A DNA stretch of 64,000 nucleotides from the NCBI GenBank assembly GCA_038139415.1, contig JAYOSV010000019.1, forward strand, positions 1,467-65,466, in the 5' to 3' direction. The notes below the pieces were generated by a model. That model was not told where the DNA came from and searched no databases. It was given only the letters and a program-made list of their open reading frames with translations. Positions within the stretch are counted from its first letter, which is position 1, and every line of letters starts with the position of its first letter. Below, in pieces: positions 1 through 64,000 of the stretch. A program made the translations under genes and the position numbers. Source of the stretch: Verrucomicrobiales bacterium. Its GTDB lineage: Bacteria > Verrucomicrobiota > Verrucomicrobiia > Limisphaerales > UBA1100.

Positions 1-161
1 TGTGGCTCGGCTGCGAACTGCGTGACCTTGAATCCGTCGGGCAGCGTCATGCGCGCGGTAGCCTGTTCCGGGGTGTATGCGGGCGGTTTGGAAGAGGATT
101 TTTGAGCCACGGCCGGCAGGGCAATGGCCCACGAGAGGGCAATCCATGAGAGGGCTTTCAT
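1..161 (-). CDS. N-terminal part of a secreted PVC-type dehydrogenase/heme-binding protein (runs off the window edge)
   Basis: Manual translation from ATG at 161: MKALSWIALSWAIALPAVAQ...PEQATARMTLPDGFKVTQFAAEP; signal peptide plus the PxGFxVxxFAAEP motif typical of PVC-type heme-binding proteins. Confidence 0.65.
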   Translation of the reverse strand, partial: MKALSWIALSWAIALPAVAQKSSSKPPAYTPEQATARMTLPDGFKVTQFAAEP

Positions 162-254
162 GCGCGGGCAATTGTCCACGAACCTACCCCCGCCGCAAGG
201 CGAATTGTCGTGTAATTGGTTTGGAAAGTGCCGGAGCCGGTTTTACCCTCGGGC

Positions 255-461
255 ATGGCCGATGAGGATCGCATAGTGAAAATCGAGTCCGCTGTGGCGC
301 ACTTGGAGCAGCTCACCGAGACGCTAAATGAGACCGTGATTGAGCAGGATAAAACTCTGCGCCGGCTAAACCAGCAGCTCGAGCAACTAACCGAGCGCAT
401 GGCCAAAGATAATGCGGACTCCATCAAAAGCAACAACACCAAGCCCCCGCATTACCAGTAA
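255..461 (+). CDS. slyX: SlyX family protein
   Basis: MADEDRIVKIESAVAHLEQLTETLNETVIEQ coiled coil ending in KPPHY, the SlyX C-terminal signature; start moved to ATG 255. Confidence 0.85.
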   Translation: MADEDRIVKIESAVAHLEQLTETLNETVIEQDKTLRRLNQQLEQLTERMAKDNADSIKSNNTKPPHYQ

Positions 462-479
462 ACAGATTTTCTTTTCCGC

Positions 480-2027
480 TTGATTCTGGTAGCGTCCCCG
501 TCCGTGAAACAATTCACTGCCATTGCCGTCATTTGGCTGGTGACCGTTCTATCGGTTCTGGCCGATACCGTGGTCACCCAGGACGGGCAGCGCCATGAAG
601 GCGCCCTGACTCTGCAGGCGGATGGGATCCAAATCGGCATGACCCTCGTGCCGCTCAAGGACCTGCGCGAAGCCACACGTGAACTCAAGGAAATAGCCGC
701 GCCACAGGATGAACTCACCCGACTCACCGCCGACCTGATGGCGGTGAGCCAGCCGGGTGCTCTGAGCTGGAACGGCACGCTTGTTGCCGGTCGCGTGACC
801 ACCATCGATGACACCAAGGTGAGTCTGGAAAACCAGCCGCCCCAATTATTCCTCAGCACCGGCAACACCGCTGCGGTGTTTTTCACCGCCATGTCCTACC
901 ACCAACTCGATGCCCTGCGATCCCGTAACGCGGGCGTGTTGTTGAAGGGGGGCGATTTTTTTGAAGGCCGCCTGTTGGGCCTGAAGGATGGCCGGGTGGA
1001 ACTCGAATCGATTTTGTTCGGTCGCAAATCATTCGCCGTGGGGACCGAAGCCGAAGCGCTTTGGATTCGCCCGCCCAAGGTGGACCCGGCCGCCTACACC
1101 GTGCACACGCGAAACGGCTCGGTGATCCTGGCGGAATCTGTTGCGCTGACACCCGACGGCGTAGAGATCAATCAACCGCCGCTGCGCCGGCATCGCACTC
1201 CGTTGGCGGATCTGGTTCAGCTCCGGCGCGGCAATGCGGCCGATGTTGTGACGCTGGCGTGGAACCGGATTGATCAGGCCAAACCGGAGGAGAAAACCGT
1301 GCTGCTGGCCAGCGTGGCCAATGTCGGCCGCATGCTCGAGCTGCGGGCACAAGTGGCCCGTCAAGAACCCGCCCTGAAACTGGCCCAGACCAAGATGGAG
1401 TTGGTGGATAAAAAACGCGGGGACATTCGGGCCGCCAACGACGCTGCCCGGCGCGAGTCCGATCAGTTGGCAAGGGTGTGGTCCCAGCGCAATGGCGATT
1501 ATCAGCGCGTTAAATCAGTCGCCGGCACGAAAGCCAATCAACTGCGCCAAAAACAGGCCGCCGTTCGTCGTGTGCGGGCGGAGATTGATCGTTGGAGACG
1601 GCAGGTGAAACAGGAGACCACACGACTGGAGGACGCGGCGAAAGCTCTGGCCGCTGCCGCCGATAACCAACGTAACGCCGCCAAGGGTCGGCACGATGCC
1701 GCTCGCCGGAAGGTGGATCAATCTAAGCGGCAGTTGCAGTGCTCCGAACAACGGCTGGCGGAAGAGCAGAAGAAGGTGGAGGCATTTCAAAAAACAATTC
1801 AACCGGCTAAGGATCAGGAACTGGCCGCCAAAGAGATGGTGGATCAGGCCTATCGCGCCAAGGAAGCGGCCCAGGATAAACAACGCAAGGGTCTGGATGC
1901 GTGGCGCGTTGCCAATAAGAAATATTTCGAACAGCTTACCGTCCGCAATCGGTTGCAGGCGGAATATAATAAGGCGGTGCAGGAGCTGGAGCAGATTCAG
2001 CCGGCAGTGCCGGAGCCGCCGCGCTAG
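480..2027 (+). CDS. Secreted hypothetical protein with beta-rich N-terminal repeats and a long C-terminal coiled coil
   Basis: 515-aa ORF; signal-like N-terminus (true start possibly GTG 504); LLKGGDFFEGRL-type motif; A/E/K/Q/R-rich helical C-terminal half. Confidence 0.7.
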   Translation: MILVASPSVKQFTAIAVIWLVTVLSVLADTVVTQDGQRHEGALTLQADGIQIGMTLVPLKDLREATRELKEIAAPQDELTRLTADLMAVSQPGALSWNGTLVAGRVTTIDDTKVSLENQPPQLFLSTGNTAAVFFTAMSYHQLDALRSRNAGVLLKGGDFFEGRLLGLKDGRVELESILFGRKSFAVGTEAEALWIRPPKVDPAAYTVHTRNGSVILAESVALTPDGVEINQPPLRRHRTPLADLVQLRRGNAADVVTLAWNRIDQAKPEEKTVLLASVANVGRMLELRAQVARQEPALKLAQTKMELVDKKRGDIRAANDAARRESDQLARVWSQRNGDYQRVKSVAGTKANQLRQKQAAVRRVRAEIDRWRRQVKQETTRLEDAAKALAAAADNQRNAAKGRHDAARRKVDQSKRQLQCSEQRLAEEQKKVEAFQKTIQPAKDQELAAKEMVDQAYRAKEAAQDKQRKGLDAWRVANKKYFEQLTVRNRLQAEYNKAVQELEQIQPAVPEPPR

Positions 2028-2631
2028 GCGCATCCGGCACGCCATCGCGGGAGCCGGAATCAAACACTACCGTGCCCATCTTTAGCAGTCGGCGCGGGTG
2101 AATCACATGCCAAGGACCCAGTCTATCGGCCGGGCGATCCCAGCACCACGCGGCCAGTTCACTGCAGTACCAGCGATTGGAACCAGGCAGGCCAAGGATG
2201 CCTCCGAAATCGTATTTTTTGCCCAACTGCGATCTTGCTTTGGCCAGTGCGGCATCGCCGGCTTCTGGCGTCCAGCCTTTCGGCTGCACCAAGGCCACGC
2301 GATGGGACAGGGCGAGAAATTCGTCCAGTGGAGTCACGACGTTGCCGGGCCAAAGCGCCTCGATCACCACCCCGTTTTCATGATCAAGAATGGCGGAGTG
2401 CGGGAAGGCGGAGCCGGTGGCGGTGGCCACGATATCATCGCCCAGACGGTAGCCACGATTCACCAGCCACATTCCGTTTCCGCCCTTATCTTGGATGACC
2501 TGTTGCCACGACTGCACTTCCGCCTCACAGGCCGGCCCGGTGCGCCGCGCGAATCCATTCAGCCCGGCGCACCCTACAGAATGCAGCAGGATACTGAGAA
2601 GACCGAGAGTGATGAGCAGTCGGGGGTTCAT
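1936..2631 (-). CDS. YiiX/YebB-like permuted papain (NlpC/P60) cysteine hydrolase, probable lipoprotein
   Basis: Lipobox-like SVGC; HSAIL...VIEA; ARSQLGKKYDF; WYCSELA (His before Cys, permuted order). Confidence 0.8.
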   Translation of the reverse strand: MNPRLLITLGLLSILLHSVGCAGLNGFARRTGPACEAEVQSWQQVIQDKGGNGMWLVNRGYRLGDDIVATATGSAFPHSAILDHENGVVIEALWPGNVVTPLDEFLALSHRVALVQPKGWTPEAGDAALAKARSQLGKKYDFGGILGLPGSNRWYCSELAAWCWDRPADRLGPWHVIHPRRLLKMGTVVFDSGSRDGVPDAPSAAAPALPAESAPAPAPPYYIPPATDCGR

Positions 2632-2645
2632 GAGGCAGGCGGTGG

Positions 2646-2679
2646 AAAAAGGAAAGGGGCGAGTTGAGGCTCGCCCCTT
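2646..2679 (-). terminator. Intrinsic terminator-like hairpin after the DUF1080 gene
   Basis: 10-bp stem aaggggcgag/ctcgcccctt (2654-2679) followed on the minus strand by a T-rich tract. Confidence 0.6.
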
Positions 2680-2699
2680 CCGTTAGTTGGGGAATTTGA

Positions 2700-3752
2700 T
2701 TATTTGTTTTCCACGATCCACACGTTGCGGAATTGGAGCGGGTTGCCGTGGCCTTGCAGCTTGATCGGGCCGGGCGTGCCCTCGGCTTCACCGCGTGATC
2801 CGCCGGTCTTGCCGTTGATCTCCAGGTCTTTATGGATCACCACGCCGTTATGCTTCAGTGTCATGCGGGCGTTTTTGATTTTCTTGCCGTCCTTCATCAC
2901 GGCATTGGTGAACTCCACGTCGTAGGTTTGCCATTGGAGCGGCGGCAGGCACATGTTCACGATCGGATCGGCCTTGGTGTAGACGCCACCGCACTCGTTG
3001 TTTTTCCCTTCCAACCCAAACGAATCGAGGATCTGTACCTCGTAATGGTCCACCTGATAAAAGCCGCTGTTGCCCCGGCCCTGTCCGCGCGCGGCGGGCT
3101 TGAAGGGCAGCAGGAATTCAACGTGCATGGTGTAGTTTTGAAATTTGCGCGCGGTGCGGATGTCGCGCCCGTCGGTGTTCAGCAGCTTGGTCTGCTCGTC
3201 CAAACGGCCGCCCTGCCATTCGCCTTTTCCCGTGCCGTCGAACAGCACGATAGCGCCCTTGGGTGCCTTGGCCCCAAGGGAGGGGCTCTTACGTTCCAGA
3301 CGTTCCAGTTCAAAGGTTTTCTTGCCGTAGGAACCGGTGAGCTTGCCGTTTTCAATCACGGCCTTGCCTTCCTTCTGGCCCTTAGGTGGGTATTGGCTGG
3401 TGGCACTGAATTCATTCGCACGGCCACCCAGGTAACGCCGCTTGCCGATCGCGGCGGCGAATACGGCTTTGTTGCCCTGGAGCTTGCCGGTCATCAACGA
3501 CCGGTCATCCCCGCGATCCCAGCCGTCTCCCGGCAGGCCACCCGGGTACACTACGAGTTGAAACTCGCCGCCGCCCAGCGCGATCACCTGCGCGCCAATG
3601 TCGCAGCCGCATGAAAGGTCGCCAATATATTCACCCTGGATTTTAAAATCCGTGGGCAACGTTTTGTCTTTCGCGTTCGTCCACAGACCTGGGGCGGCAA
3701 CGGTGTTCAGGCCCAGGGTGAGGCCAAAGAGAAGCAGTGTCTTTTTCATCAT
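2700..3752 (-). CDS. DUF1080 (3-keto-disaccharide hydrolase-like) protein
   Basis: Signal peptide; LFDG, GNSGFY, YEVQILDS, WQTYDV, GPIKLQGHGNPLQFRNVWI motifs. Confidence 0.85.
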   Translation of the reverse strand: MMKKTLLLFGLTLGLNTVAAPGLWTNAKDKTLPTDFKIQGEYIGDLSCGCDIGAQVIALGGGEFQLVVYPGGLPGDGWDRGDDRSLMTGKLQGNKAVFAAAIGKRRYLGGRANEFSATSQYPPKGQKEGKAVIENGKLTGSYGKKTFELERLERKSPSLGAKAPKGAIVLFDGTGKGEWQGGRLDEQTKLLNTDGRDIRTARKFQNYTMHVEFLLPFKPAARGQGRGNSGFYQVDHYEVQILDSFGLEGKNNECGGVYTKADPIVNMCLPPLQWQTYDVEFTNAVMKDGKKIKNARMTLKHNGVVIHKDLEINGKTGGSRGEAEGTPGPIKLQGHGNPLQFRNVWIVENK

Positions 3753-3914
3753 TTGCGTGGAGAAAAGTTTAGCGGCCTTGGGGCGTTTGACAAGCCGCGT
3801 TACCGTATCAACGCTTCAGCGTTCAACGCCCGGCCAATGACCAAACCAATGTCACGTGTGCCGCCGGTTACCAAAGCGGTTTGGTCGGTGAAACGCATCC
3901 GAATGCGCGGAAAA

Positions 3915-5360
3915 CTACGCGAGGATTTCCTTCACCACGCGTCCGTGTACATCGGTCAGCCGGAAATCGCGCCCGTCGTAACGGTAGGTGAGTTTTTCGT
4001 GGTCGAGGCCGAGTTGGTGTAGGATGGTGGCGTGCAGGTCGTGCATGTGCACCTTGCCGTCCACGGCGTGGTGGCCGTATTCGTCGGTGCCACCGTAAGC
4101 AAGCCCCTTCTTGAAACCGCCGCCGGCAAGGCACACGGTGAAGCCATCGGGGTTATGGTCGCGGCCGGTACCCTTGTTCTGGGCGTACGGCGTTCGGCCG
4201 AATTCGCTTCCCCACCAGACGATGGTATCATCCAGCAACCCGCGCTGCTTGAGGTCGGTCAGCAACGCGCCGACCGGCTGGTCGGTGGCCTTAGCATGCT
4301 CCATGTGCTTAGGCATGTTGGAGTGCTGATCCCACGAGGGATTGTTGCCGTTGTCGGTGTAATTTACCTGAATGTAGCGCACCCCGGCTTCGCTCAGGCG
4401 CCGGGCCATCAGGCAGTAACGGCCAAAGTTATCGGTCGGCTGCTTGTTGATCCCGTACATCTCCAGCGTCTTGGAATCTTCATCAGCCAGATCGAGAATC
4501 TCCGGCGCGTTGTTTTGCATGCGCCACGCCAGCTCGAAGGAGCCGATCACCGCATCAAGTTCGTCATCGCCGGGGCGGCGTTTGGCTTGTTCGGCGTTGA
4601 TGGCGCGCAACAGGTCAAACTGTCGGGCCTGCGCCTTGGGATCCGTGCTGGACGCCGTGATATTTTTGATCGTGGCATCCTTGGCCGGAATGCCGGCGCG
4701 GCCCAGTGGGGTGCCCTGATAGGCTGCGGGTAAAAAGGCGTTGCTGTAATTGCGCGGACCGCCATTGCCCATCGAGGGGCCGATGCTCACGAAGCCCGGC
4801 AGATTTTCATTCTCGGTGCCGAGTCCGTAATTGACCCACGCCCCCATGCTCGGGCGAATGAGATTGATCGTGCCCGAGTGCATGAATAGCGTGCTCGGGC
4901 CGTGCGCCACGCCCTCAGTGTGCATGCCCTTGAGCAGGCAGAGATCATCCACATGCTGGGCCATGTGCGGGAACAGCTCGCTCACAGGCTGGCCACATTG
5001 GCCGTAATTCTGGAAATCCCACAGTGGCTTCTTAACGCGGTGCTCTACGATCTTGCGCGTCTTGGCCAGCGTCCGGGCATCATCGAAGCGTACCATCTTG
5101 CCGTCGTCATCAAACAGCTTCTGCTTGTAGTCGAACGAATCCACATGGCTCACGCCGCCGGCCATGAAGAGAAAAATCACGCGCTTTGCCTTGGGCGCAT
5201 GATGCACCAGCTTGGGGGCCAGCGGATTATCCGCCGCCGCCACCCGATGCGCCATCGCACGCGCGGCCATCGCCCCAAAGCCACACGCCATGGATTGCAG
5301 GGCGCTGCGGCGATTGACGGGATTGTGAAACAGATCGTTCATGGATGAATTGGACGTCAT
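3915..5360 (-). CDS. DUF1501 family protein (Tat-exported, sulfatase-associated)
   Basis: NRRSALQ Tat motif; KAKRVIFLFMAGGVSHVDSFDYK; WDQH; EFGRTP; GRDH; RLTDVHG. Confidence 0.9.
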   Translation of the reverse strand: MTSNSSMNDLFHNPVNRRSALQSMACGFGAMAARAMAHRVAAADNPLAPKLVHHAPKAKRVIFLFMAGGVSHVDSFDYKQKLFDDDGKMVRFDDARTLAKTRKIVEHRVKKPLWDFQNYGQCGQPVSELFPHMAQHVDDLCLLKGMHTEGVAHGPSTLFMHSGTINLIRPSMGAWVNYGLGTENENLPGFVSIGPSMGNGGPRNYSNAFLPAAYQGTPLGRAGIPAKDATIKNITASSTDPKAQARQFDLLRAINAEQAKRRPGDDELDAVIGSFELAWRMQNNAPEILDLADEDSKTLEMYGINKQPTDNFGRYCLMARRLSEAGVRYIQVNYTDNGNNPSWDQHSNMPKHMEHAKATDQPVGALLTDLKQRGLLDDTIVWWGSEFGRTPYAQNKGTGRDHNPDGFTVCLAGGGFKKGLAYGGTDEYGHHAVDGKVHMHDLHATILHQLGLDHEKLTYRYDGRDFRLTDVHGRVVKEILA

Positions 5361-5397
5361 TTCGACGCAAATATTCTGACCTTTTTGAGAGGTGGGA

Positions 5398-8211
5398 TCA
5401 AGCCTCGGCGTCCATTAAATCCGATGATATGGCCGGTTTGCGTGTAATCCACAATCCGCACAACCCGACGATTAAACAGCCAATGATCAAAATTGTGGAA
5501 GGTTTTGAAATAAAACTACGGTTCCGATAAAGAAAATCGATTTTTCGGGGTTGATCACTGGCGGCTAAAAACACACCCCTTCCCATACCGTTAGCCTGAT
5601 GGATAAGGGTTGGTTTGCCGTTCACGGTCGCACGCCAGTCTGGATGAAATTGGTCGTTGAGTAAAAGGATGGCGGCGTAATCGGTAGGAGCGATTTTAAG
5701 TGAAATATGGGATGGCGAATCTTTCGTGAACACCGGCTCAGGTAAGTTCAAGGTTTGTGAGGGTTGTTCCGGCGAAGGGATATCTTCGGTTGCCAGGACA
5801 ACACGCTGATGTGGATTGAAACCAGGGCTGAAAAGGATGGATGAGAGGCTGTCCGGAGAGGTTTCTGATTGCCAGTCAGCAAAAAGTTTTGCTCGGGGTA
5901 ATGCTCCCGAGAATTCCATCAAACAAATATCGGATTGTTGTGTTTCTAAGCTAGGCTGGATTTCCAATTTGGAGTCTTCGAGAGAATTGGAAGCTGCCAA
6001 ATTGTAGTGGGAATGGGAATGGAAACGACGTTCGATTGGGTCCAATTCCTTGTTCAGTAAATTTTGGTACACGGGGAGTCCATTGAATCGGAAATAAGAT
6101 TGCACTTCGTTTGAAAAAAATGAAGAGCCCGAATGGCTTAGCAGATAGCGAGTGCTGGTTAATTCCCAATACCTGAGAAGCTGGCGCAATGATTCCTGAT
6201 AAGAACGGTTGCGGTCTTTAGGTTCAAGTAGGTCGGAAGAGACGCCGCGGTGAATTTCTTGGTCGGCAAACGCGGCAAAATTTAATGCTGAAAATCTATT
6301 GGCGACTTGTTTGGAGAGGGTCGATCTAAGCAGTATTTGTTCGCGAGCTTTTGTGGATTGGATGATGAAATCTATTAAAGGACCGTTGCCCGCAGATTTG
6401 ATGAATGCTTGGCCGCCGGGCAATTTCTGGATTTCCAACAGCGCATTTTCTCGAGATTGATCATCTTGTGTACTCAGAATAATTGCAGCCCTGTCCTTGA
6501 AGGCCTTAATGAATGTGGGCTCATTATAGAAATCTAGCGCCTTGATGAAATCGTTGGCTATTTGAATGGCAGCGGCGTCCCAACTTGTATCAATTGCATT
6601 CTCTCGATTCCTTTTGAACGACAAACTGAGCAATAATTCATCCACAGGATGCTCGATGGGTTTTTGTTCTGTGCCCGGAGAAGGTAGGTGGAAATCATTG
6701 AGTATCCCCAGCCTGCCCAAGTGAACTTGGCCATTCAGTTGAGTGGCGATGTGTTTTTCTGAAGTGGATTCGTCAATGGAGCTGAAGCTTACAAACGGGG
6801 CTCCGGCAAAAAGTAAATCGCCGCAAAGAATGATTCCAATCAGGCTAAGTGCCCATTTTCTTGTTGGTGGAGACCATTGCCGGAAGCTCAAGGCAACGAG
6901 AGTTGTAACTGAAAGAAATAGGGAAACGACAGCAACGCCCAGTCGCCAGTGTTTTTCGGCAAAGCGGTCTGCTTCGAGTTCCTGATGAACCTCATGGGCC
7001 TGTTCCATCGAACCGTATCCAACGAACCCAAGTGCGGCGAGCCCAAGTAACCCGAGAAAACCCATTCGCCAAGTGGAGTTAAATCCCCCGCCACCAAAAC
7101 TTCGGGACTGTGCATGTTCATCGCTGTCTATCCAATTGGAGAATGATTTGATTCCGAGCGCACATAGCAGGACAAAAGAAACCGAAGTGATGACGATAAA
7201 TTGAGATATCCATAAAGTTCCGGCGAGGCTGAGGATTGTGGTGGTTGACAGAAATTTGACCAAATATTTTTCCCGTGAGCTTATCGTATTATTATTTCTG
7301 AACGCATGAACCAATGCCCATAATGATAGCAGCAGTGTCATCATACCTATGTGAGCACTACCGCTGCTAAGCGTGCCGTGGTGAGCTGTCCCTCCCAAAG
7401 AATCCTGTCGGTATCCATTAAACCCCCCGATGGGGATGGTAGCCCAATCGGTTGGCTGTAATGCGAAGGCCTTAGGAGGGTTATATTGTGAATTATCTAT
7501 TTCGGAAGCAAACGTGATTATTCCGGCAAGGCACGCAATGGCCGCAGTCTTGAATAGTAACTGTTTGTCGAGGCCTTGTTTTTCATGGTGTGTGTGTGCA
7601 ATCAGAATACCCAGGATGAGGGTTGTGACTACGATTGGAATACCAACAGTTACCCCGGTTTCAATGATGCCGATGCCTAACACTAGGCCGGTCAAAACGA
7701 TTTTGGGCCACCCCATTTTCGCACCAAGGAACAATCCAAAAGTGATGAATGCAACGCCCCCCAAAACGGCAATGCCGATGGAATGCTCCATGACAGTTGT
7801 AAAAAAAACTCCGCTGAATGTGGCGGCAATTGTTGCGATGCCGCATTGCCATGTATTTCCGTTTAGTTGGCGGATGCAATACCAGGCAGATGCCCCTAGG
7901 AACAACAGGGAAACCAGAGGGAGATAGTTTGCGAAATTAGCAGCTGGATCTCCTGTTACTTTGGCTAACTCAGCAAAGGCACCGGTGATTCCTGGAGGAA
8001 GTTGGGCTTCGGGTTGGCCTAGACCCAAGTGGGCGTTCCATCCATTATTTTCAAAATGATAGTCCCAATCGGTGAGAGTTCGGTTATGTGTCTGTAGAAA
8101 AGCGCTTCCGGTGAAGATCGGCCAAATCAAAATAGAAATTAAAACAAAAAGAACAGCGATGACAGCGAAGAAGGAAGCCCTGCCATTACGTGTGCTTGAT
8201 GATGAATCCAT
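5398..8211 (-). CDS. Large polytopic membrane protein, YfhO-like (GT-C-type glycosyltransferase candidate)
   Basis: Many TM segments; C-terminal LLLNDQFHPDWRATVNGKPTLIHQANGMGRGVFL resembles the YfhO C-terminus. Confidence 0.6.
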   Translation of the reverse strand: MDSSSSTRNGRASFFAVIAVLFVLISILIWPIFTGSAFLQTHNRTLTDWDYHFENNGWNAHLGLGQPEAQLPPGITGAFAELAKVTGDPAANFANYLPLVSLLFLGASAWYCIRQLNGNTWQCGIATIAATFSGVFFTTVMEHSIGIAVLGGVAFITFGLFLGAKMGWPKIVLTGLVLGIGIIETGVTVGIPIVVTTLILGILIAHTHHEKQGLDKQLLFKTAAIACLAGIITFASEIDNSQYNPPKAFALQPTDWATIPIGGFNGYRQDSLGGTAHHGTLSSGSAHIGMMTLLLSLWALVHAFRNNNTISSREKYLVKFLSTTTILSLAGTLWISQFIVITSVSFVLLCALGIKSFSNWIDSDEHAQSRSFGGGGFNSTWRMGFLGLLGLAALGFVGYGSMEQAHEVHQELEADRFAEKHWRLGVAVVSLFLSVTTLVALSFRQWSPPTRKWALSLIGIILCGDLLFAGAPFVSFSSIDESTSEKHIATQLNGQVHLGRLGILNDFHLPSPGTEQKPIEHPVDELLLSLSFKRNRENAIDTSWDAAAIQIANDFIKALDFYNEPTFIKAFKDRAAIILSTQDDQSRENALLEIQKLPGGQAFIKSAGNGPLIDFIIQSTKAREQILLRSTLSKQVANRFSALNFAAFADQEIHRGVSSDLLEPKDRNRSYQESLRQLLRYWELTSTRYLLSHSGSSFFSNEVQSYFRFNGLPVYQNLLNKELDPIERRFHSHSHYNLAASNSLEDSKLEIQPSLETQQSDICLMEFSGALPRAKLFADWQSETSPDSLSSILFSPGFNPHQRVVLATEDIPSPEQPSQTLNLPEPVFTKDSPSHISLKIAPTDYAAILLLNDQFHPDWRATVNGKPTLIHQANGMGRGVFLAASDQPRKIDFLYRNRSFISKPSTILIIGCLIVGLCGLWITRKPAISSDLMDAEA

Positions 8212-8281
8212 GACGGTTTGAGGTAGCAGAATTGGGGCTACGGATAAAGCGAATTGTCTTTTTGGATGGGTGCGTTAGGTT

Positions 8282-11200
8282 TTGTGCATGAGGATTGATG
8301 GTTTTGTGATTTTGCATTTACGCTTATTGGGCGTGATCGGCTGCATGGTGTGGTGGCATGCCAGCGCAGTGGCGGAGGTGAAGGTATCGCCGCTTGTAGT
8401 TCCTAAGCAGGGTAAAACCGGTTACCAACTATTAAGCGTAAAAGAGACTGGACTCTATCCCAAAGGGAAATATGTGGGGATCAAAAATGAGTTTGTTCGT
8501 GATACCGGTAACTCGGGTTTGGCGGCGGGGGATATCAATGGGGACGGTTTGGTGGATCTGTTTGTCTGCGGCATGGAAAAAGCAAACGCGTTGTACTTAA
8601 ATCGAGGAAATTGGAAGTTTGAAGATATTACAGAAAACGCTGGTGTGGCTTGTCGTGGATGGCGGTTGAGCGGGGCACTTTTTAGTGATACGGATGCAGA
8701 TGGGGATCTGGATTTGATCCTTACTTCGTTGCGTGACGGCCGGGATTTTCTCTTCATCAATGATGGCCATGGAAAATTCTCCGAAAATTTGGAGACCCAA
8801 TGGGTGTTTAGCCCTCGTGGGGGAAGTGTGGGGGCGGCAACGGCGGATGTGGATGGGGATGGGGATATCGATATTTACATGTCACGCTTTCTTAAAATGT
8901 TTCCCAAGGCCGAAGTTGGGCCAGAGGCATTGAGGCGAATTGAGGCGGCTGGAGCTCAGGCTCGTCGTGAAGGGAAGCCGATGCCAAAAGATTGGCTGAA
9001 ATATTATTCGTGGCGTAAAAAATTTATCACAGCCGAGCGGGAAGGATTGCAAATGGAACAGCACCATTTGCCGGATGTACTGTATTTGAACGATGGGAAT
9101 GGGGAATTCCGTCCGGTGACTGATCAGGAAAATCGATTTCGGGATTTCATGGGGCGTCCCATTCCAATGCCGCGAGACCCGAGTCATGAGGCGGCATTCA
9201 GGGATGTGGATGGAGATGGGGACCCAGATTTATATGTGTGTTCGGATTTCAATTGGGAGGACCGGTTTTATTTGAACGATGGGCAGGGGCGGTTTACGGA
9301 AGTCCCGCCATTGTCTCTGCGTCGAACGAGCCAATTTTCCATGGGGTTGGATTTTTCTGACATCAATCGGGATGGTCATTTGGATTTTCTTACGGTTGAT
9401 ATGCTGAGCCGGTCTCATAAGCGGCGAAAAACCCAGATGGGAATGATGCAGGTTACGGAAACGGTAATCGGCTTGTATCGGGATCGCCCTCAAATCATGC
9501 AGAACACGTTGCAGTTGAATCGGGGTGATGGAACTTGGGCGGAGATCGCGCAGTTTGCGGGAGTTAAAGCATCTGAATGGTCTTGGGGTGTTTCATTTAC
9601 CGATGTGGATTTGGATGGATACGAGGATCTTATTGTGGCAACCGGTATGATTCGGGATTTTATGGATTCGGATACCTCCATTCAAATTGAGGAATCCGGA
9701 CAGGGTAATACACGGGAAGGGCTGATGATTGCCAATAGCCTTTATCCGGATTTGCCCACCCGAAACGTGGTTTACCGAAATAAAGGGGATTTGACGTTTG
9801 AGTATGTGAGCGAAGATTGGGGGATAGATACCGAGGAGATTTCCGGCGGCCTGGCTCATGCGGATTTTGATGGAGACGGAGATTTGGATCTCATTTTTAA
9901 TAACATTGGTCCGCTTGAAATATACCGAAACGAAACCGTCGCACCGCGAATCGCGGTAAGACTTATCGGTGCCGGAAAAAATACTCAGGCGATCGGGTGC
10001 AAGGTACGATTGATTGGAGGGCCCGGAGGGGACATTCCGCTGGAGCAGGAAATTCATAGTGCTGGCGGCTACGCTTCGGGCAGTGATCCATTGGCAGTGT
10101 TTGGCACGGGTAAAATCACCGAAGGGCTAAAGCTAGAAATAATCTGGCGGCACCGAAGTCGGTTAACTCGGCAGGTGATTGACGACGTGAAACCCAACCA
10201 TCTGTATAAAGTTGTTCAACAAAACTCAACGGCAGCTCCATATGTGCCCGAGCTTGAGGAGCCAGTGGAATCACTCTTTGTGGATGATCAGGAAAAACTG
10301 GCGATCGAACATCCGGATGATTCCAATGTACGGGTGATGGTGGGGCATGGCGATTCACCGTTTGATGATTTTAAATACCAATCCTTGCTTCCCAACCGCC
10401 TGAGCCAACTTGGTCCGGGTGTGGCATGGGCCGACTTGGATGAGGATGGATATGAAGATTTAATCATTGGGGCAGGCAGGGAAATGTCTCAATTGGTATA
10501 CTATGGGCGGCCTAACGGGGAATTTTTGTTTCAGAAAGGGCCCCGTGCAGATTTGGATCAAACCGGGGTTCTCGCTTGGGTTCCGAAGGCCGGAAAGAAG
10601 CCTCAGATTTTGACCGGTTACTCTAATTACGAACAACCAGACGAGCAATTTATGCAACCGCCTTTGGCGAGGATATATAATCCTGCTCAGCAAATGAGTG
10701 TGGTTTCCACCCTCTCTGGCCAGCAATCCACAATCGGCCCTATGGCTATGGCGGATGTGGATGGGGATGGCGATTTGGATTTGTTTGTGGGAGGAAGAAC
10801 CGTCCCCCAACGCTATCCAGAGCCGGCCGATTCATTGTTGTATATCAATCAGGATGGACGGCTCGTTCTGAATGAAGAACAATCAAAGTCCTTGAAAAAA
10901 TTGGGGTTGGTAAGTGGCGCCGTCTTTGGTGACTTAGATTTGGATGGAGACCCGGACCTTGTGCTGGCTCGGGAATGGGGTTCCATTATGGTGCTTCAGA
11001 ATGACTCCGGAAAGCTGGTGGACGCCACGGAGGCATATGGCTTGGCCCCATATCAGGGATGGTGGAACAGCGTGGGTTTGGGGGATCTCGATGGGGATGG
11101 CCGTTTGGATATCGTTGCCGGGAACTGGGGTAACAATAGTAAGTACGAAGGTGCATACACATTTCAGGAAGCCCTGAGAATTTCGTATGGTGACTTTGAT

Positions 11201-12061
11201 GAAAACGGTGTGTTGGACATTGTGGAATATCACCGGGATGCACTCACCGGAGAATTAGTTCCCGAACGGGGCCGTTCCTGTACCACGCGAGCCATGCCGT
11301 TTATTGGATTACGTAATAAAACATTCAACATTTTTGGAGAAAGAAGCCTGAGCCAGATATATGGAGAGTGCTTGAAGGACGGTTCTATTGTGGAAGCCAA
11401 CATCCTTTCACACGGCGTTTTCCTGAACAAATCCAAGGGGATGATATGGCGCCCGCTGCCCATTCAGGCACAGTTGGCGCCCGTTTTTGGAATCAATGTT
11501 GCGGATTTTGATGGAGACGGAATCGAGGATTTGTTTTTAGCACAAAACTTTTTTGCGCAACAACGAGAGACTCCACGGAGCGACGGGGGTCGTGGTCTGC
11601 TGTTAAAGGGAGAAGGAACCGGCGAATTTAATCCCATGGCCGGAGCTCAATCAGGGATTTTTATTTACGGAGAACAAAGAGGTTCCGCGATTGCTGATTA
11701 CAATCAGGACGGGAAAATAGATTTGGTGGTAACACAAAATGGCTCTCTCACCCATTTGTATCGCAACCAAAAAGCCAAGCCCGGTTTGCGGGTGAAGGTC
11801 AATGCCGGCCCGGCCAATCCGACTGGCGTGGGGGCGCAGTTGCGGTTGGTGTTTACTGATGGCACCAAGGGTGCCGTACGACCCATCACCGCCGGCTCCG
11901 GCTATTGGTCGCAAGATTCGGCTACTCAAGTCCTCGGCTACAAGAAGCCTGTTCAACACCTTGAGGTCCGCTGGCCCGATGGCCAGATCACCCAAGAGTC
12001 AGTGGAAAAAGAGGCTAAGGAAATCACGGTTGAGCGGAATTCAAAAACGGCCGCCCGTTAA
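8282..12061 (+). CDS. FG-GAP/VCBS repeat protein with two ASPIC/UnbV domains (CRTAC1-like)
   Basis: Many DxDGDGDLD Ca-binding repeats; GGYASGS...FGTG and GSGYWSQDS...LG...VRWPDG ASPIC/UnbV motifs. Confidence 0.88.
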   Translation: MCMRIDGFVILHLRLLGVIGCMVWWHASAVAEVKVSPLVVPKQGKTGYQLLSVKETGLYPKGKYVGIKNEFVRDTGNSGLAAGDINGDGLVDLFVCGMEKANALYLNRGNWKFEDITENAGVACRGWRLSGALFSDTDADGDLDLILTSLRDGRDFLFINDGHGKFSENLETQWVFSPRGGSVGAATADVDGDGDIDIYMSRFLKMFPKAEVGPEALRRIEAAGAQARREGKPMPKDWLKYYSWRKKFITAEREGLQMEQHHLPDVLYLNDGNGEFRPVTDQENRFRDFMGRPIPMPRDPSHEAAFRDVDGDGDPDLYVCSDFNWEDRFYLNDGQGRFTEVPPLSLRRTSQFSMGLDFSDINRDGHLDFLTVDMLSRSHKRRKTQMGMMQVTETVIGLYRDRPQIMQNTLQLNRGDGTWAEIAQFAGVKASEWSWGVSFTDVDLDGYEDLIVATGMIRDFMDSDTSIQIEESGQGNTREGLMIANSLYPDLPTRNVVYRNKGDLTFEYVSEDWGIDTEEISGGLAHADFDGDGDLDLIFNNIGPLEIYRNETVAPRIAVRLIGAGKNTQAIGCKVRLIGGPGGDIPLEQEIHSAGGYASGSDPLAVFGTGKITEGLKLEIIWRHRSRLTRQVIDDVKPNHLYKVVQQNSTAAPYVPELEEPVESLFVDDQEKLAIEHPDDSNVRVMVGHGDSPFDDFKYQSLLPNRLSQLGPGVAWADLDEDGYEDLIIGAGREMSQLVYYGRPNGEFLFQKGPRADLDQTGVLAWVPKAGKKPQILTGYSNYEQPDEQFMQPPLARIYNPAQQMSVVSTLSGQQSTIGPMAMADVDGDGDLDLFVGGRTVPQRYPEPADSLLYINQDGRLVLNEEQSKSLKKLGLVSGAVFGDLDLDGDPDLVLAREWGSIMVLQNDSGKLVDATEAYGLAPYQGWWNSVGLGDLDGDGRLDIVAGNWGNNSKYEGAYTFQEALRISYGDFDENGVLDIVEYHRDALTGELVPERGRSCTTRAMPFIGLRNKTFNIFGERSLSQIYGECLKDGSIVEANILSHGVFLNKSKGMIWRPLPIQAQLAPVFGINVADFDGDGIEDLFLAQNFFAQQRETPRSDGGRGLLLKGEGTGEFNPMAGAQSGIFIYGEQRGSAIADYNQDGKIDLVVTQNGSLTHLYRNQKAKPGLRVKVNAGPANPTGVGAQLRLVFTDGTKGAVRPITAGSGYWSQDSATQVLGYKKPVQHLEVRWPDGQITQESVEKEAKEITVERNSKTAAR

Positions 12062-12062
12062 A

Positions 12063-14882
12063 CTAATTCAAGAACCGAAAGTCCAAGCTGGCGACTAGAC
12101 TGTGGAGGACTTGGGTCCAGGCGGTGGTGGGGTCTTTTTCCGACTGCACGAAATTCAAGATGACGTCGTGTTCGGTTGAAGTCGGGCGGCGGCCGAGAGT
12201 GCGTTGGTAAGCTTGGGCGATGAGGGCAGAGTCATCGGACAGGTCGTCCTGCAACAAGCGCGCGGCGGCAGCAGCGGCTTGTTGGCGAACGAAGGGGTTG
12301 TTCATCAAGAACAATGCCTGCGTGGGCACGCTGCTGGTGGTGCGTTCGCCAACAACGAGGTTGGGGTCGGCAAAGTCGAACACGGCCAAAATCTCCAGGG
12401 GCGTGTTGCGGAAGACGGGTGTGTACAGGCTGCGGCGTGTGTCATCAAACTTGTAGCCATACTCGATACTGGTGCCGGCCTTGATGGTTGGTCCGCCCAC
12501 AGTTTTGTCGAGCTGACCGCTTACTGAGAGGATCGCATCTCGGATGGACTCGGCCTGCAGTCTTCGCCGATTCTGCCGCCAGTGCAGTTCGTTTTCCAAA
12601 TCCACTTTGGCCTGCGCGCCGGTGGCGGTACTAAGTTGATAGGTGCGCGAGAGGACGATTTCGCGGATGAGTTTTTTCATCGACCAACCTTCTTCCACGA
12701 ATCGCACGGCAAGGTGATCGAGAAGTGGTTGGTTGGTGGGCAGTCGGCCCATGTGGCCGAAGTTGTCCACGCTGGCCACGAGTCCTTTACCGAAGAGATG
12801 ATGCCACACGCGATTGGCAAATACGCGCGCGGTGAGCGGATGCTCGGGGCTGGCCATCCAGTTAGCCAACTCCAGTCGGCCGCTGGCTTTGGGGGCGATC
12901 TCCGGTAGATCGCCGCGGTTCAGCACTTGGATAAAGCGCCGCGGCGTCCTCGGGCCGGCGTTGTGGACGTTACCGCGGATGGCGATCTGGATGTCGCCGG
13001 GGTTGTCGCCTTCGTCGGCGGCGATGATTCGCGGTTGCTTCACGGCATTGGCCTCGAGCGATTTCAACTCCTTCTCCAGTTCCACGAGCCGCGCCTTGTC
13101 CGCGTTATCGGTTGGCACCGGTTTGTCAGGCTTGGCGATTGGCTTGGGGGTTGCGGGGTTGTTCTCTGGCAAAAACTGAACCGCGTCGGCAATGACATGG
13201 TTTTGAGTACCTTTGGTGGAAATCACCACGGCATCCCAATCGCCGGCGAGAAAATCGAAGGTACCCAATGAGATGAATTGGCCGTCGATCGGCGCGCGTT
13301 TGGTTTGATCGATGTACTTGGTCACTTCACCATCGGCGTGGCGGATGAGTACAGGCACTTTGCGGGCGCGATTGTTGCCGTGTGCGTATGAGACGCGGAC
13401 TTCGTATTTGGCGTCGCTTGGGAACGATACCCTGTAGGTGACGCTTTTTTCACCTTTGCCGACGGCACCATCGTGGATGTAATTTTTGCCCACGTAATCT
13501 TTGTTCGAGGTCGACTTAGTCCAGGCGCCCTTCAACTTCGCCTGCAGGTCATCCACCACAATGCCCGGCAGGCTGGCCACGGGAACCGGGGAGGCATCGG
13601 AGACGGATTTGCCCAGTTTCTTTTTCAGGGCCGCAATGGCCTTTTTCTTCTCGGCAATCAACGCTGCACTATTCTTGGCCTTGGCTTCCTGGGCGCCGTC
13701 CATCGGCAGCGGGCGTTCGTTCCATTTTGAAACATTACTGTGCACCACCACCTTGGTGCCCTTGAAGATGCCGGCCATGCCATAGTAATCCTCCGTGCGG
13801 ATTGGATCGAACTTGTGATCATGACAACGCGCGCAGCCGATGGTCAGCGCCATGAACGCCTTGCCCATCGTGTCCATCTGCTCGTCGATAATGTCCATCT
13901 CGAGGACGGTCTTGTCCTGCAGCTCGTAGTTCGTGGGGCCGAGCAGCAGAAACGCCGTGGCCGTGAGGCGTTCGCGCCGTTCGGCGATCGTTCCCTCGGG
14001 TAGGAGATCGCCGGCGATTTGTTCGCGAATAAAATCCGTGTACGACTTGTCGGCGTTGAAGGCATTCACCACATAGTCGCGATAACGCCAAGCCTCCTTC
14101 ATCAACAACGTCCGACCGCCGCCGGTGCTCTCGGAAAAGCGCACCACATCCAGCCAATGCCGTCCCCAACGCTCGCCGAAATGCGGGCTGGCTAGCAGCG
14201 CATCGACCGTTTGCTCAAGGGCAGACTGACGACCGGTGGCAGCCGCCTTCTGAAAGACCGCCATCTGCTCCGGCGTGGGCGGCAGACCGGTGAGGTCAAA
14301 ATACAAACGTCGCAGCAGTGTGAGATCATCCGCGTCCGGTCCCGGGCCGATGCCCTTGGCCTCCTGCGCGGCGAGCACATGGCGGTCGATGCCGTTGCGC
14401 GGCCAGGTCTTGTCCTTGAGTTGCGGCTCGGCCGGTTTGGTCACCGACTGAAAGGCCCAGAATCGGCGAGCGGCCTCGAGATTGAGTTGCTGATCCTTCG
14501 CCGTGGCCTCGGCACTCATCCGCGGATCAGGCGCGCCCATGGCCACCCATTTTTCGAAATCAGCCACCTGATCGGCGGTCAGGCGTTTCTTGGGTGGCAT
14601 CTCCAGCTCGGCATCGGAATAACGGATCGCCTGGATCAAAAGGCTCTTGCCCACTTGCCCGGGGATGATCGCCGCGCCGCTGTCGCCACCTTCCTGCCAG
14701 CCGCCTTTCCAATCCAGCCGCAGCCCACCCTTCACCTTCTCATCCTTGCTGTGGCACTGGTAACATTCGCTCACCAACACGGGTCGGATTTTTTTCTCAA
14801 AAAACTCCAGCCCCGCCGGATCGGCCGCCCAAGTGGCGGTTGCCGTCAGAAAAATAAATGCCACAAAACGCTGCATGTTCAA
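12063..14882 (-). CDS. Planctomycete cytochrome c / DUF1549 / DUF1553 (PSD1) protein with an inserted beta-sandwich module
   Basis: CYQCH and CARCHDHKFDPI heme motifs; GERWGRHWLD; HPLTARVFANRVW; PTQALFLMN. Confidence 0.9.
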   Translation of the reverse strand: MNMQRFVAFIFLTATATWAADPAGLEFFEKKIRPVLVSECYQCHSKDEKVKGGLRLDWKGGWQEGGDSGAAIIPGQVGKSLLIQAIRYSDAELEMPPKKRLTADQVADFEKWVAMGAPDPRMSAEATAKDQQLNLEAARRFWAFQSVTKPAEPQLKDKTWPRNGIDRHVLAAQEAKGIGPGPDADDLTLLRRLYFDLTGLPPTPEQMAVFQKAAATGRQSALEQTVDALLASPHFGERWGRHWLDVVRFSESTGGGRTLLMKEAWRYRDYVVNAFNADKSYTDFIREQIAGDLLPEGTIAERRERLTATAFLLLGPTNYELQDKTVLEMDIIDEQMDTMGKAFMALTIGCARCHDHKFDPIRTEDYYGMAGIFKGTKVVVHSNVSKWNERPLPMDGAQEAKAKNSAALIAEKKKAIAALKKKLGKSVSDASPVPVASLPGIVVDDLQAKLKGAWTKSTSNKDYVGKNYIHDGAVGKGEKSVTYRVSFPSDAKYEVRVSYAHGNNRARKVPVLIRHADGEVTKYIDQTKRAPIDGQFISLGTFDFLAGDWDAVVISTKGTQNHVIADAVQFLPENNPATPKPIAKPDKPVPTDNADKARLVELEKELKSLEANAVKQPRIIAADEGDNPGDIQIAIRGNVHNAGPRTPRRFIQVLNRGDLPEIAPKASGRLELANWMASPEHPLTARVFANRVWHHLFGKGLVASVDNFGHMGRLPTNQPLLDHLAVRFVEEGWSMKKLIREIVLSRTYQLSTATGAQAKVDLENELHWRQNRRRLQAESIRDAILSVSGQLDKTVGGPTIKAGTSIEYGYKFDDTRRSLYTPVFRNTPLEILAVFDFADPNLVVGERTTSSVPTQALFLMNNPFVRQQAAAAAARLLQDDLSDDSALIAQAYQRTLGRRPTSTEHDVILNFVQSEKDPTTAWTQVLHSLVASLDFRFLN

Positions 14883-14960
14883 AAAAGTATGGCAACCCCG
14901 CCAAAAAATGCGAGGCGGTTTTTGGCAGAAATTAGGTGGATCGGGAACTGCAGGATCGCT

Positions 14961-15569
14961 TTATTTCAGCTCCCGCGCGCGCAGGTTGCGGAACTTGACC
15001 GTGCCGCCTTTGCCGTGATGTTGGATGCCGAATCGGCCCTTGAGCGATTGCTTGTGCTCAACTTCGGCAATGAGTTTGCCGTTGAGAAAGGTGCGGATGC
15101 GCGGGCCCGTGGCTTCCACGCGGAAATGGTTCCAGGCTTCGGGCTTGAACAGGTTCTTGGTGGCCTTTTTGTACGCGGCGGTTTGCTCCGGGCCGTTGGG
15201 GAACAGCCAGCCGCCCATACCGATGCCGTACACGCCGGCGGGTTTGCCACGGTCGATCTCGCATTGGTAGCCCTTGGGCTTGCCCTCGTCGCCGATCAGG
15301 CGAAAGCCGAGGCCGGAATTGAAGCCCTTGTTTTCCTGCGGGATCATCACTTCGGTCTCCACCTCGAAATCGCCCATTTGCAGTTCGCTCACCACCCACA
15401 CATTGACTTGGGAAGACAAATGCAGCTCGCCGTCCACCGCCTTGAAGGTCTCCACCTTGGCGCGGGGCTCCCAGCCTTGGGTGCTCTTGCCGTCAAACAG
15501 CGGGGTCCATTTTTCCTTAGCCATCAGCGACAAGGAAACCGTCAATAAAATCAGTGCGGTACGAATCAT
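14961..15569 (-). CDS. DUF1080 protein
   Basis: WTPLFDGKS..GW, NSGLGFR, GYQCEI, WNHFRV, GIQHHG...VKFRNL. Confidence 0.85.
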   Translation of the reverse strand: MIRTALILLTVSLSLMAKEKWTPLFDGKSTQGWEPRAKVETFKAVDGELHLSSQVNVWVVSELQMGDFEVETEVMIPQENKGFNSGLGFRLIGDEGKPKGYQCEIDRGKPAGVYGIGMGGWLFPNGPEQTAAYKKATKNLFKPEAWNHFRVEATGPRIRTFLNGKLIAEVEHKQSLKGRFGIQHHGKGGTVKFRNLRARELK

Positions 15570-15652
15570 CGGCGGAGGGTAGGCGGTGTTGGCATTTTTT
15601 CAACTTCATAGTGCAAGAGGTCAATTCCACTGCTTTTATTGTGGATAACCGC

Positions 15653-15681
15653 TTGACTCCACGCGCAAACGTTTTTATCAT
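15653..15681 (+). promoter_or_regulatory. Sigma70-type promoter for the cys operon
   Basis: TTGACT (15653-15658), 17-bp spacer, TATCAT (15676-15681), 35 nt upstream of the cysI ATG. Confidence 0.6.
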
Positions 15682-15716
15682 TACAAACATAATCAATTTA
15701 CTAAACATTAAGCACC

Positions 15717-17387
15717 ATGTCTGAATCAGAGCCGAAATTGACGAAAAATGAGATCATCAAGGCGGAAAACCCGTCTTTGGCGGGGAATATTGGGGTGACG
15801 CTGAATGATCCGGAGGCGGAGATGTTCGATGCTGATGATCAGCAGTTCCTGAAGTTTCACGGGATTTATCAGCAAGATGACCGTGATGTGCGGAAGCAGG
15901 GCAAGAAGTACATGTTCATGATCCGCGGCCGCATTCCGGGCGGAGTGGTGTCGCCGGAGGTGTACCTGACCTACGATCGCTTGAGCGAGGAGTACGGCAA
16001 CCAGACCTTGCGGGTGACCACGCGGCAAAGTTTTCAATTTCACGGCGTGGTGAAGAGCGGCTTGGGGCAATTGATGAAGGGCATCAACGAGTCGTTGTCC
16101 GACACGCTGGCGGCGTGCGGGGATGTGAACCGCAACGTACTGGCGCCGCCCACACCCTCCACCACGCGTTTGACCGAGCAGGTTTACGAGGATGCCAAGC
16201 GCGTGAGTGATGCGCTCCTGCCGACGACCAAGGCCTATCATCAAATCTGGGTGGAAGGCCAACCGCTCAAGCTGGAGGACGATGATCATGAGGATCCGTT
16301 GTACGGCAAAACGTATCTGCCGCGGAAATTCAAGGTGGCGTTTGTGATCCCACCCTTGAACGACACGGATGTGTTAGCCAACTGCCTGGGCTTTGTGGCG
16401 ATCGAGGAGAACGGCGAGTTGATTGGTTACAACCTCACCGCCGGCGGCGGTATGGGCATGAGCCATAACAATGAGAAGACCTACCCGCGCGTGGCGGATG
16501 TGGTGGGATTCTTCAAACCGGAACATCTCATTGAAGTGTCCAAGGCGGTGCTGACGGTGCACCGCGATTTCGGCGACCGCACTGATCGCAAGCATGCGCG
16601 CCTGAAGTATGTGATCGCCGAGCAGGGCGTGGACTGGTTCCGCAAGGAAGTCAGCGAACGCGCCGGAGTGGCACTGGAAGATCCGCGGCCGTTTGAGTTT
16701 ACCCAACAGGGTGATGTGCACGGCTGGCATGAACAATACGATGGCAATCTTTTCCTAGGCCTGCATGTACTGGCTGGCCGGGTGAAAGACACCGAACAGG
16801 TGAAACTAAAGAGCGCGTTACGCCAGATTGTGACCGAGCACCGCACGGAAGTGCGCCTGACGGCTGCGCAAAACATCGTACTCGCCAATGTGGCGCCAGA
16901 CAAAAAGGACGCCATTGACGCCATCCTTAAAGAGCACGGAGTGGACACCACTGAGAAACAGGGCGTGAGCGAGGTGCAGTTGGGTTCCATGGCTTGTCCG
17001 GCATTGCCCACGTGCGGCTTATCGCTGGCGGAGAGCGAGCGTTATCTGCCCGACCTGCTGGGAACGGTGGAAAATTTGCTTGAGGACAATGGTCTTGGGG
17101 ACGAGCGAGTTATTCTGCGGATGACCGGTTGTCCGAATGGTTGTGCGCGGCCGTACATGGCCGAGCTGGGCTTTGTCGGTAAGCGGCCGAGCGTGTACGC
17201 CTTGTATCTCGGCGGTAACGAGGAGGGCACGCGCCTGTCGCGTTTGTACGATCAAAACGTAAAGGTCGACGAATTGCCCGAGAAACTCGGCGGTCTCTTT
17301 GCCCGCTTCAAGGCCGAGCGCGACAACAGCGAGCGCTTCGGGGATTTTTGTGCGCGCGTTGTGTGGCCCGAGCAGGATGCAGCCTAA
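15717..17387 (+). CDS. cysI: Assimilatory sulfite reductase hemoprotein (siroheme/4Fe-4S)
   Basis: LKFHGIYQQDDRD, TTRQSFQFHG, ACGDVNRN, YLPRKFK, CPALPTCGL, MTGCPNGCARP. Confidence 0.93.
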   Translation: MSESEPKLTKNEIIKAENPSLAGNIGVTLNDPEAEMFDADDQQFLKFHGIYQQDDRDVRKQGKKYMFMIRGRIPGGVVSPEVYLTYDRLSEEYGNQTLRVTTRQSFQFHGVVKSGLGQLMKGINESLSDTLAACGDVNRNVLAPPTPSTTRLTEQVYEDAKRVSDALLPTTKAYHQIWVEGQPLKLEDDDHEDPLYGKTYLPRKFKVAFVIPPLNDTDVLANCLGFVAIEENGELIGYNLTAGGGMGMSHNNEKTYPRVADVVGFFKPEHLIEVSKAVLTVHRDFGDRTDRKHARLKYVIAEQGVDWFRKEVSERAGVALEDPRPFEFTQQGDVHGWHEQYDGNLFLGLHVLAGRVKDTEQVKLKSALRQIVTEHRTEVRLTAAQNIVLANVAPDKKDAIDAILKEHGVDTTEKQGVSEVQLGSMACPALPTCGLSLAESERYLPDLLGTVENLLEDNGLGDERVILRMTGCPNGCARPYMAELGFVGKRPSVYALYLGGNEEGTRLSRLYDQNVKVDELPEKLGGLFARFKAERDNSERFGDFCARVVWPEQDAA

Positions 17388-17405
17388 CTTTAACGGAGGT
17401 TTTCA

Positions 17406-18080
17406 ATGACTGCAGACGAGATTGGACAGGCCAACGAGACGTTGCGTGAGAAGTCGCCGCTGGAGGTGATGGAGTGGGCGATTGGGCAAGCCGGACAGGG
17501 CGGCAGTGGCGCGATTGTGTCGACGAATTTTCGGCCGTATGAGGCGGTGATTTTGCATCTTGCCACGCAGGTGCAGCCGGATATCCGCGTACTGTGGGTG
17601 GATCACGGCTACAACCGCGAGGCGACTTATCAGCACGCGGAGGAATTGAAGGCGAAGCTGAACCTGAACATTCAGGCGTTTGTGCCAAAGTATACCACGG
17701 CGCATTACGACGCAGTGTACGGCGGCGTGCCGGAATTGACGGAGGAAAACGAGGAGGCAATCAAGGCGTTTAGCACGGCGATGAAGCTGGAGCCGTTTCA
17801 GCGTGGCATGCGCGATTTGGCCCCGACGGTGTGGCTTACGGCACTGCGTAAGGTTCAGAATCCGAATCGTGCGGAGCTGGATATTGTGAGTCCGGATAAT
17901 AATTTCAATTCGCTCAAGGTCAGCCCGGTGTTTCACTGGAGCGACGAGCAGATGGAGGCGTATTTGAAGGAACACGATTTGCCGAACGAGTGGGATTATT
18001 TTGATCCGGCCAAGGCGGATGAGAAGCGCGAGTGCGGGCTACACGCCGCTTGGGGAGGAAAGGCGGTGGAGACGAAATGA
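17406..18080 (+). CDS. cysH: PAPS reductase
   Basis: C-terminal KRECGLH; PP-loop-type N-terminus; lacks the 4Fe-4S cysteines of APS reductases; cys operon context. Confidence 0.85.
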   Translation: MTADEIGQANETLREKSPLEVMEWAIGQAGQGGSGAIVSTNFRPYEAVILHLATQVQPDIRVLWVDHGYNREATYQHAEELKAKLNLNIQAFVPKYTTAHYDAVYGGVPELTEENEEAIKAFSTAMKLEPFQRGMRDLAPTVWLTALRKVQNPNRAELDIVSPDNNFNSLKVSPVFHWSDEQMEAYLKEHDLPNEWDYFDPAKADEKRECGLHAAWGGKAVETK

Positions 18081-19015
18081 GCAGTTATCACTTGGATCAT
18101 TTGGCGTATCTCGAGACGGAAGCCATCCATGTGCTGCGCGAGGTGGCGGCGGAATTTGAGCGGCCGGCGGTTTTGTTTTCCGGCGGCAAAGATTCCATCT
18201 GCATCCTGCGTTTGGCCGAGAAAGCGTTCCGGCCTTCCGAGATTCCGATGCCGTTTCTTAACGTGGAAACGGGGCATGAATTTCCGGAGCTGATTGAATT
18301 TCGAGATCGGCGTGCGGAGGAGCTGGGCGCGAAGCTGATCGTGCGCACGGTCGATGAGGCGTTTGAGAAAGGGCTCGCGACACCGACGCCGGGGCAGGTG
18401 AGCCGGAACCAATTGCAGATTCCCGTATTGCTCGGGGCGATTGAGGAATTTCAATTCGACTGCTGCATCGGCGGCGCGCGGCGCGATGAGGAAAAGGCGC
18501 GGGCGAAGGAGCGGTTTTTTAGTTTCCGCGATGCGTTCGGCCAATGGGATCCGAAGAATCAGCGGCCGGAAATTTGGAATCTCTATAATGCCCGACTGAA
18601 TCCGGGCGAAAACATGCGCGTGTTTCCGCTCTCCAACTGGACCGAGACGGATGTGTGGGAGTACATCAAGAAAGAGGAGCTGGAGGTGCCGAACATTTAC
18701 TTCAGCCACGAGCGCGAATGCTTTCACCGTGCCGGCCAATGGTTGCCGGTGCCGCCCGCGCACGAGGCCAACGGTAAGGCGGATCCCTACGAAGGCGCCC
18801 GACCGAGTGATCAGGAGGAGCATCGCCGAATGATTTGCCGCGTGCGGACGATTGCGGACATGATTTCCACGGGCATGATTGAAAGCCCGGCTGAGAACAT
18901 CGATGACATCATCAGCGAGGTTGCCGCTGCACGCGTCACCGAGCGCGGCACCCGCACCGACGACAAAGCCAGCGAGGCGGCTATGGAGGACCGAAAGAAA
19001 GCGGGGTATTTTTAG
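18077..19015 (+). CDS. cysD: Sulfate adenylyltransferase subunit 2
   Basis: LFSGGKDS, GGARRDEEKARAKER, WDPKNQRPE, MEDRKKAGYF; ATG 18077 overlaps the cysH stop. Confidence 0.95.
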   Translation: MSSYHLDHLAYLETEAIHVLREVAAEFERPAVLFSGGKDSICILRLAEKAFRPSEIPMPFLNVETGHEFPELIEFRDRRAEELGAKLIVRTVDEAFEKGLATPTPGQVSRNQLQIPVLLGAIEEFQFDCCIGGARRDEEKARAKERFFSFRDAFGQWDPKNQRPEIWNLYNARLNPGENMRVFPLSNWTETDVWEYIKKEELEVPNIYFSHERECFHRAGQWLPVPPAHEANGKADPYEGARPSDQEEHRRMICRVRTIADMISTGMIESPAENIDDIISEVAAARVTERGTRTDDKASEAAMEDRKKAGYF

Positions 19016-19016
19016 G

Positions 19017-20333
19017 ATGAGCGACGCGCAACAAACCATCGAGCTGCTGCGGTTTAACACCTGTGGTTCGGTTGATGACGGCAAGAGCACGTTGATCGGG
19101 CGGTTGCTGTACGATTCCAAGTCCATCATGGAAGATCAGATGGAGGCGTTGGAGCGGTCGGCGGATATCACTGGTGGCGGTCAGGTGAATCTCGCAAATC
19201 TCACCGACGGTCTGCGTGCCGAGCGCGAGCAGGGCATCACCATTGATGTCGCCTATCGTTATGTGGCCACGCCGAAGCGAAAATTTATCGTGGCCGACAC
19301 GCCGGGCCATGTGGAGTACACGCGCAACATGGTTACTGGCGCAAGCACGGCAAACCTGTCCATCGTATTGGTCGACGCACGCAATGGCGTGATCGAGCAG
19401 ACGCGGCGGCACAGTTACATCTCCGCTTTACTGGGCATTCCACACATTGTGTTTGCGGTAAACAAAATGGATTTGGTCGATTGGAGCGAGGAACGTTTTC
19501 GAGAAATCCGCGAAGGCATCGAGGCGTTTTTGCCGAAGCTGAATCTGTTTAAGGACGTGAAGTTTATTCCCATCAGCGCGCTGGAAGGCGACAATGTGGT
19601 GACCTTTTCGGACAGGACACCGTGGTACGAGGGCCCTACGTTGCTCGGCCACATCGAGTCTGTACACATTGCCAGCGATTGGAATCTGAATGGCCTGCGT
19701 TTCCCCGTGCAATGGGTGAATCGCCCGAACAATCCGACCGATCCGGCGTTACACGATTTCCGTGGCCTGTCCGGCCAGATTGCTGGTGGCATTGTGAAAG
19801 TGGGTCAGGAAGTGCTCGTACTGCCGAGCGGCCAGAAAAGTCGCATCCAGGAAATCTGGACCTACGACGGTCCGCTTGAGGAAGCCTTTTGTCCGCAGTC
19901 CGTGACACTGCGTTTGGAGGACGATCTCGACATCAGCCGCGGCGATACCATCGTCGGTCTCGACCCCTTGCCCGGGCACAGTGCCGAGTTGGCCGGGCGC
20001 GTGTGTTGGATGAATCCGCGTCCTTTGACGGCCGGGAAAAAATATTTCCTCAAGCACGGTACACAAACCGTGCAGGCTATGGTGACCAGCCTCGAAAGCC
20101 GGATTGATTTCGAAACATTCGAACCGCAGGAAGCCTCCGAACTGGCTATGAACGACATCGGCGAAGTACGCATCCGCACGGCCAAGCCATTGACCTACGA
20201 CGGCTACACGGCCAACCGGTTGACTGGATCGTTTGTGCTGGTAGAACCGGGCACCAACGCCACCGTCGCCGCCGGCATGCTGCATTCGCCCGCCCAATCG
20301 TATAAGCCGGAATACACGGACTTTTCGATTTAA
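19017..20333 (+). CDS. cysN: Sulfate adenylyltransferase subunit 1 (GTPase)
   Basis: [39 protein letters not shown]; start at ATG 19017. Confidence 0.95.
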
Positions 20334-20908
20334 TGTCCGATCCGGTGTCCATCACCAGCCATGTGACGTCTGCCGATCGGGAACAACGCCATGGCCATCC
20401 CGGGCGCATAGTTTGGCTCACCGGCCTGAGTGGTGCCGGGAAAAGCACCCTCGCCATGGCGCTGGAGCAACGACTCTTTGATGCCGGCCGGAATGTCTAC
20501 GTACTCGATGGTGATATTGTGCGGGGCGGCTTGTGTTCGGATCTCGGCTTCTCGCCGGATGAACGGGCTGAAAACATCCGCCGCATTGGCGAAGTTGCCC
20601 GTATCATGGCAGATGCCGGGTTACTGGTGATTGTCGCGTTTATTTCCCCGTTCCGCGCCGATCGCGACCGGGTGCGCGCGGGCATGCCGGTCGGTCGGTT
20701 TACCGAAGTGCACGTGAGCACGCCGCTGGAGATCTGCGAACAACGCGACACCAAAGGCCTCTACGCTAAGGCTCGTGCAGGAGAACTCTCTGATTTCACC
20801 GGCATCTCCTCGCCCTACGAAGCGCCCGAATCCCCGGAAGTACGTCTGCCCACTGAGCAAATGAGCGTCAATGAATGCGTCGATAGCATTGTGGCTGTAT
20901 TGGCATAA
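20333..20908 (+). CDS. cysC: Adenylyl-sulfate kinase
   Basis: [35 protein letters not shown]. Confidence 0.95.
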
Positions 20909-20935
20909 AAAAACGGCGCGGAAAAACCGCGCCGT
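20907..20935. terminator. Hairpin terminator between convergent cysC and ahpC
   Basis: 9-bp stem acggcgcgg/ccgcgccgt (20913-20935) with an A-tract giving a U-tail on the minus strand. Confidence 0.75.
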
Positions 20936-20959
20936 GGTGATTCTGTTTTCGCTGAAGTG

Positions 20960-21586
20960 TTAGCCGTTCAGGGCCTCGTAGACGTTGCCGACCATGCCTT
21001 CGTTGGGGGTCAGCGTCTTTTCGCCCGGGGTCCATTTGGCAGGGCAGGCTTCGTCGGGGTTGGCGGCGCAGTGGACGTTTGCTTCCATCACGCGCACGAG
21101 TTCCTCCATGTTGCGGCCCACGTTGTAGAAGTTCACGGTGGCACTTACGAGTTTGCCTTCGGGGCTGATGACAAACGTGCCGCGCAAGGCGAGGCCGGTG
21201 GCATCATCGTATACGCCGAACAGGCTGGACACCACGCCGGTGGTGTCGGCGGCGAGCGTATATTTCACGTCGGTCATCAGCTTCTCTTCATTGCACCAGG
21301 CGAGATGGCTGAACTTGGTGTCGGTGGAAACCCCGATCACCTTGGCGCCGAGCTCGGTGAGCTTGGCATCCTGCGCGGCGAGATCGGCCAGCTCCGTGGG
21401 GCACACGAAGGTGAAATCCGCCGGGTAAAAAACCAGAATCGTCCATTTGCCGTCAGCCTTCAGATCGGCCAGGCTAACCTCCCCGAACTGACCCGTGCTG
21501 GGCTCGAACGTTTCCATTTTGAATTCCGGCACGGTCTCGCCCACGCCTACTGGCAGCATTTCGTCGTAGATTGTTTCGTCTGACAT
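20960..21586 (-). CDS. ahpC: 2-Cys peroxiredoxin (AhpC)
   Basis: FYPADFTFVCPTE, GRN, EACPAKW. Confidence 0.93.
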   Translation of the reverse strand: MSDETIYDEMLPVGVGETVPEFKMETFEPSTGQFGEVSLADLKADGKWTILVFYPADFTFVCPTELADLAAQDAKLTELGAKVIGVSTDTKFSHLAWCNEEKLMTDVKYTLAADTTGVVSSLFGVYDDATGLALRGTFVISPEGKLVSATVNFYNVGRNMEELVRVMEANVHCAANPDEACPAKWTPGEKTLTPNEGMVGNVYEALNG

Positions 21587-21660
21587 ATTTTCTTTGTGTT
21601 GAGGTTAAATCGGTGGCGATGGGATGCCTGAAGTGAGGGCTAATGTCAACCTTCGGCCGT

Positions 21661-23142
21661 TCAATCCTCCCAATCTTTCGCACGGCTCAGTGCCTTGTCC
21701 CAGCCAGCAACAAGCGTGCGACGCGTGGCGGGTTTCATCTGGGGAGCAAACCGGCGGTCCTGTTGCCATTGTTGGGCGATGTCGGTCTTGGATTGCCAGT
21801 AGCCGACAGCTAGGCCGGCGAGGTAGGCGGCGCCGAGGGCGGTGGTTTCGGTAACGCGCGGTCGCACGACCGGTACGTTGAGCAAATCGCTTTGGAACTG
21901 CATCAACAGATTGTTTGCGCTGGCACCTCCGTCCACGCGTAGTTCCTTGAGGCGAAGACCTGCGTCGGCCTCCATGGCCGCGAGCACATCACGCACCTGA
22001 TAGGCGATGCCTTCCAGCGCTGCGCGGGCAATGTGCGCCTTGGTGGCGCCGCGCGTGAGTCCGCAGAGGACGCCGCGCGCGTGTTGATCCCAATGCGGCG
22101 CGCCGAGCCCGGCAAAGGCGGGGACGAGATAGACGTCGCCGTTGTCTTTCACACTGGCGGCGAGCTTTTCGATTTCTTTGGCGTTCTTGAAAAAGCCGAG
22201 GCCATCCCGCAACCACTGTGTTACCGCACCGGCGATGAAGATGCTGCCTTCGAGTGCGAACTCCGTACGGCCACCGATGCGCCAAGCGACGGTGCTGAGC
22301 AAATTGTTTTTCGATACAATCGGCTTCGGGCCTGTTTGCATGAGCATGAAACAACCCGTGCCATAGGTGTTCTTCACCATGCCGGGGCGTGTGCAGCATT
22401 GGCCGAAGAGGGCGGCCTGTTGGTCGCCCGCAATGCCGGCAATGGGTATTCTGCTGCCAAGCAGATTGGTTTCGCCCAAGACTTCACTCGAGCCGCGCAC
22501 CTCGGGTAGCACGCTGCGAGGAACCTTGAATAGCTTCAGTAATTCGGCATCCCAATCGCCGGTGCGCAGATTGTACAGCATCGTGCGCGAGGCGTTGCTG
22601 GCATCAGTGACGTGCACGGTGCCGCCGGTGAGTTTCCAGATGAGCCAGGTGTCGATGGTGCCAAACGCCAGCCGGCCCTGCCGCGCCAAGGCGCGCGCGC
22701 CTTTAACATGCTTGAGCAGCCACGCAATTTTGGTGGCGGAAAAATAAGCGTCGATCACGAGACCCGTTTTGCGGCGGATGGCCGGGGCGTGGCCGGCCGC
22801 CTTGAGGCGGTCGCAGTCCTTGGCCGTGCGGCGGTCTTGCCAGACGATGGCATGGTGGATGGGTTTGCCCGTTTGGCGATCCCACAGCAATGTGGTCTCG
22901 CGCTGGTTAGTAATGCCGATGGCGGCGATCTGTTTGGCGGTCAGTTTGGCTTTGCGTAAGGCGGCTTTGGCGGTGGCTAGTTGGGTTTTCCAAATCGCCT
23001 CGGCATCATGCTCCACCCAGCCGGGCTTCGGAAAGATTTGTGGAAACTCTTTTTGCGCCACGGCTTTCACGCGCCCGGCGCGGTCAAAAACTATCGCTCG
23101 CGAACTAGTCGTGCCTTGGTCGAGTGCGAGAATATATTTCAT
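21661..23142 (-). CDS. glpK: Glycerol kinase
   Basis: [51 protein letters not shown]. Confidence 0.96.
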
Positions 23143-23918
23143 AACCAAAGCTCTTTATATGTCAGCGCGCCCAGGATACCGCCGGTGATGGGGCCGGCGA
23201 CGGGGATCCATGCGTAGCGCCAGTTGGAATCCCCCTTGCCGGCGATAGGCAGGAGCGCATGGACAATGCGCGGGCCAAGGTCGCGCGCGGGATTGATGGC
23301 ATAGCCGGTGGGGCCGCCGAGGCCCATGCCGATGACAAACACCAGCAGGCCTGCCAGTAGCGGTTTGAGGCTGTACGCCCATTGGTTTTGGATGACCTCG
23401 GCTTTCTTTTGGTGGACTACACCGATGGATTCGCGCACCTCCGGGGTTAGCGAGTCCGCGGAATAAATGGCGAGCAGGCCAAGCACGAGGACGAACGTGC
23501 CCATGGTTTCCGTGAGAAAATTGGCACCGGGCCGGTCAATGGCCGGGCCGGTGGAAAAGACGCCGAGCTTGGTTTTGGGATCGTCGGTGGCTTCCCAGTG
23601 CGGAAGAAAGGCCAGCCAAACGGCTATTGCACCGAGGATGGCTCCAGTAAACTGTCCGGCAATGTAGGCGGGCGCCTTGGCTGATTCCAATTCGCCGATG
23701 CTCACAAGCCCGAGCGTCACGGCGGGGTTGAGGTGGGCTCCGGAAAAATTGAAAACCGCATACGCGCCCATCGCCACGGCCATGCCCCAGCCGGCGGTGG
23801 TGAGAATCCAGCCCGAATCATGGCCGGTGGTTTTTTTTAGGGACACATTGGCATTCACACTTCCTCCTAATAGGATCAACAGAAAAGTGCCGATTAATTC
23901 CGCAGTAAAAATACTCAC
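23139..23918 (-). CDS. glpF: Glycerol uptake facilitator (MIP family)
   Basis: [10 protein letters not shown] and [16 protein letters not shown] boxes; overlaps the glpK start. Confidence 0.93.
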
Positions 23919-24017
23919 GGGCGCAGTGTAGGTTTAGGGCGAGTGACGAAAAGGAAAGATTGGTAACAGCTATGTGAACGCGTAATAATACTTACTATGT
24001 CTACACTTCTTTTTGAC

Positions 24018-26216
24018 TTAAAGCGTCTTTTTTTTAAGCAATTCAATAATTTGCTCATGTTCGCCATCATCGTATTTTGCCAATCCTTGCCAAGCCAATT
24101 CCAACGGAGTTTCTCCATCAGAGTTAGGGTGGATGGGATTGGCGCCAAAATGAATTAGGGTTTTTACTGGGGTTAACCTGCCTCGAAAAACCCATTTGTG
24201 AAGGGCTGTTTCCCAGTTTTTATTCATGGTATCCACCGGTAGTTCGGCTTCAATAAGGACTTCCATTACTGAAGAATCATCACAATTGTGTAGAGCTGAG
24301 TTCCCTGAATCATCACAGGCCATCACGTCTGCTCCTCGTTCGATAAGAAGACTGGCGATCGACGCCCTTTGGCAGCCGTGTAGGATCGGGTACCCGTGCT
24401 TGTCTTTGGCTTTTAGGTTTAGTTCGCCGCTATTTATTAAATCAAAAATGCGGTGACGGTCTGTGCCCATACGGATTTCATGGAACTCTTCCTCGGTGGG
24501 GGTAAGGCCTGATATAGGCTCGGGTTCCAGAGTTTCCGTTTGCGTGGGGGCAATCCGAGCGACCTGATCTGCTTCGACTTCGCGATCCTTAACTACTTTT
24601 AAACTGACGGTACAGCCCGCAGCTTCAAGATCGGTCTTAATATCCTCGGCAATCGCCGGATTATAGCCTTGCAAAAGTTGGTCCCGATCCGGCTTGAATT
24701 TTACTGCTTCGAGCACCTCGAAGGTGTTCAGGTTTGGCTTAAGCCGTCGCATGATTTGGGTAGCCTCATAAGTGTCTATGGGTAGTTCCTCAATAATAAC
24801 ACGTGTACCGGATTTCCATTGAACGGCAGGGGTAACGGGGGTGAGTGTTGTGGAAGCTACATCCGGTAATGTAGGTGGCAGTAATGGAAGTTCTGTTTGT
24901 GTGGGGTTGATAAGTTCCTGCAGGTTTTTTATGCGAACACGTTCAATGGCGTATTCTTCTTCAGTGTGATAGGGGCTCACAATGATTCGTTCCGCCGTGA
25001 TTTCTAACGAGTTCGGTTCAAAGAAAATGAGACCTTCTTCACCATTGTTCCTCGTGTAGATCAGTTTCTGACCTGAGGGATCGCCGATAATCTTTCGAGT
25101 CGGCTCGATGACAGGAGGAAGCTCTTCTTCCTCGGTTATTAAGGGGGCCGAGAGGACATCCGGATTGAGTATTCTCTCCCGTAGAATGGAAAATCGGGCT
25201 GTTGTGCCTGTGGCTTGGAGCGCTACATGTGAATCGGTGAGTTCTATCGAACCCGGATCAAAATAAATGACGCCACGATTGCCATTATTTCGGGTGTACA
25301 GCAATTCAGTCCCTGTGGAGTTCCCCACGATAAAGGCCTCAGGTTCCAAAACGGGCGGATTGGATTCTGCAGGGGAATGTTGTTCCTCAAGTGTTGGAGG
25401 TGATGGCTCTATTTCAGGCTCCTGACTCCTTAATACGTAACCACAATTCCAGCAGCGATATTCGCCTTCCCAGAGGCGGACGTTGCTGTCGTTGCAACTA
25501 GGGCAGGAATCTTTGTCTGGGGCTTGTAACGTCGGCTGTTGTGGTTCCGGGTCCTGAGCTTCAGGGTTTACGGTCGACGTGGTTTGAAAACCCAATACTT
25601 CGGGATTGCTAATCCGATCAAAATTAAGATTTTTACCTGCTTTAACTTTTAACAGCAGAACGTTGTTTCTAAATGAAAGACTAATCGAGTCAGGTCTAAC
25701 GCGTGTCTCTTTATTTTCTCCTTTAGAATTAGAATAACGAACGGTTACAGGCTCGTTGGAACGAGGTTGAATCCATTGTGTAATGTTCGTGTCAGGGTTT
25801 TTCCATTGATAGCTTGCGAGAACTGAATTGATCTCCTTGGCATTTGTTTGTGCAGTGATTTCCTCATCCGTATCTTTGCCAAACACCTTATGGACGATAT
25901 ACCCCGCAATGTTTCCGATAATGGACCACCCAATTATAGGGAAAATTGTGAGACTTTTATCTTCGATCATAGCCTCACGGTGCAACCATACACCGCAGAG
26001 GAATCCCAGGGCGGTACACATACTTTTTAGGTTGTCTCTTTTTGAAAAGGCTCTAGGAATATTCTGGAAAACCCAGCCCGCAATTCCTCCTGCAAACGCC
26101 CATCCAACTACTGACCCGAATGCCCAATCAGTTGAACTTCCTCCCATTACATCTGCATAACGGCCGCCGAACAATAGGCCATAAATAAAACCGATAAATG
26201 CCAGTCCAATGATCAT
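24018..26216 (-). CDS. Multidomain membrane protein: N-terminal TM helices, three WYL-like repeats, Zn ribbon, L7/L12-CTD-like domain, C-terminal ankyrin repeats
   Basis: Hydrophobic aa 1-110; VRYSNSKG..RVRP...FDRISNP, LLYTRNNG...DP...RERILNP and LIYTRNNG...EP...RVRIKN repeats; CPSC..CWNCGY; ...AEDIKTDLEAAGCTVSLK; ankyrin GNSALH, ETALH, GETPLELA. Confidence 0.75.
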   Translation of the reverse strand: MIIGLAFIGFIYGLLFGGRYADVMGGSSTDWAFGSVVGWAFAGGIAGWVFQNIPRAFSKRDNLKSMCTALGFLCGVWLHREAMIEDKSLTIFPIIGWSIIGNIAGYIVHKVFGKDTDEEITAQTNAKEINSVLASYQWKNPDTNITQWIQPRSNEPVTVRYSNSKGENKETRVRPDSISLSFRNNVLLLKVKAGKNLNFDRISNPEVLGFQTTSTVNPEAQDPEPQQPTLQAPDKDSCPSCNDSNVRLWEGEYRCWNCGYVLRSQEPEIEPSPPTLEEQHSPAESNPPVLEPEAFIVGNSTGTELLYTRNNGNRGVIYFDPGSIELTDSHVALQATGTTARFSILRERILNPDVLSAPLITEEEELPPVIEPTRKIIGDPSGQKLIYTRNNGEEGLIFFEPNSLEITAERIIVSPYHTEEEYAIERVRIKNLQELINPTQTELPLLPPTLPDVASTTLTPVTPAVQWKSGTRVIIEELPIDTYEATQIMRRLKPNLNTFEVLEAVKFKPDRDQLLQGYNPAIAEDIKTDLEAAGCTVSLKVVKDREVEADQVARIAPTQTETLEPEPISGLTPTEEEFHEIRMGTDRHRIFDLINSGELNLKAKDKHGYPILHGCQRASIASLLIERGADVMACDDSGNSALHNCDDSSVMEVLIEAELPVDTMNKNWETALHKWVFRGRLTPVKTLIHFGANPIHPNSDGETPLELAWQGLAKYDDGEHEQIIELLKKKTL

Positions 26217-26284
26217 CTGGATACTCTGGGATAATGCCTGATCAATTTCAGTATGTTAACTAAAAACAAAGTTGTTTTGGGCTG

Positions 26285-26965
26285 TTAATGCCGGCTGATT
26301 TGGCATTCGGCCGCTTCCAGTTTCTGCTGGAACGATTGGGCGGTGGCTTCTGGGAGATTCTCCGCGATGGTCTGTGGAGCATGTTTCAACATATCGTAAA
26401 TATCGAATGTACTCAGATCGGGCCTGATCTCCGCGATGATTTTCTTGATCCGATAATAGTTTGGGCCGGGATTGTTCAGCGTGATTGTATAGCCTTCATT
26501 TTTGAGGCTACGAGCCGGTTTGGGTGAACTCTCTCCCTCGATTTCATCAGCCTCGGGAAAAGGGAGGGGCTCAGGGATCGAATCCGCTTCAGTGTATCCG
26601 CACTCCCAGCAGCGCATTTCGCCATTCCATTCGCGCAGGAAGCCATCGCATGAAGGGCAACTTGCTTCATTTTCATTCAGGAAAGATTCTAATGTTGGCG
26701 GGACTGCAGCTTCCGATAATTGGTTGATTACTTTGGTTTTGCCTCCATCCATCATCGATTGAATTTTTTCGCCAATGCTTTGGCCGGCCCATCGAAAGAA
26801 GAGGATCGGGGCAACAAAGCCCATTACAATGATCGTGGGTTCTTGTTCTTTATTCCCGTTTTCGACTAAGGCTACCGCTACGATTAGTCCGCAGATGAAG
26901 CCCACGATGGACCCAATAAAGGTAAAAACTCTCTCGATAATAGGCTTTTTTTTAGAATCATCCAT
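26285..26965 (-). CDS. Two-TM membrane protein with Zn ribbon and C-terminal L7/L12-CTD-like domain
   Basis: Two hydrophobic helices; CPSCDG..CWECGY; YTITLNNPGPN...APQTIAENLPEATAQSFQQKLEAAECQI. Confidence 0.75.
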   Translation of the reverse strand: MDDSKKKPIIERVFTFIGSIVGFICGLIVAVALVENGNKEQEPTIIVMGFVAPILFFRWAGQSIGEKIQSMMDGGKTKVINQLSEAAVPPTLESFLNENEASCPSCDGFLREWNGEMRCWECGYTEADSIPEPLPFPEADEIEGESSPKPARSLKNEGYTITLNNPGPNYYRIKKIIAEIRPDLSTFDIYDMLKHAPQTIAENLPEATAQSFQQKLEAAECQISRH

Positions 26966-26982
26966 TCTATGGATTGGTCTCT

Positions 26983-28065
26983 CTATTTAATCTCCACGGT
27001 GCACCCAGCATCCTCTAGTCGTTTCTTGAATTGAGCAGCTGCATCCGGCTCGAGATTATCTGCGATGGTGTTCGGGAAATCACGCATCAATTGATAGGTA
27101 TCGAATGTCCCCAATTCCGGCCGGATTTCTTGGATGATTTTAGTGGCGTCATAGGTGCCGAGGCCGCAGCTGGTGATGATGAGAGAGACCTGGCCGGAAG
27201 TATTCGGTGCCGGTTCCTCGGCGACGGGTTGGGGCTCGTGCGGGGTGGCTGGTTCCTGCCCCGGAGTTTTTTCAAAGAGCGCTTCGGGATTGCCAATCCG
27301 GGTGCGTTTGAGCGTGATGTACTGAAAGGTCGGCGAGACGCGGACGCGGACAAAATCGCCCTTGTCATCCACCACGCCGGAAATGATTTTGAATTCCTTC
27401 TGCACCCCCTGCCAGTTGGTGTAGTGGATGATGGAGGTATCCGAAGTAGTGGTTTGAACCGGCAGCGGTTCCTTAGGTAACTGCGCCGGAGCCGCCACGC
27501 CCTTGAGGATGCGCGTCTTTGAACGGTTCAGTGAAATGCGCTTAAAGGTAGGTGCCACCCGTACGGAGAAGTGATTGCCTTTTCTCCTGATGGATTTGGG
27601 ATCACCAATGAATTGTTTCAGGTCGCCGGCGTAGTTGAGGTATTCGATGACAATTGTTTTGTCCGAAGAAGGCGGTTGATACGTTTTCTTTTTTTGGGGT
27701 GAGTTATCTGGGGAATCAGGAGTATTACTGGATGCTGCGGTTTGGTCGTTTTGGGTTATATCTACTTTAGCACCGGCCTGTGCCAGTATTTGTCTAGCCT
27801 CAAAAGCTTCTTCTTTGCTGACACCACTTAATAGTGTGCTGGGAGTTGATTCCACAAACTCTTTGGCCTCCTTTAGTCCAAATGAGGGTATTACAGCTCT
27901 TACTGCCTTGATGGATTGAACTTTATTCCCTCCATCTCCAATCAAAATAACTTCGTATGGGCCACTTTGTTTTTGGATGCGAGGAGCCTTTCGTTGTTGG
28001 CGAGGTGATGGTGGATTGGTTGCCTCGCCAAAGATCGATTTTTTTAATTCATCAAATAATCCCAT
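26983..28065 (-). CDS. Protein with two L7/L12-CTD-like domains flanking two WYL-like repeats
   Basis: YEVILIGDGGNKVQSIKAVRAV..FGLKEAKEFVESTP...GVSKEEA...LAQAGAKV is close to the bL12 CTD; IEYLNYAG.. and IHYTNWQG..RVSPTFQYITLKRTRI repeats; C-terminal ..AAQFKKRLEDAGCTVEIK. Confidence 0.8.
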   Translation of the reverse strand: MGLFDELKKSIFGEATNPPSPRQQRKAPRIQKQSGPYEVILIGDGGNKVQSIKAVRAVIPSFGLKEAKEFVESTPSTLLSGVSKEEAFEARQILAQAGAKVDITQNDQTAASSNTPDSPDNSPQKKKTYQPPSSDKTIVIEYLNYAGDLKQFIGDPKSIRRKGNHFSVRVAPTFKRISLNRSKTRILKGVAAPAQLPKEPLPVQTTTSDTSIIHYTNWQGVQKEFKIISGVVDDKGDFVRVRVSPTFQYITLKRTRIGNPEALFEKTPGQEPATPHEPQPVAEEPAPNTSGQVSLIITSCGLGTYDATKIIQEIRPELGTFDTYQLMRDFPNTIADNLEPDAAAQFKKRLEDAGCTVEIK

Positions 28066-28081
28066 AATGGTGCCTTTTTAT

Positions 28082-28397
28082 TTTGATCACGCAACAGCAA
28101 AGGCGACTTAGGTCTTGGACCGACTCCGATCTGGAGTCGTTCCATCGTCTCCAGATCGGAGTCGGTGGATTGCCCTGATTTACCGTAGGCTGGAGCGTTA
28201 ATTCGCTTCAGCGTCCATGATACATCATTGGAGTTCCACCGTCCCATGATGGATCATGGACGATGTCACTAATGCCGGTTAACACTTAGGCACTCTCCCT
28301 CACGAGTGTTGTTTGCCTGTGCTTCCCGGTACAGAGGGAATCGAGCCCGGTATGTTTCCGGGCCGATGGCAGCCGCCTCTGCTGCTGCGCGATCAAA
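28082..28397 (-). ncRNA. Putative RT-associated structured ncRNA (retron msr/msd-like layout) overlapping the RT 3' end
   Basis: 27-nt arms 28371-28397 and 28082-28108 pair fully on the minus strand (23 Watson-Crick + 4 G-U); internal hairpins at 28341-28366, 28323-28340, 28212-28262, 28189-28212 and 28119-28166. Confidence 0.7.
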
Positions 28398-29749
28398 TTT
28401 TTGTTTCGCATTTGGAAAAAGGACGATTCCAAATGGCCATGCTTTAAGAGTCGGCGTCGATGTTGCAGGCTAGGCAAGCCCATAGCCCGGAGACGGCCAA
28501 ATGGCAGTTTTCGGAAATTGCCTTTTTTATGACCATTCCTAAAAGTGACAGAAAGAATTTCTTCGGCTAACCAGCGATCTAATTCTCGGAGCTGTTTTTC
28601 GTCATTCACATGCTTTAGGTAGTAATCAATAACCGCCACGGATCGAAACGTCTCGTTGACCACATCCCGAGCAATATCGACTGCCAATTGCGCCCGGCCA
28701 TTTGCATGCCTTTGTTTACTAAATCGATGGCGTTTCCTGCGGAAAGCGTTCCGAAAGAGATTGCGAATCTTCCGTCCTTTTTCTCGAGCCATTCCCACTG
28801 ACTGGTCAGCCCGAAATTCCAGGCCGAGATGCTGGAATCGGTCGACCGCTTCAAACGCGCCATCCGTGTGGCCGGCGGTTTGTGGGAAGAAAAAATTGCG
28901 GTGAGCTTTGGGCTTGCTTTGTACGCGCAGGCAATCAAAGGCGTCTCCCATTAGTTCGGCTGCTTGCAGTGTGTTGGATCGGTCCGTCGAGAAGGCGAGG
29001 AGATCATCGGCGTACCGGAAATATTTCAGGCCCTTGATTTTGGTCAGTTGCCGGTCAAGCGGGGTTAGGTAGAGGTTGGCAAAGAAACAGGCGATTGCTG
29101 TTCCGAACGCGATCCCTCGGTTAGCGGTGTTTACGGTGAGGCCGTCTTCCTGCAGTACTTCGAACTGGATGCGTTGGCGGAGCAATTTAAATAGGTAATC
29201 ATTCGGCTCGACCCAATCGGCCAGCAGAGTGAGTAGACGTTCGTGATTGATACTCGGGAAATAATCGGCCACATCGCGTTTCACGAAATATAACGGCCGT
29301 GGTAATTGGCGGATGTGCTGCTCGACCCGGTGCTGGCAGCTATCTACCCCGTGGCTACCCATGCGATAAGCAAAACAGCTTTGCTCATACACACTGTGAA
29401 AATATTTGGTGAGCTCCCGGTAGAGCATGAGATCCACAATCCGCTCCTCCCACGGATAGAGATAAATGGTGCGGTCCTTGCCGTTGGTGTTGAAGTGCAG
29501 CTCAATGCCGGGCCGGTAAACAAATTCTCCCCGTGCCAGTTGCCGATGCAGTTGGGCGGTGTTTTGTAGGGAATCGGCCGCGAAATCGTATAGCGTGCGT
29601 CCGTCGTGCGAGCGGCCCAGCGCCTTGCGCCAGGTAAAGAGCGGCTTGGAGTAGGCGCGGATCACTGCCTGATGCAGGGCTAGCTCCGAATAAATTCGGT
29701 CAAACGTGGCCTTTGGGTGTGTGGCCGGTAATGCACAAGACAGATTCAT
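28286..29749 (-). CDS. Stand-alone reverse transcriptase, group II intron-like (not part of an intron)
   Basis: RT motifs: GKDRTIYLYPWEERIV, SCFAYR, VKRDVADYFPSINHERL, GIAFGTAIACFFANLYLTPLD, YFRYADD, FQHLGLEF; basic thumb-like C-terminus; no HNH or Cas1 domain seen. Confidence 0.92.
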   Translation of the reverse strand: MNLSCALPATHPKATFDRIYSELALHQAVIRAYSKPLFTWRKALGRSHDGRTLYDFAADSLQNTAQLHRQLARGEFVYRPGIELHFNTNGKDRTIYLYPWEERIVDLMLYRELTKYFHSVYEQSCFAYRMGSHGVDSCQHRVEQHIRQLPRPLYFVKRDVADYFPSINHERLLTLLADWVEPNDYLFKLLRQRIQFEVLQEDGLTVNTANRGIAFGTAIACFFANLYLTPLDRQLTKIKGLKYFRYADDLLAFSTDRSNTLQAAELMGDAFDCLRVQSKPKAHRNFFFPQTAGHTDGAFEAVDRFQHLGLEFRADQSVGMAREKGRKIRNLFRNAFRRKRHRFSKQRHANGRAQLAVDIARDVVNETFRSVAVIDYYLKHVNDEKQLRELDRWLAEEILSVTFRNGHKKGNFRKLPFGRLRAMGLPSLQHRRRLLKHGHLESSFFQMRNKNLIAQQQRRLPSARKHTGLDSLCTGKHRQTTLVRESA

Positions 29750-29874
29750 CCCGTTTCACGGGCGCGCAGGGTGTAAGCAGATTACCCGTTGGCGGGCAAA
29801 GGGAAATCCTGAGTTGTTCACCAGAAATTGACGATCCCTCATCGGCCCCGTATCATTGGCCCGTGCCAGAAACT

Positions 29875-30804
29875 ATGCCCATTGATGCCTTGTCCCGCGA
29901 GATTGCCGAGCTGAAAGAGCGGCTGAACGCGGTGATTCTTGTGCATAACTATCAGGTGCCGGAGATTCAGGATATTGGCGATTACGTGGGAGATTCGCTG
30001 GGGCTCTCGCAGCAGGCGGCTGAAACCGATGCGGATGTGATCGTGTTCTGCGGCGTGCATTTCATGGCCGAGACCGCCAAGATTCTGTCGCCCAACAAGA
30101 CGGTGATTCTGCCCGATCGCGATGCCGGCTGTTCACTGGAGGAAAGCTGTCCGCCCGACAAACTACGCGAATTGCAGGCGACCAACCCGAATTTTTTTAC
30201 GGTCACCTATATTAACTGCAGTGCCGAAGTAAAGGCGCTCTCCGATGTCATTTGCACTAGCGGCAATGCGAAGAAAATTGTGGAGCAATGTCCGCCGGAC
30301 AAGGATCTCCTCTTTGTGCCGGACGAAAATCTCGGGCAATGGGTGATGGAACAAACCGGCCGGCCGATGACCCTCTGGCAAGGCAACTGTTATGTGCACG
30401 TGGAGTGGACACACGCCGCGATCACCAAGATCCGAGACGAATATCCCGACGCCCCGCTGGTCGCCCATCCCGAATGCACGAAGGCTGTTCAGATCCTTGC
30501 GGACGAAGTCTGCTCCACTGAAAAGATGGTGCACTACTGCCGCACCGTGGAAAGTGATTCGGTGATCATTGCCACCGAGGCCGGCATGTTGCACCGGTTG
30601 CAAAAAGAGTGCCCTGATAAAAAATTCATTCCTGCCCCGACTGAAAAATGCGCCTGCAACGAGTGTCACTTCATGAAAATGAACACGCTCGAAAAAGTCC
30701 GCGACTGCATGCGCGATTTGACGCCGCAAGTGGAGCTCTCGCCCGAGATCCTCGAGCGCGCCAAACTCCCCATCGAGCGCATGCTCGAATGGACAGCGCG
30801 GTAG
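29875..30804 (+). CDS. nadA: Quinolinate synthase
   Basis: ILVHNYQ, GDSLGLS, FCGVHFMAETAKIL, AGCSL, YINCSA, AHPEC, C..MKMNTL; start ATG 29875 (or GTG 29863). Confidence 0.95.
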   Translation: MPIDALSREIAELKERLNAVILVHNYQVPEIQDIGDYVGDSLGLSQQAAETDADVIVFCGVHFMAETAKILSPNKTVILPDRDAGCSLEESCPPDKLRELQATNPNFFTVTYINCSAEVKALSDVICTSGNAKKIVEQCPPDKDLLFVPDENLGQWVMEQTGRPMTLWQGNCYVHVEWTHAAITKIRDEYPDAPLVAHPECTKAVQILADEVCSTEKMVHYCRTVESDSVIIATEAGMLHRLQKECPDKKFIPAPTEKCACNECHFMKMNTLEKVRDCMRDLTPQVELSPEILERAKLPIERMLEWTAR

Positions 30805-31043
30805 CGTTTGTATTTGTTTGCATTGCTCCTTGTCTCGTTTATCTCATCTGCCGCCGAACGATTGCCGCGACTTGACCTGTTGAATTTTCTCGATTCCGAG
30901 GGCATAGTGGCAGGGATGGTGCCGTTACCGGGTAAGGAGCGGCGCTTGGGTTTGGCCGTGCAGGTGGAGGAGGAAGTGGATGCTGGCAAATACATCCACC
31001 ACCGACCTCGGGTCAAGCAACCGAGATTAGGATTTAGTAAACT

Positions 31044-31493
31044 ATGGCAAAGCCCGAACCTGACCCGATTGATCCGAATGAACTGCCGACCTTAGCGCAG
31101 GCAACCATGGCGGATGCGAAATTTCCCATGCTGGCGAGCCTCGACGGCGATCAGCCGCGGCTCCGTCCTGTTTCTCCTGTGAAGACCGACGGCTTCACCG
31201 TGTACGTCGCCAACCTCAAGGCCTACCACAAAACGCAGGAGATTGCCGCCAACCCGAAAGTGGAATTATGCTACATGGACAGCCGACACGATCAGGTGCG
31301 CATCACCGGCCGCGCTGAAGTGTTGGACGACGCTGACGCGGTTCAATCCATCTGGGACAGTAACCCGCTCCTCCGCCAATACCTCGGCACCCCGGACAAC
31401 CCCATGCTGATCATCTACAAGGTCATCCCCGAGCAAGTCCGTTTCATGCGCGAATGGGCGTTGGAATATCATGAGGTAGACTTGAATTTGTAG
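31044..31493 (+). CDS. Pyridoxamine 5'-phosphate oxidase-like FMN-binding protein
   Basis: LASLDGDQPRLRPV, KTQEIAANPKVELCY, QVRITGRAE split-barrel motifs. Confidence 0.8.
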   Translation: MAKPEPDPIDPNELPTLAQATMADAKFPMLASLDGDQPRLRPVSPVKTDGFTVYVANLKAYHKTQEIAANPKVELCYMDSRHDQVRITGRAEVLDDADAVQSIWDSNPLLRQYLGTPDNPMLIIYKVIPEQVRFMREWALEYHEVDLNL

Positions 31494-31540
31494 ACATGAG
31501 GTTGGCTCTCATGTCTCTCGTATGAGGCTTTAAGAAAAAA

Positions 31541-31616
31541 TGGAGCCAGATACCCGACTTGAACGGGTGACCTGCAGGTTACAAAACTGCTGCTCTACCA
31601 ACTGAGCTAATCTGGC
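31541..31616 (-). tRNA. tRNA-Thr(UGU)
   Basis: Reverse complement GCCAGATTAGCTCAGTTGGTAGAGCAGCAGTTTTGTAACCTGCAGGTCACCCGTTCAAGTCGGGTATCTGGCTCCA folds as a cloverleaf with anticodon TGT and encoded CCA. Confidence 0.95.
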
Positions 31617-31675
31617 CCGAAGGCCGGGAGACTAATGCAGATTCAAATATTTGTCGAGACCTGAGCCGGGTGAAG

Positions 31676-32656
31676 TCAACCAAACCAGCCGGATTTTGCG
31701 CCGCTGCGTTTTTGGAGCAGTTCGCTGCGGGAGGCTTCGAGAGTGAGAATCATTTCGTCGTAGTCGCGGAAGCGCTTTTCCGGATCTTTATTCATAGCGC
31801 GGAGGATGGCGCCTTCCGTATTGGCACTGATGTCGCGGACGATTTTGCGCGGTGGGGTGATACGTGTTTTCACGTGCGCCCAAACGGTTTCCTCAACGGT
31901 GTTGCCGTTGAAGGGGACCTGACCCGTGAGGGCGTGGTAGAGGGTGGCGCCCAGGGAATACATGTCTGACCGGAAATCCTGCACGCCGCGGGCCACGCGT
32001 TCGGGGGCGATATAAAAAGGGGTGCCGACTAGACCTTCGGCGGAACGGGGTTCATTGATTTTGCGGGCGATGCCGAAGTCGGTTAGCTTGGGTTCGCCAT
32101 CGACGTTGTAGAGAATGTTGTCGGGCTTGAGGTCGAGATGGATGAGATCTTTTTTGCGGACTAGCTCTAGGGCGCCGGCGATTTTGATGCCGGCATCAAG
32201 CACATAGAGTTCATCCACCCGCCCGTTTTTCTGGATCAACCCATCGAGGTCCCCGCGGTCGGCTACTTCCATGACTAGGTATTTGTAACCTTTGAATTGG
32301 CCGTAGTTGTAGACCTGCACGATGTTGGTGTGGTTCAGCGAAGCCTGATATTGGGCTTCGCGGAAAAAACCGGCCATGGCGTTGGTGTCGCCGGTGAATT
32401 CCGGTTGCATCAGCTTGACGGCTACGTCGCGATCTAGAATCTCGTCGTGGGCGCGATAGACTGTGGCCATGCCGCCTGAACCACACACCGCGCGCAGTTC
32501 AAACTGATCCAGCTTCACGGGGGTCATCACCGCGTGGCCGCAATTACTGCAGTTGGAATGCTGAAACATGCCCAGATTAGCCGGAATAAACGTACTCGTG
32601 CCACAGCGTTCGCATGGTACGCGTTTCACAGCTCGATTGGGGGGCGGAGTGCTCAT
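31676..32656 (-). CDS. Hanks-type Ser/Thr protein kinase with N-terminal Zn ribbon
   Basis: GSGGMATVY, VAVK, HLDLKPDN, DFG, GTPFYIAPE, SDMYSLG; CERC..CSNC. Confidence 0.9.
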   Translation of the reverse strand: MSTPPPNRAVKRVPCERCGTSTFIPANLGMFQHSNCSNCGHAVMTPVKLDQFELRAVCGSGGMATVYRAHDEILDRDVAVKLMQPEFTGDTNAMAGFFREAQYQASLNHTNIVQVYNYGQFKGYKYLVMEVADRGDLDGLIQKNGRVDELYVLDAGIKIAGALELVRKKDLIHLDLKPDNILYNVDGEPKLTDFGIARKINEPRSAEGLVGTPFYIAPERVARGVQDFRSDMYSLGATLYHALTGQVPFNGNTVEETVWAHVKTRITPPRKIVRDISANTEGAILRAMNKDPEKRFRDYDEMILTLEASRSELLQKRSGAKSGWFG

Positions 32657-32806
32657 CCTTAAATACGGTGGATCGTTTTGCCCGAAGAGTGGGCTCGAAT
32701 CAATCCTGAATTCATGCGGTTCGCTCGCGATTTGGTTTGAATCAACGGTTGCTTTTTGATAGTAAACAAGCTCTGGAACGCGCTTTAGTCGCGGGCCACT
32801 GCGCGC

Positions 32807-34600
32807 ATGAAAAACCCATTAAACTGGCTGGGCTGGCTTGGGCTGATGTTCCTGCTGGCGGGGACGACCGGATTGAGCGGAGCAGACGTTTCCGAAGCCG
32901 CTGGGAACACAACCGAATCCGCCTTACTCCCGGGGCATGCCGAGCCTCACAGTGAGACGCATGGCGAAGACCACGCCCACCATCACGGCGTGGAAGGCCA
33001 AGGTCTGAGCGTATTGTGGGTGATTCCTTTTGCCGGCATGCTGTTATCCATCGCCTTGGGGCCCATTTTGGCACCACATTTTTGGCATGCGAACTACGGC
33101 AAAGTTGCGGCCGGCTGGATCGTCCTATTTTCGATTCCGTTTTTGGCCACTTACAAGGGCGATGCGTTTTACGAAATCCTGCATATCGTGCTGCTGGATT
33201 ATGTGCCGTTTATCATTCTATTGGGGGCGCTCTTCACGGCGGCCGGCGGGATTTGCCTGAAAGGCAGCCTGCGCGGTTCGCCAACGGTGAACACGGCGAT
33301 TCTTTTTATCGGCACGGTGCTGGCCAGCTGGATGGGGACGACGGGCGCGGCGATGCTGCTCATTCGGCCGATTCTACGGGCAAACGCCTGGCGTAAAAAT
33401 AAGGTGCACGTGGTCGTGTTCTTTATTTTTCTGGTGGCCAATATTGGCGGTTCATTGACTCCGCTGGGGGATCCTCCCTTGTTCCTCGGTTTTCTTAAGG
33501 GTGTAGACTTTTTTTGGACTATGAAACTCCTGCCGGTAATGACACCGGTTGCACTCTTTCTGTTAGCGGTATTTTTCATCTTCGATACCATCATGTTCAA
33601 GAAGGAAGGTCCGGCCCCAGATGATGGTGAGAAAGTGCCGCTGAAACTGGAAGGCACAATCAACTTCGCCCTGATCGGCTGTATCATTGGGGCAATTCTA
33701 CTGTCCACTTGGCTGGGGAAAAACAAGTTTACTGATTCGTCTGTGGGCGAAAAGATGAAGCCGGCTATTGAAGCGGCAGTGTTTGAGATGAAGGAGGCGA
33801 AAGCGGATCTGAGTAATTATGTGGAAACGAATGCAGATGCGACTTTTGATGAATCCAATCAGGAATATCACCAGAAACGCGTGACTCATCTCGATGCCGT
33901 TTCCGCAGTGAACCAATTGCGGGCAAAGAAGACCCACGATGAAACGATGGGGCTGCATGTGTTTGGTGTGACGGTGTCGTTTTCCAATCTGGTTCGTGAT
34001 GGGTTGTTGATTTTGATCGCGTTGCTCAGCCTAAAGCTGACGCCGATGTACAGGACAGTGAAGGATGAACACGGACATGAGGTAGCGGCTGAAGGCGAGG
34101 AGAAATCGAATGTGCGCGCGGCTAATGGCTTCACATGGGAGCCGATCCTCGAGGTGGCCAAGCTCTTCATCGCGATATTCATCTGCATGATTCCGGCGTT
34201 AAAAATTCTCCAGGCCGGTGTGAATGGCGGCTTGTCCAGTGTGGTGTTGGCGGTGCAAAGCAGTACGAATGATCCTGTAAACATGATGTATTTCTGGCTC
34301 ACCGGCATCCTGTCCAGTTTCCTGGATAACGCCCCGACGTACGTGGTGTTCTTCAACACTGCCGGCGGCGATCCCACTTCGTTGATGGGGCCGTTGGGGC
34401 AGACGCTGTTGGCGATTAGCTGTGGCGCGGTGTTCATGGGAGCTGTCACCTACATTGGCAACGCGCCTAACTTCATGGTGAAAGCCATTGCAGAGGAGAA
34501 TGGGGTTAAAATGCCGAGTTTCTTTGGCTACATGGCTTGGAGCGTGGCGATCCTGATCCCGACCTTTATCATCGTGACCCTGATCTATTTCCGGAGCTAA
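32807..34600 (+). CDS. Putative Na+/H+ antiporter (ion transporter superfamily)
   Basis: GTTGAAMLL, ANIGGSLTPLGDPPLFLG, SSFLDNAPTY, YIGNAPNFMVK; His-rich N-terminus. Confidence 0.85.
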   Translation: MKNPLNWLGWLGLMFLLAGTTGLSGADVSEAAGNTTESALLPGHAEPHSETHGEDHAHHHGVEGQGLSVLWVIPFAGMLLSIALGPILAPHFWHANYGKVAAGWIVLFSIPFLATYKGDAFYEILHIVLLDYVPFIILLGALFTAAGGICLKGSLRGSPTVNTAILFIGTVLASWMGTTGAAMLLIRPILRANAWRKNKVHVVVFFIFLVANIGGSLTPLGDPPLFLGFLKGVDFFWTMKLLPVMTPVALFLLAVFFIFDTIMFKKEGPAPDDGEKVPLKLEGTINFALIGCIIGAILLSTWLGKNKFTDSSVGEKMKPAIEAAVFEMKEAKADLSNYVETNADATFDESNQEYHQKRVTHLDAVSAVNQLRAKKTHDETMGLHVFGVTVSFSNLVRDGLLILIALLSLKLTPMYRTVKDEHGHEVAAEGEEKSNVRAANGFTWEPILEVAKLFIAIFICMIPALKILQAGVNGGLSSVVLAVQSSTNDPVNMMYFWLTGILSSFLDNAPTYVVFFNTAGGDPTSLMGPLGQTLLAISCGAVFMGAVTYIGNAPNFMVKAIAEENGVKMPSFFGYMAWSVAILIPTFIIVTLIYFRS

Positions 34601-34653
34601 CACAGTAGCAAATCTCGACCGGCTTCAGGGTTTGTGGCAGAAAAGTCCGGCGC

Positions 34654-35946
34654 ATGCGGCTGCTTTACAACATTTTATTTCCCGTTCTATTTCTGCTGGC
34701 AGCGCCGTTTTATTGCTGGAAACTCGTGCGGCGAGGGAATTGGCGCGTGGGCTTCGCGCAACGGTTTGGGGCGTATGGTGAGCTGACGGAGCAATTGAAA
34801 AATCAGCGCGTGATTTGGCTGCATGCGGTGTCTGTCGGCGAAGCCAATCTGGCCGTGCAACTGGTGGAGCGTTTGCAGGCTGCCGATTCGGAGTCAGTTT
34901 ATGTGGTTTCCACCACAACGACCACCGGCATGGGCGTATTGCAGCGGCGTTTGCAGGCGGGAGTGAACGCAGTTTATTACCCGATCGATTGGCTGCCATT
35001 TGTGAAACGGGCCTTCAAGGCATTGAACCCGGCGGCAGTCGTGCTGGTGGAGGCAGAGATTTGGCCGAATTTATTTTGGGAAGCCGAGACGCGTTCGGTG
35101 CCGATGACTCTGGTCAACGCGCGGCTTTCGGAGCGGTCGTTCCGTGGGTATCAACGGTTTGGGTTGCTCTTCCGCCCATTGTTTCAGTCCCTGTGCGCGG
35201 CGGGCGTGCATCACGAGGCGGATGCGCGCCGATTGGAATCATTGGGCACACGGCCGGAAGTCATTAGCGTGACGGGAAACCTGAAGTTTGATGGCGCTCC
35301 GGGCGGAATCTTATCGGGCTGTGATGCGCGCGGGATTCTGCATCAGCTGAATGTGCCGGCTGCGGCACCGGTGTTGGTGGCCGGTAGTACTTTTGAAGGA
35401 GAGGAATTGTTGATGGCGGAATTGTTGCCGCGCTGGCGCGCGGTGGCGCCGGATTTATTTTTGGTGATTGTCCCGCGCCATTTTGAACGGGGCGCTGCAG
35501 TGCAAGAGCAGTTGCGATCAGCCGGATGGAAAGTGGCCCGCCGAACAGAGCTGGACAAGGCTCCGTCCCAGCCTGATGTTTTGCTGGTGGATAGCACCGG
35601 CGAATTGACGGCCTTTTATGAAATGGCGACGTTGGTGTTTGTGGGTAAAAGCCTGACGGCGCAAGGCGGACAGAATCCGATCGAGCCGGCGGCCTTGGGA
35701 CGGTCGATGGTGTTCGGGCCGTTTATGCAGAACTTTCGGGCGGTGGTGCGCGAACTGCTCCAAGCCGAGGCAGCTCGGCAGGTTCAGGATGAAGCGGAAT
35801 TGGCCGAAACAGTGGGGTTTTTACTGGAAAACCCCACCGAACGAGAGGCGTTAGGGAAGGCGGCTAAGAGTGTGGTGGAGGCAAACAAAGGCGCCACGCA
35901 GCGGACGGCCGATATGCTCGGGCAATCGCTACGGGCGTTGAATTAA
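34654..35946 (+). CDS. waaA: 3-deoxy-D-manno-octulosonic acid transferase
   Basis: IWLHAVSVGE, EAEIWPN, NARLSERS, GNLKFD, VPRHFER, GGQNPIEPA. Confidence 0.93.
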   Translation: MRLLYNILFPVLFLLAAPFYCWKLVRRGNWRVGFAQRFGAYGELTEQLKNQRVIWLHAVSVGEANLAVQLVERLQAADSESVYVVSTTTTTGMGVLQRRLQAGVNAVYYPIDWLPFVKRAFKALNPAAVVLVEAEIWPNLFWEAETRSVPMTLVNARLSERSFRGYQRFGLLFRPLFQSLCAAGVHHEADARRLESLGTRPEVISVTGNLKFDGAPGGILSGCDARGILHQLNVPAAAPVLVAGSTFEGEELLMAELLPRWRAVAPDLFLVIVPRHFERGAAVQEQLRSAGWKVARRTELDKAPSQPDVLLVDSTGELTAFYEMATLVFVGKSLTAQGGQNPIEPAALGRSMVFGPFMQNFRAVVRELLQAEAARQVQDEAELAETVGFLLENPTEREALGKAAKSVVEANKGATQRTADMLGQSLRALN

Positions 35947-35958
35947 CTGAATGGCGCC

Positions 35959-36276
35959 CTAGTGGGCTTGGTCAGGATCGGGCTTTTTCTTCAGGAGCTT
36001 TTTCACCTGATCGCGTTTGCCCTCCTGCATCATCCGCCACATTTGAATGACTCGCTCGTGGGTTATGTTCCGGCCAACCACGCGCGTGTCGTAGTTGAGT
36101 TCATAAAACTCCACGAAGCCATTCTCATAGACGTCCAATTTCCATCCTTCGTCGTCTTTCAGGGTTATGTTCAGATACTCAGTTCCTGGCGTCTCGAGTT
36201 CCTCGAGTACGGATAAAACCTCGCCAGTGCTGGGATCCTTGAACTCCACCTCTTGTTTCTTGAGGTATGTCGTCAT
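35959..36276 (-). CDS. Hypothetical protein
   Basis: 105-aa ORF preceded by a GGAGGTG Shine-Dalgarno; fills the intergenic space. Confidence 0.65.
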   Translation of the reverse strand: MTTYLKKQEVEFKDPSTGEVLSVLEELETPGTEYLNITLKDDEGWKLDVYENGFVEFYELNYDTRVVGRNITHERVIQMWRMMQEGKRDQVKKLLKKKPDPDQAH

Positions 36277-36354
36277 ATTCCACCTCCCAATGCTTCCAGA
36301 AAAGAAGCGTCCTCCTTGGAGGGATCAAACGCCTGCGGCATGGAGTGGTCAAGT

Positions 36355-36383
36355 AAAATGCCGGTGAGTTGTTCACCGGCATT
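36355..36383 (-). terminator. Terminator-like hairpin after the PilT-like gene
   Basis: 11-bp stem aatgccggtga/tcaccggcatt with a short T-tract on the minus strand. Confidence 0.6.
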
Positions 36384-36407
36384 ACGTTATTGAATTGAAA
36401 TTGAAAC

Positions 36408-38126
36408 CTAAACGATGCCGGCGCTGATCTCGATGCCTTGGAACCACATCTCCAGTTGCTGGGCGCTAGTGCAGTTTTCATAGGCCACCTTCTTAGAGAT
36501 GCGGCCTTCTTGTACGAGGTTGTACATGTAGCGGTTGAAGCTAATCATGCCGTCGTCACCGGATACCTCAATACAGGCGGGCAGCTTGTTGAGTTCGCCG
36601 TCGAAGATTTTCTGCTTCACGAGCGGCGTGCCGATCATGATTTCCTGCGCCGGCACCATGCCGCCATCAATTGTGGGGCACATGCGCTGGGCTATGGCGC
36701 CCACGATGACCTCGCTGTATTTCTTGCGTTGCATCTCGCGTTCCTCCTCCGGGAAGAAATCAAGCAGACGCCCGGGGACAGAGGCTGCCGTTCGGGTGTG
36801 AACAGTGGACAGTACCATGGCGCCAGTATCGGCTGCGCGCATGGCCGCGCCGATGGAGATGGCATCCCGCATCTCACCCACCAGCACGAGGTCGGGATCC
36901 TCACGGAGGGCGCTCTTGAGAGCGCGGTTAAAGCTCATGGTATCGAGGCCCACTTCGCGCTGCTCAATGACGCATTGTTCGTCCTCAAACATCATTTCCA
37001 CCGGATCCTCGATAGTGACAATGTGGCGGCGGAAATTCTTGTTCAAGTGCATCACCATGGCGGCCATGGTGGTAGATTTACCGGAGCCGGTAATGCCCGC
37101 CAGCAGGGTGAGGCCACGCTTGGCTTCGGCGAGCTTGAGGCAAATGGGGTTGATGCCCAGTTTCTCGATGGGCGGTAGATCGTTTTTGATGTACCGCATG
37201 GCGATCGCCCATTTGCCGGTCTGGGAAAATACGTTTACCCGGAATCGGCCGAACTTGGGGTTGAAGTACGAGAAGTCGACCTCCCGATCCTTCTTGAAAT
37301 CATCCACAAAGTGCTCGGGGCACATGTTGAAGATGATCCGTTCAATCCATTTTTTGGTTGGTTTTGGAAAATCCCGGTCGCGCAAGCCACGGCTCATACG
37401 GAAGTGGACGTATTCATCCTCCTTAATGTGGAGGTCGGCCACATCTTCATTGACGGCATCCTGCAGAATGAGATCAAAAAGGCGCAAGTCTTCGTCCTCA
37501 ATGGACATGTCCGACTCCAGACCGTTCCAGCACTCGGAGCTTTCATCGGAGATACTGAGATAGCCGGCGGGGAAACGCAAACTGATGTCCTCGTCCTCGG
37601 CCAATTGCACGCCGCCAGCTGTTTCGTCCTTGGGTCGGTCTTTGAGTGGGATTTTTTTGAGGGCGATATCTTCAGCACTCAGGATGATGCCATCTTTGCC
37701 TTCGGCTTCGTTGCCGCCACCTCCCGTGTCCTCGGCCGGCGCTTGCTCGGGTTCGGCAATGGCAATCTCGGGAACTGCTTCTGCGGTAGGGGCGACTTCG
37801 CCTGCGGGTAAAGTTTCCGGGGCGGCTTCGGCCACTGCCGCTTGTTCCAAGGTAGGGGCGGCGGGAATGATTTCAGGTGTTTCCTCGGCCACGGGGGCTT
37901 CCGGAGCCATTGGCGGCGCGGGTGGAGCGGGATCGGGCTCAGTTGCTGGCGGCGCGGGCGGGGCGGCTTCTGGCGCGGGGGCGGGTGGGGCAGGCGGTGC
38001 GAGCTCGGCTCCGGGAGGTGGTGGTGGGGCCCCTAAATCGATTGGAGTGGGCGCTGCGGGTGGAGCTGGAGGGGCGGCGTCAGCGGGAGCCGGGGCGGGT
38101 GGCGGAGGTGGCGGCGCGGTGTCCAT
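36408..38126 (-). CDS. PilT/PilU family type IV pilus ATPase with a long Pro/Ala/Glu-rich N-terminal extension
   Basis: GRFRVNVF, Walker A GITGSGKST, TIEDPVE, ALREDPDLVLVGEMRD, STVH. Confidence 0.88.
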   Translation of the reverse strand: MDTAPPPPPPAPAPADAAPPAPPAAPTPIDLGAPPPPPGAELAPPAPPAPAPEAAPPAPPATEPDPAPPAPPMAPEAPVAEETPEIIPAAPTLEQAAVAEAAPETLPAGEVAPTAEAVPEIAIAEPEQAPAEDTGGGGNEAEGKDGIILSAEDIALKKIPLKDRPKDETAGGVQLAEDEDISLRFPAGYLSISDESSECWNGLESDMSIEDEDLRLFDLILQDAVNEDVADLHIKEDEYVHFRMSRGLRDRDFPKPTKKWIERIIFNMCPEHFVDDFKKDREVDFSYFNPKFGRFRVNVFSQTGKWAIAMRYIKNDLPPIEKLGINPICLKLAEAKRGLTLLAGITGSGKSTTMAAMVMHLNKNFRRHIVTIEDPVEMMFEDEQCVIEQREVGLDTMSFNRALKSALREDPDLVLVGEMRDAISIGAAMRAADTGAMVLSTVHTRTAASVPGRLLDFFPEEEREMQRKKYSEVIVGAIAQRMCPTIDGGMVPAQEIMIGTPLVKQKIFDGELNKLPACIEVSGDDGMISFNRYMYNLVQEGRISKKVAYENCTSAQQLEMWFQGIEISAGIV

Positions 38127-38192
38127 TTGACCCACTTTACTGCCGGAATTATGAAAAAGCAACCGCGACGGCCGGTTTGGAGGGGGAGTTAT

Positions 38193-39191
38193 TTACCACT
38201 CCAACACTGTGGCACCCCAAGTGAGACCGGCGCCGAAGGCGATGATCAGTATTTTATCGCCGCGCTCGATTTTGCCGGAGGAGAGCGCTTCATCGAGGGC
38301 TACGGCCACGCTGGCGGCGGAGGTGTTGCCATATTTCTGGAGATTCACAAACACCTGATCCTCACGTGCCCCCAGCCGATCGCCGATGGCGCTAATGATG
38401 CGCTGGTTGGCCTGGTGCGGGATGATGCATTTGATATCCTCAATACTCACACCGCTGCGGTCCAGCACATCCTTGGCGGCTGCGGTCATGGCGGTGACGG
38501 CGTTCTTGTAAACTTCCTTGCCTTCCATTTTGAGGAAGTGAATACGCTCGTTGACTGAATCGACGGTGGCGGGTTGACGGCAGCCGCCGCCAGGCATGGC
38601 GAGGATATCGGCCTTGGTGCCATCGCTGCCCAAGCGGGTGGCGAGCACGCCTCGGGCGCCTTCGCGGCGTTGGAGTACTGCAGCTCCGGCTCCGTCGCCG
38701 AAGAGCACGCAGGTGTTGCGGTCGGTCCAGTCGATAATGGAAGACAGTTTTTCAGCGCCGATGATCAACACGTTTTGGTACACGCCACTGGCAATGAAGG
38801 CGCGGCCCACTTCGAGGGCGTAGATAAATCCGGAACAAGCCGCTTCGAGATCGAACGCGGCGGCCTTGGCCGCACCGAGTTCCTGTTGCACCAGACAGGC
38901 GGTGGCGGGAAAGGGCATGTCGGGCGTGATGGTTGCCACGACAATGAGATCGAGATCGGCCGGTTCAAGCTCGGCCTGGGCCAGTGCTTTGCGGGCGGCG
39001 GCAACGGCCATGGTGGAAGTGAATTCGCCCTCGGCGGCCATGCGGCGTTGCTTGATGCCGGTGCGGGTGGTGATCCATTCGTCGTTGGTATCCACCATCT
39101 CGGCGAGATCGGCATTGGTGAGAACACGCTCGGGGACGTAGGAGCCGATGCCAGTAATGGCGCAGCCTTGCAGCTGGTTGGATTCACTCAT
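38193..39191 (-). CDS. fabH: 3-oxoacyl-ACP synthase III
   Basis: WITTRTGI, AACSGF, LFGDGAGA, PHQANQRII, YGNTSAAS, FGAGLTWG. Confidence 0.96.
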   Translation of the reverse strand: MSESNQLQGCAITGIGSYVPERVLTNADLAEMVDTNDEWITTRTGIKQRRMAAEGEFTSTMAVAAARKALAQAELEPADLDLIVVATITPDMPFPATACLVQQELGAAKAAAFDLEAACSGFIYALEVGRAFIASGVYQNVLIIGAEKLSSIIDWTDRNTCVLFGDGAGAAVLQRREGARGVLATRLGSDGTKADILAMPGGGCRQPATVDSVNERIHFLKMEGKEVYKNAVTAMTAAAKDVLDRSGVSIEDIKCIIPHQANQRIISAIGDRLGAREDQVFVNLQKYGNTSAASVAVALDEALSSGKIERGDKILIIAFGAGLTWGATVLEW

Positions 39192-39292
39192 GAATTCAGG
39201 GTCGCGCTGGGCGGCCTATGGGAGGGATCATAGGGGCAGGCCGGTCGGCAGGCAAGACCGGACGCCCAAAGGTCGGGGGGGGGAGAAAGACA

Positions 39293-39315
39293 AAGGAGCC
39301 CGCGAAGGGCTCCTT
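39293..39315 (-). terminator. Hairpin downstream of rpmF
   Basis: 9-bp stem aaggagccc/gggctcctt followed on the minus strand by a pyrimidine tract. Confidence 0.45.
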
Positions 39316-39345
39316 GACATAGCTTTGGCCGCAAGGCGATTGGCT

Positions 39346-39534
39346 TTAAAATCCGCCTTTTATGGTGATGATCTGTCGGCCCTTGTAAAAGCCGCAGCTG
39401 GGGCAGACGCGGTGAGCTTGAGCCGGTTCGCCGCACTGTTCGCAAGTCTGAAGTTTGGGCAGGGTCAGCACGCTATTGGACGCAATCCGCTTGCGTCGAC
39501 GGCTCCGGGAGGTTCGTCGTTTTGGTACAGCCAT
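39346..39534 (-). CDS. rpmF: 50S ribosomal protein L32
   Basis: MAVPKRRTSRSRR...CEQCG...HRVCPSCGFYKGRQ. Confidence 0.96.
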   Translation of the reverse strand: MAVPKRRTSRSRRRKRIASNSVLTLPKLQTCEQCGEPAQAHRVCPSCGFYKGRQIITIKGGF

Positions 39535-39552
39535 TGTTCTAGGACCTAAAGG

Positions 39553-40032
39553 TTATTGTTGTTTCCACTCTTCCAGCGCGTCCCATGTGGGGGACGTATC
39601 CGCCTCTATTTTCGTCGGTTCTTCCTGCTGGAACTCCAGCCCGCGGCACGTTTCGGCGCACAGGGGATGGTGCGGAAGGCCGAGCAAAATATCTTCACGG
39701 ATCCATGGGGTCAAGTCTACATATTCGCCAATTACCTCAATGGCTTCGTCGCCTTCGAGAGGTAAAATGCAACTCCATTCCGGGATATCCATGTTGAAAA
39801 CAAAGGGTTTTACGCACCGGGCACATTCGCATTGGAAGGTCATTTTAAGGCTGCCATGAACGAATACCGTGTCATCGGTTCGCAAGGCATCCAACTGGTA
39901 CAGAAGGGTTTCGGCCGAGCGAACGAGGTCGTGTTTGGCGCCGAGATCCAGCCCTAGCCCCTCGGCGGGGATCTCGCCATCCAAGTGGACATCCTGTTCC
40001 TTCAATTGGTCGATATGAATTTGGATCGTCAT
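39553..40032 (-). CDS. yceD: YceD/DUF177 family protein
   Basis: CARC...DLTPWIREDILLGLP..PLC..TCRGL...W.AL; directly upstream of rpmF. Confidence 0.85.
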   Translation of the reverse strand: MTIQIHIDQLKEQDVHLDGEIPAEGLGLDLGAKHDLVRSAETLLYQLDALRTDDTVFVHGSLKMTFQCECARCVKPFVFNMDIPEWSCILPLEGDEAIEVIGEYVDLTPWIREDILLGLPHHPLCAETCRGLEFQQEEPTKIEADTSPTWDALEEWKQQ

Positions 40033-40067
40033 GATCTCTTTGGGTTGCTCCCGTTTGGCGGGAGGGT

Positions 40068-40547
40068 TTATGGCTTCAGTTTGCGCCGCAAGGCGCGTTC
40101 CACATTGGGCGGGACAAAGGAGCTGATGTCGCCGCCCAGCCCGGCGATTTCCTTGACCAGGCGCGAGCTTAAAAATGTGTAGGATTCGCGGGGCATCATA
40201 AAAATGGTCTCAATCTCCTCATTCAACTTCCGGTTCATCAGAGCCAGTTGAAATTCAAATTCAAAATCCGAGACCGCCCGCAAACCGCGGATGATGGCCT
40301 GCGCCCGGTGTTGATCGGCAAAATCCACCAGCAACCCCTTGAAGGACGCCACCTCCACATTGGTCTGCGACTTAACCGCCGCGGTGATCTGCCGTTTGCG
40401 TTCGGACTGCGTAAACATCGGCTGCTTGTCGGCGTTGGCTGCCACGGCCACGATGACCCGGTCAAACAGCTTGGACGCCCGCTCCACCACATCCAGGTGG
40501 CCGTTGGTGAGAGGATCAAAACTCCCAGGATAGATGACCGTGCGCAT
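40068..40547 (-). CDS. coaD: Pantetheine-phosphate adenylyltransferase
   Basis: YPGSFDPLTNGHLD, IRGLRAVSDFEFE, SSRLVKEIA; start ATG 40547. Confidence 0.96.
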   Translation of the reverse strand: MRTVIYPGSFDPLTNGHLDVVERASKLFDRVIVAVAANADKQPMFTQSERKRQITAAVKSQTNVEVASFKGLLVDFADQHRAQAIIRGLRAVSDFEFEFQLALMNRKLNEEIETIFMMPRESYTFLSSRLVKEIAGLGGDISSFVPPNVERALRRKLKP

Positions 40548-40654
40548 CCCGCACAACCTCCCGCCTACTTGTCGATCACGCAAGGAATTTTACCCATCCA
40601 TGTGAGGAGCCCTCGACAAATCCGAAAAATCGAGGTTACATTGACAGCGTAAGC

Positions 40655-41710
40655 ATGACCGAACCTCTTCCTCCAGCTCCACTCACAGAGGTGTTGCCCG
40701 CGCCTGAGGCTCCACAGCCCAAGCCCTGTGGCAAGGCATTCGCCAGCCTGTTGCTGGGGCTGTTTGGCTGCCTTTTGGGAGGCGTGGCGGTGGCCGGCTT
40801 GGTCTGGAGCCCCGGTGCAGGAGACAATGTGCAACTCACCGGCAATCTCAACCAAATGCAGGATGTGATTGTGGCCGATACCAAGGAGCGCGGCTTGAAG
40901 ATGTTTTTCGCCTCATTCGGCCAATGGTTTGGATTCATCGGCGCGGGGTTGGGGCTCATTGGGATTCTGCAAGGCATCACGCATCTCTATCAGGCCGGCA
41001 TCCGGCTGGTGATTCCGCGGCGGTGGCTGGCTGGTTTCGGCACGCTCTTTTCCTTCATCGCTTGTCTGAGTATCGTGGCCGGGCTTAAGCATGGGTACGC
41101 CGCTAATGTGGGGTTACATGTGGAAAATGCCAACGAAGCGTTCGATCGCGTCGGTCAAGTGGCCAATGTCATGCAACAGGCGCAGGATATTGCCGAAGGC
41201 AAAGCCCCGGCTCCGGCGGGGTTGGACGAGCAAACCCGAGGCATGGCCGAGAGCCTGTTTGCCGGCACGCTGAATCCCATCACTCAAATTTGGACCGAGG
41301 ATTACCTGAACCGGCACGCGCCCAACATCGAGTTTTACGCCACCGACGGCCGCAGCTATAGCATTGAGAAATCCCGGAACACCCGCGTCATCGTCATGCT
41401 CATGCGCGCCTCCAGCCCCGGGTGCCAGCAATCCGTTGCCATCCTGAATCAACTTTACGATGAAACCTCCCGCGGCGATCTGCGCATCCTAGCAGTCAGT
41501 CAGGAAACCCCCGCCAGTCTGGACGCTTTTGTGCGCCGCACCGGCGCTAAATTTCCAGTCGGCAAAGCCGCCGTGCTGCCTTCCGAACCCTATGGTGACG
41601 TGCAATCGTTCCCCACTTATTTCATCCTCGACCCAGATGGCGTCATCAAAAAAATCCTTATCGGCCCCCAATCTCTCAATACCCTAAGAAGCGCCATCAC
41701 CGCCAACTAA
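40655..41710 (+). CDS. Membrane-anchored thioredoxin-fold (TlpA-like) protein with SxxC site
   Basis: Three TM helices, then VIVMLMRASSPGCQQ...ILAVS...YGDVQSFPTYFILDPDG. Confidence 0.7.
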   Translation: MTEPLPPAPLTEVLPAPEAPQPKPCGKAFASLLLGLFGCLLGGVAVAGLVWSPGAGDNVQLTGNLNQMQDVIVADTKERGLKMFFASFGQWFGFIGAGLGLIGILQGITHLYQAGIRLVIPRRWLAGFGTLFSFIACLSIVAGLKHGYAANVGLHVENANEAFDRVGQVANVMQQAQDIAEGKAPAPAGLDEQTRGMAESLFAGTLNPITQIWTEDYLNRHAPNIEFYATDGRSYSIEKSRNTRVIVMLMRASSPGCQQSVAILNQLYDETSRGDLRILAVSQETPASLDAFVRRTGAKFPVGKAAVLPSEPYGDVQSFPTYFILDPDGVIKKILIGPQSLNTLRSAITAN

Positions 41711-41714
41711 CCCG

Positions 41715-41836
41715 GGACGGATGAGTCCCGCCTCGTCCGGTTTTTAACCACAGAGAATAAAGAGAAAACTTATCAGGAATGTTCTCTGTACCTCTGTGGT
41801 GAATCATGATTTAGGTGCAAGGTGGGACTTGCATCT
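41715..41836. repeat. Composite intergenic palindrome: two inverted REP-like units around an ACCACAGAG...CTCTGTGGT hairpin
   Basis: ggacggatgagtcccgcctcgtcc (41715-41738); accacagag/ctctgtggt (41747-41800); aggtgcaaggtgggacttgcatct (41813-41836). Confidence 0.6.
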
Positions 41837-41858
41837 CACCAATCGAAAAGAGACGTTT

Positions 41859-43634
41859 TCACTTTAAGTGCGTCAACGCGCGTTGCACCATCCAGCCATG
41901 CTTGGCCAGCGCCGCTTGAGCGGTGGTAGCATCCACCTCGCTCAGGGTCATCACGATTCGGATGGCCCGGTCGCGCAGTTTTTCGTTTTTGGGATCCACA
42001 TCCACCATCAGGTTGCCGGCCACTTTGCCGAGGCGCACCATGGCGAGGGTGGTGATGCAATTCAGGATCAGCTTGGTTGCTGTGCCAGCTTTCAGGCGGG
42101 TGGAGCCGGTGAGCACTTCCGGGCCAATGTCCGGCGCTAGGATGAGGTGCGGCACCTTGGCACGGCGTTTGAGGGTGGGATTAAAACAAATCAACGCCGT
42201 GCGTGCGCCACGTTGAGCGGCGGTCTTAAGGGCGCCCCACACAAACGGCGTGTTGCCGCTGGCAGCGATGCCGATCACCACGTCCTTTTGAGTCACACCG
42301 CGAAATTGAATCGCCCGCCCGCCCGCATCGGCATCGTCCTCGGCGCCTTCAATAGCCTCCGTTAAAGCCCGCGGACCGCCGGCAATGATGCCCTGCACCT
42401 GTTCCGGGCGCGCCCGAAAGGTTGGCGGACATTCGCTGGCATCCAGCACACCCAACCGACCGCTGGTGCCGGCGCCCACGTAAAATAACCGGCCGCCATC
42501 CGCCAGTGCCTTGGCCACCCAACCGGCCAGACGCGCGATGGTTTTCCCTTCCGTGCGGACAGCCTTGGCCGCGCGTTGTTCCTCCTTGAGCATCAGGTTC
42601 ACCGCCTCGGGCAGGGAAAGCTGATCGAGTTCCATCGAGCGCGGATTACGTTGTTCGGTGGCCGGGATGTGGGTTGGCGGTCGAAGGGTACGGGTTGAAG
42701 GAGTGATTGATTGGGCGGTGTCCTTCAGGAGATTTTTGGCGAGCTCAATCGCGCCCCAAACGCCTTCGTGTTTCTGGACTTGCACGGTGGCTTGAGGCCA
42801 ACGCTCGCAAATGGCTTGGCGGACCTTGCGGGCAAAGGCCGGTTGACTGCGCAGCACGCCGCCGGCCAACACAAAGTGAACGGGCTTATTTTTTTGTGCC
42901 AATTTAACGGCGCAATTCACCGCGTCTTTGGCCAGCATGCCGGCGGCGCCTTCGAGAATATCGCGAGCGATCCGATCCCGTTTCTTGGCGGCGGCAAAGA
43001 CTTCGGGAGCGAGGGCGGCCACAGCGTTTTTATCCGAAGCGGCCACCCAGTCGATCAGGTCATCGGGTTCATTGGTGCCGGTTGCCGTGAGCAGGCTTTC
43101 GCCCAGTCGGCTCCAAGTGCCGTCGCGGTCAAAGTAAAACACCACCGCTTTCAAAGCGCGTAGGCCAATCTCAAACCCGCTGCCTTTATCCCCCAGAATA
43201 TGACCCCACCCGCCCATTTTGACCGTGCGCCCCTCCGCTGCTTTGCCGAAACAACACGAGCCAGTACCGGATAACACGAGCACGGCGGTTTCCTTGGCAT
43301 TGAATCCGGCTAGAGCGATCTCCAGATCATGCGTCACCCGGCATGGAGTGGCTTTCCAAACTTTCGCGACCTCCGCCTGCACGCGCGCGCGGTCTTTGGC
43401 GTGCCGTGCACCGGCCAAGCCGAGACCAATGGCGTCGGGGGATTCAAATTGCTTCGCCACCTGCCGCAGCAACCGCCCCAACGCGCGGTCATCCAGCAGC
43501 CGCACATTGCCCGGGCCGAAAGTGGCGCGTTGGATCTCGCGCCCGCGTGCATCGGCCAATAGCGCGGTCGTTCGCGTGCCTCCACCTTCAATGCCGAGAA
43601 TGTATGGCCGCTGAAATGTCTGCGTCTCCGCCAC
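41859..43634 (-). CDS. murQ: Fusion of a BadF-type GlcNAc/MurNAc kinase and N-acetylmuramic acid 6-phosphate etherase
   Basis: N-terminal LGIEGGGTRT, LSGTGS, GGWGHILGDKGSG; C-terminal TEQRNPRS, GAGTSGRLGVLDASECPPTF, GPEVLTGSTRLKAGTATK. Confidence 0.9.
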   Translation of the reverse strand: MAETQTFQRPYILGIEGGGTRTTALLADARGREIQRATFGPGNVRLLDDRALGRLLRQVAKQFESPDAIGLGLAGARHAKDRARVQAEVAKVWKATPCRVTHDLEIALAGFNAKETAVLVLSGTGSCCFGKAAEGRTVKMGGWGHILGDKGSGFEIGLRALKAVVFYFDRDGTWSRLGESLLTATGTNEPDDLIDWVAASDKNAVAALAPEVFAAAKKRDRIARDILEGAAGMLAKDAVNCAVKLAQKNKPVHFVLAGGVLRSQPAFARKVRQAICERWPQATVQVQKHEGVWGAIELAKNLLKDTAQSITPSTRTLRPPTHIPATEQRNPRSMELDQLSLPEAVNLMLKEEQRAAKAVRTEGKTIARLAGWVAKALADGGRLFYVGAGTSGRLGVLDASECPPTFRARPEQVQGIIAGGPRALTEAIEGAEDDADAGGRAIQFRGVTQKDVVIGIAASGNTPFVWGALKTAAQRGARTALICFNPTLKRRAKVPHLILAPDIGPEVLTGSTRLKAGTATKLILNCITTLAMVRLGKVAGNLMVDVDPKNEKLRDRAIRIVMTLSEVDATTAQAALAKHGWMVQRALTHLK

Positions 43635-43713
43635 GGCCGAGTGTTTTCATGGTCGGTTAGCAAGCGCAAGCTCATGCTTGTCTTTTCCGCTGCTTGTACG
43701 TTATCTCAACCGC

Positions 43714-43956
43714 ATGACCGAGACCGAGCAGACGATTCTCGATACTTTGATTGAGCTGGAGGAGGCTGTAGGGCACGTGCAGGCTGACCCCAAGCCCGAT
43801 CTCCTGGCGATCTTCGGCCGGTTGGATGCGTTGACCACCAGTCTGCCGCGCGGGACCTCGCCGGATCTGCTGCATTATTTGCACAAAAAAAGTTACCAGA
43901 AAGCGCGGCTCTTTCTGCAGGGGCGGGATCCCGAACAAGGCGATTGTCCGCATTAA
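43714..43956 (+). CDS. Small hypothetical protein
   Basis: Helical ORF with LLHYLHKKSYQKARLFL motif, ends 6 nt before mnmE. Confidence 0.65.
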   Translation: MTETEQTILDTLIELEEAVGHVQADPKPDLLAIFGRLDALTTSLPRGTSPDLLHYLHKKSYQKARLFLQGRDPEQGDCPH

Positions 43957-43962
43957 CGGGTC

Positions 43963-45324
43963 ATGATTGACGATACCATTGCCGCCATTGCCACGCCGCT
44001 CGGCGAAGGTGCGCTGGCGGTTATCCGCCTCTCAGGTGCTGACGCGTTTGCTATTGCTGGCCGTTGTTTCCGCCCGATCGGGGCCAGTTCCCAATCACCC
44101 AGTGACGCGACGACGCACACTTTGCATTATGGCAACATCATCGATGCGGAGGATCGTGTTGTTGACGAAGTGCTGTTGGCCGTGATGCGTACGCCGCGCA
44201 CGTTCACGCGGGAGGACACTGTGGAGATCACCTGCCACGGCGGCATGGTGGCCAGCCAAGCCGTGTTGCAAACCGTGCTGGCCGCCGGGGCGCGCAGTGC
44301 CTTGCCGGGGGAGTTTACGCGCCGGGCATTTGTGAATGGCCGCATCGATCTGACGCAGGCTGAGGCCGTGAGCGATGTGATTCATGCCCGCACCGATCTC
44401 GCCCTTGCCGCCGCCAACGAACAGCTCGCCGGTAAACTCAGCCAACGCATCGGTCAATTGCGCGACGATCTGATGAATGTACTCGCCCATCTCGAGGCGC
44501 ACATTGATTTTCCCGATGAAGACATCGCGCCGGACACACAGACCCAACTCATCGGCCGATTGGAAGCCACGCTGGACTTCATCGACCAACTCCTCGCCAC
44601 CGCCAACGAAGGTCGCATCCTGCGCCGTGGTATCCGCGCCGCGATCATTGGTCGGCCCAACGCCGGTAAATCCAGTTTGCTCAATCAACTGCTTGGGCAC
44701 GACCGCGCCATCGTCACGCCCACCGCCGGCACCACGCGCGATACCATTGAGGAAACCGCCAACATCCGCGGTATCCCCGTGGTGTTCATTGACACCGCCG
44801 GCCTGCGCGAGGCGGCCGATGCCATTGAGGCCGAGGGTATCCGGCGCAGCCACGACAGCATGGCCAGCGCCGAGCTCATTTTGCACGTGCTCGATGCCAC
44901 CGAGCCGTTAACCGATGAAGATCAGGCGTACCTCGACCAGTTCGCCAATCGTCAACGCCTCATCATTGCTAATAAAATTGATCAACCCAACGCGAATGCA
45001 ATCGGGGTCGATTGTCTGCAAACCAGCGCCACCGAAGGCACGGGCATTGAGGCGTTGAAAGACGCTATTCGCACCGCAGTGTGGAGTGGTGAAATCCGCG
45101 CGGACATGTTGCCGGCCATGATCAACGCCCGCCATCAGGACGCCCTTCGCCGCGCTCGCGCCGGTCTGGCCGACAGTCTCGCCGGCCTGCGCACCGAGGC
45201 CACATTGGAGCTGATCGCCATGGACCTACGCATCGCCACAAACGCCATCGGCGAAGTCGTTGGCCAAACCGCCACTGAAGACTTGCTCGACCGCGTGTTT
45301 AGCGAGTTTTGTATTGGGAAATGA
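43963..45324 (+). CDS. mnmE: tRNA modification GTPase MnmE
   Basis: DTIAAIATP, PGEFTRRAF.NGRIDLTQAE, GRPNAGKSSL, GTTRD, DTAG, NKID, FSEFCIGK. Confidence 0.97.
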   Translation: MIDDTIAAIATPLGEGALAVIRLSGADAFAIAGRCFRPIGASSQSPSDATTHTLHYGNIIDAEDRVVDEVLLAVMRTPRTFTREDTVEITCHGGMVASQAVLQTVLAAGARSALPGEFTRRAFVNGRIDLTQAEAVSDVIHARTDLALAAANEQLAGKLSQRIGQLRDDLMNVLAHLEAHIDFPDEDIAPDTQTQLIGRLEATLDFIDQLLATANEGRILRRGIRAAIIGRPNAGKSSLLNQLLGHDRAIVTPTAGTTRDTIEETANIRGIPVVFIDTAGLREAADAIEAEGIRRSHDSMASAELILHVLDATEPLTDEDQAYLDQFANRQRLIIANKIDQPNANAIGVDCLQTSATEGTGIEALKDAIRTAVWSGEIRADMLPAMINARHQDALRRARAGLADSLAGLRTEATLELIAMDLRIATNAIGEVVGQTATEDLLDRVFSEFCIGK

Positions 45325-45594
45325 GGCGCCGTGAGCGGCGAAGTTTCATCCGGCACGTTGCCGAATAGTTCCACCAACGGTTTCCAGCCCTCCGCACCGC
45401 GTTCCATTCAAAATCTGAGGCCAGTAAGTGTTCCTCGTCTAGAAACTGATTGGCCTTCGCTTCGAGGTATGGTCCAAACTATTCTCCTTTGCGGGTTAAT
45501 GAATTTGGCGTTGCTCGTCGGAGGCGAAGGAGTTCCTGATATATTTTCAATTCAATTGACGTGACCTTTGATGGGCAATTCGTCAGAGATTGGC

Positions 45595-46779
45595 ATGCAT
45601 TCGTTGGAGCAGGCGCGGGCGGCGATATTGGCGAGGTTGGAACCGATGGCGGCGGAATCGGTATTACTGGCGCAATCGGCCGGGCGCGTGTTGGCGGCGG
45701 ACGTTGCGGCGGCGGTGGATTTGCCACGCTTTGATAACTCCGCCATGGACGGCTACGCGGTGATCGCCGCTGAAGCCGGCACGGGCGCGCAGTTACAATG
45801 CGTTGGCGAGGTGCCAGCGGGCAGTGCGTTCGAGGGCACCCTGCAATCGGGACAGTGCCTGCGGATTTTTACCGGATCCCCCATGCCCGCGGGAGCCAAT
45901 GCCGTGGTGATGCAGGAGGACACGCGCGTGGAAGCGGATCGCGTGGAAATCACCGAGGGCGTGAAACCCTTTGAGCACATTCGGTTGCGAGGTGAGGATG
46001 TGAAGGAGGGCGAACCGATTGGGCGCGAGGGCGAGGTGATGCATGCCGGGCGTTTGCAATTACTTGGGGCCGCCGGTGTGGCCCGGGTGGAGGTGTATCG
46101 TCGGCCGATTGTCGGGGTACTGGCCACGGGAGATGAATTGCGCGAACCGGGCGAGGCCTTGGGCGAGGGCGGCATTCATGAGAGCAACCGGTTGGCGTTG
46201 GCCGAACTGATTCGAGAGACAGGCGCGGAAGCCCGGGTGTATCCGCTGGTGAACGATATGCTGGATGCCACCAAGGCGGCGTTGCGGCAGGCGTTTGATG
46301 AATGCGATGCGATAGTGACCTCCGGCGGCGTCAGCGTGGGGGATCATGATTATGTCAAACCAGCGTTAGAGTCGCTGGGCGGCGAACTGGATTTCTGGAA
46401 GGTCCGCATCAAACCGGGTAAACCCTTTGTGTACGGCCGGCTGCGGGGTAAACCGCTCTTTGGCGTACCCGGGAATCCGGTGAGCGCGATGGTGACCTTT
46501 CTTGTGCTGGTGCGTCCGGGCATCTTGAAACTGACCGGCACCACGGACTTGGAGATGCCCGCGCATCCCGGCGTGCTGGTCGATCCGCTGGCCAATCGCG
46601 GTGATCGTCGGCATTTCATGCGTGTGCGGGTGGACGCTACCGGGCAGGTGCACGCGGCCGGGTTGCAGGCTTCGCACGCGGTGGGTCCGCTGGGGCAGGC
46701 CAATGCGCTGGTGGATGTGCCGCCGGAAACCACGCTGGCCGAAGGCGCGGCAGTGACGGTGCTACGCTTTGTCTCCTAG
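45595..46779 (+). CDS. moeA: Molybdopterin molybdotransferase
   Basis: FDNSAMDGYA, RIFTGSPMP, ATGDEL, TSGGVSVGDHD, KPGKP, PGNPVS. Confidence 0.94.
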   Translation: MHSLEQARAAILARLEPMAAESVLLAQSAGRVLAADVAAAVDLPRFDNSAMDGYAVIAAEAGTGAQLQCVGEVPAGSAFEGTLQSGQCLRIFTGSPMPAGANAVVMQEDTRVEADRVEITEGVKPFEHIRLRGEDVKEGEPIGREGEVMHAGRLQLLGAAGVARVEVYRRPIVGVLATGDELREPGEALGEGGIHESNRLALAELIRETGAEARVYPLVNDMLDATKAALRQAFDECDAIVTSGGVSVGDHDYVKPALESLGGELDFWKVRIKPGKPFVYGRLRGKPLFGVPGNPVSAMVTFLVLVRPGILKLTGTTDLEMPAHPGVLVDPLANRGDRRHFMRVRVDATGQVHAAGLQASHAVGPLGQANALVDVPPETTLAEGAAVTVLRFVS

Positions 46780-49586
46780 AGGATTTCTCTCAGTTTTTCC
46801 TGATTCTTGGTGTAGGCCAGACCCAGCAGGATCAGGATTACGCCCATGCCGATCAGGGTGAGGATGCGCGCGGCTCCTTCCAGGTGGTTGAAGGCAATGA
46901 GCACCAGATAGCCGCTGGATACGGCCAGAATTACCAGTCCGTAGAGACGATGGGCGCGTTCCTTGAGCCAGATGCCCAGCCCGATCAGGACGAAGGCCAG
47001 AAGGCTCCACGTGATCACATCCCAATCACCGGACACCATCAGCGAAGCCCAGACCCAGAGACTGGTGTTGATGAGGATGACCGCAGCGTTGTTGGCAAAG
47101 GCGGTGGTCTCACCCATCTGATCGCCTTGCTGCTTGCGCACGGTTAATTGCGCACCCAGCAACAGCAGCAGAGGCACGAGATCCATGAGGTTTGGGCCGG
47201 TTTCGGGATTAAGCATCAGGCCCCAAAAATAGATCAGGCCGCAGGCCATGGAGATTCCTGATACGATCAGGCGCTCGAGCCGTTCCCGGCGGCGGTGCGC
47301 CAGTGAATGACCCAGCGCCACGATGGTGTAGGTGAGGAACAGGTATTCGCCCGGCACATATTTGAAAGCCCAGATCAGGCTCAGCGCCCAGCCGGCATAA
47401 AAATAAATCTGTGTGCCGATGCTCGCCAGAAGTTGCTTGTTGGTATTACCGTTTTCCTTCTTGAGCATCTGGTGTGTGTGCAGGAAAAAATGGCTCATGC
47501 CGAGCATGGTAAGAAATGGCACGAGGGTCAGTAAGGCTAGGTCGTGCTCAGCGTCGAACATACGTATGGGCGCCAGCAGGGCGGCGGTGAGGATAAACAA
47601 CTGGGCGGCGATCTCGCCGGTGATCAGGCGCATTTTCAGGAACAACACACTGAGCACCACGCCAATCAGCGGCAGTGCCCAAAGTTGGTCGATGGGATTG
47701 ATATTCTTCAAGGCCAATATAAGTCCTAAAAGAATGGATCCCGCCAGATAGGCTTCACCCAACACTTTAACTGATTCGAGCGGCCAGCGTTTCGCGGTAA
47801 AGATTTGGGCTAAGGCGAACACAAATAGGATTCCCACGGTGAGTTCCGTGTATTTCTCATGGATGACAGCCATCAAAGTAAACCCCACGGCAAGCAAGCC
47901 GCAGGTGGCAAAAAAATTAGCCATATTTTCCTGTGGCCCTTCGACTTTGCAGTGTTCGCGTAACCGATACGCCACCACAGCGGCTATCAAAATCAACAAG
48001 GCAAAGAACAGGCCAATCATTAACGGTGTGGTCGCGAAGTTCCCCGAACTAGCCAAGACTTTAAAGCCGACAAAAATACCGCCAATCAGAGTCACGCCCA
48101 TTGCTCCGTATTGCAGCAGTCGGTTTTGTGTGCGCAAACCGAAGTAGGTTAAGATGAGTGCTTCGGCCGCCAGCAGAAGACCTCGAAAATCTTCGACTAA
48201 ATTTAATGTCATCACGCCGAGCGTTATTAGCACTGTGGATTTGGTCAGTAATAGATCGGCGAATAGTTTTTCCTCTGGGAGCCATTTCTTGGCCAATTGG
48301 AAGAGAATCAGTAAGAGGGCGCCGAATACGGTAGGCAGAACCCAATAACTATCCCGCAGTTGATCCACCTGAAGTAGCACGATGGACAACAGGGCGAAAC
48401 AAGCACCATTGTTTAAGTTCACGAAAGTTGAACGTTTGGTCGGCGTCATTTGATCATGGCGCGACAGAAATCCGGCCGCGGTAAATACCAACCAATACAG
48501 TCCAAGGAACAGGGCATCCTGCGCGAACTCCCCTTCGCCCTGCACGGCCGTTTGAAAGCGCCAGAAAATGAACCCCGCGTAAGTGGTGATGAGCGCAAGG
48601 AAAGACAGATTCGCCCAGCGATTGCGGACCATAAACACAGTGGCCGTTATCGCCAACGCCATGTTGGAGGCAAAAGTAAACCAGATATTGGTTTCCGATG
48701 GCGCATGAATCAGGGGCACATACGAGGCATAGTACGCTCCGGCCACGGCGAACATGGCCATCACCTCTGATTCTTTGCGCGTGGCAAACCAGATGATAAA
48801 GATCGCCCAAGCCGCTAAAAGCACACCTGCAAGCGTCGGCGACCCGATCAGCCCCAGTATTGGAGCTTTGACAAAGTACAGGGCGTATGTGGAAAAATAC
48901 ACCGCCGCCATACCGCCACCGGTGAGAACTTCGCTATAGTTTTTCAGCACCGCAAATCGCTCACGCAAAAACAGGCCCGCGCCCATCAGGCTAAAACTAA
49001 TCAGGTACAACAGGGTCGCATTGAGGTACGGTCGGATGTGGTCCGGAATATCCTGGTAGCCCATCTTGGCCAAGAATACCAAGCCCGTCAGCACGAGCAC
49101 CACACCGATTCGCACAAACCACACCTTGCCCACCTCTAGCTCCAAGGAATTATTGGCGGCGTCCGGTTCCTTAGCTTCCGGAGTCTCCGCGGTTAGGGCT
49201 GCCATCGGTTCGGGCACATTGGGTAACTCGGAGTCATTCGGTTGATCTGCCATGTCAGACAGGACAGGGACAGGATCGGCAATCGGTTCCGATGTTTCCA
49301 AGGGTGCCATGGAATCCACTTGTGCCGGAGCGGATTCAGTGGCCAAGGGCGGTTTCAGTTCCGGTTCGGCCAAAGGCGGATTGAGCTCATTGATCACCGG
49401 AGGCATATCATCGGTCTTGGTGGGTTCCGGGGCCTCGGCGGTTTGCGGAGCAGGGGACGGACCGGTCATGCGGCCTTCCAGCGATCGGATTCGAAAATCC
49501 AGTGCCGAAACCCGGTTGGAGAGGATGATGAGGGGCACGCCGAACACCAGAGCCATCAGCACCATCAAGCAGATATAGCCTTCCAT
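46776..49586 (-). CDS. DUF2339-like polytopic membrane protein
   Basis: N-terminal TM, Pro/Glu-rich linker, LELEVGKVWFVRIG motif, about 20 TM segments, C-terminal RILTLIGMG. Confidence 0.75.
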   Translation of the reverse strand: MEGYICLMVLMALVFGVPLIILSNRVSALDFRIRSLEGRMTGPSPAPQTAEAPEPTKTDDMPPVINELNPPLAEPELKPPLATESAPAQVDSMAPLETSEPIADPVPVLSDMADQPNDSELPNVPEPMAALTAETPEAKEPDAANNSLELEVGKVWFVRIGVVLVLTGLVFLAKMGYQDIPDHIRPYLNATLLYLISFSLMGAGLFLRERFAVLKNYSEVLTGGGMAAVYFSTYALYFVKAPILGLIGSPTLAGVLLAAWAIFIIWFATRKESEVMAMFAVAGAYYASYVPLIHAPSETNIWFTFASNMALAITATVFMVRNRWANLSFLALITTYAGFIFWRFQTAVQGEGEFAQDALFLGLYWLVFTAAGFLSRHDQMTPTKRSTFVNLNNGACFALLSIVLLQVDQLRDSYWVLPTVFGALLLILFQLAKKWLPEEKLFADLLLTKSTVLITLGVMTLNLVEDFRGLLLAAEALILTYFGLRTQNRLLQYGAMGVTLIGGIFVGFKVLASSGNFATTPLMIGLFFALLILIAAVVAYRLREHCKVEGPQENMANFFATCGLLAVGFTLMAVIHEKYTELTVGILFVFALAQIFTAKRWPLESVKVLGEAYLAGSILLGLILALKNINPIDQLWALPLIGVVLSVLFLKMRLITGEIAAQLFILTAALLAPIRMFDAEHDLALLTLVPFLTMLGMSHFFLHTHQMLKKENGNTNKQLLASIGTQIYFYAGWALSLIWAFKYVPGEYLFLTYTIVALGHSLAHRRRERLERLIVSGISMACGLIYFWGLMLNPETGPNLMDLVPLLLLLGAQLTVRKQQGDQMGETTAFANNAAVILINTSLWVWASLMVSGDWDVITWSLLAFVLIGLGIWLKERAHRLYGLVILAVSSGYLVLIAFNHLEGAARILTLIGMGVILILLGLAYTKNQEKLREIL

Positions 49587-49642
49587 GCCTCAGATACTAA
49601 AGGAGTTAGGCCTTTTTCCTAAATTGAAAATATGACCAGCAC

Positions 49643-49692
49643 TATTGATCTCATCAATAAATAAACATATCAACATATCCGGATATATTGAT
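49643..49692. promoter_or_regulatory. Two palindromic operator-like sites upstream of metH
   Basis: TATTGAT-ctc-ATCAATA (49643-49659) and ATCAAcATATCCGGATATaTTGAT (49669-49692). Confidence 0.55.
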
Positions 49693-49735
49693 TTAATTAT
49701 TGACCGGCCGGGCTGGTGGCGTAGCATTGGCGTCT

Positions 49736-53456
<3,721 letters not shown>

Positions 53457-53467
<11 letters not shown>

Positions 53468-53504
53468 ACATGAAAACAAAACGAGGAATGAACATGAAAA
53501 CAAA
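53457..53504 (+). repeat. Exact 24-bp tandem duplication at the metH stop / next gene start
   Basis: acgaggaatgaacatgaaaacaaa at 53457-53480 and 53481-53504. Confidence 0.9.
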
Positions 53505-54237
53505 TAAAGCGTTTACTCTGATCGAATTATTGGTGGTGATCGCAATCATTGGGATATTGGCAGGCTTGCTTTTGCCCACTCTGGCGAGGGCCAAGATGGT
53601 GGCTAAATCGGTCCAAAACAAAAACAACCTCAAACAAATTGCCGGGGCGTTTTCGATGTATTCGGATGATCACGGTGGCTTGGCCGTCGGCATTGGAGAA
53701 TCCAGTGGCCGGTATTTTTTCGGCCAATACAACGGAGCCAGCGCGGAGGTGGATTATTCGGGTGGTTACCTGAGCGAGTATGTGAGCCACAGCGAGAAGG
53801 TCTGGCAGGATCCGGTATTCAATGCGTTTAGCAAGCGCGCCAAGAAACGCACCTGTAGCTACGCCTATAACAGTCACTATCTTAATGAGATGGAGGAAAA
53901 CGGAAACTGGTGGGATCCTGGTTACAGTTACGTTTACCGAGGGCTGGACACCCAGATCATGGAGAGTCCAGTGGAGACTGTGCTCTTTGGGGATTCCGCC
54001 CGCAACTGGATGGGGCCGGTGGAGGAAAATTGGTTTTGGACACCGCCATCCCAAGCCCGAGCTTGGCCCGGTTGGGAAACGGCCTACACACACTTCCGCC
54101 ATAACGGCAAGGCCACCGTGCTGTGGGGAGATGGTCATGTAGAGATGGTGGCCCCGGATCAAACGTATCCCGTGAACGACGATCAGCTCGGCTACATCTG
54201 TGATACTAACGATCGCTTTTTCAAGCCGGTGAAATAA
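53464..54237 (+). CDS. Prepilin-type N-terminal cleavage/methylation protein with H-X9-DG motif
   Basis: [25 protein letters not shown]; NNLKQI; [15 protein letters not shown]. Confidence 0.9.
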
Positions 54238-54238
54238 G

Positions 54239-54628
54239 ATGAGTAGCGCGCAAACCATCCTCATTGGGGTCGCCGTGGTGGGAATCACTGTGTTTGGGTT
54301 TATGCGTTCCGATGAGAACGAGTACGCCGAGCAGGTAGTGGCGCTGGATTCGACTGAAGCCAAGACCGCGCTGGCCATCTTTAAGCAGTTGTCGCAATCC
54401 ACCAATGCCTTGGCCGACGCCATAAGCCCCAAAGCAAACCCCGTGATTCAGCAGCACTTGCAGCGCAGTGCCGCCCGGCTCCAAACCGCCGGGACGGTAG
54501 AACTCATTAATGCCTATTGGACTGGGGATTATTTCAAAGTTCAAATAAAAGCCGCCGAAGAGTCGCATTGGTTTACGCTGGAACAGGACGGTGGTGCCGG
54601 CCTAAAACTGCTGGGCGTACAGGAATAG
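54239..54628 (+). CDS. Membrane-anchored hypothetical protein
   Basis: N-terminal TM; 1-nt spacing to the genes on both sides. Confidence 0.7.
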   Translation: MSSAQTILIGVAVVGITVFGFMRSDENEYAEQVVALDSTEAKTALAIFKQLSQSTNALADAISPKANPVIQQHLQRSAARLQTAGTVELINAYWTGDYFKVQIKAAEESHWFTLEQDGGAGLKLLGVQE

Positions 54629-54629
54629 C

Positions 54630-55223
54630 ATGAAAGGACCCGATCACATCCCCTGGCTGCTTGGCTTGATGGTGCTCTTCACCGCCATGCGTTGGCCGGG
54701 ATTGTTGCCGTCGAACTTCAGCCCGGTGTACGCGATTTGTTTTTGTGCGGGGCTGTACCTCAGCGGTTGGCGGGCGTGGGCGGTGCCGTTGGGGCTGCTG
54801 TTAGTCAGCGATGTAGTGATGAATTTTTTCGTGTATCGGCCGATGGGGTACTCGGTGTTTTCAGTCAGCATGATCGGTTTGTATGCGCTGTACTTGCTGC
54901 TGATTGCCATGGGTTGGCGGTTGGGGGAAAAACAATCGCCGGCCGTGTTAATCGGCGGCGGAATATTGGGTGCGTGCGCGTTTTTCTTTGGAAGCAACAC
55001 ACTGGTCTGGCTGGCCGATCCGATATACGCGAAAACAGTAGCTGGCTGGGTGCAATCGTTTACCGTGGGCAAGGCGGGCTTTCCGCCGGCGATTATGTTT
55101 TTCCGCAACTCAGCGGTGTCCGGAGCGTTGTTTACCACGGTGATCGTGTTTGCCGTGCGGTATGTCCGTTCTATTGAAGCGGAACGGGGAGGGGCAAGTT
55201 CCACCTTGCCCCAAAATTACTAA
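54630..55223 (+). CDS. DUF6580-like small membrane transporter component (ECF S-component-like)
   Basis: NFSPVYAI, LLLVSD, FFFGSNTLVW, GWVQSFTVG..F....FFRN; 5-6 TM. Confidence 0.65.
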   Translation: MKGPDHIPWLLGLMVLFTAMRWPGLLPSNFSPVYAICFCAGLYLSGWRAWAVPLGLLLVSDVVMNFFVYRPMGYSVFSVSMIGLYALYLLLIAMGWRLGEKQSPAVLIGGGILGACAFFFGSNTLVWLADPIYAKTVAGWVQSFTVGKAGFPPAIMFFRNSAVSGALFTTVIVFAVRYVRSIEAERGGASSTLPQNY

Positions 55224-55263
55224 GAGGGAGTTAGGTCTGGGACGAGGTGGAACTTGCCCCGCC
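55188..55263. repeat. Inverted pair of REP-like palindromes within the 3' ends of two convergent genes
   Basis: ggaggggcaagttccaccttgcccc (55188-55212) versus reverse complement of 55239-55263, ggcggggcaagttccacctcgtccc (22/25 identical). Confidence 0.75.
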
Positions 55264-56655
55264 CTTTTGATCTTCACCGATTTGGTAGGCGATTGCGCTG
55301 ACGATTTTCTCACTCCACGCATCCAGCGCGGCGGCATCCTTACCTTCGAGAAGGAGTCGGATTTTGGGTTCGGTGCCGGAATAACGGAGCAACACGCGGC
55401 CACCTTCTGCTTGCAGGGCGGATTCCGCCTCGGCCACGAGCGCGGGGACGCCTTCGAGTTCCTCAATGGGTTTCTTCTCCGTCACGCGCAGGTTGGTAAG
55501 CTTTTGCGGAAAACGCGTCCAGCACTGGGCCAGCTTGGAGAGGGGTTGTTGCTTGGCGGCCATGATGCGGAGTATCTGCAGAGCCGCCACGAGGCCGTCA
55601 CCGGAGGAGGCGTGGTCACCGAAAATCAGGTGGCCGCTTTGTTCGCCGCCGAAATTATAGCCGTGCTGCAACATGGCTTCGATCACATGCTTGTCACCCA
55701 CGGGCGTGCGCACGGTACGACCGCCGGACGCCTCAATGGCGGCGTCGAGGCCGGCATTGCTCATTACGGTAGTCACGAGGGTGTTATTGGCTAATGACCC
55801 TTCGGCCAGCATTTCCAGCGCGGCGATGGCCATAATGTCGTCGCCGTCAATCAACGTACCGGTTTCGTCGCACAACAACACGCGGTCCGCATCGCCGTCA
55901 TGCGCAATGCCGATGTCGGCATTGTGTTCCTGCACCCAGTGACACATTTGCTCGGGATGCATGGAGCCGCGGCCGGCGTTAATATTCGTGCCATCGGGTC
56001 GGTTGCCGTAAACAATGACATTGGCGCCGAGCTCGCGCAGGGTGCAGGGCGTGGCCTTGTAGGCGGCACCGTGCCCACAATCGACGACGATGGTTACACC
56101 CTCGAGCGTTTGGCCGCGCGGAAAAGAGCGTTTAGCGTATTCGACATACCGGCCGAGAGCGTCGTCGATGCGTACGGCCTTGCCGATGGCTTCGGCCGTG
56201 GGGCGGACGTCATCGATCTCGCCGCTGAACACGAGGTTTTCGATTTGTTCCTCGATGGGGTCGGCAAGCTTGTAGCCGTCGTGATTGAAAAACTTGATGC
56301 CGTTGTCGTCGTACGGATTGTGTGAAGCGGTGATGACAATGCCGGCATCCGCGCGCAGGCTATTAGTAATCCGCGCCACGCCGGGCGTGGGCAGCGGGCC
56401 GATGAACAGCACATCCACGCCCATCGACAGGATGCCGCTAGAAAGGGCATTCTCTAGCATGTACCCCGAGAGACGTGTGTCTTTGCCGATGACAATCTGA
56501 TGTCGCTGGCGGCTTCGGGATTCGGGGTTGAGATCCCGGAATACATGGGCGGCGGCACGCCCGAGCTTGAGGGCGGTCTCGGCCGTGACCGGTTCCACAT
56601 TCGCACGTCCCCGCACCCCATCGGTGCCGAAGATTTTATTCGCTGTCGGTGCCAT
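55231..56655 (-). CDS. glmM: Phosphoglucosamine mutase
   Basis: FGTDGVRG, GKDTRLSG, ITASHNP, DGDADR, GGEQSGH, RYSGTEPKIR; start ATG 56655. Confidence 0.95.
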   Translation of the reverse strand: MAPTANKIFGTDGVRGRANVEPVTAETALKLGRAAAHVFRDLNPESRSRQRHQIVIGKDTRLSGYMLENALSSGILSMGVDVLFIGPLPTPGVARITNSLRADAGIVITASHNPYDDNGIKFFNHDGYKLADPIEEQIENLVFSGEIDDVRPTAEAIGKAVRIDDALGRYVEYAKRSFPRGQTLEGVTIVVDCGHGAAYKATPCTLRELGANVIVYGNRPDGTNINAGRGSMHPEQMCHWVQEHNADIGIAHDGDADRVLLCDETGTLIDGDDIMAIAALEMLAEGSLANNTLVTTVMSNAGLDAAIEASGGRTVRTPVGDKHVIEAMLQHGYNFGGEQSGHLIFGDHASSGDGLVAALQILRIMAAKQQPLSKLAQCWTRFPQKLTNLRVTEKKPIEELEGVPALVAEAESALQAEGGRVLLRYSGTEPKIRLLLEGKDAAALDAWSEKIVSAIAYQIGEDQKGGASSTSSQT

Positions 56656-56854
56656 TGTTTTCCTTGAGGGCGTCGGGATTGGAGAGGGGCGGGGCAGAAG
56701 TTTCTGAGTCACTAGGGCGGCGGATGGGTTCGGCGTTCGAATAGGACAGGCCGGCGGCGGTCTTAATGATAAACCACACCATGATCGCCAGAATCAGCGA
56801 CATGACTTTCATTAAGAAATCGCTCATACCCTTGGATTGTGAGTCTTCTGCCAT
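56636..56854 (-). CDS. Small single-TM protein resembling the CdaR (YbbR) N-terminal anchor
   Basis: KVMSLILAIMVWFII in the cdaR position between cdaA and glmM; no YbbR domains. Confidence 0.55.
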   Translation of the reverse strand: MAEDSQSKGMSDFLMKVMSLILAIMVWFIIKTAAGLSYSNAEPIRRPSDSETSAPPLSNPDALKENNGTDSE

Positions 56855-56857
56855 GGG

Positions 56858-57772
56858 TTAACGGGGGTCCGGCCGGAGTTTCTTTTCGATGAGATCGAAC
56901 ACCGCCCGCAGGGAATCGCGCAGGCGTTGCAACGGGGTGCTGGCGAGTTTTTTCGAGGGGGCATCGGATTTCAATTGGTCTACCAGAAAATCCTTGAGTT
57001 GTTTGAGGGAGACTTGCCGATGCAGAGCACCGTTGTGGCAATAGGCGATGTCGCCAGTTTCTTCGGAAACGAGTACGACAATGGCGTCGGTTTCCTCACT
57101 CAACCCAATGGCGGCGCGGTGGCGTGTCCCCAGGGAGTTGTTAATATCAATGCGCCGGGTGAGCGGGAAAATACAGGCGGCATACATGATGCGGTTGCCC
57201 CGCACCACGACGCCGCCATCGTGCATGGGGGAGTTGGGGAAGAAAATGGAATTCAACATCTCCGAAGTCAGTGCGCTATCTACCAGCACGCCGCTGCCGG
57301 TTTCCTGATGGATATCTACGGCGCGCTCGATCGCGATGATGCCGCCGGTGCGTTGTTGGGCCAATTGGTCGGTGGCCTGTACGACCGCATCGACATCCAG
57401 CGGACTGTCTTCGTCTGAAGAAAAGATTGGAAGGTTACCTAATTCCGCCAGGAGCCGGCGTAGCTCGGGCTGGAAGATAATTAGGATGGCCACGGTGGTG
57501 AACAGGAACAATTGCTGGAGCAACCACCGGAGCACCTGCAATTCCAATAGGGCAATGAGCGTGGTGATGCCGATTAGGATAAGGAAGCCTAGCACCACGG
57601 GCCAGCCACGTGAGCGTTGTAGAAAGGTGAAAATATAATAGATACCGACGGCCAGCGCGGAGATCTCCACCAGCGCGCGGAGAATCCACAGCCAATCCAG
57701 TTTCAGCCATTCCCAGATGCTGATCAGAAAAGGCGGAATTTCGGCGGCTATATTGAGGCTTTCTCCGTCCAT
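56858..57772 (-). CDS. cdaA: Diadenylate cyclase CdaA/DacA
   Basis: Three TM helices; IFQPELRR; MHDGG; LGTRHRAAIG; VSEETG. Confidence 0.92.
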   Translation of the reverse strand: MDGESLNIAAEIPPFLISIWEWLKLDWLWILRALVEISALAVGIYYIFTFLQRSRGWPVVLGFLILIGITTLIALLELQVLRWLLQQLFLFTTVAILIIFQPELRRLLAELGNLPIFSSDEDSPLDVDAVVQATDQLAQQRTGGIIAIERAVDIHQETGSGVLVDSALTSEMLNSIFFPNSPMHDGGVVVRGNRIMYAACIFPLTRRIDINNSLGTRHRAAIGLSEETDAIVVLVSEETGDIAYCHNGALHRQVSLKQLKDFLVDQLKSDAPSKKLASTPLQRLRDSLRAVFDLIEKKLRPDPR

Positions 57773-57775
57773 GAA

Positions 57776-58603
57776 TTAGCGGATGGCGGTCCAGATTTGC
57801 AGTGCCTGGATGGTTTCTCTGACATCATGCACGCGGAGAACGGCGGTTCCGGCTTCAGCGGCGCGACAGGCGCACGCTAGACTTCCGGCCAAACGATCCT
57901 CCACTGCGGCTTCGGTGATACGGCCGATAAACGACTTGCGCGAGGCACCCACCAACAAAGGCCGCTTCATCTTTTTAAAACGCTCCAGCCCGGCGAGCAA
58001 CGCCAAATTATGCTCAACCGTTTTGCCAAACCCAATGCCTGGATCGAACAGCACCTGTTCCGCATCCAAGCCGGCCTCGGTGAACCGCTCTAGGCGTTCG
58101 TCAAAAAACGCGCGCACTTCGGCGGTCACATCGGTGTACGTTGGCGCGTTCTGCATGTTTTGCGGCGTGCCCTGCATGTGCATCGCCACGTAACCGGCGC
58201 GGGCAGCACCGGCAATTTGCCACATTTTTGGGTCTGCGCGGTTTGCGGCGATGTCGTTGATGATTACAGCACCGGCGGCCAAGGCTGCCTTGGCCACGGC
58301 GGGTTTCTGGGTGTCTATGGATAGGGCGGCGTCGGTTTGCCCGGCGAGTTGTTCGATGACCGGAATTACGCGTGCCAATTCTTCCGACTCGGATACGGCG
58401 GGTGCTCCGGGGCGGGTGGATTCGCCGCCGATATCGAGGAGATCCGCCCCTTCCGCGGCGAGCGCCAGCGCGTGGGCTACGGCCGCCGCTGGGGTGGCGT
58501 GCTGGCCGCCGTCGGAAAAGGAATCGGGCGTGACATTGACGATGCCCATGATGAGCGGACTGCGCGGAAACTCCCACGCGTGATCGCCGGCGCGCCAAAT
58601 CAT
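57776..58603 (-). CDS. folP: Dihydropteroate synthase
   Basis: MGIVNVTPDSFSDGG, DIGGESTRPG, DPGIGFGK, GASRKSF, RVHDV. Confidence 0.96.
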   Translation of the reverse strand: MIWRAGDHAWEFPRSPLIMGIVNVTPDSFSDGGQHATPAAAVAHALALAAEGADLLDIGGESTRPGAPAVSESEELARVIPVIEQLAGQTDAALSIDTQKPAVAKAALAAGAVIINDIAANRADPKMWQIAGAARAGYVAMHMQGTPQNMQNAPTYTDVTAEVRAFFDERLERFTEAGLDAEQVLFDPGIGFGKTVEHNLALLAGLERFKKMKRPLLVGASRKSFIGRITEAAVEDRLAGSLACACRAAEAGTAVLRVHDVRETIQALQIWTAIR

Positions 58604-58604
58604 C

Positions 58605-59006
58605 CTAATACCCGCTGCTGTCGGGAACCTTCTCGATCAGTTCAATCTCGTAGCCTTCAGGCGCGTCGATGAAGGCAAAGCCGCCGCCACTGTCTTTCAT
58701 GTGCGGGCCATCGGAGTATTCCACGCCCAGTGATTGGATGTGTTTTTCAAATTCCACCAAGCTCTCCACCTCAAAGGCTAGGTGCGTGAGATCCTCTTGG
58801 ACCTGCACGCCGCCGCTGCTCGGGTAGCTACATAGCTCGATCTCCTCATCGCTATTGGGCGTGGCGAGAAACACTAACTCAGAGCCGCGCGGCGATTTGT
58901 GTCGGCGTGTCTCGGTCAGCCCAAGAATCTCCGTGTAGAATTTCACCGAGGATTCCAGATCGTTCACGCGATAGCGGGTGTGTAGCAGTTTTTTGACAAT
59001 GGCCAT
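58605..59006 (-). CDS. VOC family protein (glyoxalase I-like)
   Basis: LLHTRYRVNDLE.S..FY..LG, HLAFEV, DAPEGYEIELIE. Confidence 0.85.
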   Translation of the reverse strand: MAIVKKLLHTRYRVNDLESSVKFYTEILGLTETRRHKSPRGSELVFLATPNSDEEIELCSYPSSGGVQVQEDLTHLAFEVESLVEFEKHIQSLGVEYSDGPHMKDSGGGFAFIDAPEGYEIELIEKVPDSSGY

Positions 59007-59113
59007 GGGCGAAGGATGCCCGAGGGGCGTGGGCGGCGCAAGGTTTGTGACTTGGTCGTCACGCGTTTACGCTTGATTGTCGGAGTTGAGGCAGGCTGAA
59101 TCCGTTTTCGAGC

Positions 59114-61075
59114 ATGTTACGATTTAGCTTCATTCTCATGGGGTTGTTGGGTTCCTCGTGGGCGGCTGTTGCGCCCCCCCCGCAAATGGAAACCCGCGGT
59201 GTTCCGGAGATTCCGGATGTGTTGGCTAAGCAAGCCGCTCCATATTTGCAGGTGCGGCCTCTACGTTTTCAGGATTGGCAGCTTAAAGGAACGAACGCGA
59301 CGGTTTTAATTTCTCAACGCCCGCCCAAGGGCGAGGTGAGCCAGCTGCATGTGTTGAATAAACCCAAGGGCCAGCCGCGACAGGTTACTTTTGGTCGGGA
59401 GCCGGTGCGGGGAGCGGCCTTGAATCCGGTGAATGATCGGGCGCTGATTTATTTTAAAGACGAAGGTGGCAGCGAGCGTTACCAGGTGTTTCACAACAAT
59501 TTGGCGACGGGGAAATCTGTACGGATCACCGATGGGAAAAACCGCCACACGGGCGCGCACTGGTCGCCCAAGGGCGATCGGATCGCGTACTTCTCGCCCA
59601 AGCGCAACGGGCGGGACAACGACCTCTATGTGGCCGATCCCTTGAAGGCGGGCAGCGAAAAATTGCTAGCCCGCCTAGATGGCGGCGGTTGGTGGATTGA
59701 AGACTGGTCGCGCGACGGGACCTTGATGATCCTAATGGAGTACATCTCTATCAACGAATCGCGCCTACATATTGTCGATACTAAGGGCGGAAACTTGTCG
59801 CCACTCACGCCAAAGTTGAGTGTGCCGGTCAGTCATCAGAACGCGCGTTTTGATCCTAGGATGCGGGCGGTTTATTTTAGCTCGGATGACGGGTTTGAAT
59901 TTCAACGACTCACTCGATTGGATTTGAGCAGTGGCGAGTATAAATATTTTCTGCCACAGGTGCGCTGGGATGTAGAGGCGATTGAGGTGGCGCCTAACGG
60001 CCGGCAGTTAGCTGTGGTGACCAATGAGGGTGGCGCCAGTAAATTGCGGTTGCTCGATTCAATGACCGGCGAGCTGTTATGGAATCCGGAGATGCCGGCG
60101 GGCGTGATTCATCAACTTCGTTGGGCTTCGGAAACGGAGCTGATGTACGGCTTTGATTGGGCACTGTCGCCGGGCAAAGTGGTGCACTTGGATGCCAGTA
60201 CAAAGGAGCAGTTGACGTGGCTGGATAGTGATTTGACAGACATAAAAGTGGATCAATTGAGCCTGCCGCGCCGGTTGGAGTGGCGCAGTGCCGATGGTAG
60301 TCGGTTTGATGCTTGGGTGTATTTACCTGGTCGCATTACGGGCAATCAGTTTTTGCCTGCCCAACCAACGCGACCGTCGCCGGTGGTTGTCTGGTTTCAT
60401 GGCGGACCGGAAAGCCAATTCCGCCCACGCTTCATGGGGCGTTACAATTTTCTAACCACCGAGGAACAGATTGTTCTCATATGCCCGAATGTGAGGGGTT
60501 CGCGTGGGTATGGTAAAAAGTTTTTGAAAGCCGACAACGGTGAGGGTCGCGCCAAGGTGCTGCTGGATATTGAGCGGATTTACAATGCCGTGGCCGCCAA
60601 CCCGTTATGGGATCAAAACCGGATTGCGGTGATGGGTGGCAGCTACGGCGGCTTCATGGCGCTGCACAGTATGGTAAACCTAAACAACTTTGTGCGTTGC
60701 GGCATCGATGTGGTGGGCATTTCCAATTTTGTGACCTTCCTGGAAAACACTAGCGACTACCGCCGCGACCTGCGTCGGGTGGAGTATGGCAACGAGCGCC
60801 TACCTGAGATGCGAAAGTTTTTACAGGAACTATCGCCGCTCACGCATGTTGAAAAAATCACGCGTCCCCTACTCATCGTGCAAGGCGCCAATGATCCGCG
60901 TGTGCCAGCAAGTGAAAGTGCCCAAATCGAGGCTGCTCTGCGGAAGAAAGACATCGAAACGTGGTATTTGCTAGCCAAGGATGAAGGTCACGGATTTCGC
61001 AAACAGGCTAATCGCACCTTTCAATTTCTCACGACCGTCCAATTTTTGCGGCGGCATTTGTTGGGGGCTGATTAG
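59114..61075 (+). CDS. S9 family (prolyl oligopeptidase-type) peptidase
   Basis: Beta-propeller region; HGGP, NVRGSRGYG, GGSYGG, GANDPRVP, DEGHGF catalytic motifs. Confidence 0.92.
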   Translation: MLRFSFILMGLLGSSWAAVAPPPQMETRGVPEIPDVLAKQAAPYLQVRPLRFQDWQLKGTNATVLISQRPPKGEVSQLHVLNKPKGQPRQVTFGREPVRGAALNPVNDRALIYFKDEGGSERYQVFHNNLATGKSVRITDGKNRHTGAHWSPKGDRIAYFSPKRNGRDNDLYVADPLKAGSEKLLARLDGGGWWIEDWSRDGTLMILMEYISINESRLHIVDTKGGNLSPLTPKLSVPVSHQNARFDPRMRAVYFSSDDGFEFQRLTRLDLSSGEYKYFLPQVRWDVEAIEVAPNGRQLAVVTNEGGASKLRLLDSMTGELLWNPEMPAGVIHQLRWASETELMYGFDWALSPGKVVHLDASTKEQLTWLDSDLTDIKVDQLSLPRRLEWRSADGSRFDAWVYLPGRITGNQFLPAQPTRPSPVVVWFHGGPESQFRPRFMGRYNFLTTEEQIVLICPNVRGSRGYGKKFLKADNGEGRAKVLLDIERIYNAVAANPLWDQNRIAVMGGSYGGFMALHSMVNLNNFVRCGIDVVGISNFVTFLENTSDYRRDLRRVEYGNERLPEMRKFLQELSPLTHVEKITRPLLIVQGANDPRVPASESAQIEAALRKKDIETWYLLAKDEGHGFRKQANRTFQFLTTVQFLRRHLLGAD

Positions 61076-61114
61076 TGGGTTGGCAAGGGCGGGGTACTGA
61101 CGTACAACGCACCC

Positions 61115-62197
61115 ATGAAGCGGCCACGCAATTTTGCCAGTGACAACAACTCTGGGATTTGCCCCGAGGCTTGGACGGCACTGGAAGAGGCCAATCAAAA
61201 CCACGCCCCGGGCTACGGTGATGACCGTTGGACCAAACAAGCGTCCGACCTAATTCGTGAAGTATTTGAGACTGATTGCGAAGTCTTCTTCGTCTTTAAC
61301 GGGACAGCAGCCAATTCCCTCTCATTGGCTTCCACCTGCCGGAGTTATCACAGTATTCTGTGTCACGAAAATGCCCATGTGGAACAGGATGAATGTGGTG
61401 CCCCTGAATTTTTTTCCAATGGAACTAAAGTACAGTTAGTCCCCGGTGCCAATGGTCGGATGACGCCTCAGGGGATTGAATCGGCTGTTCTTAAACGGAC
61501 AGATTTACACTTTCCAAAAACCCGAGCGGTGACGCTTACGCAAGCAACCGAACTGGGCACTCTTTATCAGCCTGCCCAATTGCAGGCCATTCATCGTGTG
61601 GCAAAGAAGCATGAGCTCAAAATTCACATGGACGGAGCTCGGTTTGCCAATGCGGTGGCGCAACTTAAAGTCGCCCCCAAGGAAATCACCTGGAAGGCAG
61701 GAGTGGATATCCTAAGCTTTGGCTGCACAAAAAACGGAGCGCCTGTGGGGGATGCAGTAGTATTTTTTAATCATGATCTGGCTCACGAATTTGAATGGCG
61801 CTGCAAACAGGCCGGTCAATTGGCCTCCAAGATGCGCTTTATTGCGGCCCCATGGGTTCATCTCTTGCGCGAGGATGCATGGCTGCGGCATGCGGCACAC
61901 GCGAACAAAATGGCGGCTCGTTTGGCTCGCGGCATCAACCGCATCCGCGGACTGAAACTAATGTTTCCACGGCAAGCCAATGGCGTATTTGTGGAACTGC
62001 CCGTAGCGGTAATCGCTGCTTTGCATCGGATTGGGTGGCACTTTTACACATTTATCGGGGAAGGCGGTGCACGTTTGATGTGTTCGTGGGATACGACTCC
62101 AGAAGACGTCGATGATCTTTTAGCTGATCTAACTGAGCTTATGGCCAACCGAAAAAAGTTACCCGCTCCCAAACCGGGACAGGTGCAGAATCATTAG
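61115..62197 (+). CDS. ltaE: Low-specificity L-threonine aldolase
   Basis: FASDN, YGDD, NGTAAN, HMDGARFANA, FGCTKNG, QLASKMRF. Confidence 0.9.
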   Translation: MKRPRNFASDNNSGICPEAWTALEEANQNHAPGYGDDRWTKQASDLIREVFETDCEVFFVFNGTAANSLSLASTCRSYHSILCHENAHVEQDECGAPEFFSNGTKVQLVPGANGRMTPQGIESAVLKRTDLHFPKTRAVTLTQATELGTLYQPAQLQAIHRVAKKHELKIHMDGARFANAVAQLKVAPKEITWKAGVDILSFGCTKNGAPVGDAVVFFNHDLAHEFEWRCKQAGQLASKMRFIAAPWVHLLREDAWLRHAAHANKMAARLARGINRIRGLKLMFPRQANGVFVELPVAVIAALHRIGWHFYTFIGEGGARLMCSWDTTPEDVDDLLADLTELMANRKKLPAPKPGQVQNH

Positions 62198-62207
62198 GAG
62201 AATTTTT

Positions 62208-62906
62208 ATGAAAATTGTTTATGCAATCATCTTAAGTGCCTGCTTCGCGGGTGCAGAAAACAAAACTGAATTCTATAAACCCATCGTTAAAGATGTGGAG
62301 GGGTGGACAATTGCGGTGGAGCCGCGGTTGCTGGCGGATGACAATAAGGCATTGGCCGATAAATGCCTGGTAGCCTTGGCTAATCATTTGCAGCGGATAA
62401 AGTATATTTTGCCGGAAGAAAAATGGAAGCCGCTACAGAAGCTTCCGATCCGCTTGGAGCTCCACAACGAGCGGTTGAGCTCAATGCAGTATCATCCCAG
62501 TGTGAGTTGGTTGCGCGCCAACCGGCATGATCCGGCACTAGCCAAGCATGTGCATATCCCACGCGCGCGGGCGTTGATTGATCGTGGTATGTGGGCGAAG
62601 CATCCCTATGTGATATTGCACGAGCTGGCTCACGCTTACCATGATCAGGTATTGAGCTTTGACAATAAGGATATCATCGGCGCATACGAGGCGATGCGGA
62701 GAGAGGGAATTTATGAAAAAGTGATGCTTTATACCGGTCGTACGGTTCGTCATTACGGTTTAAACAATCATAAGGAATATTTTGCGGAAAGTACGGAGGC
62801 ATATTTGGGTGTGAACGATTTTTATCCGTTTGTACGTGCGGAACTGGAAAAGCATGACCCTCGAATGTACAGAGTGATGCAAAAGATCTGGGGTCCGGTG
62901 CGTTAG
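62208..62906 (+). CDS. Secreted zincin-like metallopeptidase
   Basis: Signal peptide; HELAHAYH; EYFAESTEAY; NDFYPF...L..HDP. Confidence 0.8.
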   Translation: MKIVYAIILSACFAGAENKTEFYKPIVKDVEGWTIAVEPRLLADDNKALADKCLVALANHLQRIKYILPEEKWKPLQKLPIRLELHNERLSSMQYHPSVSWLRANRHDPALAKHVHIPRARALIDRGMWAKHPYVILHELAHAYHDQVLSFDNKDIIGAYEAMRREGIYEKVMLYTGRTVRHYGLNNHKEYFAESTEAYLGVNDFYPFVRAELEKHDPRMYRVMQKIWGPVR

Positions 62907-62930
62907 GTTCGAGTCCTACCTCTGGAGCCA
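62904..62930 (+). other. Isolated tRNA 3'-end fragment (T-arm, acceptor strand, CCA), possible att scar
   Basis: TAGGTTCGAGTCCTACCTCTGGAGCCA with no 5' tRNA half upstream. Confidence 0.65.
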
Positions 62931-63026
62931 ATTTCAGTTTATTAAATTCCAGAATCCCAAAAGGATAATTCACACATGACACATGGGATTATTGACGAAA
63001 AATCTGGCATAGTGATTCTTTTACGT

Positions 63027-64000
63027 ATGCACAGTTATGTGTTCATCCTTGTACTTGCAGTACTAACAACAAGCACCTTCCAAGTTCAGGCTTGGGTGGA
63101 TGATGCAGCATTCAATGGGCCGCGACCTATAGAAGAACATCTAACTCTGAAAGATGGCTCTATGTATTTCGGAAAATTAACGGGTTTTGATCCGGTCCAA
63201 GGCATCTTTTGGAAGCACCCAAATATAGTTCCTGACCTGCGCGTTGACCAGAATCAGGTCAAATATATCCAACTCGGCAATCTCCCTGCCTCCAAAAAAA
63301 CGACTGAGAACAGTTGGCAAGTCACACTTGTAAATGGTGATGTACTCTCGGGAGATATAAAAAAAATTAGTGACGGCAAACTCAAACTCGACACGTGGTT
63401 CGGGGGTGAATTGCAACTGAAACAATCGTCCCTCAAGATGTTAGAGCCTAGGATCAAACCTGCTAAATATATTTTTCAAGGCCCCCAAGGCGTTCGGGAC
63501 TGGCAATTTTATGATCCCTCCATAAGTCAAACCGTCCATCCGCTTCCAGCCAATGCAACCGCCATTGAAATCGAGGAGAAAATAGATAAAATAAATCTCG
63601 GCGACGGAGCCTGGAAACTCACAAAAAAACAAACCTTCGAGACCACAACTGCCCACTCCCACATAGGAAGGTTTTTTGAGAAACTCCCGAACAGAATTTG
63701 TTATGATTTTGAAATCCAATGGGAGGGCAACCCGATTTTACAGGTAAATTTCCTGACCGATAAATTAAACCCTTTCAACCACTTTGGTAATGGTTACTCC
63801 TTGCGTTTCAAACCCGACACCGTCTCCCTTTACCGCCACATAAATGGAAACCGCGTTATCAGCACAGATCTTGTAGGCTCAGACGTTAGCATTAACCGCA
63901 ACACACTTGGCAATCGTGCCCGTTTATCGATCCGCGTGGACCGAGAAAAAAAATCCATCGCGCTTTTTATAAACGATAAATTCATCAAACACTGGGACGA
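63027..64000 (+). CDS. Secreted hypothetical protein, runs off the window edge
   Basis: Manual translation MHSYVFILVLAVLTTSTFQVQAW...LTLKDGSMYFGKL...VTLVNGDVLSGDI; absent from the ORF track, consistent with no stop before the window end. Confidence 0.7.
   Translation, partial: MHSYVFILVLAVLTTSTFQVQAWVDDAAFNGPRPIEEHLTLKDGSMYFGKLTGFDPVQGIFWKHPNIVPDLRVDQNQVKYIQLGNLPASKKTTENSWQVTLVNGDVLSGDIKKISDGKLKLDTWFGGELQLKQSSLKMLEPRIKPAKYIFQGPQGVRDWQFYDPSISQTVHPLPANATAIEIEEKIDKINLGDGAWKLTKKQTFETTTAHSHIGRFFEKLPNRICYDFEIQWEGNPILQVNFLTDKLNPFNHFGNGYSLRFKPDTVSLYRHINGNRVISTDLVGSDVSINRNTLGNRARLSIRVDREKKSIALFINDKFIKHWD

Follow-up and report, generated by a model that had tools for sequence, protein, structure and literature searches.

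The window, by which we mean the whole 64,000-nt stretch of DNA that was analysed, carries a reverse transcriptase (RT) gene, a structured RNA element that begins inside the RT coding sequence, and three further genes, here called A, B and C (Table 1). The block is flanked by genes that we take, from their translations, to be glpF, glpK and nadA, and its GC content (0.43-0.56) is below that of its flanks (0.55-0.62). A sequence-only reading of this DNA had described a 487-aa RT with a YADD motif, a folded element of about 316 nt over the last ~37 RT codons with a gene A start codon 16 nt later, and three same-strand genes with later gaps of 17 and 68 nt; the ORF and element coordinates agree with it throughout. 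From its 5' end at 28397 the element runs for 109 nt (~37 codons) before reaching the RT stop codon, the gene A ATG (28065) lies 16 nt past its 3' arm, the element ending at 28082, and the A-B and B-C gaps are 17 nt and 68 nt.

Table 1. Genes and RNA features of the locus, with positions in the window.
Feature	Position	Strand	Description or basis
RT	28286..29749	minus	487-aa ORF; active site YADD (FRYADDLL)
Structured ncRNA element, 316 nt	28082..28397	minus	z -13.57; window-clade consensus fold; model R1 match
P1 closing stem, 5' arm	28371..28396	minus	inside RT coding tail
P2 hairpin	28340..28367	minus	equivalent helix 2 covaries in 44-sequence alignment
Pseudoknot 5' strand UCCCUC	28334..28339	minus	partner GAGGGA at 28296-28301
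P3, most conserved stem (GGGAAGCA...)	28275..28329	minus	helices 4-6 of 44-sequence alignment
Hairpin A: long hypervariable stem, conserved loop GACGGUGGAAC	28216..28258	minus	window-clade fold
Hairpin B: 18-bp perfect Watson-Crick stem, conserved loop ACGAUGGAACG	28119..28166	minus	fold
P1 closing stem, 3' arm	28083..28108	minus	window-clade fold
Gene A, 360 aa	26983..28065	minus	MGLFD N-terminus; L12 C-terminal domain 38-103; beta-domains 137-183, 213-260; C-terminal L12-like domain
Gene B, 226 aa	26285..26965	minus	hydrophobic N-terminal segments; CxxC...CxxC zinc ribbon; weak L12-like C-terminal domain
Gene C, 732 aa	24018..26216	minus	four hydrophobic N-terminal segments; zinc ribbon 238-264; weak L12-like stretch; ankyrin repeats ~590-730

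A Pfam domain scan identified RVT_1 in the RT (1.3e-15). YADD and all motif residues were invariant among 32 RT homologues, including D248, D249 and two neighbouring tyrosines of the C-terminal region, Y376 and Y377, and the active site is intact. The conserved core stops near residue 445 (SSFF), while beyond about residue 450 the tail is read through the RNA element. The best PADLOC match was RT_UG26 (6.7e-37, 125.2 bits, model positions 67-390 of 398), followed by Drt9 (90.7 bits), UG17 (90.4 bits) and UG4, with lesser scores for Drt3a (61.6 bits) and RT_II-A (42.7 bits). An earlier description of the RT as group-II-like is not borne out by these scores, since the group II RT/maturase model TIGR04416, the top NCBIfam match, reached 90.8 bits, far short of its 300-bit cut-off, while spanning 20-350 of its 353 positions. 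The retron_St85 model likewise stayed below its cut-off of 235, at 58.8 bits. Members of the RT family and their far relatives score just 95-135 bits against UG26 or UG17, and some members match UG17 best (P0148, 134.7 bits). Profile comparison thus places the RT nearest to UG26/UG17 (Class 2 UG/Abi) and outside every named family.

The fold of the element is far above chance: the minimum free energy (MFE) of 28066-28420 on the minus strand was -169.1 kcal/mol, compared with -101.8 on average for shuffled sequences (sd 5.0), giving a z of -13.57, and none of 100 shuffles was as good. For a survey of homologues we collected loci from 86 sources, found the anchor motif GLPSLxHRxR in 79 of them, and took as testable the 74 with at least 400 nt after the anchor. 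The element was present in all 74, down to 45% RT identity; folding recovered the long closing helix in 71, and the remaining three were recognised by R1, an RNA model built from clades other than that of the window. R1 also matched the window element itself (28229-28371, 41.5 bits, E 8.7e-8), its sole match in the window's genome. When 44 non-redundant elements were aligned, 95.6% of cells were paired, as against 76.3% in shuffles (0/500 as high) and 42-53% once partners were slid, and compensatory changes were seen in 42 of 52 pairs, pseudoknot included. In the window's clade (16 sequences) the consensus fold has 88 pairs, of which 19 show compensatory changes. Across homologues, elements of 155-334 nt share five covarying helices, the pseudoknot and invariant unpaired nucleotides. 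The RNA motif GGYYGYCA occurs in 57 of 65 non-redundant elements and is read in two RT frames (23 versus 34), which argues for conservation at the RNA level rather than the protein level; between divergent relatives, nucleotide identity was 85-87% in the ncRNA core but 73-74% in the RT coding sequence. These data reveal strong selection on the RNA structure. In 61 of these 65 non-redundant elements the RT stop falls within the element, the partner gene begins 13-127 nt past P1 (median 22 nt, 51 placeable cases), and no Rfam family, group II included, was matched by the element at E <= 1.

Individual parts of the RNA differ sharply in how they are conserved. P1 is rich in G-U pairs and therefore forms only on RNA of the minus strand; its 3' arm is 100% identical among close relatives with diverged hairpin regions, and a conserved unpaired GCC (28368-28370) directly follows its 5' arm. 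The loop of the P3 inner hairpin provides the 3' strand of the pseudoknot (28295-28301). The equivalent of this pseudoknot, helix 3 of the 44-sequence alignment, is 98.9% paired and shows covariation at 4 of its 6 pairs, and within the window's clade a change from CCCUC/GAGGG to CCCUU/AAGGG was seen by eye in L002, L040 and L049. Hairpin A, whose 3' arm is weakened by two substitutions in the window, has three unrelated stem sequences among RTs that are 94-97% identical, and between L002 and L040 identity is 96.2% in the RT coding sequence and 98.5% in the ncRNA core but 57.3% in the hairpin region. Hairpin B is the counterpart of the last hairpin (P4) in shorter elements, after which CG(U)U is near-invariant in the 44-sequence alignment. 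G-U pairs are scarce in the last hairpin (19 of 558 pairs, 35 distinct hairpins) compared with P1 (126/1042) and the other helices (208/2429), although the Fisher p-values for this depletion are overstated because the counts come from MFE folds of related sequences.

We then considered the downstream genes, using the 69 loci in which 650 nt or more follow the RT stop. A gene with a beta-rich domain adjoined the RT in all 69: in 65 a same-strand ORF began within 700 nt of the RT stop, in three more the ORF call was overlapping, and in one the domain lay directly upstream of the RT, fused to a Ser/Thr kinase. The usual form of this partner is a zinc-ribbon protein of ~166 aa that matched neither Pfam nor any PDB sequence, and domain and profile searches found no recognisable catalytic or toxic domain in it. 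Its beta-rich domain is new, and the protein belongs to an unnamed family. Gene A carries two repeats of the domain (HMM 2.8e-19 and 6e-11) and aligned with the small partner family at an hhalign probability of 98.8%; its Ribosomal_L12 match is strong (3.2e-27, 95.1 bits, Pfam cut-off 25.9; TIGR00855 80.4 bits). Gene B has no beta-domain by the HMM, and its Ribosomal_L12 score (20.5 bits) is under the 25.9 cut-off. Gene C has three weak beta-domains (156-192, 311-352 and 392-435; whole-protein E 1.4e-7), ankyrin repeats (Ank_4 1.2e-9) and a weak Ribosomal_L12 match below cut-off; the membrane segments of genes B and C are a reading of the sequence alone. The beta-domains had been called WYL-like, yet none of ten matched any WYL model at E <= 10, there was no PDB match, and the sole trace was an Atlas lead of 0.83. 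Of the proposed set of three partner genes, the beta-domain partner proved conserved, whereas L12-like, membrane and ankyrin modules occur only in the window's Verrucomicrobiales lineage, and the three genes of the window are best read as lineage-specific elaborations of the partner.

RT, 3'-overlapping RNA and partner thus co-occur almost without exception as one conserved unit (element 74/74, adjacent beta-domain gene 69/69); homologues were checked for loss of the element and partner genes, and the element and a beta-domain partner were present. The module lies outside defence islands. The gene order (nadA - RT - partner genes - glpF - glpK) persists in relatives whose RTs have diverged to 60% identity, soil-derived loci share a second syntenic block, and nine of ten sampled neighbour genes were ordinary (ComM-like Mg-chelatase, ClC channel, MarR, GNAT, acyl-CoA synthetase, LacZ, RpoD, Fe-S protein and DUF3857 protein), the tenth being zeta-toxin-like. 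The window's genome has one copy. Spread is patchy. Of 201 genomes from the order, 3 carry a member, as does 1 of the 3 additional genomes from the taxonomic family; among 401 genomes of the phylum, the window's own was the only carrier. Collections of 72,556 plasmid and 50,697 phage records yielded no member; large viral contigs carry relatives of the RT at 33-37% identity.

The sequence-only reading had recognised no named system in this combination, and our searches of the literature and of system models likewise found no named system or published description with all three parts. Retron RNAs have a closing inverted repeat, conserved stem-loops on the 5' side and a long hypervariable perfect hairpin by the 3' arm. 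The element shares this topology, together with a conserved unpaired G straight after the 5' arm and an accessory protein beside the RT, but the RT falls outside the retron clade (RT_II-A 42.7 bits; retron_St85 58.8 vs 235), and the RNA lies downstream rather than upstream of it. Group II RT/maturases share the overall RT-plus-thumb layout, with TIGR04416 aligned over nearly its full length, but the score is far under cut-off, intron RNA is missing and the gene is single-copy. UG26, the top named model, is an uncharacterised Class 2 UG/Abi group of 35 members, nine adjoining a Vsr-like endonuclease (Mestre et al. 2022, PMC9226505); as here, its RT stands alone, with no additional known domains. 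The available part of that paper gives UG26 no ncRNA and no zinc-ribbon partner, whereas here the 3' ncRNA and the beta-domain partner are both universal; the separation follows the paper's description rather than a member-by-member comparison, and no Vsr gene was seen. In the accessible portions of the reports, structured ncRNAs are the templates of DRT9 and DRT10 (PMC12483538; 10.1101/2025.10.16.682844). DRT10 (UG17) is described there as an RT, an ncRNA and SLATT, making telomerase-like tandem-repeat cDNA (10.1101/2025.10.16.682844; 10.64898/2026.04.29.721553). It resembles our unit in its Class 2 RT, obligatory structured ncRNA, single accessory protein and poorly sequence-conserved template region; however, its 137-nt ncRNA lies upstream of SLATT, whereas the RNA here is 155-334 nt, pseudoknotted, and follows and overlaps the RT gene, the partner is from another, unnamed family, and Pfam and PADLOC scans found no SLATT in the block. 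DRT9 (UG28; see also PMC12489045), as those reports present it, combines a related RT (Drt9 model 90.7 bits) with conserved C-terminal tyrosines and an ncRNA that is scaffold and template for protein-primed poly-dA (PMC12483538), but that ncRNA is upstream with a universal poly-U, whereas the U-run here (CGUUU) is clade-limited, and DRT9 works without a partner protein. DRT3 (UG3, UG8 and an ncRNA at the 3' end) also has its RNA downstream of the RT gene, but in the available description it uses two Class 1 RTs and a CACACA-type RNA motif (Mestre et al. 2022, PMC9226505); the Drt3a model reached just 61.6 bits here and no such motif was seen.

By analogy with DRT2, DRT9 and DRT10, the most likely function, in which we have moderate confidence, would be cDNA synthesis templated by the ncRNA, with readout through the partner. 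The RT would bind the element RNA, scaffold and template in one, and make cDNA from it; the beta-domain partner would bind the RT-RNA particle or the DNA product and turn the signal into an output. In the Verrucomicrobiales lineage the partner would have given rise to three genes and acquired L12 C-terminal, membrane and ankyrin modules; in one other lineage it is fused to a Ser/Thr kinase. The copied part may be the hypervariable perfect hairpin or hairpins by the 3' arm, yielding hairpin cDNA. We lean slightly towards this template, and such copying is compatible with hairpins that are hypervariable and almost purely Watson-Crick. It speaks against a hairpin template that the characterised relatives in Class 2 use short loops as templates instead. 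By the same analogy, the likeliest biological role may be defence against phages or a related response to stress; the housekeeping nature of the flanking genes makes a defence role uncertain. Against the cDNA-readout reading stand the non-island setting, the fixed nadA-glpF place, the absence from plasmids and phages, and a partner without a catalytic or toxic domain.

A possible but doubtful alternative is that the RNA is mainly a scaffold, as in telomerase or DRT9/DRT10, with just a short single-stranded loop copied repeatedly from a protein primer into homopolymer or tandem-repeat DNA; J3/4 (UUAUNGAAG) and J4/1 (CGUUU) would be the candidate template loops, and the hairpins structural or boundary elements. 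By HMM score the RT's closest characterised relatives are indeed Drt9 and UG17, whose ncRNAs have a large central stem, smaller stem-loops and a template loop in the available account (10.1101/2025.10.16.682844), the CG(U)U past the last hairpin is near-invariant, and Y376 and Y377 recall the C-terminal tyrosines from which DRT9 is described as priming (PMC12483538). However, CGUUU and UUAUNGAAG are replaced in the window's clade by GGUCCAAGACC and UUAGUGACAUCG, a consistent A-B-A' repeat was not found by eye, SLATT, the defining part of DRT10, is missing, and hypervariable yet almost G-U-free hairpin stems are left unexplained. We consider it rather unlikely that the unit is not for defence but is an RT-RNA particle that its hosts have domesticated and pass on vertically, serving the cell in, for example, stress signalling to translation via L12 C-terminal domains or DNA repair. 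Ribosomal L12 C-terminal domains recruit translational GTPases, and gene A bears a bona fide one (95.1 bits); the kinase fusion in one lineage, the housekeeping neighbourhoods in several lineages, the two syntenic blocks, one kept while the RT diverges to 60%, the single copy and the absence from plasmid and phage collections all fit such a role. The patchy spread, the block GC below that of the flanks and the viral-contig RT relatives do not, nor do the fast turnover of partner architecture and the hypervariable hairpins between near-identical strains, which are usual signs of conflict systems.

Two further explanations are improbable to different degrees, and templated cDNA synthesis with partner readout is the reading we prefer to both. 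That the locus is a decayed mobile retroelement, either a group II intron remnant or a bacterial retrotransposon RT recognising the 3' end of its own RNA, is very improbable: the group II RT/maturase model is the top NCBIfam match and the RNA does form the 3' part of the RT transcript, but 90.8 bits is far under the 300-bit cut-off, Rfam gave no match at E <= 1 to group II or any other family, and the unit has one copy per genome, a fixed syntenic position and a conserved unrelated partner gene. Improbable, but less so, is a purely cis-acting mRNA element (a 3' stabiliser, attenuator or translational coupler) beside an RT that uses other templates or none. Template-free DNA synthesis by Abi-type RTs is described in the accessible text of one report (PMC12483538), and the position of the RT stop inside the element (61/65) and of the partner start a median of 22 nt after P1 would suit coupling. 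A pseudoknotted RNA of 155-334 nt with invariant unpaired nucleotides and five covarying helices nevertheless exceeds a coupler's needs, and its core is conserved above the RT coding sequence. In one metatranscriptome run, a 270-nt contig over 28109-28375, spanning only the P1 interior, had a word depth of 27.3, ~12-fold that of neighbouring coding contigs (2-2.2 for gene A), which is a hint of expression of the element; contig depth is a poor expression measure. In X19, the second run with the element covered, its depth was about that of the RT gene.

The reverse transcriptase (RT) of the block has RVT_1 as its only Pfam domain, and it shows the class 2 UG/Abi trait of an RT without any other known fused domain that is accompanied by a conserved ncRNA. 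When the RT was run against PADLOC, as the sequence-only reading had advised, the best model was RT_UG26, for which no curated cut-off is given (125.2 bits, E 6.7e-37, model positions 67-390 of 398), followed by generic RT, CRISPR-associated RT, Drt9 (90.7), UG17 (90.4) and UG4 (86.9 bits). PADLOC retron models stayed below 43 bits (RT_II-A 42.7, RT_I-B 35.7), and retron_St85_RT scored 58.8 bits against a cut-off of 235, which leaves the enzyme outside the retron clade. No NCBIfam model reached its own cut-off on the RT. The best of them, the group II RT/maturase TIGR04416, gave 90.8 bits against 300, and Rfam returned no match at E <= 1 between 23500 and 30500, group II ribozymes included, so that the earlier description of the RT as group-II-like has to be given up in favor of a UG26-like assignment. 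Ten distant RT representatives (25-48% identity) scored 94.7-134.7 bits on UG26 or UG17 alike. On these PADLOC and NCBIfam scores of the RT and its relatives, the enzyme appears to lie close to UG26 and UG17 among the Class 2 UG/Abi RTs, seemingly without clear membership in any named group. The accessible text on UG26 presents a 35-member Class 2 group in which 9 members adjoin a Vsr-like endonuclease, and it describes no ncRNA (PMC9226505). That endonuclease, an occasional rather than obligatory UG26 feature, was absent from the RT-adjoining genes that we scanned; the conserved neighbor here is instead a protein with a beta-rich domain. It is possible that members of the family were listed earlier under UG26 or among unclassified RTs.

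Features of the RT locus and of the small partner protein (window coordinates)
Feature	Position	Strand	Description
RT ORF	28286-29749	-	487 aa, FRYADDLL
Gene A	26983-28065	-	360 aa
Gene B	26285-26965	-	226 aa
Gene C	24018-26216	-	732 aa
P1, closing stem	28371-28396 with 28083-28108	-	26 bp
P2 (small hairpin), P3 (conserved stem)	inside element	-	fold
Hairpin A (long)	28216-28258	-	fold
Hairpin B (long)	28119-28166	-	fold
Partner part 1			MGxxD N-terminus
Partner part 2			C4 zinc ribbon
Partner part 3			beta-rich domain, IxYxNFxG...VAPTGxRIxLxRxRIxN
Partner part 4			short C-terminal motif, ERxVLxYHxxxGTTSPLYExxRxKYPxW

The spacings of 16, 17 and 68 nt previously read between the structured element and the three following genes are exact on the ORF coordinates. 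Folding of 28066-28420 (-) gave -169.1 kcal/mol, with a z-score of -13.57 and none of 100 shuffles as good. Because P1 is rich in G-U pairs, the fold belongs to RNA of the RT strand. We surveyed the element in 86 sources, comprising the window, 5 genome loci and 80 metagenome loci; the motif GLPSLxHRxR was found in 79 of them, and at least 400 nt beyond the motif were available in 74. In the minimum free energy (MFE) fold of 71 of these 74 loci, a long closing helix starts 54-70 nt after the motif, and in the remaining 3 the element was detected by covariance model. The 3' element thus accompanies the RT homologues in all 74 testable loci, in agreement with the earlier proposal that RT and element belong together.

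Forty-four non-redundant short elements (155-226 nt), aligned with MAFFT, share invariant AAGCAG, GU..GA, CUGU, AU.GAA and CG.U, and RNAalifold assigned 46 pairs, 38 of them with compensatory changes. A pseudoknot was additionally spotted by eye, in which UCUCUC/GAGAGA changes to UCCCUU/AAGGGA, UUCCUC/GAGGAA, UUUCUC/GAGAAA or UUUCCC/GGGAAA. Over the full structure, 95.6% of 2234 cells were paired, compared with 76.3% after shuffling (0/500 as high) and 42-53% with slid partners, and 42 of 52 pairs had changes on both sides; the pseudoknot helix itself was 98.9% paired, with covariation in 4 of its 6 pairs. A covariance model, R1, built solely from these 44 short elements of other clades, matched the window at 28229-28371 (41.5 bits, E 8.7e-8) as well as other long-form loci, and over the 3.2-Mb genome the window element was its only match (E 1.3e-6). 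Since R1 matches the long forms, the 313-334-nt elements of the window's clade represent the same RNA, differing by one further long hairpin and a linker. The conservation is at the RNA level: GGYYGYCA at the end of P1 is carried by 57 of 65 non-redundant elements and is read in different RT frames, so that 23 of them encode RRLP there and 34 encode E/G-T-A/V-A-R. The RT stop codon lies inside the element in 61 of the 65. Between the window and four related loci (L044-L047), identity is 73-74% in the RT coding sequence, 85-87% in the RNA 5' core and 90-95% in the 3' tail. The RNA is strongly selected, starting where the RT core ends.

Set within this conserved frame are hairpins that change rapidly. 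Among RTs that are 94-97% identical, hairpin A occurs with three unrelated stem sequences around the same loop, and hairpin B with two stem sequences. For the pair of loci L002 and L040, identity amounts to 96.2% in the RT coding sequence, 98.5% in the RNA core and 100% in the 3' tail, compared with 57.3% in the hairpin region. The last hairpin of the short elements is likewise a perfect 11-bp stem of variable sequence, with the loop CUGAAG. Hairpins of this class contain few G-U pairs (19 of 558 pairs in 35 distinct hairpins, versus 126 of 1042 in P1 and 208 of 2429 in other helices), although the p-values of 8.5e-10 and 1.2e-5 are overstated because the sequences are related and the folds MFE-predicted. 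Stems that must pair in a DNA copy would avoid G-U, so the scarcity is consistent with reverse transcription of the hairpin and does not prove it. We considered a spacer-like origin of the stems and rejected it; the exact 23- and 24-nt arms were unmatched in IMG/VR, and with up to 3 mismatches the hairpin A arm occurs in the genome only as its own opposite arm. In the window's hairpin A, two substitutions in the 3' arm break pairs that are intact in four related loci (L036, L038, L005 and L049).

Nearly all loci have homologous ORFs immediately downstream of the element. A typical partner has 160-200 aa in four parts, and it starts 13-127 nt (median 22) beyond P1 in the 51 of 65 elements that allowed its start to be placed. 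Sequence of at least 650 nt beyond the RT stop was available in 69 loci; 65 of these have a same-strand beta-domain ORF starting within 700 nt, and 3 more contain the beta-domain with an overlapping ORF call. In the last, L094, the RT is immediately preceded by three beta-domains joined in one ORF (4791-6959, +) to a Hanks-type Ser/Thr kinase and a double zinc ribbon, and the small partner is missing after the element. A beta-domain gene is therefore adjacent in all 69 testable loci, and the expectation of a conserved partner gene beside RT homologues was borne out. At least 475 database proteins belong to the partner family, all unnamed. Pfam found only weak zinc-ribbon matches in the 8 small partners scanned, no NCBIfam, PADLOC or PHROG family covers the small partner, and it has no sequence relative in the PDB, leaving a family without name, Pfam model or solved relative. 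A dedicated search for longer proteins found no fused partner forms, a weak negative given that 265-456-aa Verrucomicrobiales forms exist in the loci. A likeness of the small partner's C-terminal helical motif to L12 was rejected, as hhalign aligns this motif to the linker of gene A and not to its L12-like domain.

A beta-domain HMM built without Verrucomicrobiales sequences matched gene A twice (2.8e-19 and 6e-11), gene C three times weakly and gene B not at all, and hhalign of the small-partner alignment against the gene A family gave 98.8% probability. Genes A-C thus look like a lineage-specific elaboration of the partner. All Verrucomicrobiales partners end in an L12-like domain, and some begin with membrane segments and a zinc ribbon. 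In gene A, the ribosomal L12 C-terminal domain PF00542 reached 95.1 bits (cut-off 25.9) over two stretches, and TIGR00855 reached 80.4 bits, slightly under its cut-off of 84.4; L12 in genes B (20.5 bits) and C (15.6 bits) stayed below the Pfam cut-off. In gene B, hydrophobic segments and a zinc ribbon are followed by an L12-like end, and gene C has ankyrin repeats (Ank_4 38.6 bits against 22.7, Ank_2 30.0 against 27.3). The L12-like, membrane and ankyrin modules of the sequence-only reading are accordingly present, with L12 on A and ankyrin on C above cut-off, but they are particular to this lineage. Its WYL-like repeats were not recovered, neither a WYL (PF13280) profile nor a PDB match being found. 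WYL profiles gave nothing on genes A-C (E <= 0.1), on 8 small partners (E <= 1) or on 10 beta-domains (E <= 10), and PDB profile searches returned nothing relevant; a WYL cluster ranked fourth (0.83) in an Atlas feature search, which serves as a lead only. Residues 38-103 of gene A (27757-27954, -) form a second, bona fide L12 C-terminal domain. This domain is found in the 360-385-aa gene A forms of the window and of L036, L038, L045, L046 and L050, and the 301-aa forms of L001-L003, L039 and L042, whose RTs are 94-95% identical, are without it; the domain was recently gained or lost.

The block has a GC content of 0.43-0.56, versus 0.55-0.62 in its surroundings, and sits between genes that we take to be glpF/glpK and nadA from recognition of their translations. 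The order nadA, RT, RNA, partner genes, glpF, glpK is retained at 60-66% RT identity to the window's enzyme (L057, L058, L045 and L005). In G436 and G561, two RT-less genomes of the family, nadA is adjoined by other genes, and glpF was found in neither. A group of soil-derived loci has a second fixed context, with a ComM-like Mg-chelatase upstream and a ClC channel, MarR and GNAT downstream, and other loci adjoin acyl-CoA synthetase, LacZ, RpoD, an Fe-S protein or a DUF3857 protein. One of 10 scanned neighbor genes was zeta-toxin-like. These surroundings are unlike a typical defence island. In a scan of 23800-30000, promoters and terminators were no more numerous than in shuffles. About 2 kb from the RT, beyond nadA, an ORF of 326 aa (31676-32656, -) resembles Ser/Thr kinases and carries a double CxxC motif at its N-terminus. 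This ORF falls into one cluster with the L094 kinases, among them the beta-domain-fused one. It contains no beta-domain, and its position is not shared by other loci.

A word-indexed search yielded 1001 proteins at E <= 1e-10 among 8000 scored, and the best 120 of the 1001 are 49-96% identical to the window's RT; when the 50%-identity representatives were searched exhaustively, 76 matched at E <= 1e-30 and 700 at E <= 1e-10. Source names of the RTs point to Planctomycetota and Verrucomicrobiales, and those of the partners to Acidobacteriota-type MAGs, Dormibacteria and Methylomirabilota. Among 401 sampled genomes of the phylum, the RT family was found in the window's genome only, the other 27 matches being different kinds of RT (<= 33% identity). 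It was present in 3 of 201 genomes of the order and in 1 of 3 other genomes of the family, and five further Verrucomicrobiales species genomes carry the RT at 94-95% identity. The RT is single copy in the window's genome, and no family member was found on plasmid or phage records. The patchy distribution, low GC and fast turnover of partner and hairpins are traits of conflict systems, and a defence role is plausible.

Public sequencing runs were then inspected for expression. At least part of the stretch is contained in 20 of 24 listed runs, six of which are RNA runs, and four RNA runs were compared as contigs. Run X17 contains a 270-nt contig at 28109-28375 with a word depth of 27.3, compared with 2-2.2 for gene A contigs, and X19 contains contigs at 28112-28287 (7.4) and 28321-28441 (6.0), compared with 6.3 for an RT contig. 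In X15 and X16, parts of the RT and gene A are covered at 2-6 and the element is not, which for contigs proves nothing. The X17 contig corresponds almost exactly to the inside of P1, and both runs break off at 28109-28112, where X19 has a loose end of 9 letters. These contigs hint, weakly, at a stable processed RNA; contigs give neither ends, strand nor level.

RT-ncRNA systems of the UG/Abi lineage employ differing chemistries, with gene assembly by DRT2, poly-dA synthesis by DRT9 and telomerase-like repeats by DRT10. According to the respective papers, the RNA is scaffold and template in all three (PMC12483538; 10.1101/2025.10.16.682844; 10.64898/2026.04.29.721553), and telomerase is proposed to originate from the lineage that gave DRT10 (10.1101/2025.10.16.682844). 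The present unit, an RT, ncRNA and accessory protein of the same lineage, differs from these relatives in every accessory feature, namely the position of the RNA, its size and shape, the partner and the location. DRT10/UG17 has a SLATT effector beside the RT, whereas here no SLATT match was obtained with Pfam or PADLOC on genes A-C, nor on 8 small partners. The DRT9/UG28 ncRNA lies upstream and has a universal poly-U template; our element lies downstream, and CGUUU occurs in most of the 44 short elements but not in the window's clade. WYL-associated type XI-like retrons, whose RNAs lie upstream, belong to a different RT clade that is restricted to Bacteroidota (PMC13712802). The sequence-only reading had not recognized the combination as a named system, and our literature search, with most subscription journals outside its scope, likewise found no paper on an RT with this 3' RNA and partner.

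The unit comprises an RT that is intact, an RNA under strong selection and a beta-domain protein that is always adjacent; by analogy with DRT2, DRT9 and DRT10, the RT may use the element as scaffold and template. Retron RNAs consist of a closing repeat, conserved 5' stem-loops and a hypervariable perfect hairpin by the 3' arm, and the element resembles this topology, although Rfam finds no match and the RT falls outside the retron clade. Copying of the hypervariable hairpin into hairpin cDNA fits the closing repeat, the conserved 5' stem-loops and the perfect variable hairpin beside the 3' arm, together with an invariant unpaired G immediately after the P1 5' arm and the G-U-poor hairpins. A short loop copied from a protein primer, as in DRT9 and DRT10, fits as well: the RT tyrosines Y376-Y377 are invariant, and the clade-limited CGUUU could serve, but CGUUU is missing from the window's clade and no consistent A-B-A' repeat was found.

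The zinc-ribbon and beta-domain partner probably reads the particle or what it produces, and the kinase, L12, membrane and ankyrin fusions look like exchangeable outputs. The reading that joins these elements, which we put forward as a long shot, is an undescribed RT-RNP family in which a UG26-like RT copies the hypervariable hairpin of a retron-shaped, pseudoknotted RNA at the 3' end of its own message, and a new beta-rich nucleic-acid sensor reads the product and passes it to interchangeable outputs. These outputs would be ribosomal-stalk L12 mimics, a Ser/Thr kinase or membrane/ankyrin proteins, and the family would extend across Acidobacteriota-, Planctomycetota-, Verrucomicrobiota- and Methylomirabilota-type genomes. 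If this joint reading were true, it would amount to RT-based signalling that acts on translation and is chromosomal rather than housed in mobile defence islands. It would also mean that the retron design arose a second time, independently, within the lineage of DRT10 and, as 10.1101/2025.10.16.682844 proposes, of telomerase. Because UG/Abi relatives vary in chemistry and the unit differs from them in accessory features, it offers a well-defined, compact candidate of ~2.2 kb in which another way of reverse transcription in bacteria might be found, an RNA model backed by covariation and usable now for annotating such loci, and natural fusions (L12 C-terminal domain, kinase, membrane, ankyrin) that point to testable outputs, in a family found mostly in uncultured environmental phyla at stable chromosomal positions.

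More distant relatives were also observed. IMG/VR holds seven RT relatives (33-37% identity) on contigs of 56-364 kb. In four of these viral contigs (L120, L121, L123 and L125), one or two tandem small ORFs (127-187 aa) lie just upstream of the RT relative and form a common unnamed family (…RGxVIEADHAR…FxKIITINxENI…); their homology to the partner was rejected at an hhalign probability of 0.2. R1 gave three weak tandem matches in L125 (3880-4779, -; 23-29 bits, E 5.5e-5 to 1.6e-3). They overlap the small upstream ORF, run antisense to the RT relative and are possibly spurious. The fold of ClpS resembles that of the L12 C-terminal domain, and on a 354-kb IMG/VR contig (L119) a ClpS adaptor gene (6374-6685, +; Pfam ClpS 80.6 bits) directly follows a 33%-identity RT relative, which may be coincidence. 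Finally, genome G471 of the same order contains a 411-aa ORF (L117:1489-2724, +) with an RT-like start, 52% identical over residues 3-245, that ends in the C-terminal motif of the small partner (…RFHRRRGTTSPLCQQIKAKYPGL). This is probably a decayed copy, in which a deletion fused the RT N-terminus to the partner end, the alternative being an assembly artefact.

What the first reader, a model, noticed from the sequence alone, without database searches (positions are those of the whole stretch)
28082..28397. 27-bp long-range stem with strand-specific G-U pairs, resembling retron a1/a2 arms
On the minus (RT-sense) strand 5'-TTTGATCGCGCAGCAGCAGAGGCGGCT-3' (28397-28371) pairs with 5'-AGTCGCCTTTGCTGTTGCGTGATCAAA-3' (28108-28082) at all 27 positions. 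The four non-Watson-Crick pairs are all G-U; on the plus strand they would be A-C mismatches. This asymmetry argues for selection on RNA structure. The 5' arm also encodes RT residues LIAQQQRRL. A G (28370) follows the 5' arm directly, where retrons place the branching G, then two small stem-loops (28341-28366, 28323-28340; msr-like) and long hairpins (msd-like). The branching-G role is inference.
Basis: partly seen in the sequence, partly recalled or inferred. Interest (0 to 1): 0.85.

Follow-up and report, generated by a model that had tools for sequence, protein, structure and literature searches.

The report
Conserved RNA partner of a reverse transcriptase
The long stem is real and closes a conserved, pseudoknotted RNA that overlaps the end of an unclassified bacterial reverse transcriptase gene and sits before a small partner gene, so it looks like a new retron- or DRT-like reverse transcriptase system, not a true retron.

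Summary
The 27-bp stem (28371-28397 / 28082-28108, minus strand, four G-U pairs) is confirmed. It is far beyond chance: 27 bp against 12-19 in 30 shuffles. It is the closing helix (P1) of a structured RNA found at the 3' end of the reverse transcriptase (RT) gene in 81 of 85 related loci. Covariation is strong: 92.5% of cells paired against 42-51% for slid controls, and 47 of 56 pairs change on both sides. G-U pairs far outnumber A-C (86 against 10 in P1), so the RNA is RT-sense.

Contigs from three marine metatranscriptome studies cover just the interior of P1, which suggests a discrete processed molecule.

The RT has YADD but lacks the retron motifs and fails the retron, group II and DRT family models. 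Its best match is UG26, at only 125 bits. A small gene with no Pfam or NCBIfam family match (zinc ribbon plus SH3-like barrel) follows in most loci.

Best reading: this is the RNA subunit, scaffold and probably template, of a previously undescribed RT-ncRNA-partner module. A retron-style branching role for the invariant G28370 remains possible but untested.

The parts
28286..29749 (-). Reverse transcriptase gene (487 aa, YADD at residue 246). The last ~37 codons overlap the RNA.
   Evidence: ORF, translation, Pfam RVT_1 at 1.3e-15. Best PADLOC model is RT_UG26, 125 bits. No NAxxH or VTG.
28082..28397 (-). Whole structured RNA element, from the outer ends of P1.
   Evidence: Fold z -16.1. The covariance model built from distant relatives hits 28229-28371 at E 3.6e-10. 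It is the only hit in the genome.
28371..28397 (-). P1 5' arm. It also codes for LIAQQQRRL.
   Evidence: P1 is 99.1% paired in 16 close relatives. 15 of 17 homologous pairs change on both sides in 43 distant relatives.
28082..28108 (-). P1 3' arm. It ends 16 nt before the partner gene's start codon.
28367..28370 (-). Invariant G (28370) at the inner end of P1, followed by the conserved y-C-A.
   Evidence: Invariant columns G21, C23, A24 in A3 (43 of 43) and G41-A44 in A5 (16 of 16).
28341..28366 (-). P2 hairpin, variable in sequence and length across the family.
   Evidence: MFE fold. Helices 2 and 3 show compensatory changes.
28334..28339 (-). Pseudoknot strand 1 (pyrimidine tract UCCCUC).
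   Evidence: Pairs with 28296-28301. The family helix is 98.8% paired and 4 of 6 pairs change on both sides. The window is aligned to the model.
28292..28307 (-). P5 hairpin with the conserved 8-nt loop GUGAGGGA. Loop bases 28296-28301 are pseudoknot strand 2.
   Evidence: Helix 7 (4 of 4 pairs change on both sides). Alignment.
28275..28329 (-). P3/P4 core helices enclosing P5. The RT stop codon (28286-28288) lies inside.
   Evidence: Helices 5 and 6 (93.0% and 99.3% paired). Alignment.
28209..28265 (-). Long hairpin A. Its stem sequence differs between near-identical strains; its loop (ACGGUGGAA) is constant.
   Evidence: I2. 11 of 19 pairs change on both sides among 16 close relatives. Alignment.
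28167..28208 (-). Linker that is almost unalignable between otherwise ~95% identical relatives.
   Evidence: Alignment A5, columns about 212-266.
28119..28166 (-). Long hairpin B, with a loop (ACGAUGGAA) like that of hairpin A.
   Evidence: I3. 7 of 18 pairs change on both sides.
28094..28377 (.). Interval covered by separate high-depth contigs in three marine metatranscriptome runs. Strand not known.
   Evidence: X3 28094-28377, X4 28109-28375, X2 28109-28350 and 28335-28372, with library-adapter-like letters at the X2 ends.
26983..28065 (-). Partner gene (360 aa): L7/L12 C-terminal domain, two copies of the family's small beta-barrel domain, and a second L7/L12-like domain.
   Evidence: Pfam Ribosomal_L12 at 3.2e-27 with 2 stretches. 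Residues ~135-265 match the gene after the RNA in 62 of 85 loci. Family alignment and model.

Best explanation
The stem is the closing helix (P1) of a conserved structured non-coding RNA. The RNA is about 170-190 nt in most relatives and about 316 nt here, because two long hairpins are inserted. It starts where the conserved RT fold ends, overlaps the RT's unconstrained C-terminal tail, and stops just before a small partner gene.

Proposed mechanism, with the status of each step:
1. Shown: the RT-sense transcript folds into P1, hairpin P2, a pseudoknotted core (P3/P4/P5 plus a pyrimidine tract) and 3' hairpin(s).
2. Supported weakly to moderately: the RNA is cut within P1 and accumulates as a discrete molecule comprising the interior plus a few arm nucleotides.
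3. Inferred by analogy with retrons and with DRT2, DRT9 and DRT10: the RT binds the conserved 5' core and uses part of the variable 3' half as a template for cDNA.
4. Inferred, weakly: the partner protein (zinc ribbon, SH3/Sm/WYL-like barrel, helical tail) binds the RNA or the cDNA product and couples it to an output, possibly phage defence.

The system is a previously undescribed RT-ncRNA-partner module, not a member of the retron, group II intron, DGR or named DRT families.
For: The stem is real and non-random.

The RNA is conserved with its RT:
- A covariance model built from 43 distant loci matches at the RT 3' end in 81 of 85 loci.
- Among the 42 loci not used to build the model, 38 match there. 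Three misses are cut by contig ends, and L034 lacks it at that place.
- The model hits the window once (E 3.6e-10) and the whole genome once.

Covariation on a structure-blind MAFFT alignment (similar on A2):
- 92.5% of cells are paired, against 42-51% when partners are slid.
- 47 of 56 pairs change on both sides.
- 0 of 500 shuffles reach any measure.

Strand: G-U outnumbers A-C 86 to 10 in P1 and 195 to 38 overall.

The constraint is on RNA, not protein:
- The invariant GGCUGCCA is read in different frames in different clades (offsets 111 and 112 from a codon-aligned anchor).
- Stop codons fall at different places.
- A one-base insertion changes the tail without changing the RNA.

Expression: contigs from three studies cover 28094/28109 to 28372/28377. 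Their word depths are 27-209, while contigs over the flanking coding sequence have 2-4. In X2 the contig ends carry adapter-like letters.

The RT is intact, with YADD and other invariant motif residues.

The partner gene follows the RNA in 62 of 85 loci by tblastn, and in further loci by ORF translation. Genes beyond it are unrelated housekeeping genes.

Context from the literature: class 2 UG RTs (DRT2, DRT9, DRT10) all use multi-stem ncRNA templates (passages of 10.1101/2025.10.16.682844).
Against: - No cDNA, RT-RNA binding or template has been shown.
- A search for a DRT10-style A-B-A' template gave only clade-limited candidates.
- A DRT2-style open concatemer frame is absent: 4 of 43 sequences are open on either strand.
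- The RT's match to any UG model is modest: 125 bits for the window's RT, and 78-134 bits for 14 single-RT homologues scanned. The fifteenth scanned, a two-RT protein, summed to 316 bits.
- Contig depth is one figure per contig, and the tool warns it is a poor measure of expression. The strand is unknown, and one of the four runs (X1) gave a contig only over the RT coding sequence.
- The sampled loci are not in obvious defence islands, and in the marine clade the module sits next to nadA throughout. A defence role is therefore unproven.
- The partner's fold matches are weak: best Z 4.5, best Foldseek E 0.047.
Confidence: 0.75

Rival explanations
1. It is a true retron. P1 is the a1/a2 duplex, and the invariant G28370 is the branching G whose 2'-OH primes reverse transcription of the 3' hairpin region into a branched msDNA. 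The 5' core plays the msr role.
For: The geometry matches: a long duplex joins the ends, an invariant G sits at its inner 5' end (43 of 43 and 16 of 16), conserved stem-loops lie in the 5' half, and long hairpins that vary between strains lie in the 3' half. An accessory gene is adjacent.
Against: - The RT has no NAxxH or VTG motif.
- Retron models score 58.8 bits against a cut-off of 235 and at most 42.7 bits in PADLOC.
- The RNA is at and after the RT 3' end.
- In 30 of 43 relatives that G pairs with U or C as the last pair of P1.
- No Rfam retron family matches.
Confidence: 0.1
2. It is a telomerase- or DRT10/DRT9-like repeat-synthesis RNA. P1 acts as a core-enclosing helix, the pseudoknot and a stable hairpin set a template boundary, and a short single-stranded stretch is copied iteratively, possibly protein-primed, into tandem-repeat DNA.
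For: - The RT's nearest models are class 2 UG groups: UG26 125 bits, Drt9 90.7, UG17 90.4.
- Class 2 enzymes studied so far all copy a ncRNA template iteratively.
- The RNA has a closing helix, a pseudoknot and invariant single-stranded stretches (GUUAUUGAAG, CGUUU) next to hairpins.
- In 15-17 of 43 relatives CGUUUC recurs 12-16 nt downstream, right after the last hairpin.
Against: - That A-B-A' candidate is confined to one soil subclade, its second copy lies inside P1, and the window lacks it.
- There is no SLATT or other known DRT partner.
- No conserved C-terminal Ser/Tyr priming residue could be assigned.
- No product data exist.
Confidence: 0.25
3. It is only a cis-acting mRNA element: a processing or stability site between the RT and partner cistrons, or a leader controlling the partner gene, with no role in reverse transcription.
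For: It lies between two co-oriented genes, and P1 ends 16 nt before the partner's start codon. Contig ends inside P1 fit endonucleolytic processing.
Against: - A pseudoknotted multi-helix core with about 27 invariant positions across three phyla is far more than a processing site needs.
- P1 does not cover the ribosome-binding site.
- There is no terminator-like site on the minus strand.
- The element starts exactly where RT conservation ends in all clades.
- The covered interval stands apart from the partner mRNA in the contigs.
Confidence: 0.08

Closest known systems
Retron msr-msd RNA with a1/a2 inverted repeats
   Same: An RT-adjacent, same-strand structured RNA whose ends are joined by a long duplex. 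A conserved G lies at the inner 5' end of that duplex. Conserved stem-loops come first, then long variable hairpins. An accessory gene sits beside it.
   Different: The RT is not of the retron clade (motifs and models fail). The RNA overlaps the RT 3' end instead of lying upstream. A pseudoknotted core is present. Branched msDNA has not been shown.
DRT10 (UG17) and DRT9 (UG28) ncRNAs of class 2 UG reverse transcriptases
   Same: A tripartite module of RT, ncRNA and a small partner. The ncRNA is a large central stem decorated with smaller stem-loops (passages). The RT is distantly similar (about 90 bits to the Drt9 and UG17 models).
   Different: It is a different RNA family, with no Rfam or model match. 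The partner has no SLATT match in Pfam or PADLOC (window's protein in both, six relatives in Pfam only). No clear A-B-A' or poly-U template is seen. The RNA overlaps the RT coding end. The hosts are Verrucomicrobiota, Planctomycetota and Acidobacteriota.
UG26 reverse transcriptases (Mestre et al. 2022, PMC9226505)
   Same: This is the best-scoring PADLOC model over nearly its full length (88-430 against 67-390 of 398).
   Different: The score is only 125 bits, and 14 single-RT homologues score 78-134 bits. The passages I read list UG26 as 35 members, sometimes next to a Vsr-like endonuclease, with no ncRNA reported and the defence prediction inconclusive.
Telomerase RNA core
   Same: A closing helix, a pseudoknot and conserved single-stranded stretches beside a boundary hairpin. 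The comparison rests on general knowledge and on passages of 10.1101/2025.10.16.682844.
   Different: No template or repeat product has been identified, and no homology is claimed.

Membership tests
Retron | RT belongs to the retron RT clade (family models). | tested here: not met
   NCBIfam retron_St85_RT scores 58.8 bits against a cut-off of 235. The best PADLOC retron model, RT_II-A, scores 42.7 bits, below six UG or generic RT models.
Retron | [quoted passage not shown] | tested here: not met
   A regex on the 487-aa protein finds neither motif. YADD is at residue 246.
Retron | Flanking inverted repeats (a1/a2) that pair the ends of the ncRNA. | tested here: met
   P1 is 27 bp here, and the homologous 17-bp helix has 15 pairs that change on both sides.
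Retron | Conserved branching G next to the 5' arm. | tested here: inconclusive
   The G is invariant (43 of 43, 16 of 16). However, it is paired in 30 of 43 relatives, and branching itself cannot be seen in sequence.
Retron | 2'-5' branched multicopy RNA-DNA (msDNA). | not testable with these tools
   This needs nucleic-acid extraction, a debranching assay or cDNA sequencing.
Class 2 UG/DRT systems (UG26, DRT9, DRT10) | RT assigned to a defined UG group by its model. | tested here: inconclusive
   The best match is RT_UG26 at 125 bits, then a generic RT model at 116, Drt9 at 90.7 and UG17 at 90.4. Homologues behave the same way. PADLOC output gives no cut-offs.
Class 2 UG/DRT systems (UG26, DRT9, DRT10) | Associated multi-stem ncRNA required as template. 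| tested here: inconclusive
   A conserved multi-stem ncRNA is present. Its use as a template is not shown, and the A-B-A' scan gave only clade-limited candidates.
DRT10 | SLATT-domain partner protein. | tested here: not met
   The window's partner has no PADLOC match. In Pfam it matches only the L7/L12 C-terminal domain, and the six relatives scanned match nothing above cut-off apart from that same domain in L029.
DRT2 | Template whose concatemer gives an open reading frame. | tested here: not met
   The tripled interior of P1 is stop-free in some frame in 4 of 43 sequences on each strand.
Group II intron | RT/maturase model and intron RNA domains. | tested here: not met
   TIGR04416 scores 90.8 bits against a cut-off of 300. 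No Rfam intron family matches at E <= 1 in 26000-31000. nadA starts divergently right at the RT start, leaving no room for domains I-III.
Diversity-generating retroelement | Template repeat with a second, variable copy in a target gene. | tested here: not met
   The 3.2-Mb assembly (90.7% complete) holds no second copy of 28082-28397. The only hits are the element itself and its own hairpin.
Any Rfam 15 family | Match to a curated covariance model. | tested here: not met
   There are no matches at E <= 1 in the window region. In six related loci the only match is a chance microRNA hit at E 0.085.

The most novel reading that the evidence does not exclude
This is a new class of reverse-transcriptase ribonucleoprotein, spread through Verrucomicrobiota, Planctomycetota and Acidobacteriota. 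In marine Verrucomicrobiales it has been held next to nadA while the RT diverged to ~60% identity. Its pseudoknotted RNA, closed by a long helix and visible as a separate molecule in ocean metatranscriptome contigs, would direct a cDNA product by a mechanism distinct from retrons, DRT2, DRT9 and DRT10. The strain-variable hairpins would be the copied or sensed part. The small barrel proteins, here fused to ribosomal L7/L12 C-terminal domains, would read the product out and perhaps link it to translation factors.
Probability: 0.3. Interest if true: 0.9.

Novelty: new variant of a known kind. Interest (0 to 1): 0.74.

Why it matters
RT-plus-ncRNA systems (retrons, DRT2, DRT9, DRT10) have each revealed an unexpected way of making DNA, and several have become tools. 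Here a large, unclassified RT family (1012 proteins at E <= 0.001 among the 8000 candidates scored) turns out to carry its own conserved RNA. That RNA has 50 nested base pairs plus a pseudoknot, strong covariation, and signs of a discrete molecule in ocean metatranscriptomes. The partner protein matches no Pfam or NCBIfam family.

This gives precise RNA boundaries, a covariance model and testable residues (G28370, P1, the pseudoknot, YADD) for a system that PADLOC and Rfam do not detect and that my four answered literature searches did not find described. The module is vertically retained in abundant marine bacteria, and the link to L7/L12-like domains is unusual. Both raise the question of whether its role is defence at all.

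Tried and rejected
- Group II intron, DGR and known Rfam families were tested and rejected.
- A DRT2-like endless ORF was rejected.
- DRT10-like A-B-A' template: only clade-limited repeats were found, UGAAG...UGAAG in 21 of 43 and CGUUUC...CGUUUC in 15-17 of 43. The window has an AGUCG...AGUCG repeat (my reading of the alignment) that is lost in relatives with a different hairpin B. Not usable as evidence.
- Intrinsic terminator: there is no terminator-like site on the minus strand in 27800-29900.
- RT-partner complex prediction returned 'no answer' (score 0.00). This is no evidence either way.
- Partner fold: Foldseek against the PDB found nothing at E <= 0.001 (best BrxR, 0.047). VIA-align's best Z is 4.5, all hits being small SH3/Sm/Sac7d/WYL-type barrels over residues 69-131. 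This indicates a common fold only. The zinc ribbon and helical tail were barely tested.
- The ESM Atlas returned only hypothetical proteins of Acidobacteriota.
- A phylum-wide genome search with the RT profile found only the window's own genome among 401 sampled. That shows the sample missed the clade, not that the clade is absent; one search found five related MAG contigs.
- Run X1 gave no contig over the RNA, only one over the RT coding sequence. A part without cover proves nothing.
- Another 10 RNA runs hold 14-17% of the sampled words, but I did not lay them, so they are not counted.
- Supplementary files of the papers were not seen. The supplements of Mestre 2022 and of the DRT10 preprint could list ncRNA predictions or RT clades that include this family.

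Full report
**Observation.** On the minus strand, 28397-28371 pairs with 28108-28082 at all 27 positions, with 23 Watson-Crick and 4 G-U pairs. It is the longest inverted repeat in 26000-31000, with 262 nt between the arms. The longest gapless helix with G-U allowed in that 5-kb region is 27 bp, against 12-19 bp in 30 dinucleotide-preserving shuffles. The minus strand of 28075-28405 folds to -167.8 kcal/mol (shuffles -96.3 +/- 4.4, z -16.1), with this stem closing the structure. The plus strand gives -161.6 kcal/mol (z -10.6). The 5' arm encodes residues LIAQQQRRL of the 487-aa ORF 28286-29749.

**Gene context.**
- The ORF is a reverse transcriptase (Pfam RVT_1, 1.3e-15; YADD at residue 246).
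- Its best PADLOC model is RT_UG26 at only 125 bits. A generic RT model follows at 116 bits, then Drt9 at 90.7 and UG17 at 90.4.
- NCBIfam places it under every curated cut-off: group II RT/maturase 90.8 against 300, retron St85 58.8 against 235, Drt3a 57.4 against 200, Drt2 43.3 against 390.
- It has no NAxxH or VTG motif.
- I scanned fifteen homologues spanning 24-57% identity. The 14 single-RT proteins score 78-134 bits to UG26. The fifteenth, a two-RT protein, sums to 316 bits.
- Upstream, nadA is divergent and abuts the RT start.
- Downstream on the same strand come three genes. The first is a 360-aa protein with two L7/L12 C-terminal-like domains. The second is a 226-aa protein with a weak L7/L12-like domain. 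The third is a 732-aa ankyrin protein.
- Record titles of close relatives name uncultured Verrucomicrobiales MAGs.

**The RT family.** The family is large: 1012 proteins at E <= 0.001 among the 8000 candidates scored, and 76 50%-identity cluster representatives at E <= 1e-30. Source names point to Planctomycetota. The partner protein's relatives are named Acidobacteriota. A scan of metagenome contigs confirmed 258 relatives, of which the best 80 were fetched. Five more loci came from species-representative genomes.

**The RNA is conserved with the RT.**
- I anchored each locus on the codon-aligned GLPSLxHRRR motif. A long-range helix then starts 84-112 nt after the anchor in nearly every locus long enough to show it. 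The arm sequences are quite different between clades.
- On structure-blind MAFFT alignments of 44 and 43 non-window-clade sequences (A2, A3) I wrote down a structure. It has P1 (17 bp), P2, P3, P4, P5, P6 and a pseudoknot between a pyrimidine tract and the P5 loop.
- On A3, 92.5% of 2331 cells form standard pairs, against 42-51% when 3' partners are slid by 1-3 columns.
- 47 of 56 pairs change on both sides, and 0 of 500 column shuffles reach any of the five measures. A2 gives 92.0% and 47 of 56.
- P1 has 15 of 17 pairs changing on both sides. The pseudoknot is 98.8% paired, with 4 of 6.
- I derived the structure from one of these sequences, and the sequences are related, so the slid and shuffled controls overstate the case somewhat. 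The number of distinct compensatory pair types (130 beyond the first) is nevertheless large.
- A covariance model built from A3 (188 positions, 50 pairs) matches at the RT 3' end in 81 of 85 loci.
- 43 of those 81 were its training set. Of the 42 other loci, 38 match there. L022, L032 and L083 end at or before the site. L034 lacks the RNA at the RT end and has only a weak partial hit elsewhere.
- The model hits the window once (28229-28371, 42.1 bits, E 3.6e-10) and the 3.2-Mb genome once.
- The window's clade differs by an insertion of about 110 nt in the 3' half. It holds two long hairpins and a linker, which is why the model does not bridge to P1 there.
- Within that clade (16 sequences, A5) the window's own structure is 97.0% paired, against 34-43% for slid controls. 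P1 is 99.1% paired, with 10 of 27 pairs varying by G-U/G-C/A-U transitions. Hairpins A and B have 11 of 19 and 7 of 18 pairs changing on both sides.

**Strand, and RNA rather than protein constraint.**
- In P1 of A3 there are 604 Watson-Crick, 86 G-U/U-G, 10 A-C/C-A and 23 other cells. Over all helices the counts are 1962, 195, 38 and 136. In the window's clade P1 has 374, 54, 1 and 3.
- RT conservation ends at about residue 445 (invariant F444, F445), just before the 5' arm.
- The invariant GGCUGCCA at the inner end of P1 is read in different frames. The G lies at offset 111 from the anchor in the window and marine clades, and at offset 112 in the soil clades.
- The stop codon falls inside the core in the window (28286-28288). 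In L073 it falls at the UAG that opens the P1 3' arm, so there the ORF reads through the whole RNA. It falls elsewhere in other clades.
- A one-base insertion in L004 and L014 changes the tail peptide but not the RNA.

**Expression.**
- Fourteen marine metatranscriptome runs hold 14-21% of the sampled words of 27900-28700. I laid four runs from four studies on 27600-29000.
- Three of the four have separate contigs over just the interior of P1. X3 covers 28094-28377 (word depth 89.8). X4 covers 28109-28375 (27.3). X2 covers 28109-28350 (208.7) and 28335-28372 (62.1).
- Contigs over the neighbouring coding sequences have depth 2-4. X1 has only an RT-coding contig (28443-28639, depth 11.8).
- In X2 the loose ends at both sides read like Illumina adapter. 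That identification is my recollection. If it is right, library inserts end there.
- The tool warns that contig depth is a poor measure of expression, that the strand is not shown and that DNA can be present. I therefore take this as weak-to-moderate support for a discrete, stable molecule made of the interior plus a few arm nucleotides. That would mean cleavage inside P1.

**Partner gene.**
- Residues about 135-265 of the window's 360-aa protein match the gene right after the RNA in 62 of 85 loci by tblastn.
- Other loci (for example L045, L055, L073, L080) carry it by ORF translation and alignment. L066 has an unrelated ORF there.
- The typical form is 130-200 aa. It has an N-terminal MGxFD and a CxxC...CxxxxC zinc ribbon, a central barrel domain, and a helical tail ending KYPxY.
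- No Pfam or NCBIfam family reaches its cut-off. 99 close relatives are all 'hypothetical'.
- An AlphaFold model (pLDDT 90.2) matches only small SH3/Sm/Sac7d/WYL-type barrels weakly: best Z 4.5, with WYL proteins CapW, PafBC and DriD at Z 3.3-3.7, and best Foldseek E 0.047.
- Genes beyond the partner are unrelated: a GH95 hydrolase, an AMP-binding enzyme, LarA, BamB-like and TPR proteins, and a helicase. The conserved module is therefore RT, RNA and partner.
- In the marine clade nadA stays upstream while RT identity falls to 60-66%, which suggests long vertical retention.

**What it is.** It is a conserved, structured, probably processed RNA that is physically and evolutionarily tied to an intact RT and a small partner gene. 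The best explanation is that it is the RT's RNA subunit. The conserved 5' core (P2, pseudoknot, P3-P5) would be the protein-binding scaffold, and part of the 3' half would be the template. This matches how retrons and the class 2 UG systems DRT2, DRT9 and DRT10 work (passages of PMC9226505 and 10.1101/2025.10.16.682844). Folding, conservation and strand are shown. Processing is suggested. RT binding, templating and the partner's role are inferred.

**Comparison with known families.**
- Retron: the a1/a2 analogy is apt in form, and the G at 28370 is invariant. But the RT fails both the retron motifs and the retron models, and the RNA lies at the RT's 3' end. In 30 of 43 relatives that G is simply the last pair of P1.
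- DRT10/DRT9: the general architecture is similar and the RT is distantly related. The RNA family and partner differ, and no A-B-A' or poly-U template is evident.
- DRT2: no open concatemer frame.
- Group II intron, DGR and Rfam families: tested and not met.
- UG26: the nearest RT model, but only weakly. In the passages I read, no ncRNA is reported for it.
- Literature: four of my eight searches were answered with results, one found nothing and three failed on term format. None turned up a description of this RNA or of the partner family. Supplements were not available.

**Verdict.** The retron reading is right about RNA-level selection and the RT association, but membership is not supported. 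I rate this a new variant of a known kind, namely RT-ncRNA-accessory systems, with good experimental handles.

Noticed in passing
window 28167-28265; A5 columns ~156-266: Among relatives whose RT is 94-97% identical, the stem of hairpin A is replaced wholesale by other perfectly paired sequences while its loop stays constant. The linker after it is essentially unalignable. The rest of the RNA is nearly invariant. This is local hypervariability inside a conserved RNA.
   Followed up: partly
window 28119-28166 and 28209-28265: The two long hairpins carry near-identical loop motifs (ACGGUGGAA and ACGAUGGAA), which suggests a duplication and a shared ligand or protein contact.
   Followed up: no
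L073:3926-5479: In the soil (Acidobacteriota-like) clade the RT ORF reads through the entire RNA and stops at the UAG of the conserved UUAGCC that opens the P1 3' arm. Annotated RT lengths therefore differ by clade, although the folded domain ends at the same place.
   Followed up: partly
window 24018-28065: Three consecutive same-strand genes after the RNA share pieces. The 360-aa and 226-aa proteins share an L7/L12 C-terminal-like domain. The 732-aa ankyrin protein has a region (residues ~307-540) similar to the 360-aa protein and a weak PADLOC hit to candidate PDC-M72A (1.2e-11).
   Followed up: partly
L028, L029, L030, L040 (partner ORFs): Some partner proteins appear, by eye, to carry N-terminal or internal hydrophobic, transmembrane-like stretches. 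L029 and L030 have two to three copies of the barrel domain plus a C-terminal L7/L12-like domain. The partner is modular across clades.
   Followed up: no
window 29713-30804 and loci L001-L032: nadA (quinolinate synthase) stays divergently upstream of the RT in the marine clade even where RT identity drops to 60-66% and nadA stays at 80-93%. That points to long vertical retention, unusual for a defence system.
   Followed up: partly
L034:1-2725: This locus has an RT with an altered C-terminus and no RNA at the RT end. It has a weak partial match to the 5' part of the RNA model after the partner gene, at the contig end (24.9 bits, E 1.3e-4).
   Followed up: no
proteins P0173 and P0056: P0173 (854 aa) matches the RT models in two stretches, so it is a tandem double RT. 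P0056 (725 aa) is listed with RT plus topoisomerase-type Pfam domains. These are possible fusions or gene-calling artefacts.
   Followed up: no
RT residue S427 (GLPSL motif), window ~28469-28471: The serine of the GLPSL motif near the C-terminus is invariant in 35 of 35 and 44 of 44 aligned RTs. DRT10 primes from a conserved C-terminal Ser or Tyr, so this residue is a candidate worth mutating. There is no evidence here that it primes.
   Followed up: no

Follow-up and report, generated by a model that had tools for sequence, protein, structure and literature searches.

Twin long hairpins at a Verrucomicrobiales reverse transcriptase gene: probable lineage-specific enlargement of a conserved partner RNA

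Bacterial systems that combine a reverse transcriptase (RT) with a noncoding RNA (retrons, DRT2, DRT3, DRT9 and DRT10) have each revealed a new mode of DNA writing, and several are now tools. In retrons, the msd stems evolve fast but remain near-perfect. The RTs of R2-type non-LTR retrotransposons have 3′ UTR recognition elements, structured RNA with a pseudoknot in the last part of the RT message. Among class 2 UG RTs, exposed ncRNA motifs beside a stem serve as templates, according to the consulted sections of two reports (10.1101/2025.10.16.682844; 10.64898/2026.04.29.721553). UG26 RTs sometimes adjoin a YcjD-like endonuclease, and the consulted sections of the survey that defines this group report no ncRNA for UG26 (PMC9226505, Mestre et al. 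2022). Literature naming UG26 and further paper searches gave no description of an RNA for the RT family analyzed here, and the structured RNA presented below is apparently undescribed.

The window, the whole 64,000-nucleotide stretch that was analyzed, contains an RT gene followed on the same strand by three further genes.

26983..28065, minus strand: first downstream gene, 360 aa, with the family's MGLFD N-terminus and two L7/L12 C-terminal-type domains.
28286..29749, minus strand: RT gene, 487 aa, with a YADD active-site motif (open reading frame list; Pfam RVT_1, 1.3e-15).
26285..26965, minus strand: second downstream gene, 226 aa, with a weak L12 C-terminal-type match (PF00542 at 0.00062, below the cut-off).
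24018..26216, minus strand: third downstream gene, 732 aa, with ankyrin repeats.

The top PADLOC profile for the RT is RT_UG26 (6.7e-37; these profiles come with no cut-off), matched from 67 to 390 of 398 and thus over nearly the whole profile. It is also the top profile for 19 of 19 sampled family members, at 1e-37 to 1e-39 (best 1.1e-39) and a modest ∼125 bits. Further high PADLOC profiles are the generic RT profile PDLC01136, Cas1_IIIb, Drt9 (2.2e-26) and RT_UG17 (2.6e-26). The NCBIfam group II RT/maturase model reaches 90.8 bits against a cut-off of 300, with an alignment that runs almost end to end; a search with Rfam 15 of positions 20000-36000 found no group II intron RNA domains (e.g., V-VI) flanking the RT reading frame. 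Because the RT_UG26 scores are modest and the group II match is nearly complete, placement of the RT in class 2 of the UG RTs, made by profile comparison, is not secure. The closest solved RT by profile search is that of DRT9 (9ioa/9nlv, E 2.8e-19), and the RT has no additional known domain. Relatives number more than 1000 and come from metagenomes, marine Verrucomicrobiales, soil and, by source labels, Planctomycetota. Their distribution is patchy: a full-length match occurs in 1 of 401 genomes of the phylum, the window's own, and the 400 others gave distant RT-domain matches alone (E 1e-11 to 1e-18).

The first downstream gene encodes two copies of a small beta domain typical of the family. 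By reading of the translations, the second combines a hydrophobic segment near its N terminus with a zinc-ribbon-like motif of four cysteines, and the third has hydrophobic N-terminal segments, a four-cysteine motif and beta-domain-type repeats. The window's clade has extra accessory proteins, which are alike in the beta-domain stretches compared. A structure model of the partner protein, a candidate WYL-type Sm/SH3-like beta-barrel (pLDDT 81 overall, >90 in the domain), gave PafBC and BrxR as best Foldseek matches (E 0.014-0.02) and VIA-align Z scores of 3.5-4.2 to PafBC, CapW, BrxR and DriD, with 5.2 to an unrelated small barrel. A Pfam search of the partner proteins found no WYL or other accepted domain. 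An EACC1 match in one of eight proteins (E 0.00082, below the cut-off) was discarded as spurious on the basis of the part of PMC7159879 consulted. No defense genes were recognized beside the RT locus and no obvious defense island was seen among the window's reading frames or by PADLOC. A glpF-like gene lies downstream both here and in the related locus L051.

A sequence-only reading had drawn attention to three hairpins between the RT gene and the first downstream gene.

28119..28166, minus strand: hairpin A (direct reading; clade alignment).
28212..28262, minus strand: hairpin C (direct reading; clade alignment and stem covariation).
28189..28212, strand unassigned: hairpin B, a linker that varies among relatives and is not conserved (direct reading and comparison with relatives).

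Direct reading of the letters agreed with the geometry it gave. Hairpin A has a perfect 18-bp stem (28119-28136 with 28149-28166) and a 12-nt loop; hairpin C has 21 stem positions (28212-28232 with 28242-28262), two of them mismatched (28222/28252 and 28229/28245), and a 9-nt loop. On the plus strand both loops contain GTTCCA(T/C)CG, and the palindromes noted within the arms (28121-28139 and 28244-28259) are both exact. The two mismatches of hairpin C are peculiar to this assembly: the letters at 28222 and 28229 differ in all three RNA contigs that cover them and in relatives such as L044, and the alternative letters found in L044 and in the X17 contig give a perfect stem. Hairpin B likewise has its nine pairs (28189-28197 with 28204-28212), including a single G-T on the plus strand that becomes an A-C mismatch on the minus strand. 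That wobble had been offered as an argument for the plus strand, an argument that fails because hairpin B is not kept in relatives.

The 220-nt intergenic stretch folds far better than its shuffles (z −6.7 on the minus strand and −7.2 on the plus strand; 0 of 200 as good). Long G+C-rich hairpins between two same-strand genes could be an ordinary REP/MITE repeat or an intrinsic terminator. A multi-copy family had been named as the outcome that would undo the link to the RT; BLAST of the 220 nt found one full copy in the 3.2-Mb genome (90.7% complete), and a covariance-model search of the genome also returned one match. A terminator scan found no terminator-like site at the hairpins, and no T-run follows either of them. 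The hairpins are also conserved together with the RT, and not scattered. The earlier assignment of them to the RT is upheld. We give an ordinary repeat or terminator next to no credence. The Rfam 15 search by E value of 20000-36000 returned tRNA only. Between 24000 and 29800, no direct repeat of at least 25 nt linked the RNA region to a neighboring gene in the manner of a template/variable repeat of a diversity-generating retroelement (DGR); the repeat search of this stretch showed just two weak, chance-like families.

The hairpins had been taken for a free-standing intergenic element. They turn out to be the middle of an RNA of ∼320 nt that begins inside the RT reading frame, the last ∼37 codons of which double as its 5′ part.

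28080..28398, minus strand: entire predicted structured RNA, bounded by the 5′ and 3′ strands of the closing stem (folding energy −167.8 kcal/mol, z −13.5; family-wide conservation).
28372..28398, minus strand: closing stem, 5′ strand, in the RT codons for ..LIAQQQRRL.. (27 bp with 28080-28107).
28344..28364, minus strand: P0 hairpin (family alignment columns 80-86 with 113-119; window fold).
28275..28340, minus strand: pseudoknot core, across the RT stop codon (consensus from 56 distant loci).
28334-28340 with 28295-28301, minus strand: P1, the pseudoknot helix that crosses P2/P3.
28326-28329 with 28275-28278, minus strand: P3, in the pseudoknot core.
28314-28318 with 28288-28292, minus strand: P2, in the pseudoknot core.
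28261..28272, minus strand: junction motif at the ancestral AT.GAA place, degenerate here (AGTGAC; model alignment).
28080..28107, minus strand: closing stem, 3′ strand, which is the RNA tail (fold; family covariation).

Positions of the pseudoknot helices in the window come from manual alignment to the 56-locus consensus and from covariance-model alignment. The fold favors the RT-sense strand. The 327-nt element reaches −167.8 (z −13.5) on the minus strand, equaled by 0 of 100 shuffles, versus −161.6 (z −9.3) on the plus strand; the closing stem is unbroken on the minus strand only, and its four G-U pairs are valid only in minus-strand RNA.

In every readable member of the large family, a structured RNA occupies the end of the RT gene on its 3′ side, with the same parts: a long closing stem that joins RT codons to a 3′ tail, hairpin P0, a pseudoknot in which P1 crosses P2/P3, the hexamer AT.GAA, and a hairpin, P4. 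The core was present in all loci long enough to hold it, and its anchor was found in 75 distinct loci in addition to the window. Across 56 distant loci, 94.3% of the cells in the core helices are paired (0 of 500 shuffles as high; slid controls 45-53%) and 22 of 29 pairs show compensatory change. The equivalent of the closing stem, compared in 53 distant loci, has 16 predicted pairs, 15 with compensatory change. Judged from these alignments, all helices of the family RNA covary. A candidate helix P5 (GGGC with GTCC in the tail) was rejected in favor of P3: 95% of its cells are paired, but this is no better than in shuffles. AT.GAA shows no variation among the 56 distant loci and lies directly 5′ of P4, which is only 7-11 bp in most members. 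The pseudoknot core and the unpaired hexamer persist across RT identities down to ∼45%, while the reading frame drifts over them: GAAGCA is read G|AAG|CA in the window versus GAA|GCA in L111, and the RT stop codon is placed differently along the conserved nucleotides among relatives. At the level of sequence, such drift of frame and stop codon over conserved nucleotides points to selection on the RNA. The covariance model R1 matched 22 of 25 loci left out of its building, and the three misses (L058, L063 and L121) are sequences that end before the RT stop. A model search found no match at the 3′ ends of RT relatives on large viral contigs, which is no proof that the RNA is absent there. One viral relative, L131, has two weak model matches upstream, on the opposite strand.

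Short RNA-library contigs cover the same region.

28094..28377, strand not given by the contigs: span of short RNA-library contigs from three studies (contig comparison).

The contigs extend over 28109-28375 (270 nt), 28094-28377 (290 nt) and 28102-28373 (236 nt, with a gap over hairpin A). Their coincidence, at 236-290 nt, with the predicted RNA hints at expression; the contigs carry no strand, true ends or reliable depth, and RNA libraries can hold DNA. Word depth is 7-90 in element contigs versus 0-2.8 in flanking contigs, a hint only, as such depths cannot rank parts of a gene. Stretches upstream of 28393 had no RNA contig cover, from which we draw no conclusion. The X18 contig skips 28131-28172 and so lacks hairpin A, which would make this hairpin dispensable if the contig is real; its shorter side is 29 nt and it may derive from another organism.

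The contig ends lie opposite each other within the closing stem. This arrangement, together with the overlap with the end of the RT frame, would suit a cis-regulatory element of the mRNA that controls how the RT and downstream genes are processed, stabilized or translated, without DNA synthesis (RT autoregulation or an RNase III site would be examples). The overlap implies that translation and folding would be mutually exclusive on one molecule. A pseudoknot and an invariant unpaired hexamer exceed the needs of a processing site, however, no terminator-like site is present at the hairpins, and, among RTs of known biology, the closest relatives work with partner ncRNAs. A purely cis-regulatory role is, in our view, improbable.

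How the twin hairpins relate to the family RNA was clear from the window's own marine Verrucomicrobiales clade, in which hairpin C, a variable linker (B) and hairpin A take the place of P4. R1, built without this clade, matches the window once (28211-28363, 41.9 bits, E 4e-10) and places the 5′ arm of hairpin C, folded on itself, in the position of P4. Each arm of A and C is itself a P4-like hairpin. Loop conservation against stem covariation had been set beforehand as a check, and among clade relatives the loop motif is kept while the stems covary: 97.9% of cells in the stems of A and C are paired, and 15 of 38 pairs are compensatory (11 of 18 in hairpin C, 4 of 20 in hairpin A), with 0 of 500 shuffles as high. 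In the RNA sense, the loop of hairpin C includes CGGTGGAA, which is the same in all 10 clade members compared, and that of hairpin A is CGAT.GAACG, invariant in all 10 save at one position, which is the position that also varies family-wide. Both loops thus hold copies of the family motif, and the copy at the ancestral place has decayed. We are highly confident of what hairpins A and C are; that they are a lineage-specific enlargement of the P4 arm of a conserved RT-partner RNA is the reading we consider probable. For the window clade, RNAalifold proposed a long-range helix between the 5′ strand of P2 and the tail, which we rejected because pairing of the closing stem with far-upstream RT codons explains the data better. 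The two may compete.

The palindromic arms raise the question of what they are for. The arms can self-fold, by arm folds and by model alignment, so the switch between folds proposed in the sequence-only reading is possible in principle. Palindromy recurs with different sequences, the half-sites in L009, L056, L048 and the window being examples; of 16 arms tested, 9 have perfect half-sites of 7-8 bp within the single arm that no more than 17 of 5000 shuffles reached, and the remaining 7 were not unusual. This recurrence, and the extra accessory proteins of the clade, could indicate that the palindromic duplexes are two-fold sites for a dimeric protein, perhaps an accessory protein, with the loops secondary (the duplex could be dsRNA, RNA-DNA or DNA). 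The half-sites of close relatives (L048 and the window) are wholly different while their accessory proteins are alike in the beta-domain stretches compared, which argues against sequence-specific reading, and the arm self-hairpins covary weakly (3 of 28 pairs; 88.2% paired versus 86.3% in shuffles). Inverted duplication of a hairpin, moreover, makes its arms self-palindromic automatically. We regard dimer sites as very doubtful.

Another possibility, the one closest to the sequence-only reading, is that the hairpins are an msd-like template from which the RT would make a stable hairpin cDNA, a ligand or decoy, with the closing stem serving as a1/a2. The long closing inverted repeat that flanks the RNA would fit, as would the evolution of A and C, which is fast yet leaves them near-perfect and so recalls retron msd stems; the RT also has weak matches to retron RT models, and the RNA libraries could contain DNA. 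By curated models, however, the RT is not retron-type (retron_St85_RT gives 58.8 bits against a cut-off of 235, and other retron models score lower), PADLOC's UG profiles outscore its retron profiles, and the RNA is found at the RT gene's 3′ end instead of upstream of the gene. A hairpin template also cannot be the general mechanism of a family in which most members have so short a P4. We judge a retron-like role unlikely.

With the hairpins read as an enlarged P4 arm, three steps can be proposed, in falling order of confidence. The arms would have arisen by inverted duplication of a motif-plus-P4 module, which would account for their palindromy. The RT-sense transcript would be cut in the closing stem to give a stable RNA of ∼280 nt, bound by the RT through its core. 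Finally, the motif, beside or on a stable stem, would be the start or template of the RT, as in DRT9 and DRT10, with the small zinc-ribbon/beta-barrel partner protein reading the product. Every functional step here is drawn by analogy, and we hold the assignment of motif and partner to be less likely than not. Conservation of the motif greatly exceeds that of DRT10 templates, so a site of protein or tertiary contact fits equally well. Unlike in DRT10, no consistent A-B-A′ repeats were found around AT.GAA across the family; the 8-nt-spaced repeats in the window's two loops are suggestive of such a template but are not kept in relatives, and the idea was dropped. All of these elements can be joined into one reading, a new RT-RNA machine with an RNA subunit carved from the RT message. 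AUNGAA would be a short template or start, and the hairpins of the marine clade, with the order a-b-a′-loop-a-b′-a′, would provide a stable stem and also flank the motif with 7-nt direct repeats (a...a, at a distance of 25-29 nt), allowing jump-back synthesis of a tandem-repeat cDNA able to form hairpins of its own. A block of translation would be linked to this product through the zinc-ribbon/WYL-like partner and the L7/L12-type decoy domains. Taken as a whole, this scheme is distinctly improbable.

The family is large. Its well-defined RNA has a pseudoknot and an invariant hexamer, and is accompanied by a small partner protein that is also new. Because it sits within the RT reading frame, much of this RNA would escape surveys that go through intergenic regions gene by gene. 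As a natural experiment, the hairpins present the same core with one or with several copies of the motif.

The hairpins and the RNA indicate a new relative among the bacterial systems that pair an RT with an RNA. Retron msr-msd RNA is similar in that an inverted repeat closes it, stem-loops lie within it and its long hairpins evolve fast, but here the RT falls short of the curated retron cut-offs, the gene order is reversed, and no branching-G context was identified. In R2 elements, too, the message that encodes the RT ends in a structured pseudoknot RNA; the window element, in contrast, is single-copy, keeps its neighbors (the glpF-like gene) and has no endonuclease domain that we found. Where UG26 sometimes has the YcjD-like endonuclease as neighbor, by the sections of the survey consulted, this locus has zinc-ribbon/beta-barrel proteins. 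DRT10 (UG17; RT, ncRNA and SLATT), whose RT is of class 2 UG type, is comparable through the RT_UG17 match, but no SLATT family was matched in the four-gene locus, the ncRNA is positioned differently, and, in the sources as consulted, DRT10 template loops are poorly conserved whereas the motif here is invariant. DRT9 (UG28) comes closest, with an RT of ∼490 aa that has no extra known domain and is the nearest solved structure, and with a structured partner ncRNA bearing a conserved exposed motif, as described in the parts consulted of 10.1101/2025.10.16.682844 and PMC9226505. In those parts, its ncRNA lies upstream of the RT and the motif is a U-tract, whereas here the RNA overlaps the RT 3′ end and has a pseudoknot core and AT.GAA. 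What the window has in common with DRT2, DRT9 and DRT10 is a conserved structured RNA encoded beside the RT; what sets it apart is the position of that RNA, in overlap with the 3′ end of the RT gene.

The twin hairpins lie in the intergenic stretch 28066-28285, which separates a reverse transcriptase (RT) gene from the first gene downstream, both on the minus strand.

28286-29749, minus strand: RT gene (ORF), 487 aa
26983-28065, minus strand: first downstream gene (ORF), 360-aa protein with two L7/L12 C-terminal-type domains (PF00542, 3.2e-27)

The geometry proposed in the sequence-only reading was reproduced from the window sequence. In hairpin A, 28119-28136 pairs without a mismatch to 28149-28166 (18 bp); hairpin C (28212-28262) pairs over 21 positions, of which 28222/28252 and 28229/28245 are mismatched, and the small hairpin B is present at 28189-28212. 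The loops of A and C share a motif and both arm palindromes are exact. Compared with shuffled sequence, the intergenic fold gave z values of -6.7 and -7.2 on the two strands, with 0 of 200 shuffles as good. The hairpins might instead have been a multi-copy REP/MITE family unrelated to the RT. A BLAST comparison of the 220-nt stretch with the 3.2-Mb assembly it comes from (90.7% complete) returned the stretch itself, its inverted arm and otherwise only 14-30-nt matches at E ≥0.6; no further copies were found, so the stretch is not a dispersed repeat and REP was rejected. The hairpins are tied to the RT by a conserved RNA that covers the RT 3′ end in relatives. No terminator-like site was found at hairpin A or C in a scan of 27800-28700. 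Rfam matched only a tRNA in 20000-36000, on which ground a group II intron was rejected; the tRNA gene (31544-31616, minus strand, 64.2 bits) lies ∼1.8 kb from the RT start.

Sequences around each RT stop codon were compared in five genome-record loci (each from a marine Verrucomicrobiales MAG, 94-95% identity) and 80 from metagenomes (45-97% identity). One nucleotide pattern around the stop is kept in all lineages. Its anchor motif was found in the window and in 75 distinct loci of the 85, which include the duplicates L047, L105, L112 and L115. No anchor was found in L058, L075 or L121 (L075 shows the conserved pattern by eye), and the sequence after it was too short in L012, L063 and L120. 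The resulting alignment, A3, holds 56 loci, all outside the window clade of marine Verrucomicrobiales. It omits the 10 window-clade sequences, L050 and L051 (long P4), the mis-anchored L049, L052, L053 and L054, L087 (deletion), L092, and L091 and L096 (contigs that end soon after the anchor).

Four helices were defined in A3: P1 (8 bp), P3 (4 bp), P2 (6 bp) and P4 (11 bp). Because the strands follow the order P1-5′, P3-5′, P2-5′, P1-3′, P2-3′, P3-3′, P1 crosses P2 and P3, forming a pseudoknot. Pairing was seen in 94.3% of 1588 cells (45-53% in slid controls), with both-side changes in 22 of 29 pairs. For pairing, for compensatory counts and for covariation score alike, 0 of 500 shuffles came up to the real alignment; five equaled the count of further pair types. 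An alternative helix, P5, did no better than shuffles and was rejected. Between P3 and P4, directly 5′ of the latter, the motif AT.GAA is invariant in 56/56 sequences, its third position being free. The alignment was extended upstream with 53 of the 56 sequences (near-duplicates L062, L072 and L107 removed), and RT codons ∼110 nt before the core pair with the 3′ tail to form a closing stem. RNAalifold on these 53 loci gave this stem 16 pairs, 15 of them with compensatory changes, and also a hairpin, P0. Per-locus duplex folding yielded closing stems of 14-27 bp, differing in sequence, in marine and intermediate lineages.

Depending on the locus, the RT reading frame stops ahead of the conserved core, within it or well beyond it, and the common hexamer GAAGCA is read in the frame G-AAG-CA in the window vs GAA-GCA in L111. 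Judged from the sequences, selection acts on the RNA. From the nested helices of A3 a covariance model was built, which gave one significant match in the window (28211-28363, minus strand, 41.9 bits, E 4e-10) and no other in the whole genome. Outside its training set it matched 22 of 25 loci, always at the RT 3′ end and on the RT strand; the three missed contigs break off ahead of the RT stop.

Several loci carry variants of this RNA. One soil sub-clade (e.g., L057 and L066) carries, inside the P2 loop, one more small hairpin capped by a GCAA-type loop (A3 columns 55-72), and its RT reading frame continues through the entire RNA core. In the soil locus L087 (5396-5500), a deletion from just after P3 joins the RNA to the partner gene; the RNA, still matched by the covariance model at 84 bits, is apparently a decayed copy. 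In L050 (1829-1960), L051 and L052, P4 is instead one long hairpin (17-22 bp) whose loop lacks the motif, an enlargement that arose independently of the window clade.

∼28398 to 28080, minus strand: whole RNA element in the window
28372-28398 with 28080-28107, minus strand: closing stem, 27 bp by letter pairing, unbroken in the fold

The window element consists, in order, of the closing stem, P0, the pseudoknot core (which spans the RT stop codon), the junction motif, hairpin C, linker B, hairpin A, a short linker and the tail. From this order of parts, C, B and A jointly fill the position of the family's short P4. The element folds at -167.8 kcal/mol (z -13.5) on the minus strand and -161.6 kcal/mol (z -9.3) on the plus strand. 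Four G-U pairs of the closing stem become A-C mismatches on the plus strand, where the stem is interrupted in the fold.

In A2, an alignment of ten window-clade sequences, 97.9% of cells in the long stems are paired, and both-side changes occur in 15 of 38 pairs (C, 11/18; A, 4/20); 0 of 500 shuffles were as high. The loop of hairpin C reads CGGTGGAA in 10/10 sequences and that of hairpin A reads CGAT.GAACG in 10/10, its free position, also free family-wide, being G in nine and T in L056. The conserved loop that had been suggested for the hairpins is thus borne out in homologs (n = 10), with invariant loop letters on compensated stems. Hairpin B is not conserved, and in the window clade the ancestral motif site has decayed to AGTGAA or AGTGAC.

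The self-palindromic arms follow the pattern a-b-a′-loop-a-b′-a′ (a and b, arm segments; a′ and b′, their complements), which recurs with differing sequences. Hairpin C half-sites differ among the window, L009, L056 and L048, the window and L048 do not share the "a" segment of hairpin A, and weaker arm palindromy is present in the long P4 of L051 and L052. Perfect 7-8-bp half-sites were equaled in ≤17 of 5000 shuffles for 9 of 16 arms; the other seven were unremarkable. A column count over the four arm hairpins gave 88.2% paired cells (slid controls, 26-42%; shuffles, 86.3%), and compensatory change was seen in 3 of 28 pairs. This parity with shuffles and the scarcity of compensation indicate that palindromy is kept mostly by conserved letters. 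Inverted duplication of a hairpin a-b-a′ yields a-b-a′ and then a-b′-a′. Since this is exactly the pattern of the arms, we infer that they are copies of a motif-plus-P4 module. In the A3 covariance model, which comes from distant relatives, the 5′ arm of hairpin C, folded on itself, is placed as P4 immediately behind the junction motif. The sequence encodes both folds. Of the two, the long fold is far more stable and is the one under clear selection, the compensated A2 pairs including central b:b′ pairs that exist in it alone.

Six RNA-library runs contained about one-fifth of the sampled words of 27800-28600, and four, from four studies, were compared. One short contig in each of three runs coincides with the predicted RNA; the fourth run covers the downstream gene only.

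28109-28375: RNA-library contig, 270 nt
28094-28377: RNA-library contig, 290 nt
28102-28373: RNA-library contig (run X18), 236 nt

The contig ends lie opposite one another within the closing stem and would fit cutting of that stem; the contigs, we stress, carry no strand, true ends or usable depth, and RNA libraries can include DNA. In the X18 contig three other letters replace 28131-28172, which is most of hairpin A. This contig may represent a natural form that lacks hairpin A or, as its shorter side is 29 nt, a relative or an assembly artifact. None of the three contigs agrees with the window at the hairpin C mismatch positions 28222 and 28229.

The window RT matches Pfam RVT_1. Its top PADLOC profile is RT_UG26 (6.7e-37, profile positions 67-390 of 398), followed by generic RT (PDLC01136), Cas1_IIIb, Drt9, UG17 and UG4. 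RT_UG26 is also the top profile for 19/19 family members, none better than 1.1e-39. The NCBIfam group II RT/maturase model aligns near end to end at 90.8 bits (cut-off 300). The NCBIfam retron models score far under their cut-offs and a retron was rejected, as was a DGR by the test applied. The solved structure nearest to the 19-member family profile is chain 9ioa/9nlv (E 2.8e-19); the literature search tied 9NLV, 9NLX and 9VKU to DRT9 papers. On these matches the RT is UG26-like and, though unplaced, probably related to class 2 UG/Abi. The family has >1000 matches at E ≤1e-10, many 47-65% identical and some labeled Planctomycetota by source. More distant relatives (33-37% identity) are encoded on seven large viral contigs (L125-L131, 56-364 kb) with the same architecture, e.g., L129 (487 aa, same C-terminal motif block); the covariance model found no match at their RT 3′ ends. 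Downstream of the RT locus, a glpF-like channel gene occurs in the window (23139-23918, followed by a glycerol kinase gene, 21661-23148) and in L051 (8401-9171), whose RT is ∼63% identical. This shared neighbor suggests long vertical residence in the marine lineage over recent transfer.

After the RNA, almost every locus encodes one small protein (∼130-180 aa; 59 distinct, 45 aligned as A4) with an MGLLDFL-type N terminus, a four-cysteine zinc ribbon, an IRYRNFxG-type β domain and a helical C terminus. None of eight tested had a Pfam match above cut-off. In an AlphaFold model (mean pLDDT 81; >90 from residue 71 on), the β domain weakly resembles small Sm/SH3-like barrels. Foldseek's top matches were the WYL-domain proteins PafBC and BrxR (E 0.014-0.02), and VIA-align gave Z 3.5-4.2 to PafBC, CapW, BrxR and DriD and 5.2 to an unrelated small barrel. 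Because these matches are weak, we hold a WYL-like partner as a lead only. The window clade has three downstream proteins in place of one. They reuse the β domain and zinc ribbon and add L7/L12 C-terminal-type domains, membrane segments and ankyrin repeats; the second and third in the window are as follows.

26285-26965, minus strand: 226-aa protein, weaker L7/L12 C-terminal-type match
24018-26216, minus strand: 732-aa protein, similar stretch by eye, ankyrin repeats

Soil relatives have the single small partner without L7/L12-type domains. One may speculate that the L7/L12-type copies are decoys of a domain that contacts translation GTPases.

What emerges goes beyond the hairpins to a well-defined RNA subunit of an uncharacterized RT family. 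The RNA is conserved, covarying and RT-linked, with an invariant exposed hexamer beside a stem, and the window clade carries additional hexamer copies on long covarying hairpins. It has no match in Rfam 15, and no description of the RT family or its RNA was found in the literature searched. The available portion of one study reports no ncRNA for UG26 (PMC9226505), and a term search of an AI-survey preprint returned no mention of these taxa or features. The RT-sense transcript would fold and be trimmed in the closing stem, and the RT would bind the product. By analogy with class 2 UG systems, the hexamer could be an initiation or templating site, a role that a recent report (10.64898/2026.04.29.721553) predicts for further class 2 members. 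Two points count against such a role: no consistent repeat flanking the hexamer was seen in the family loci, and strict hexamer conservation fits a binding site equally well. The proposal that cDNA of the hairpins serves as a decoy stays hypothetical. As an RT-plus-ncRNA module, the system would by analogy work like DRT9 and DRT10, from which it differs in the position of the RNA, carved from the RT message, in the pseudoknot core, in the motif and in the partner proteins.
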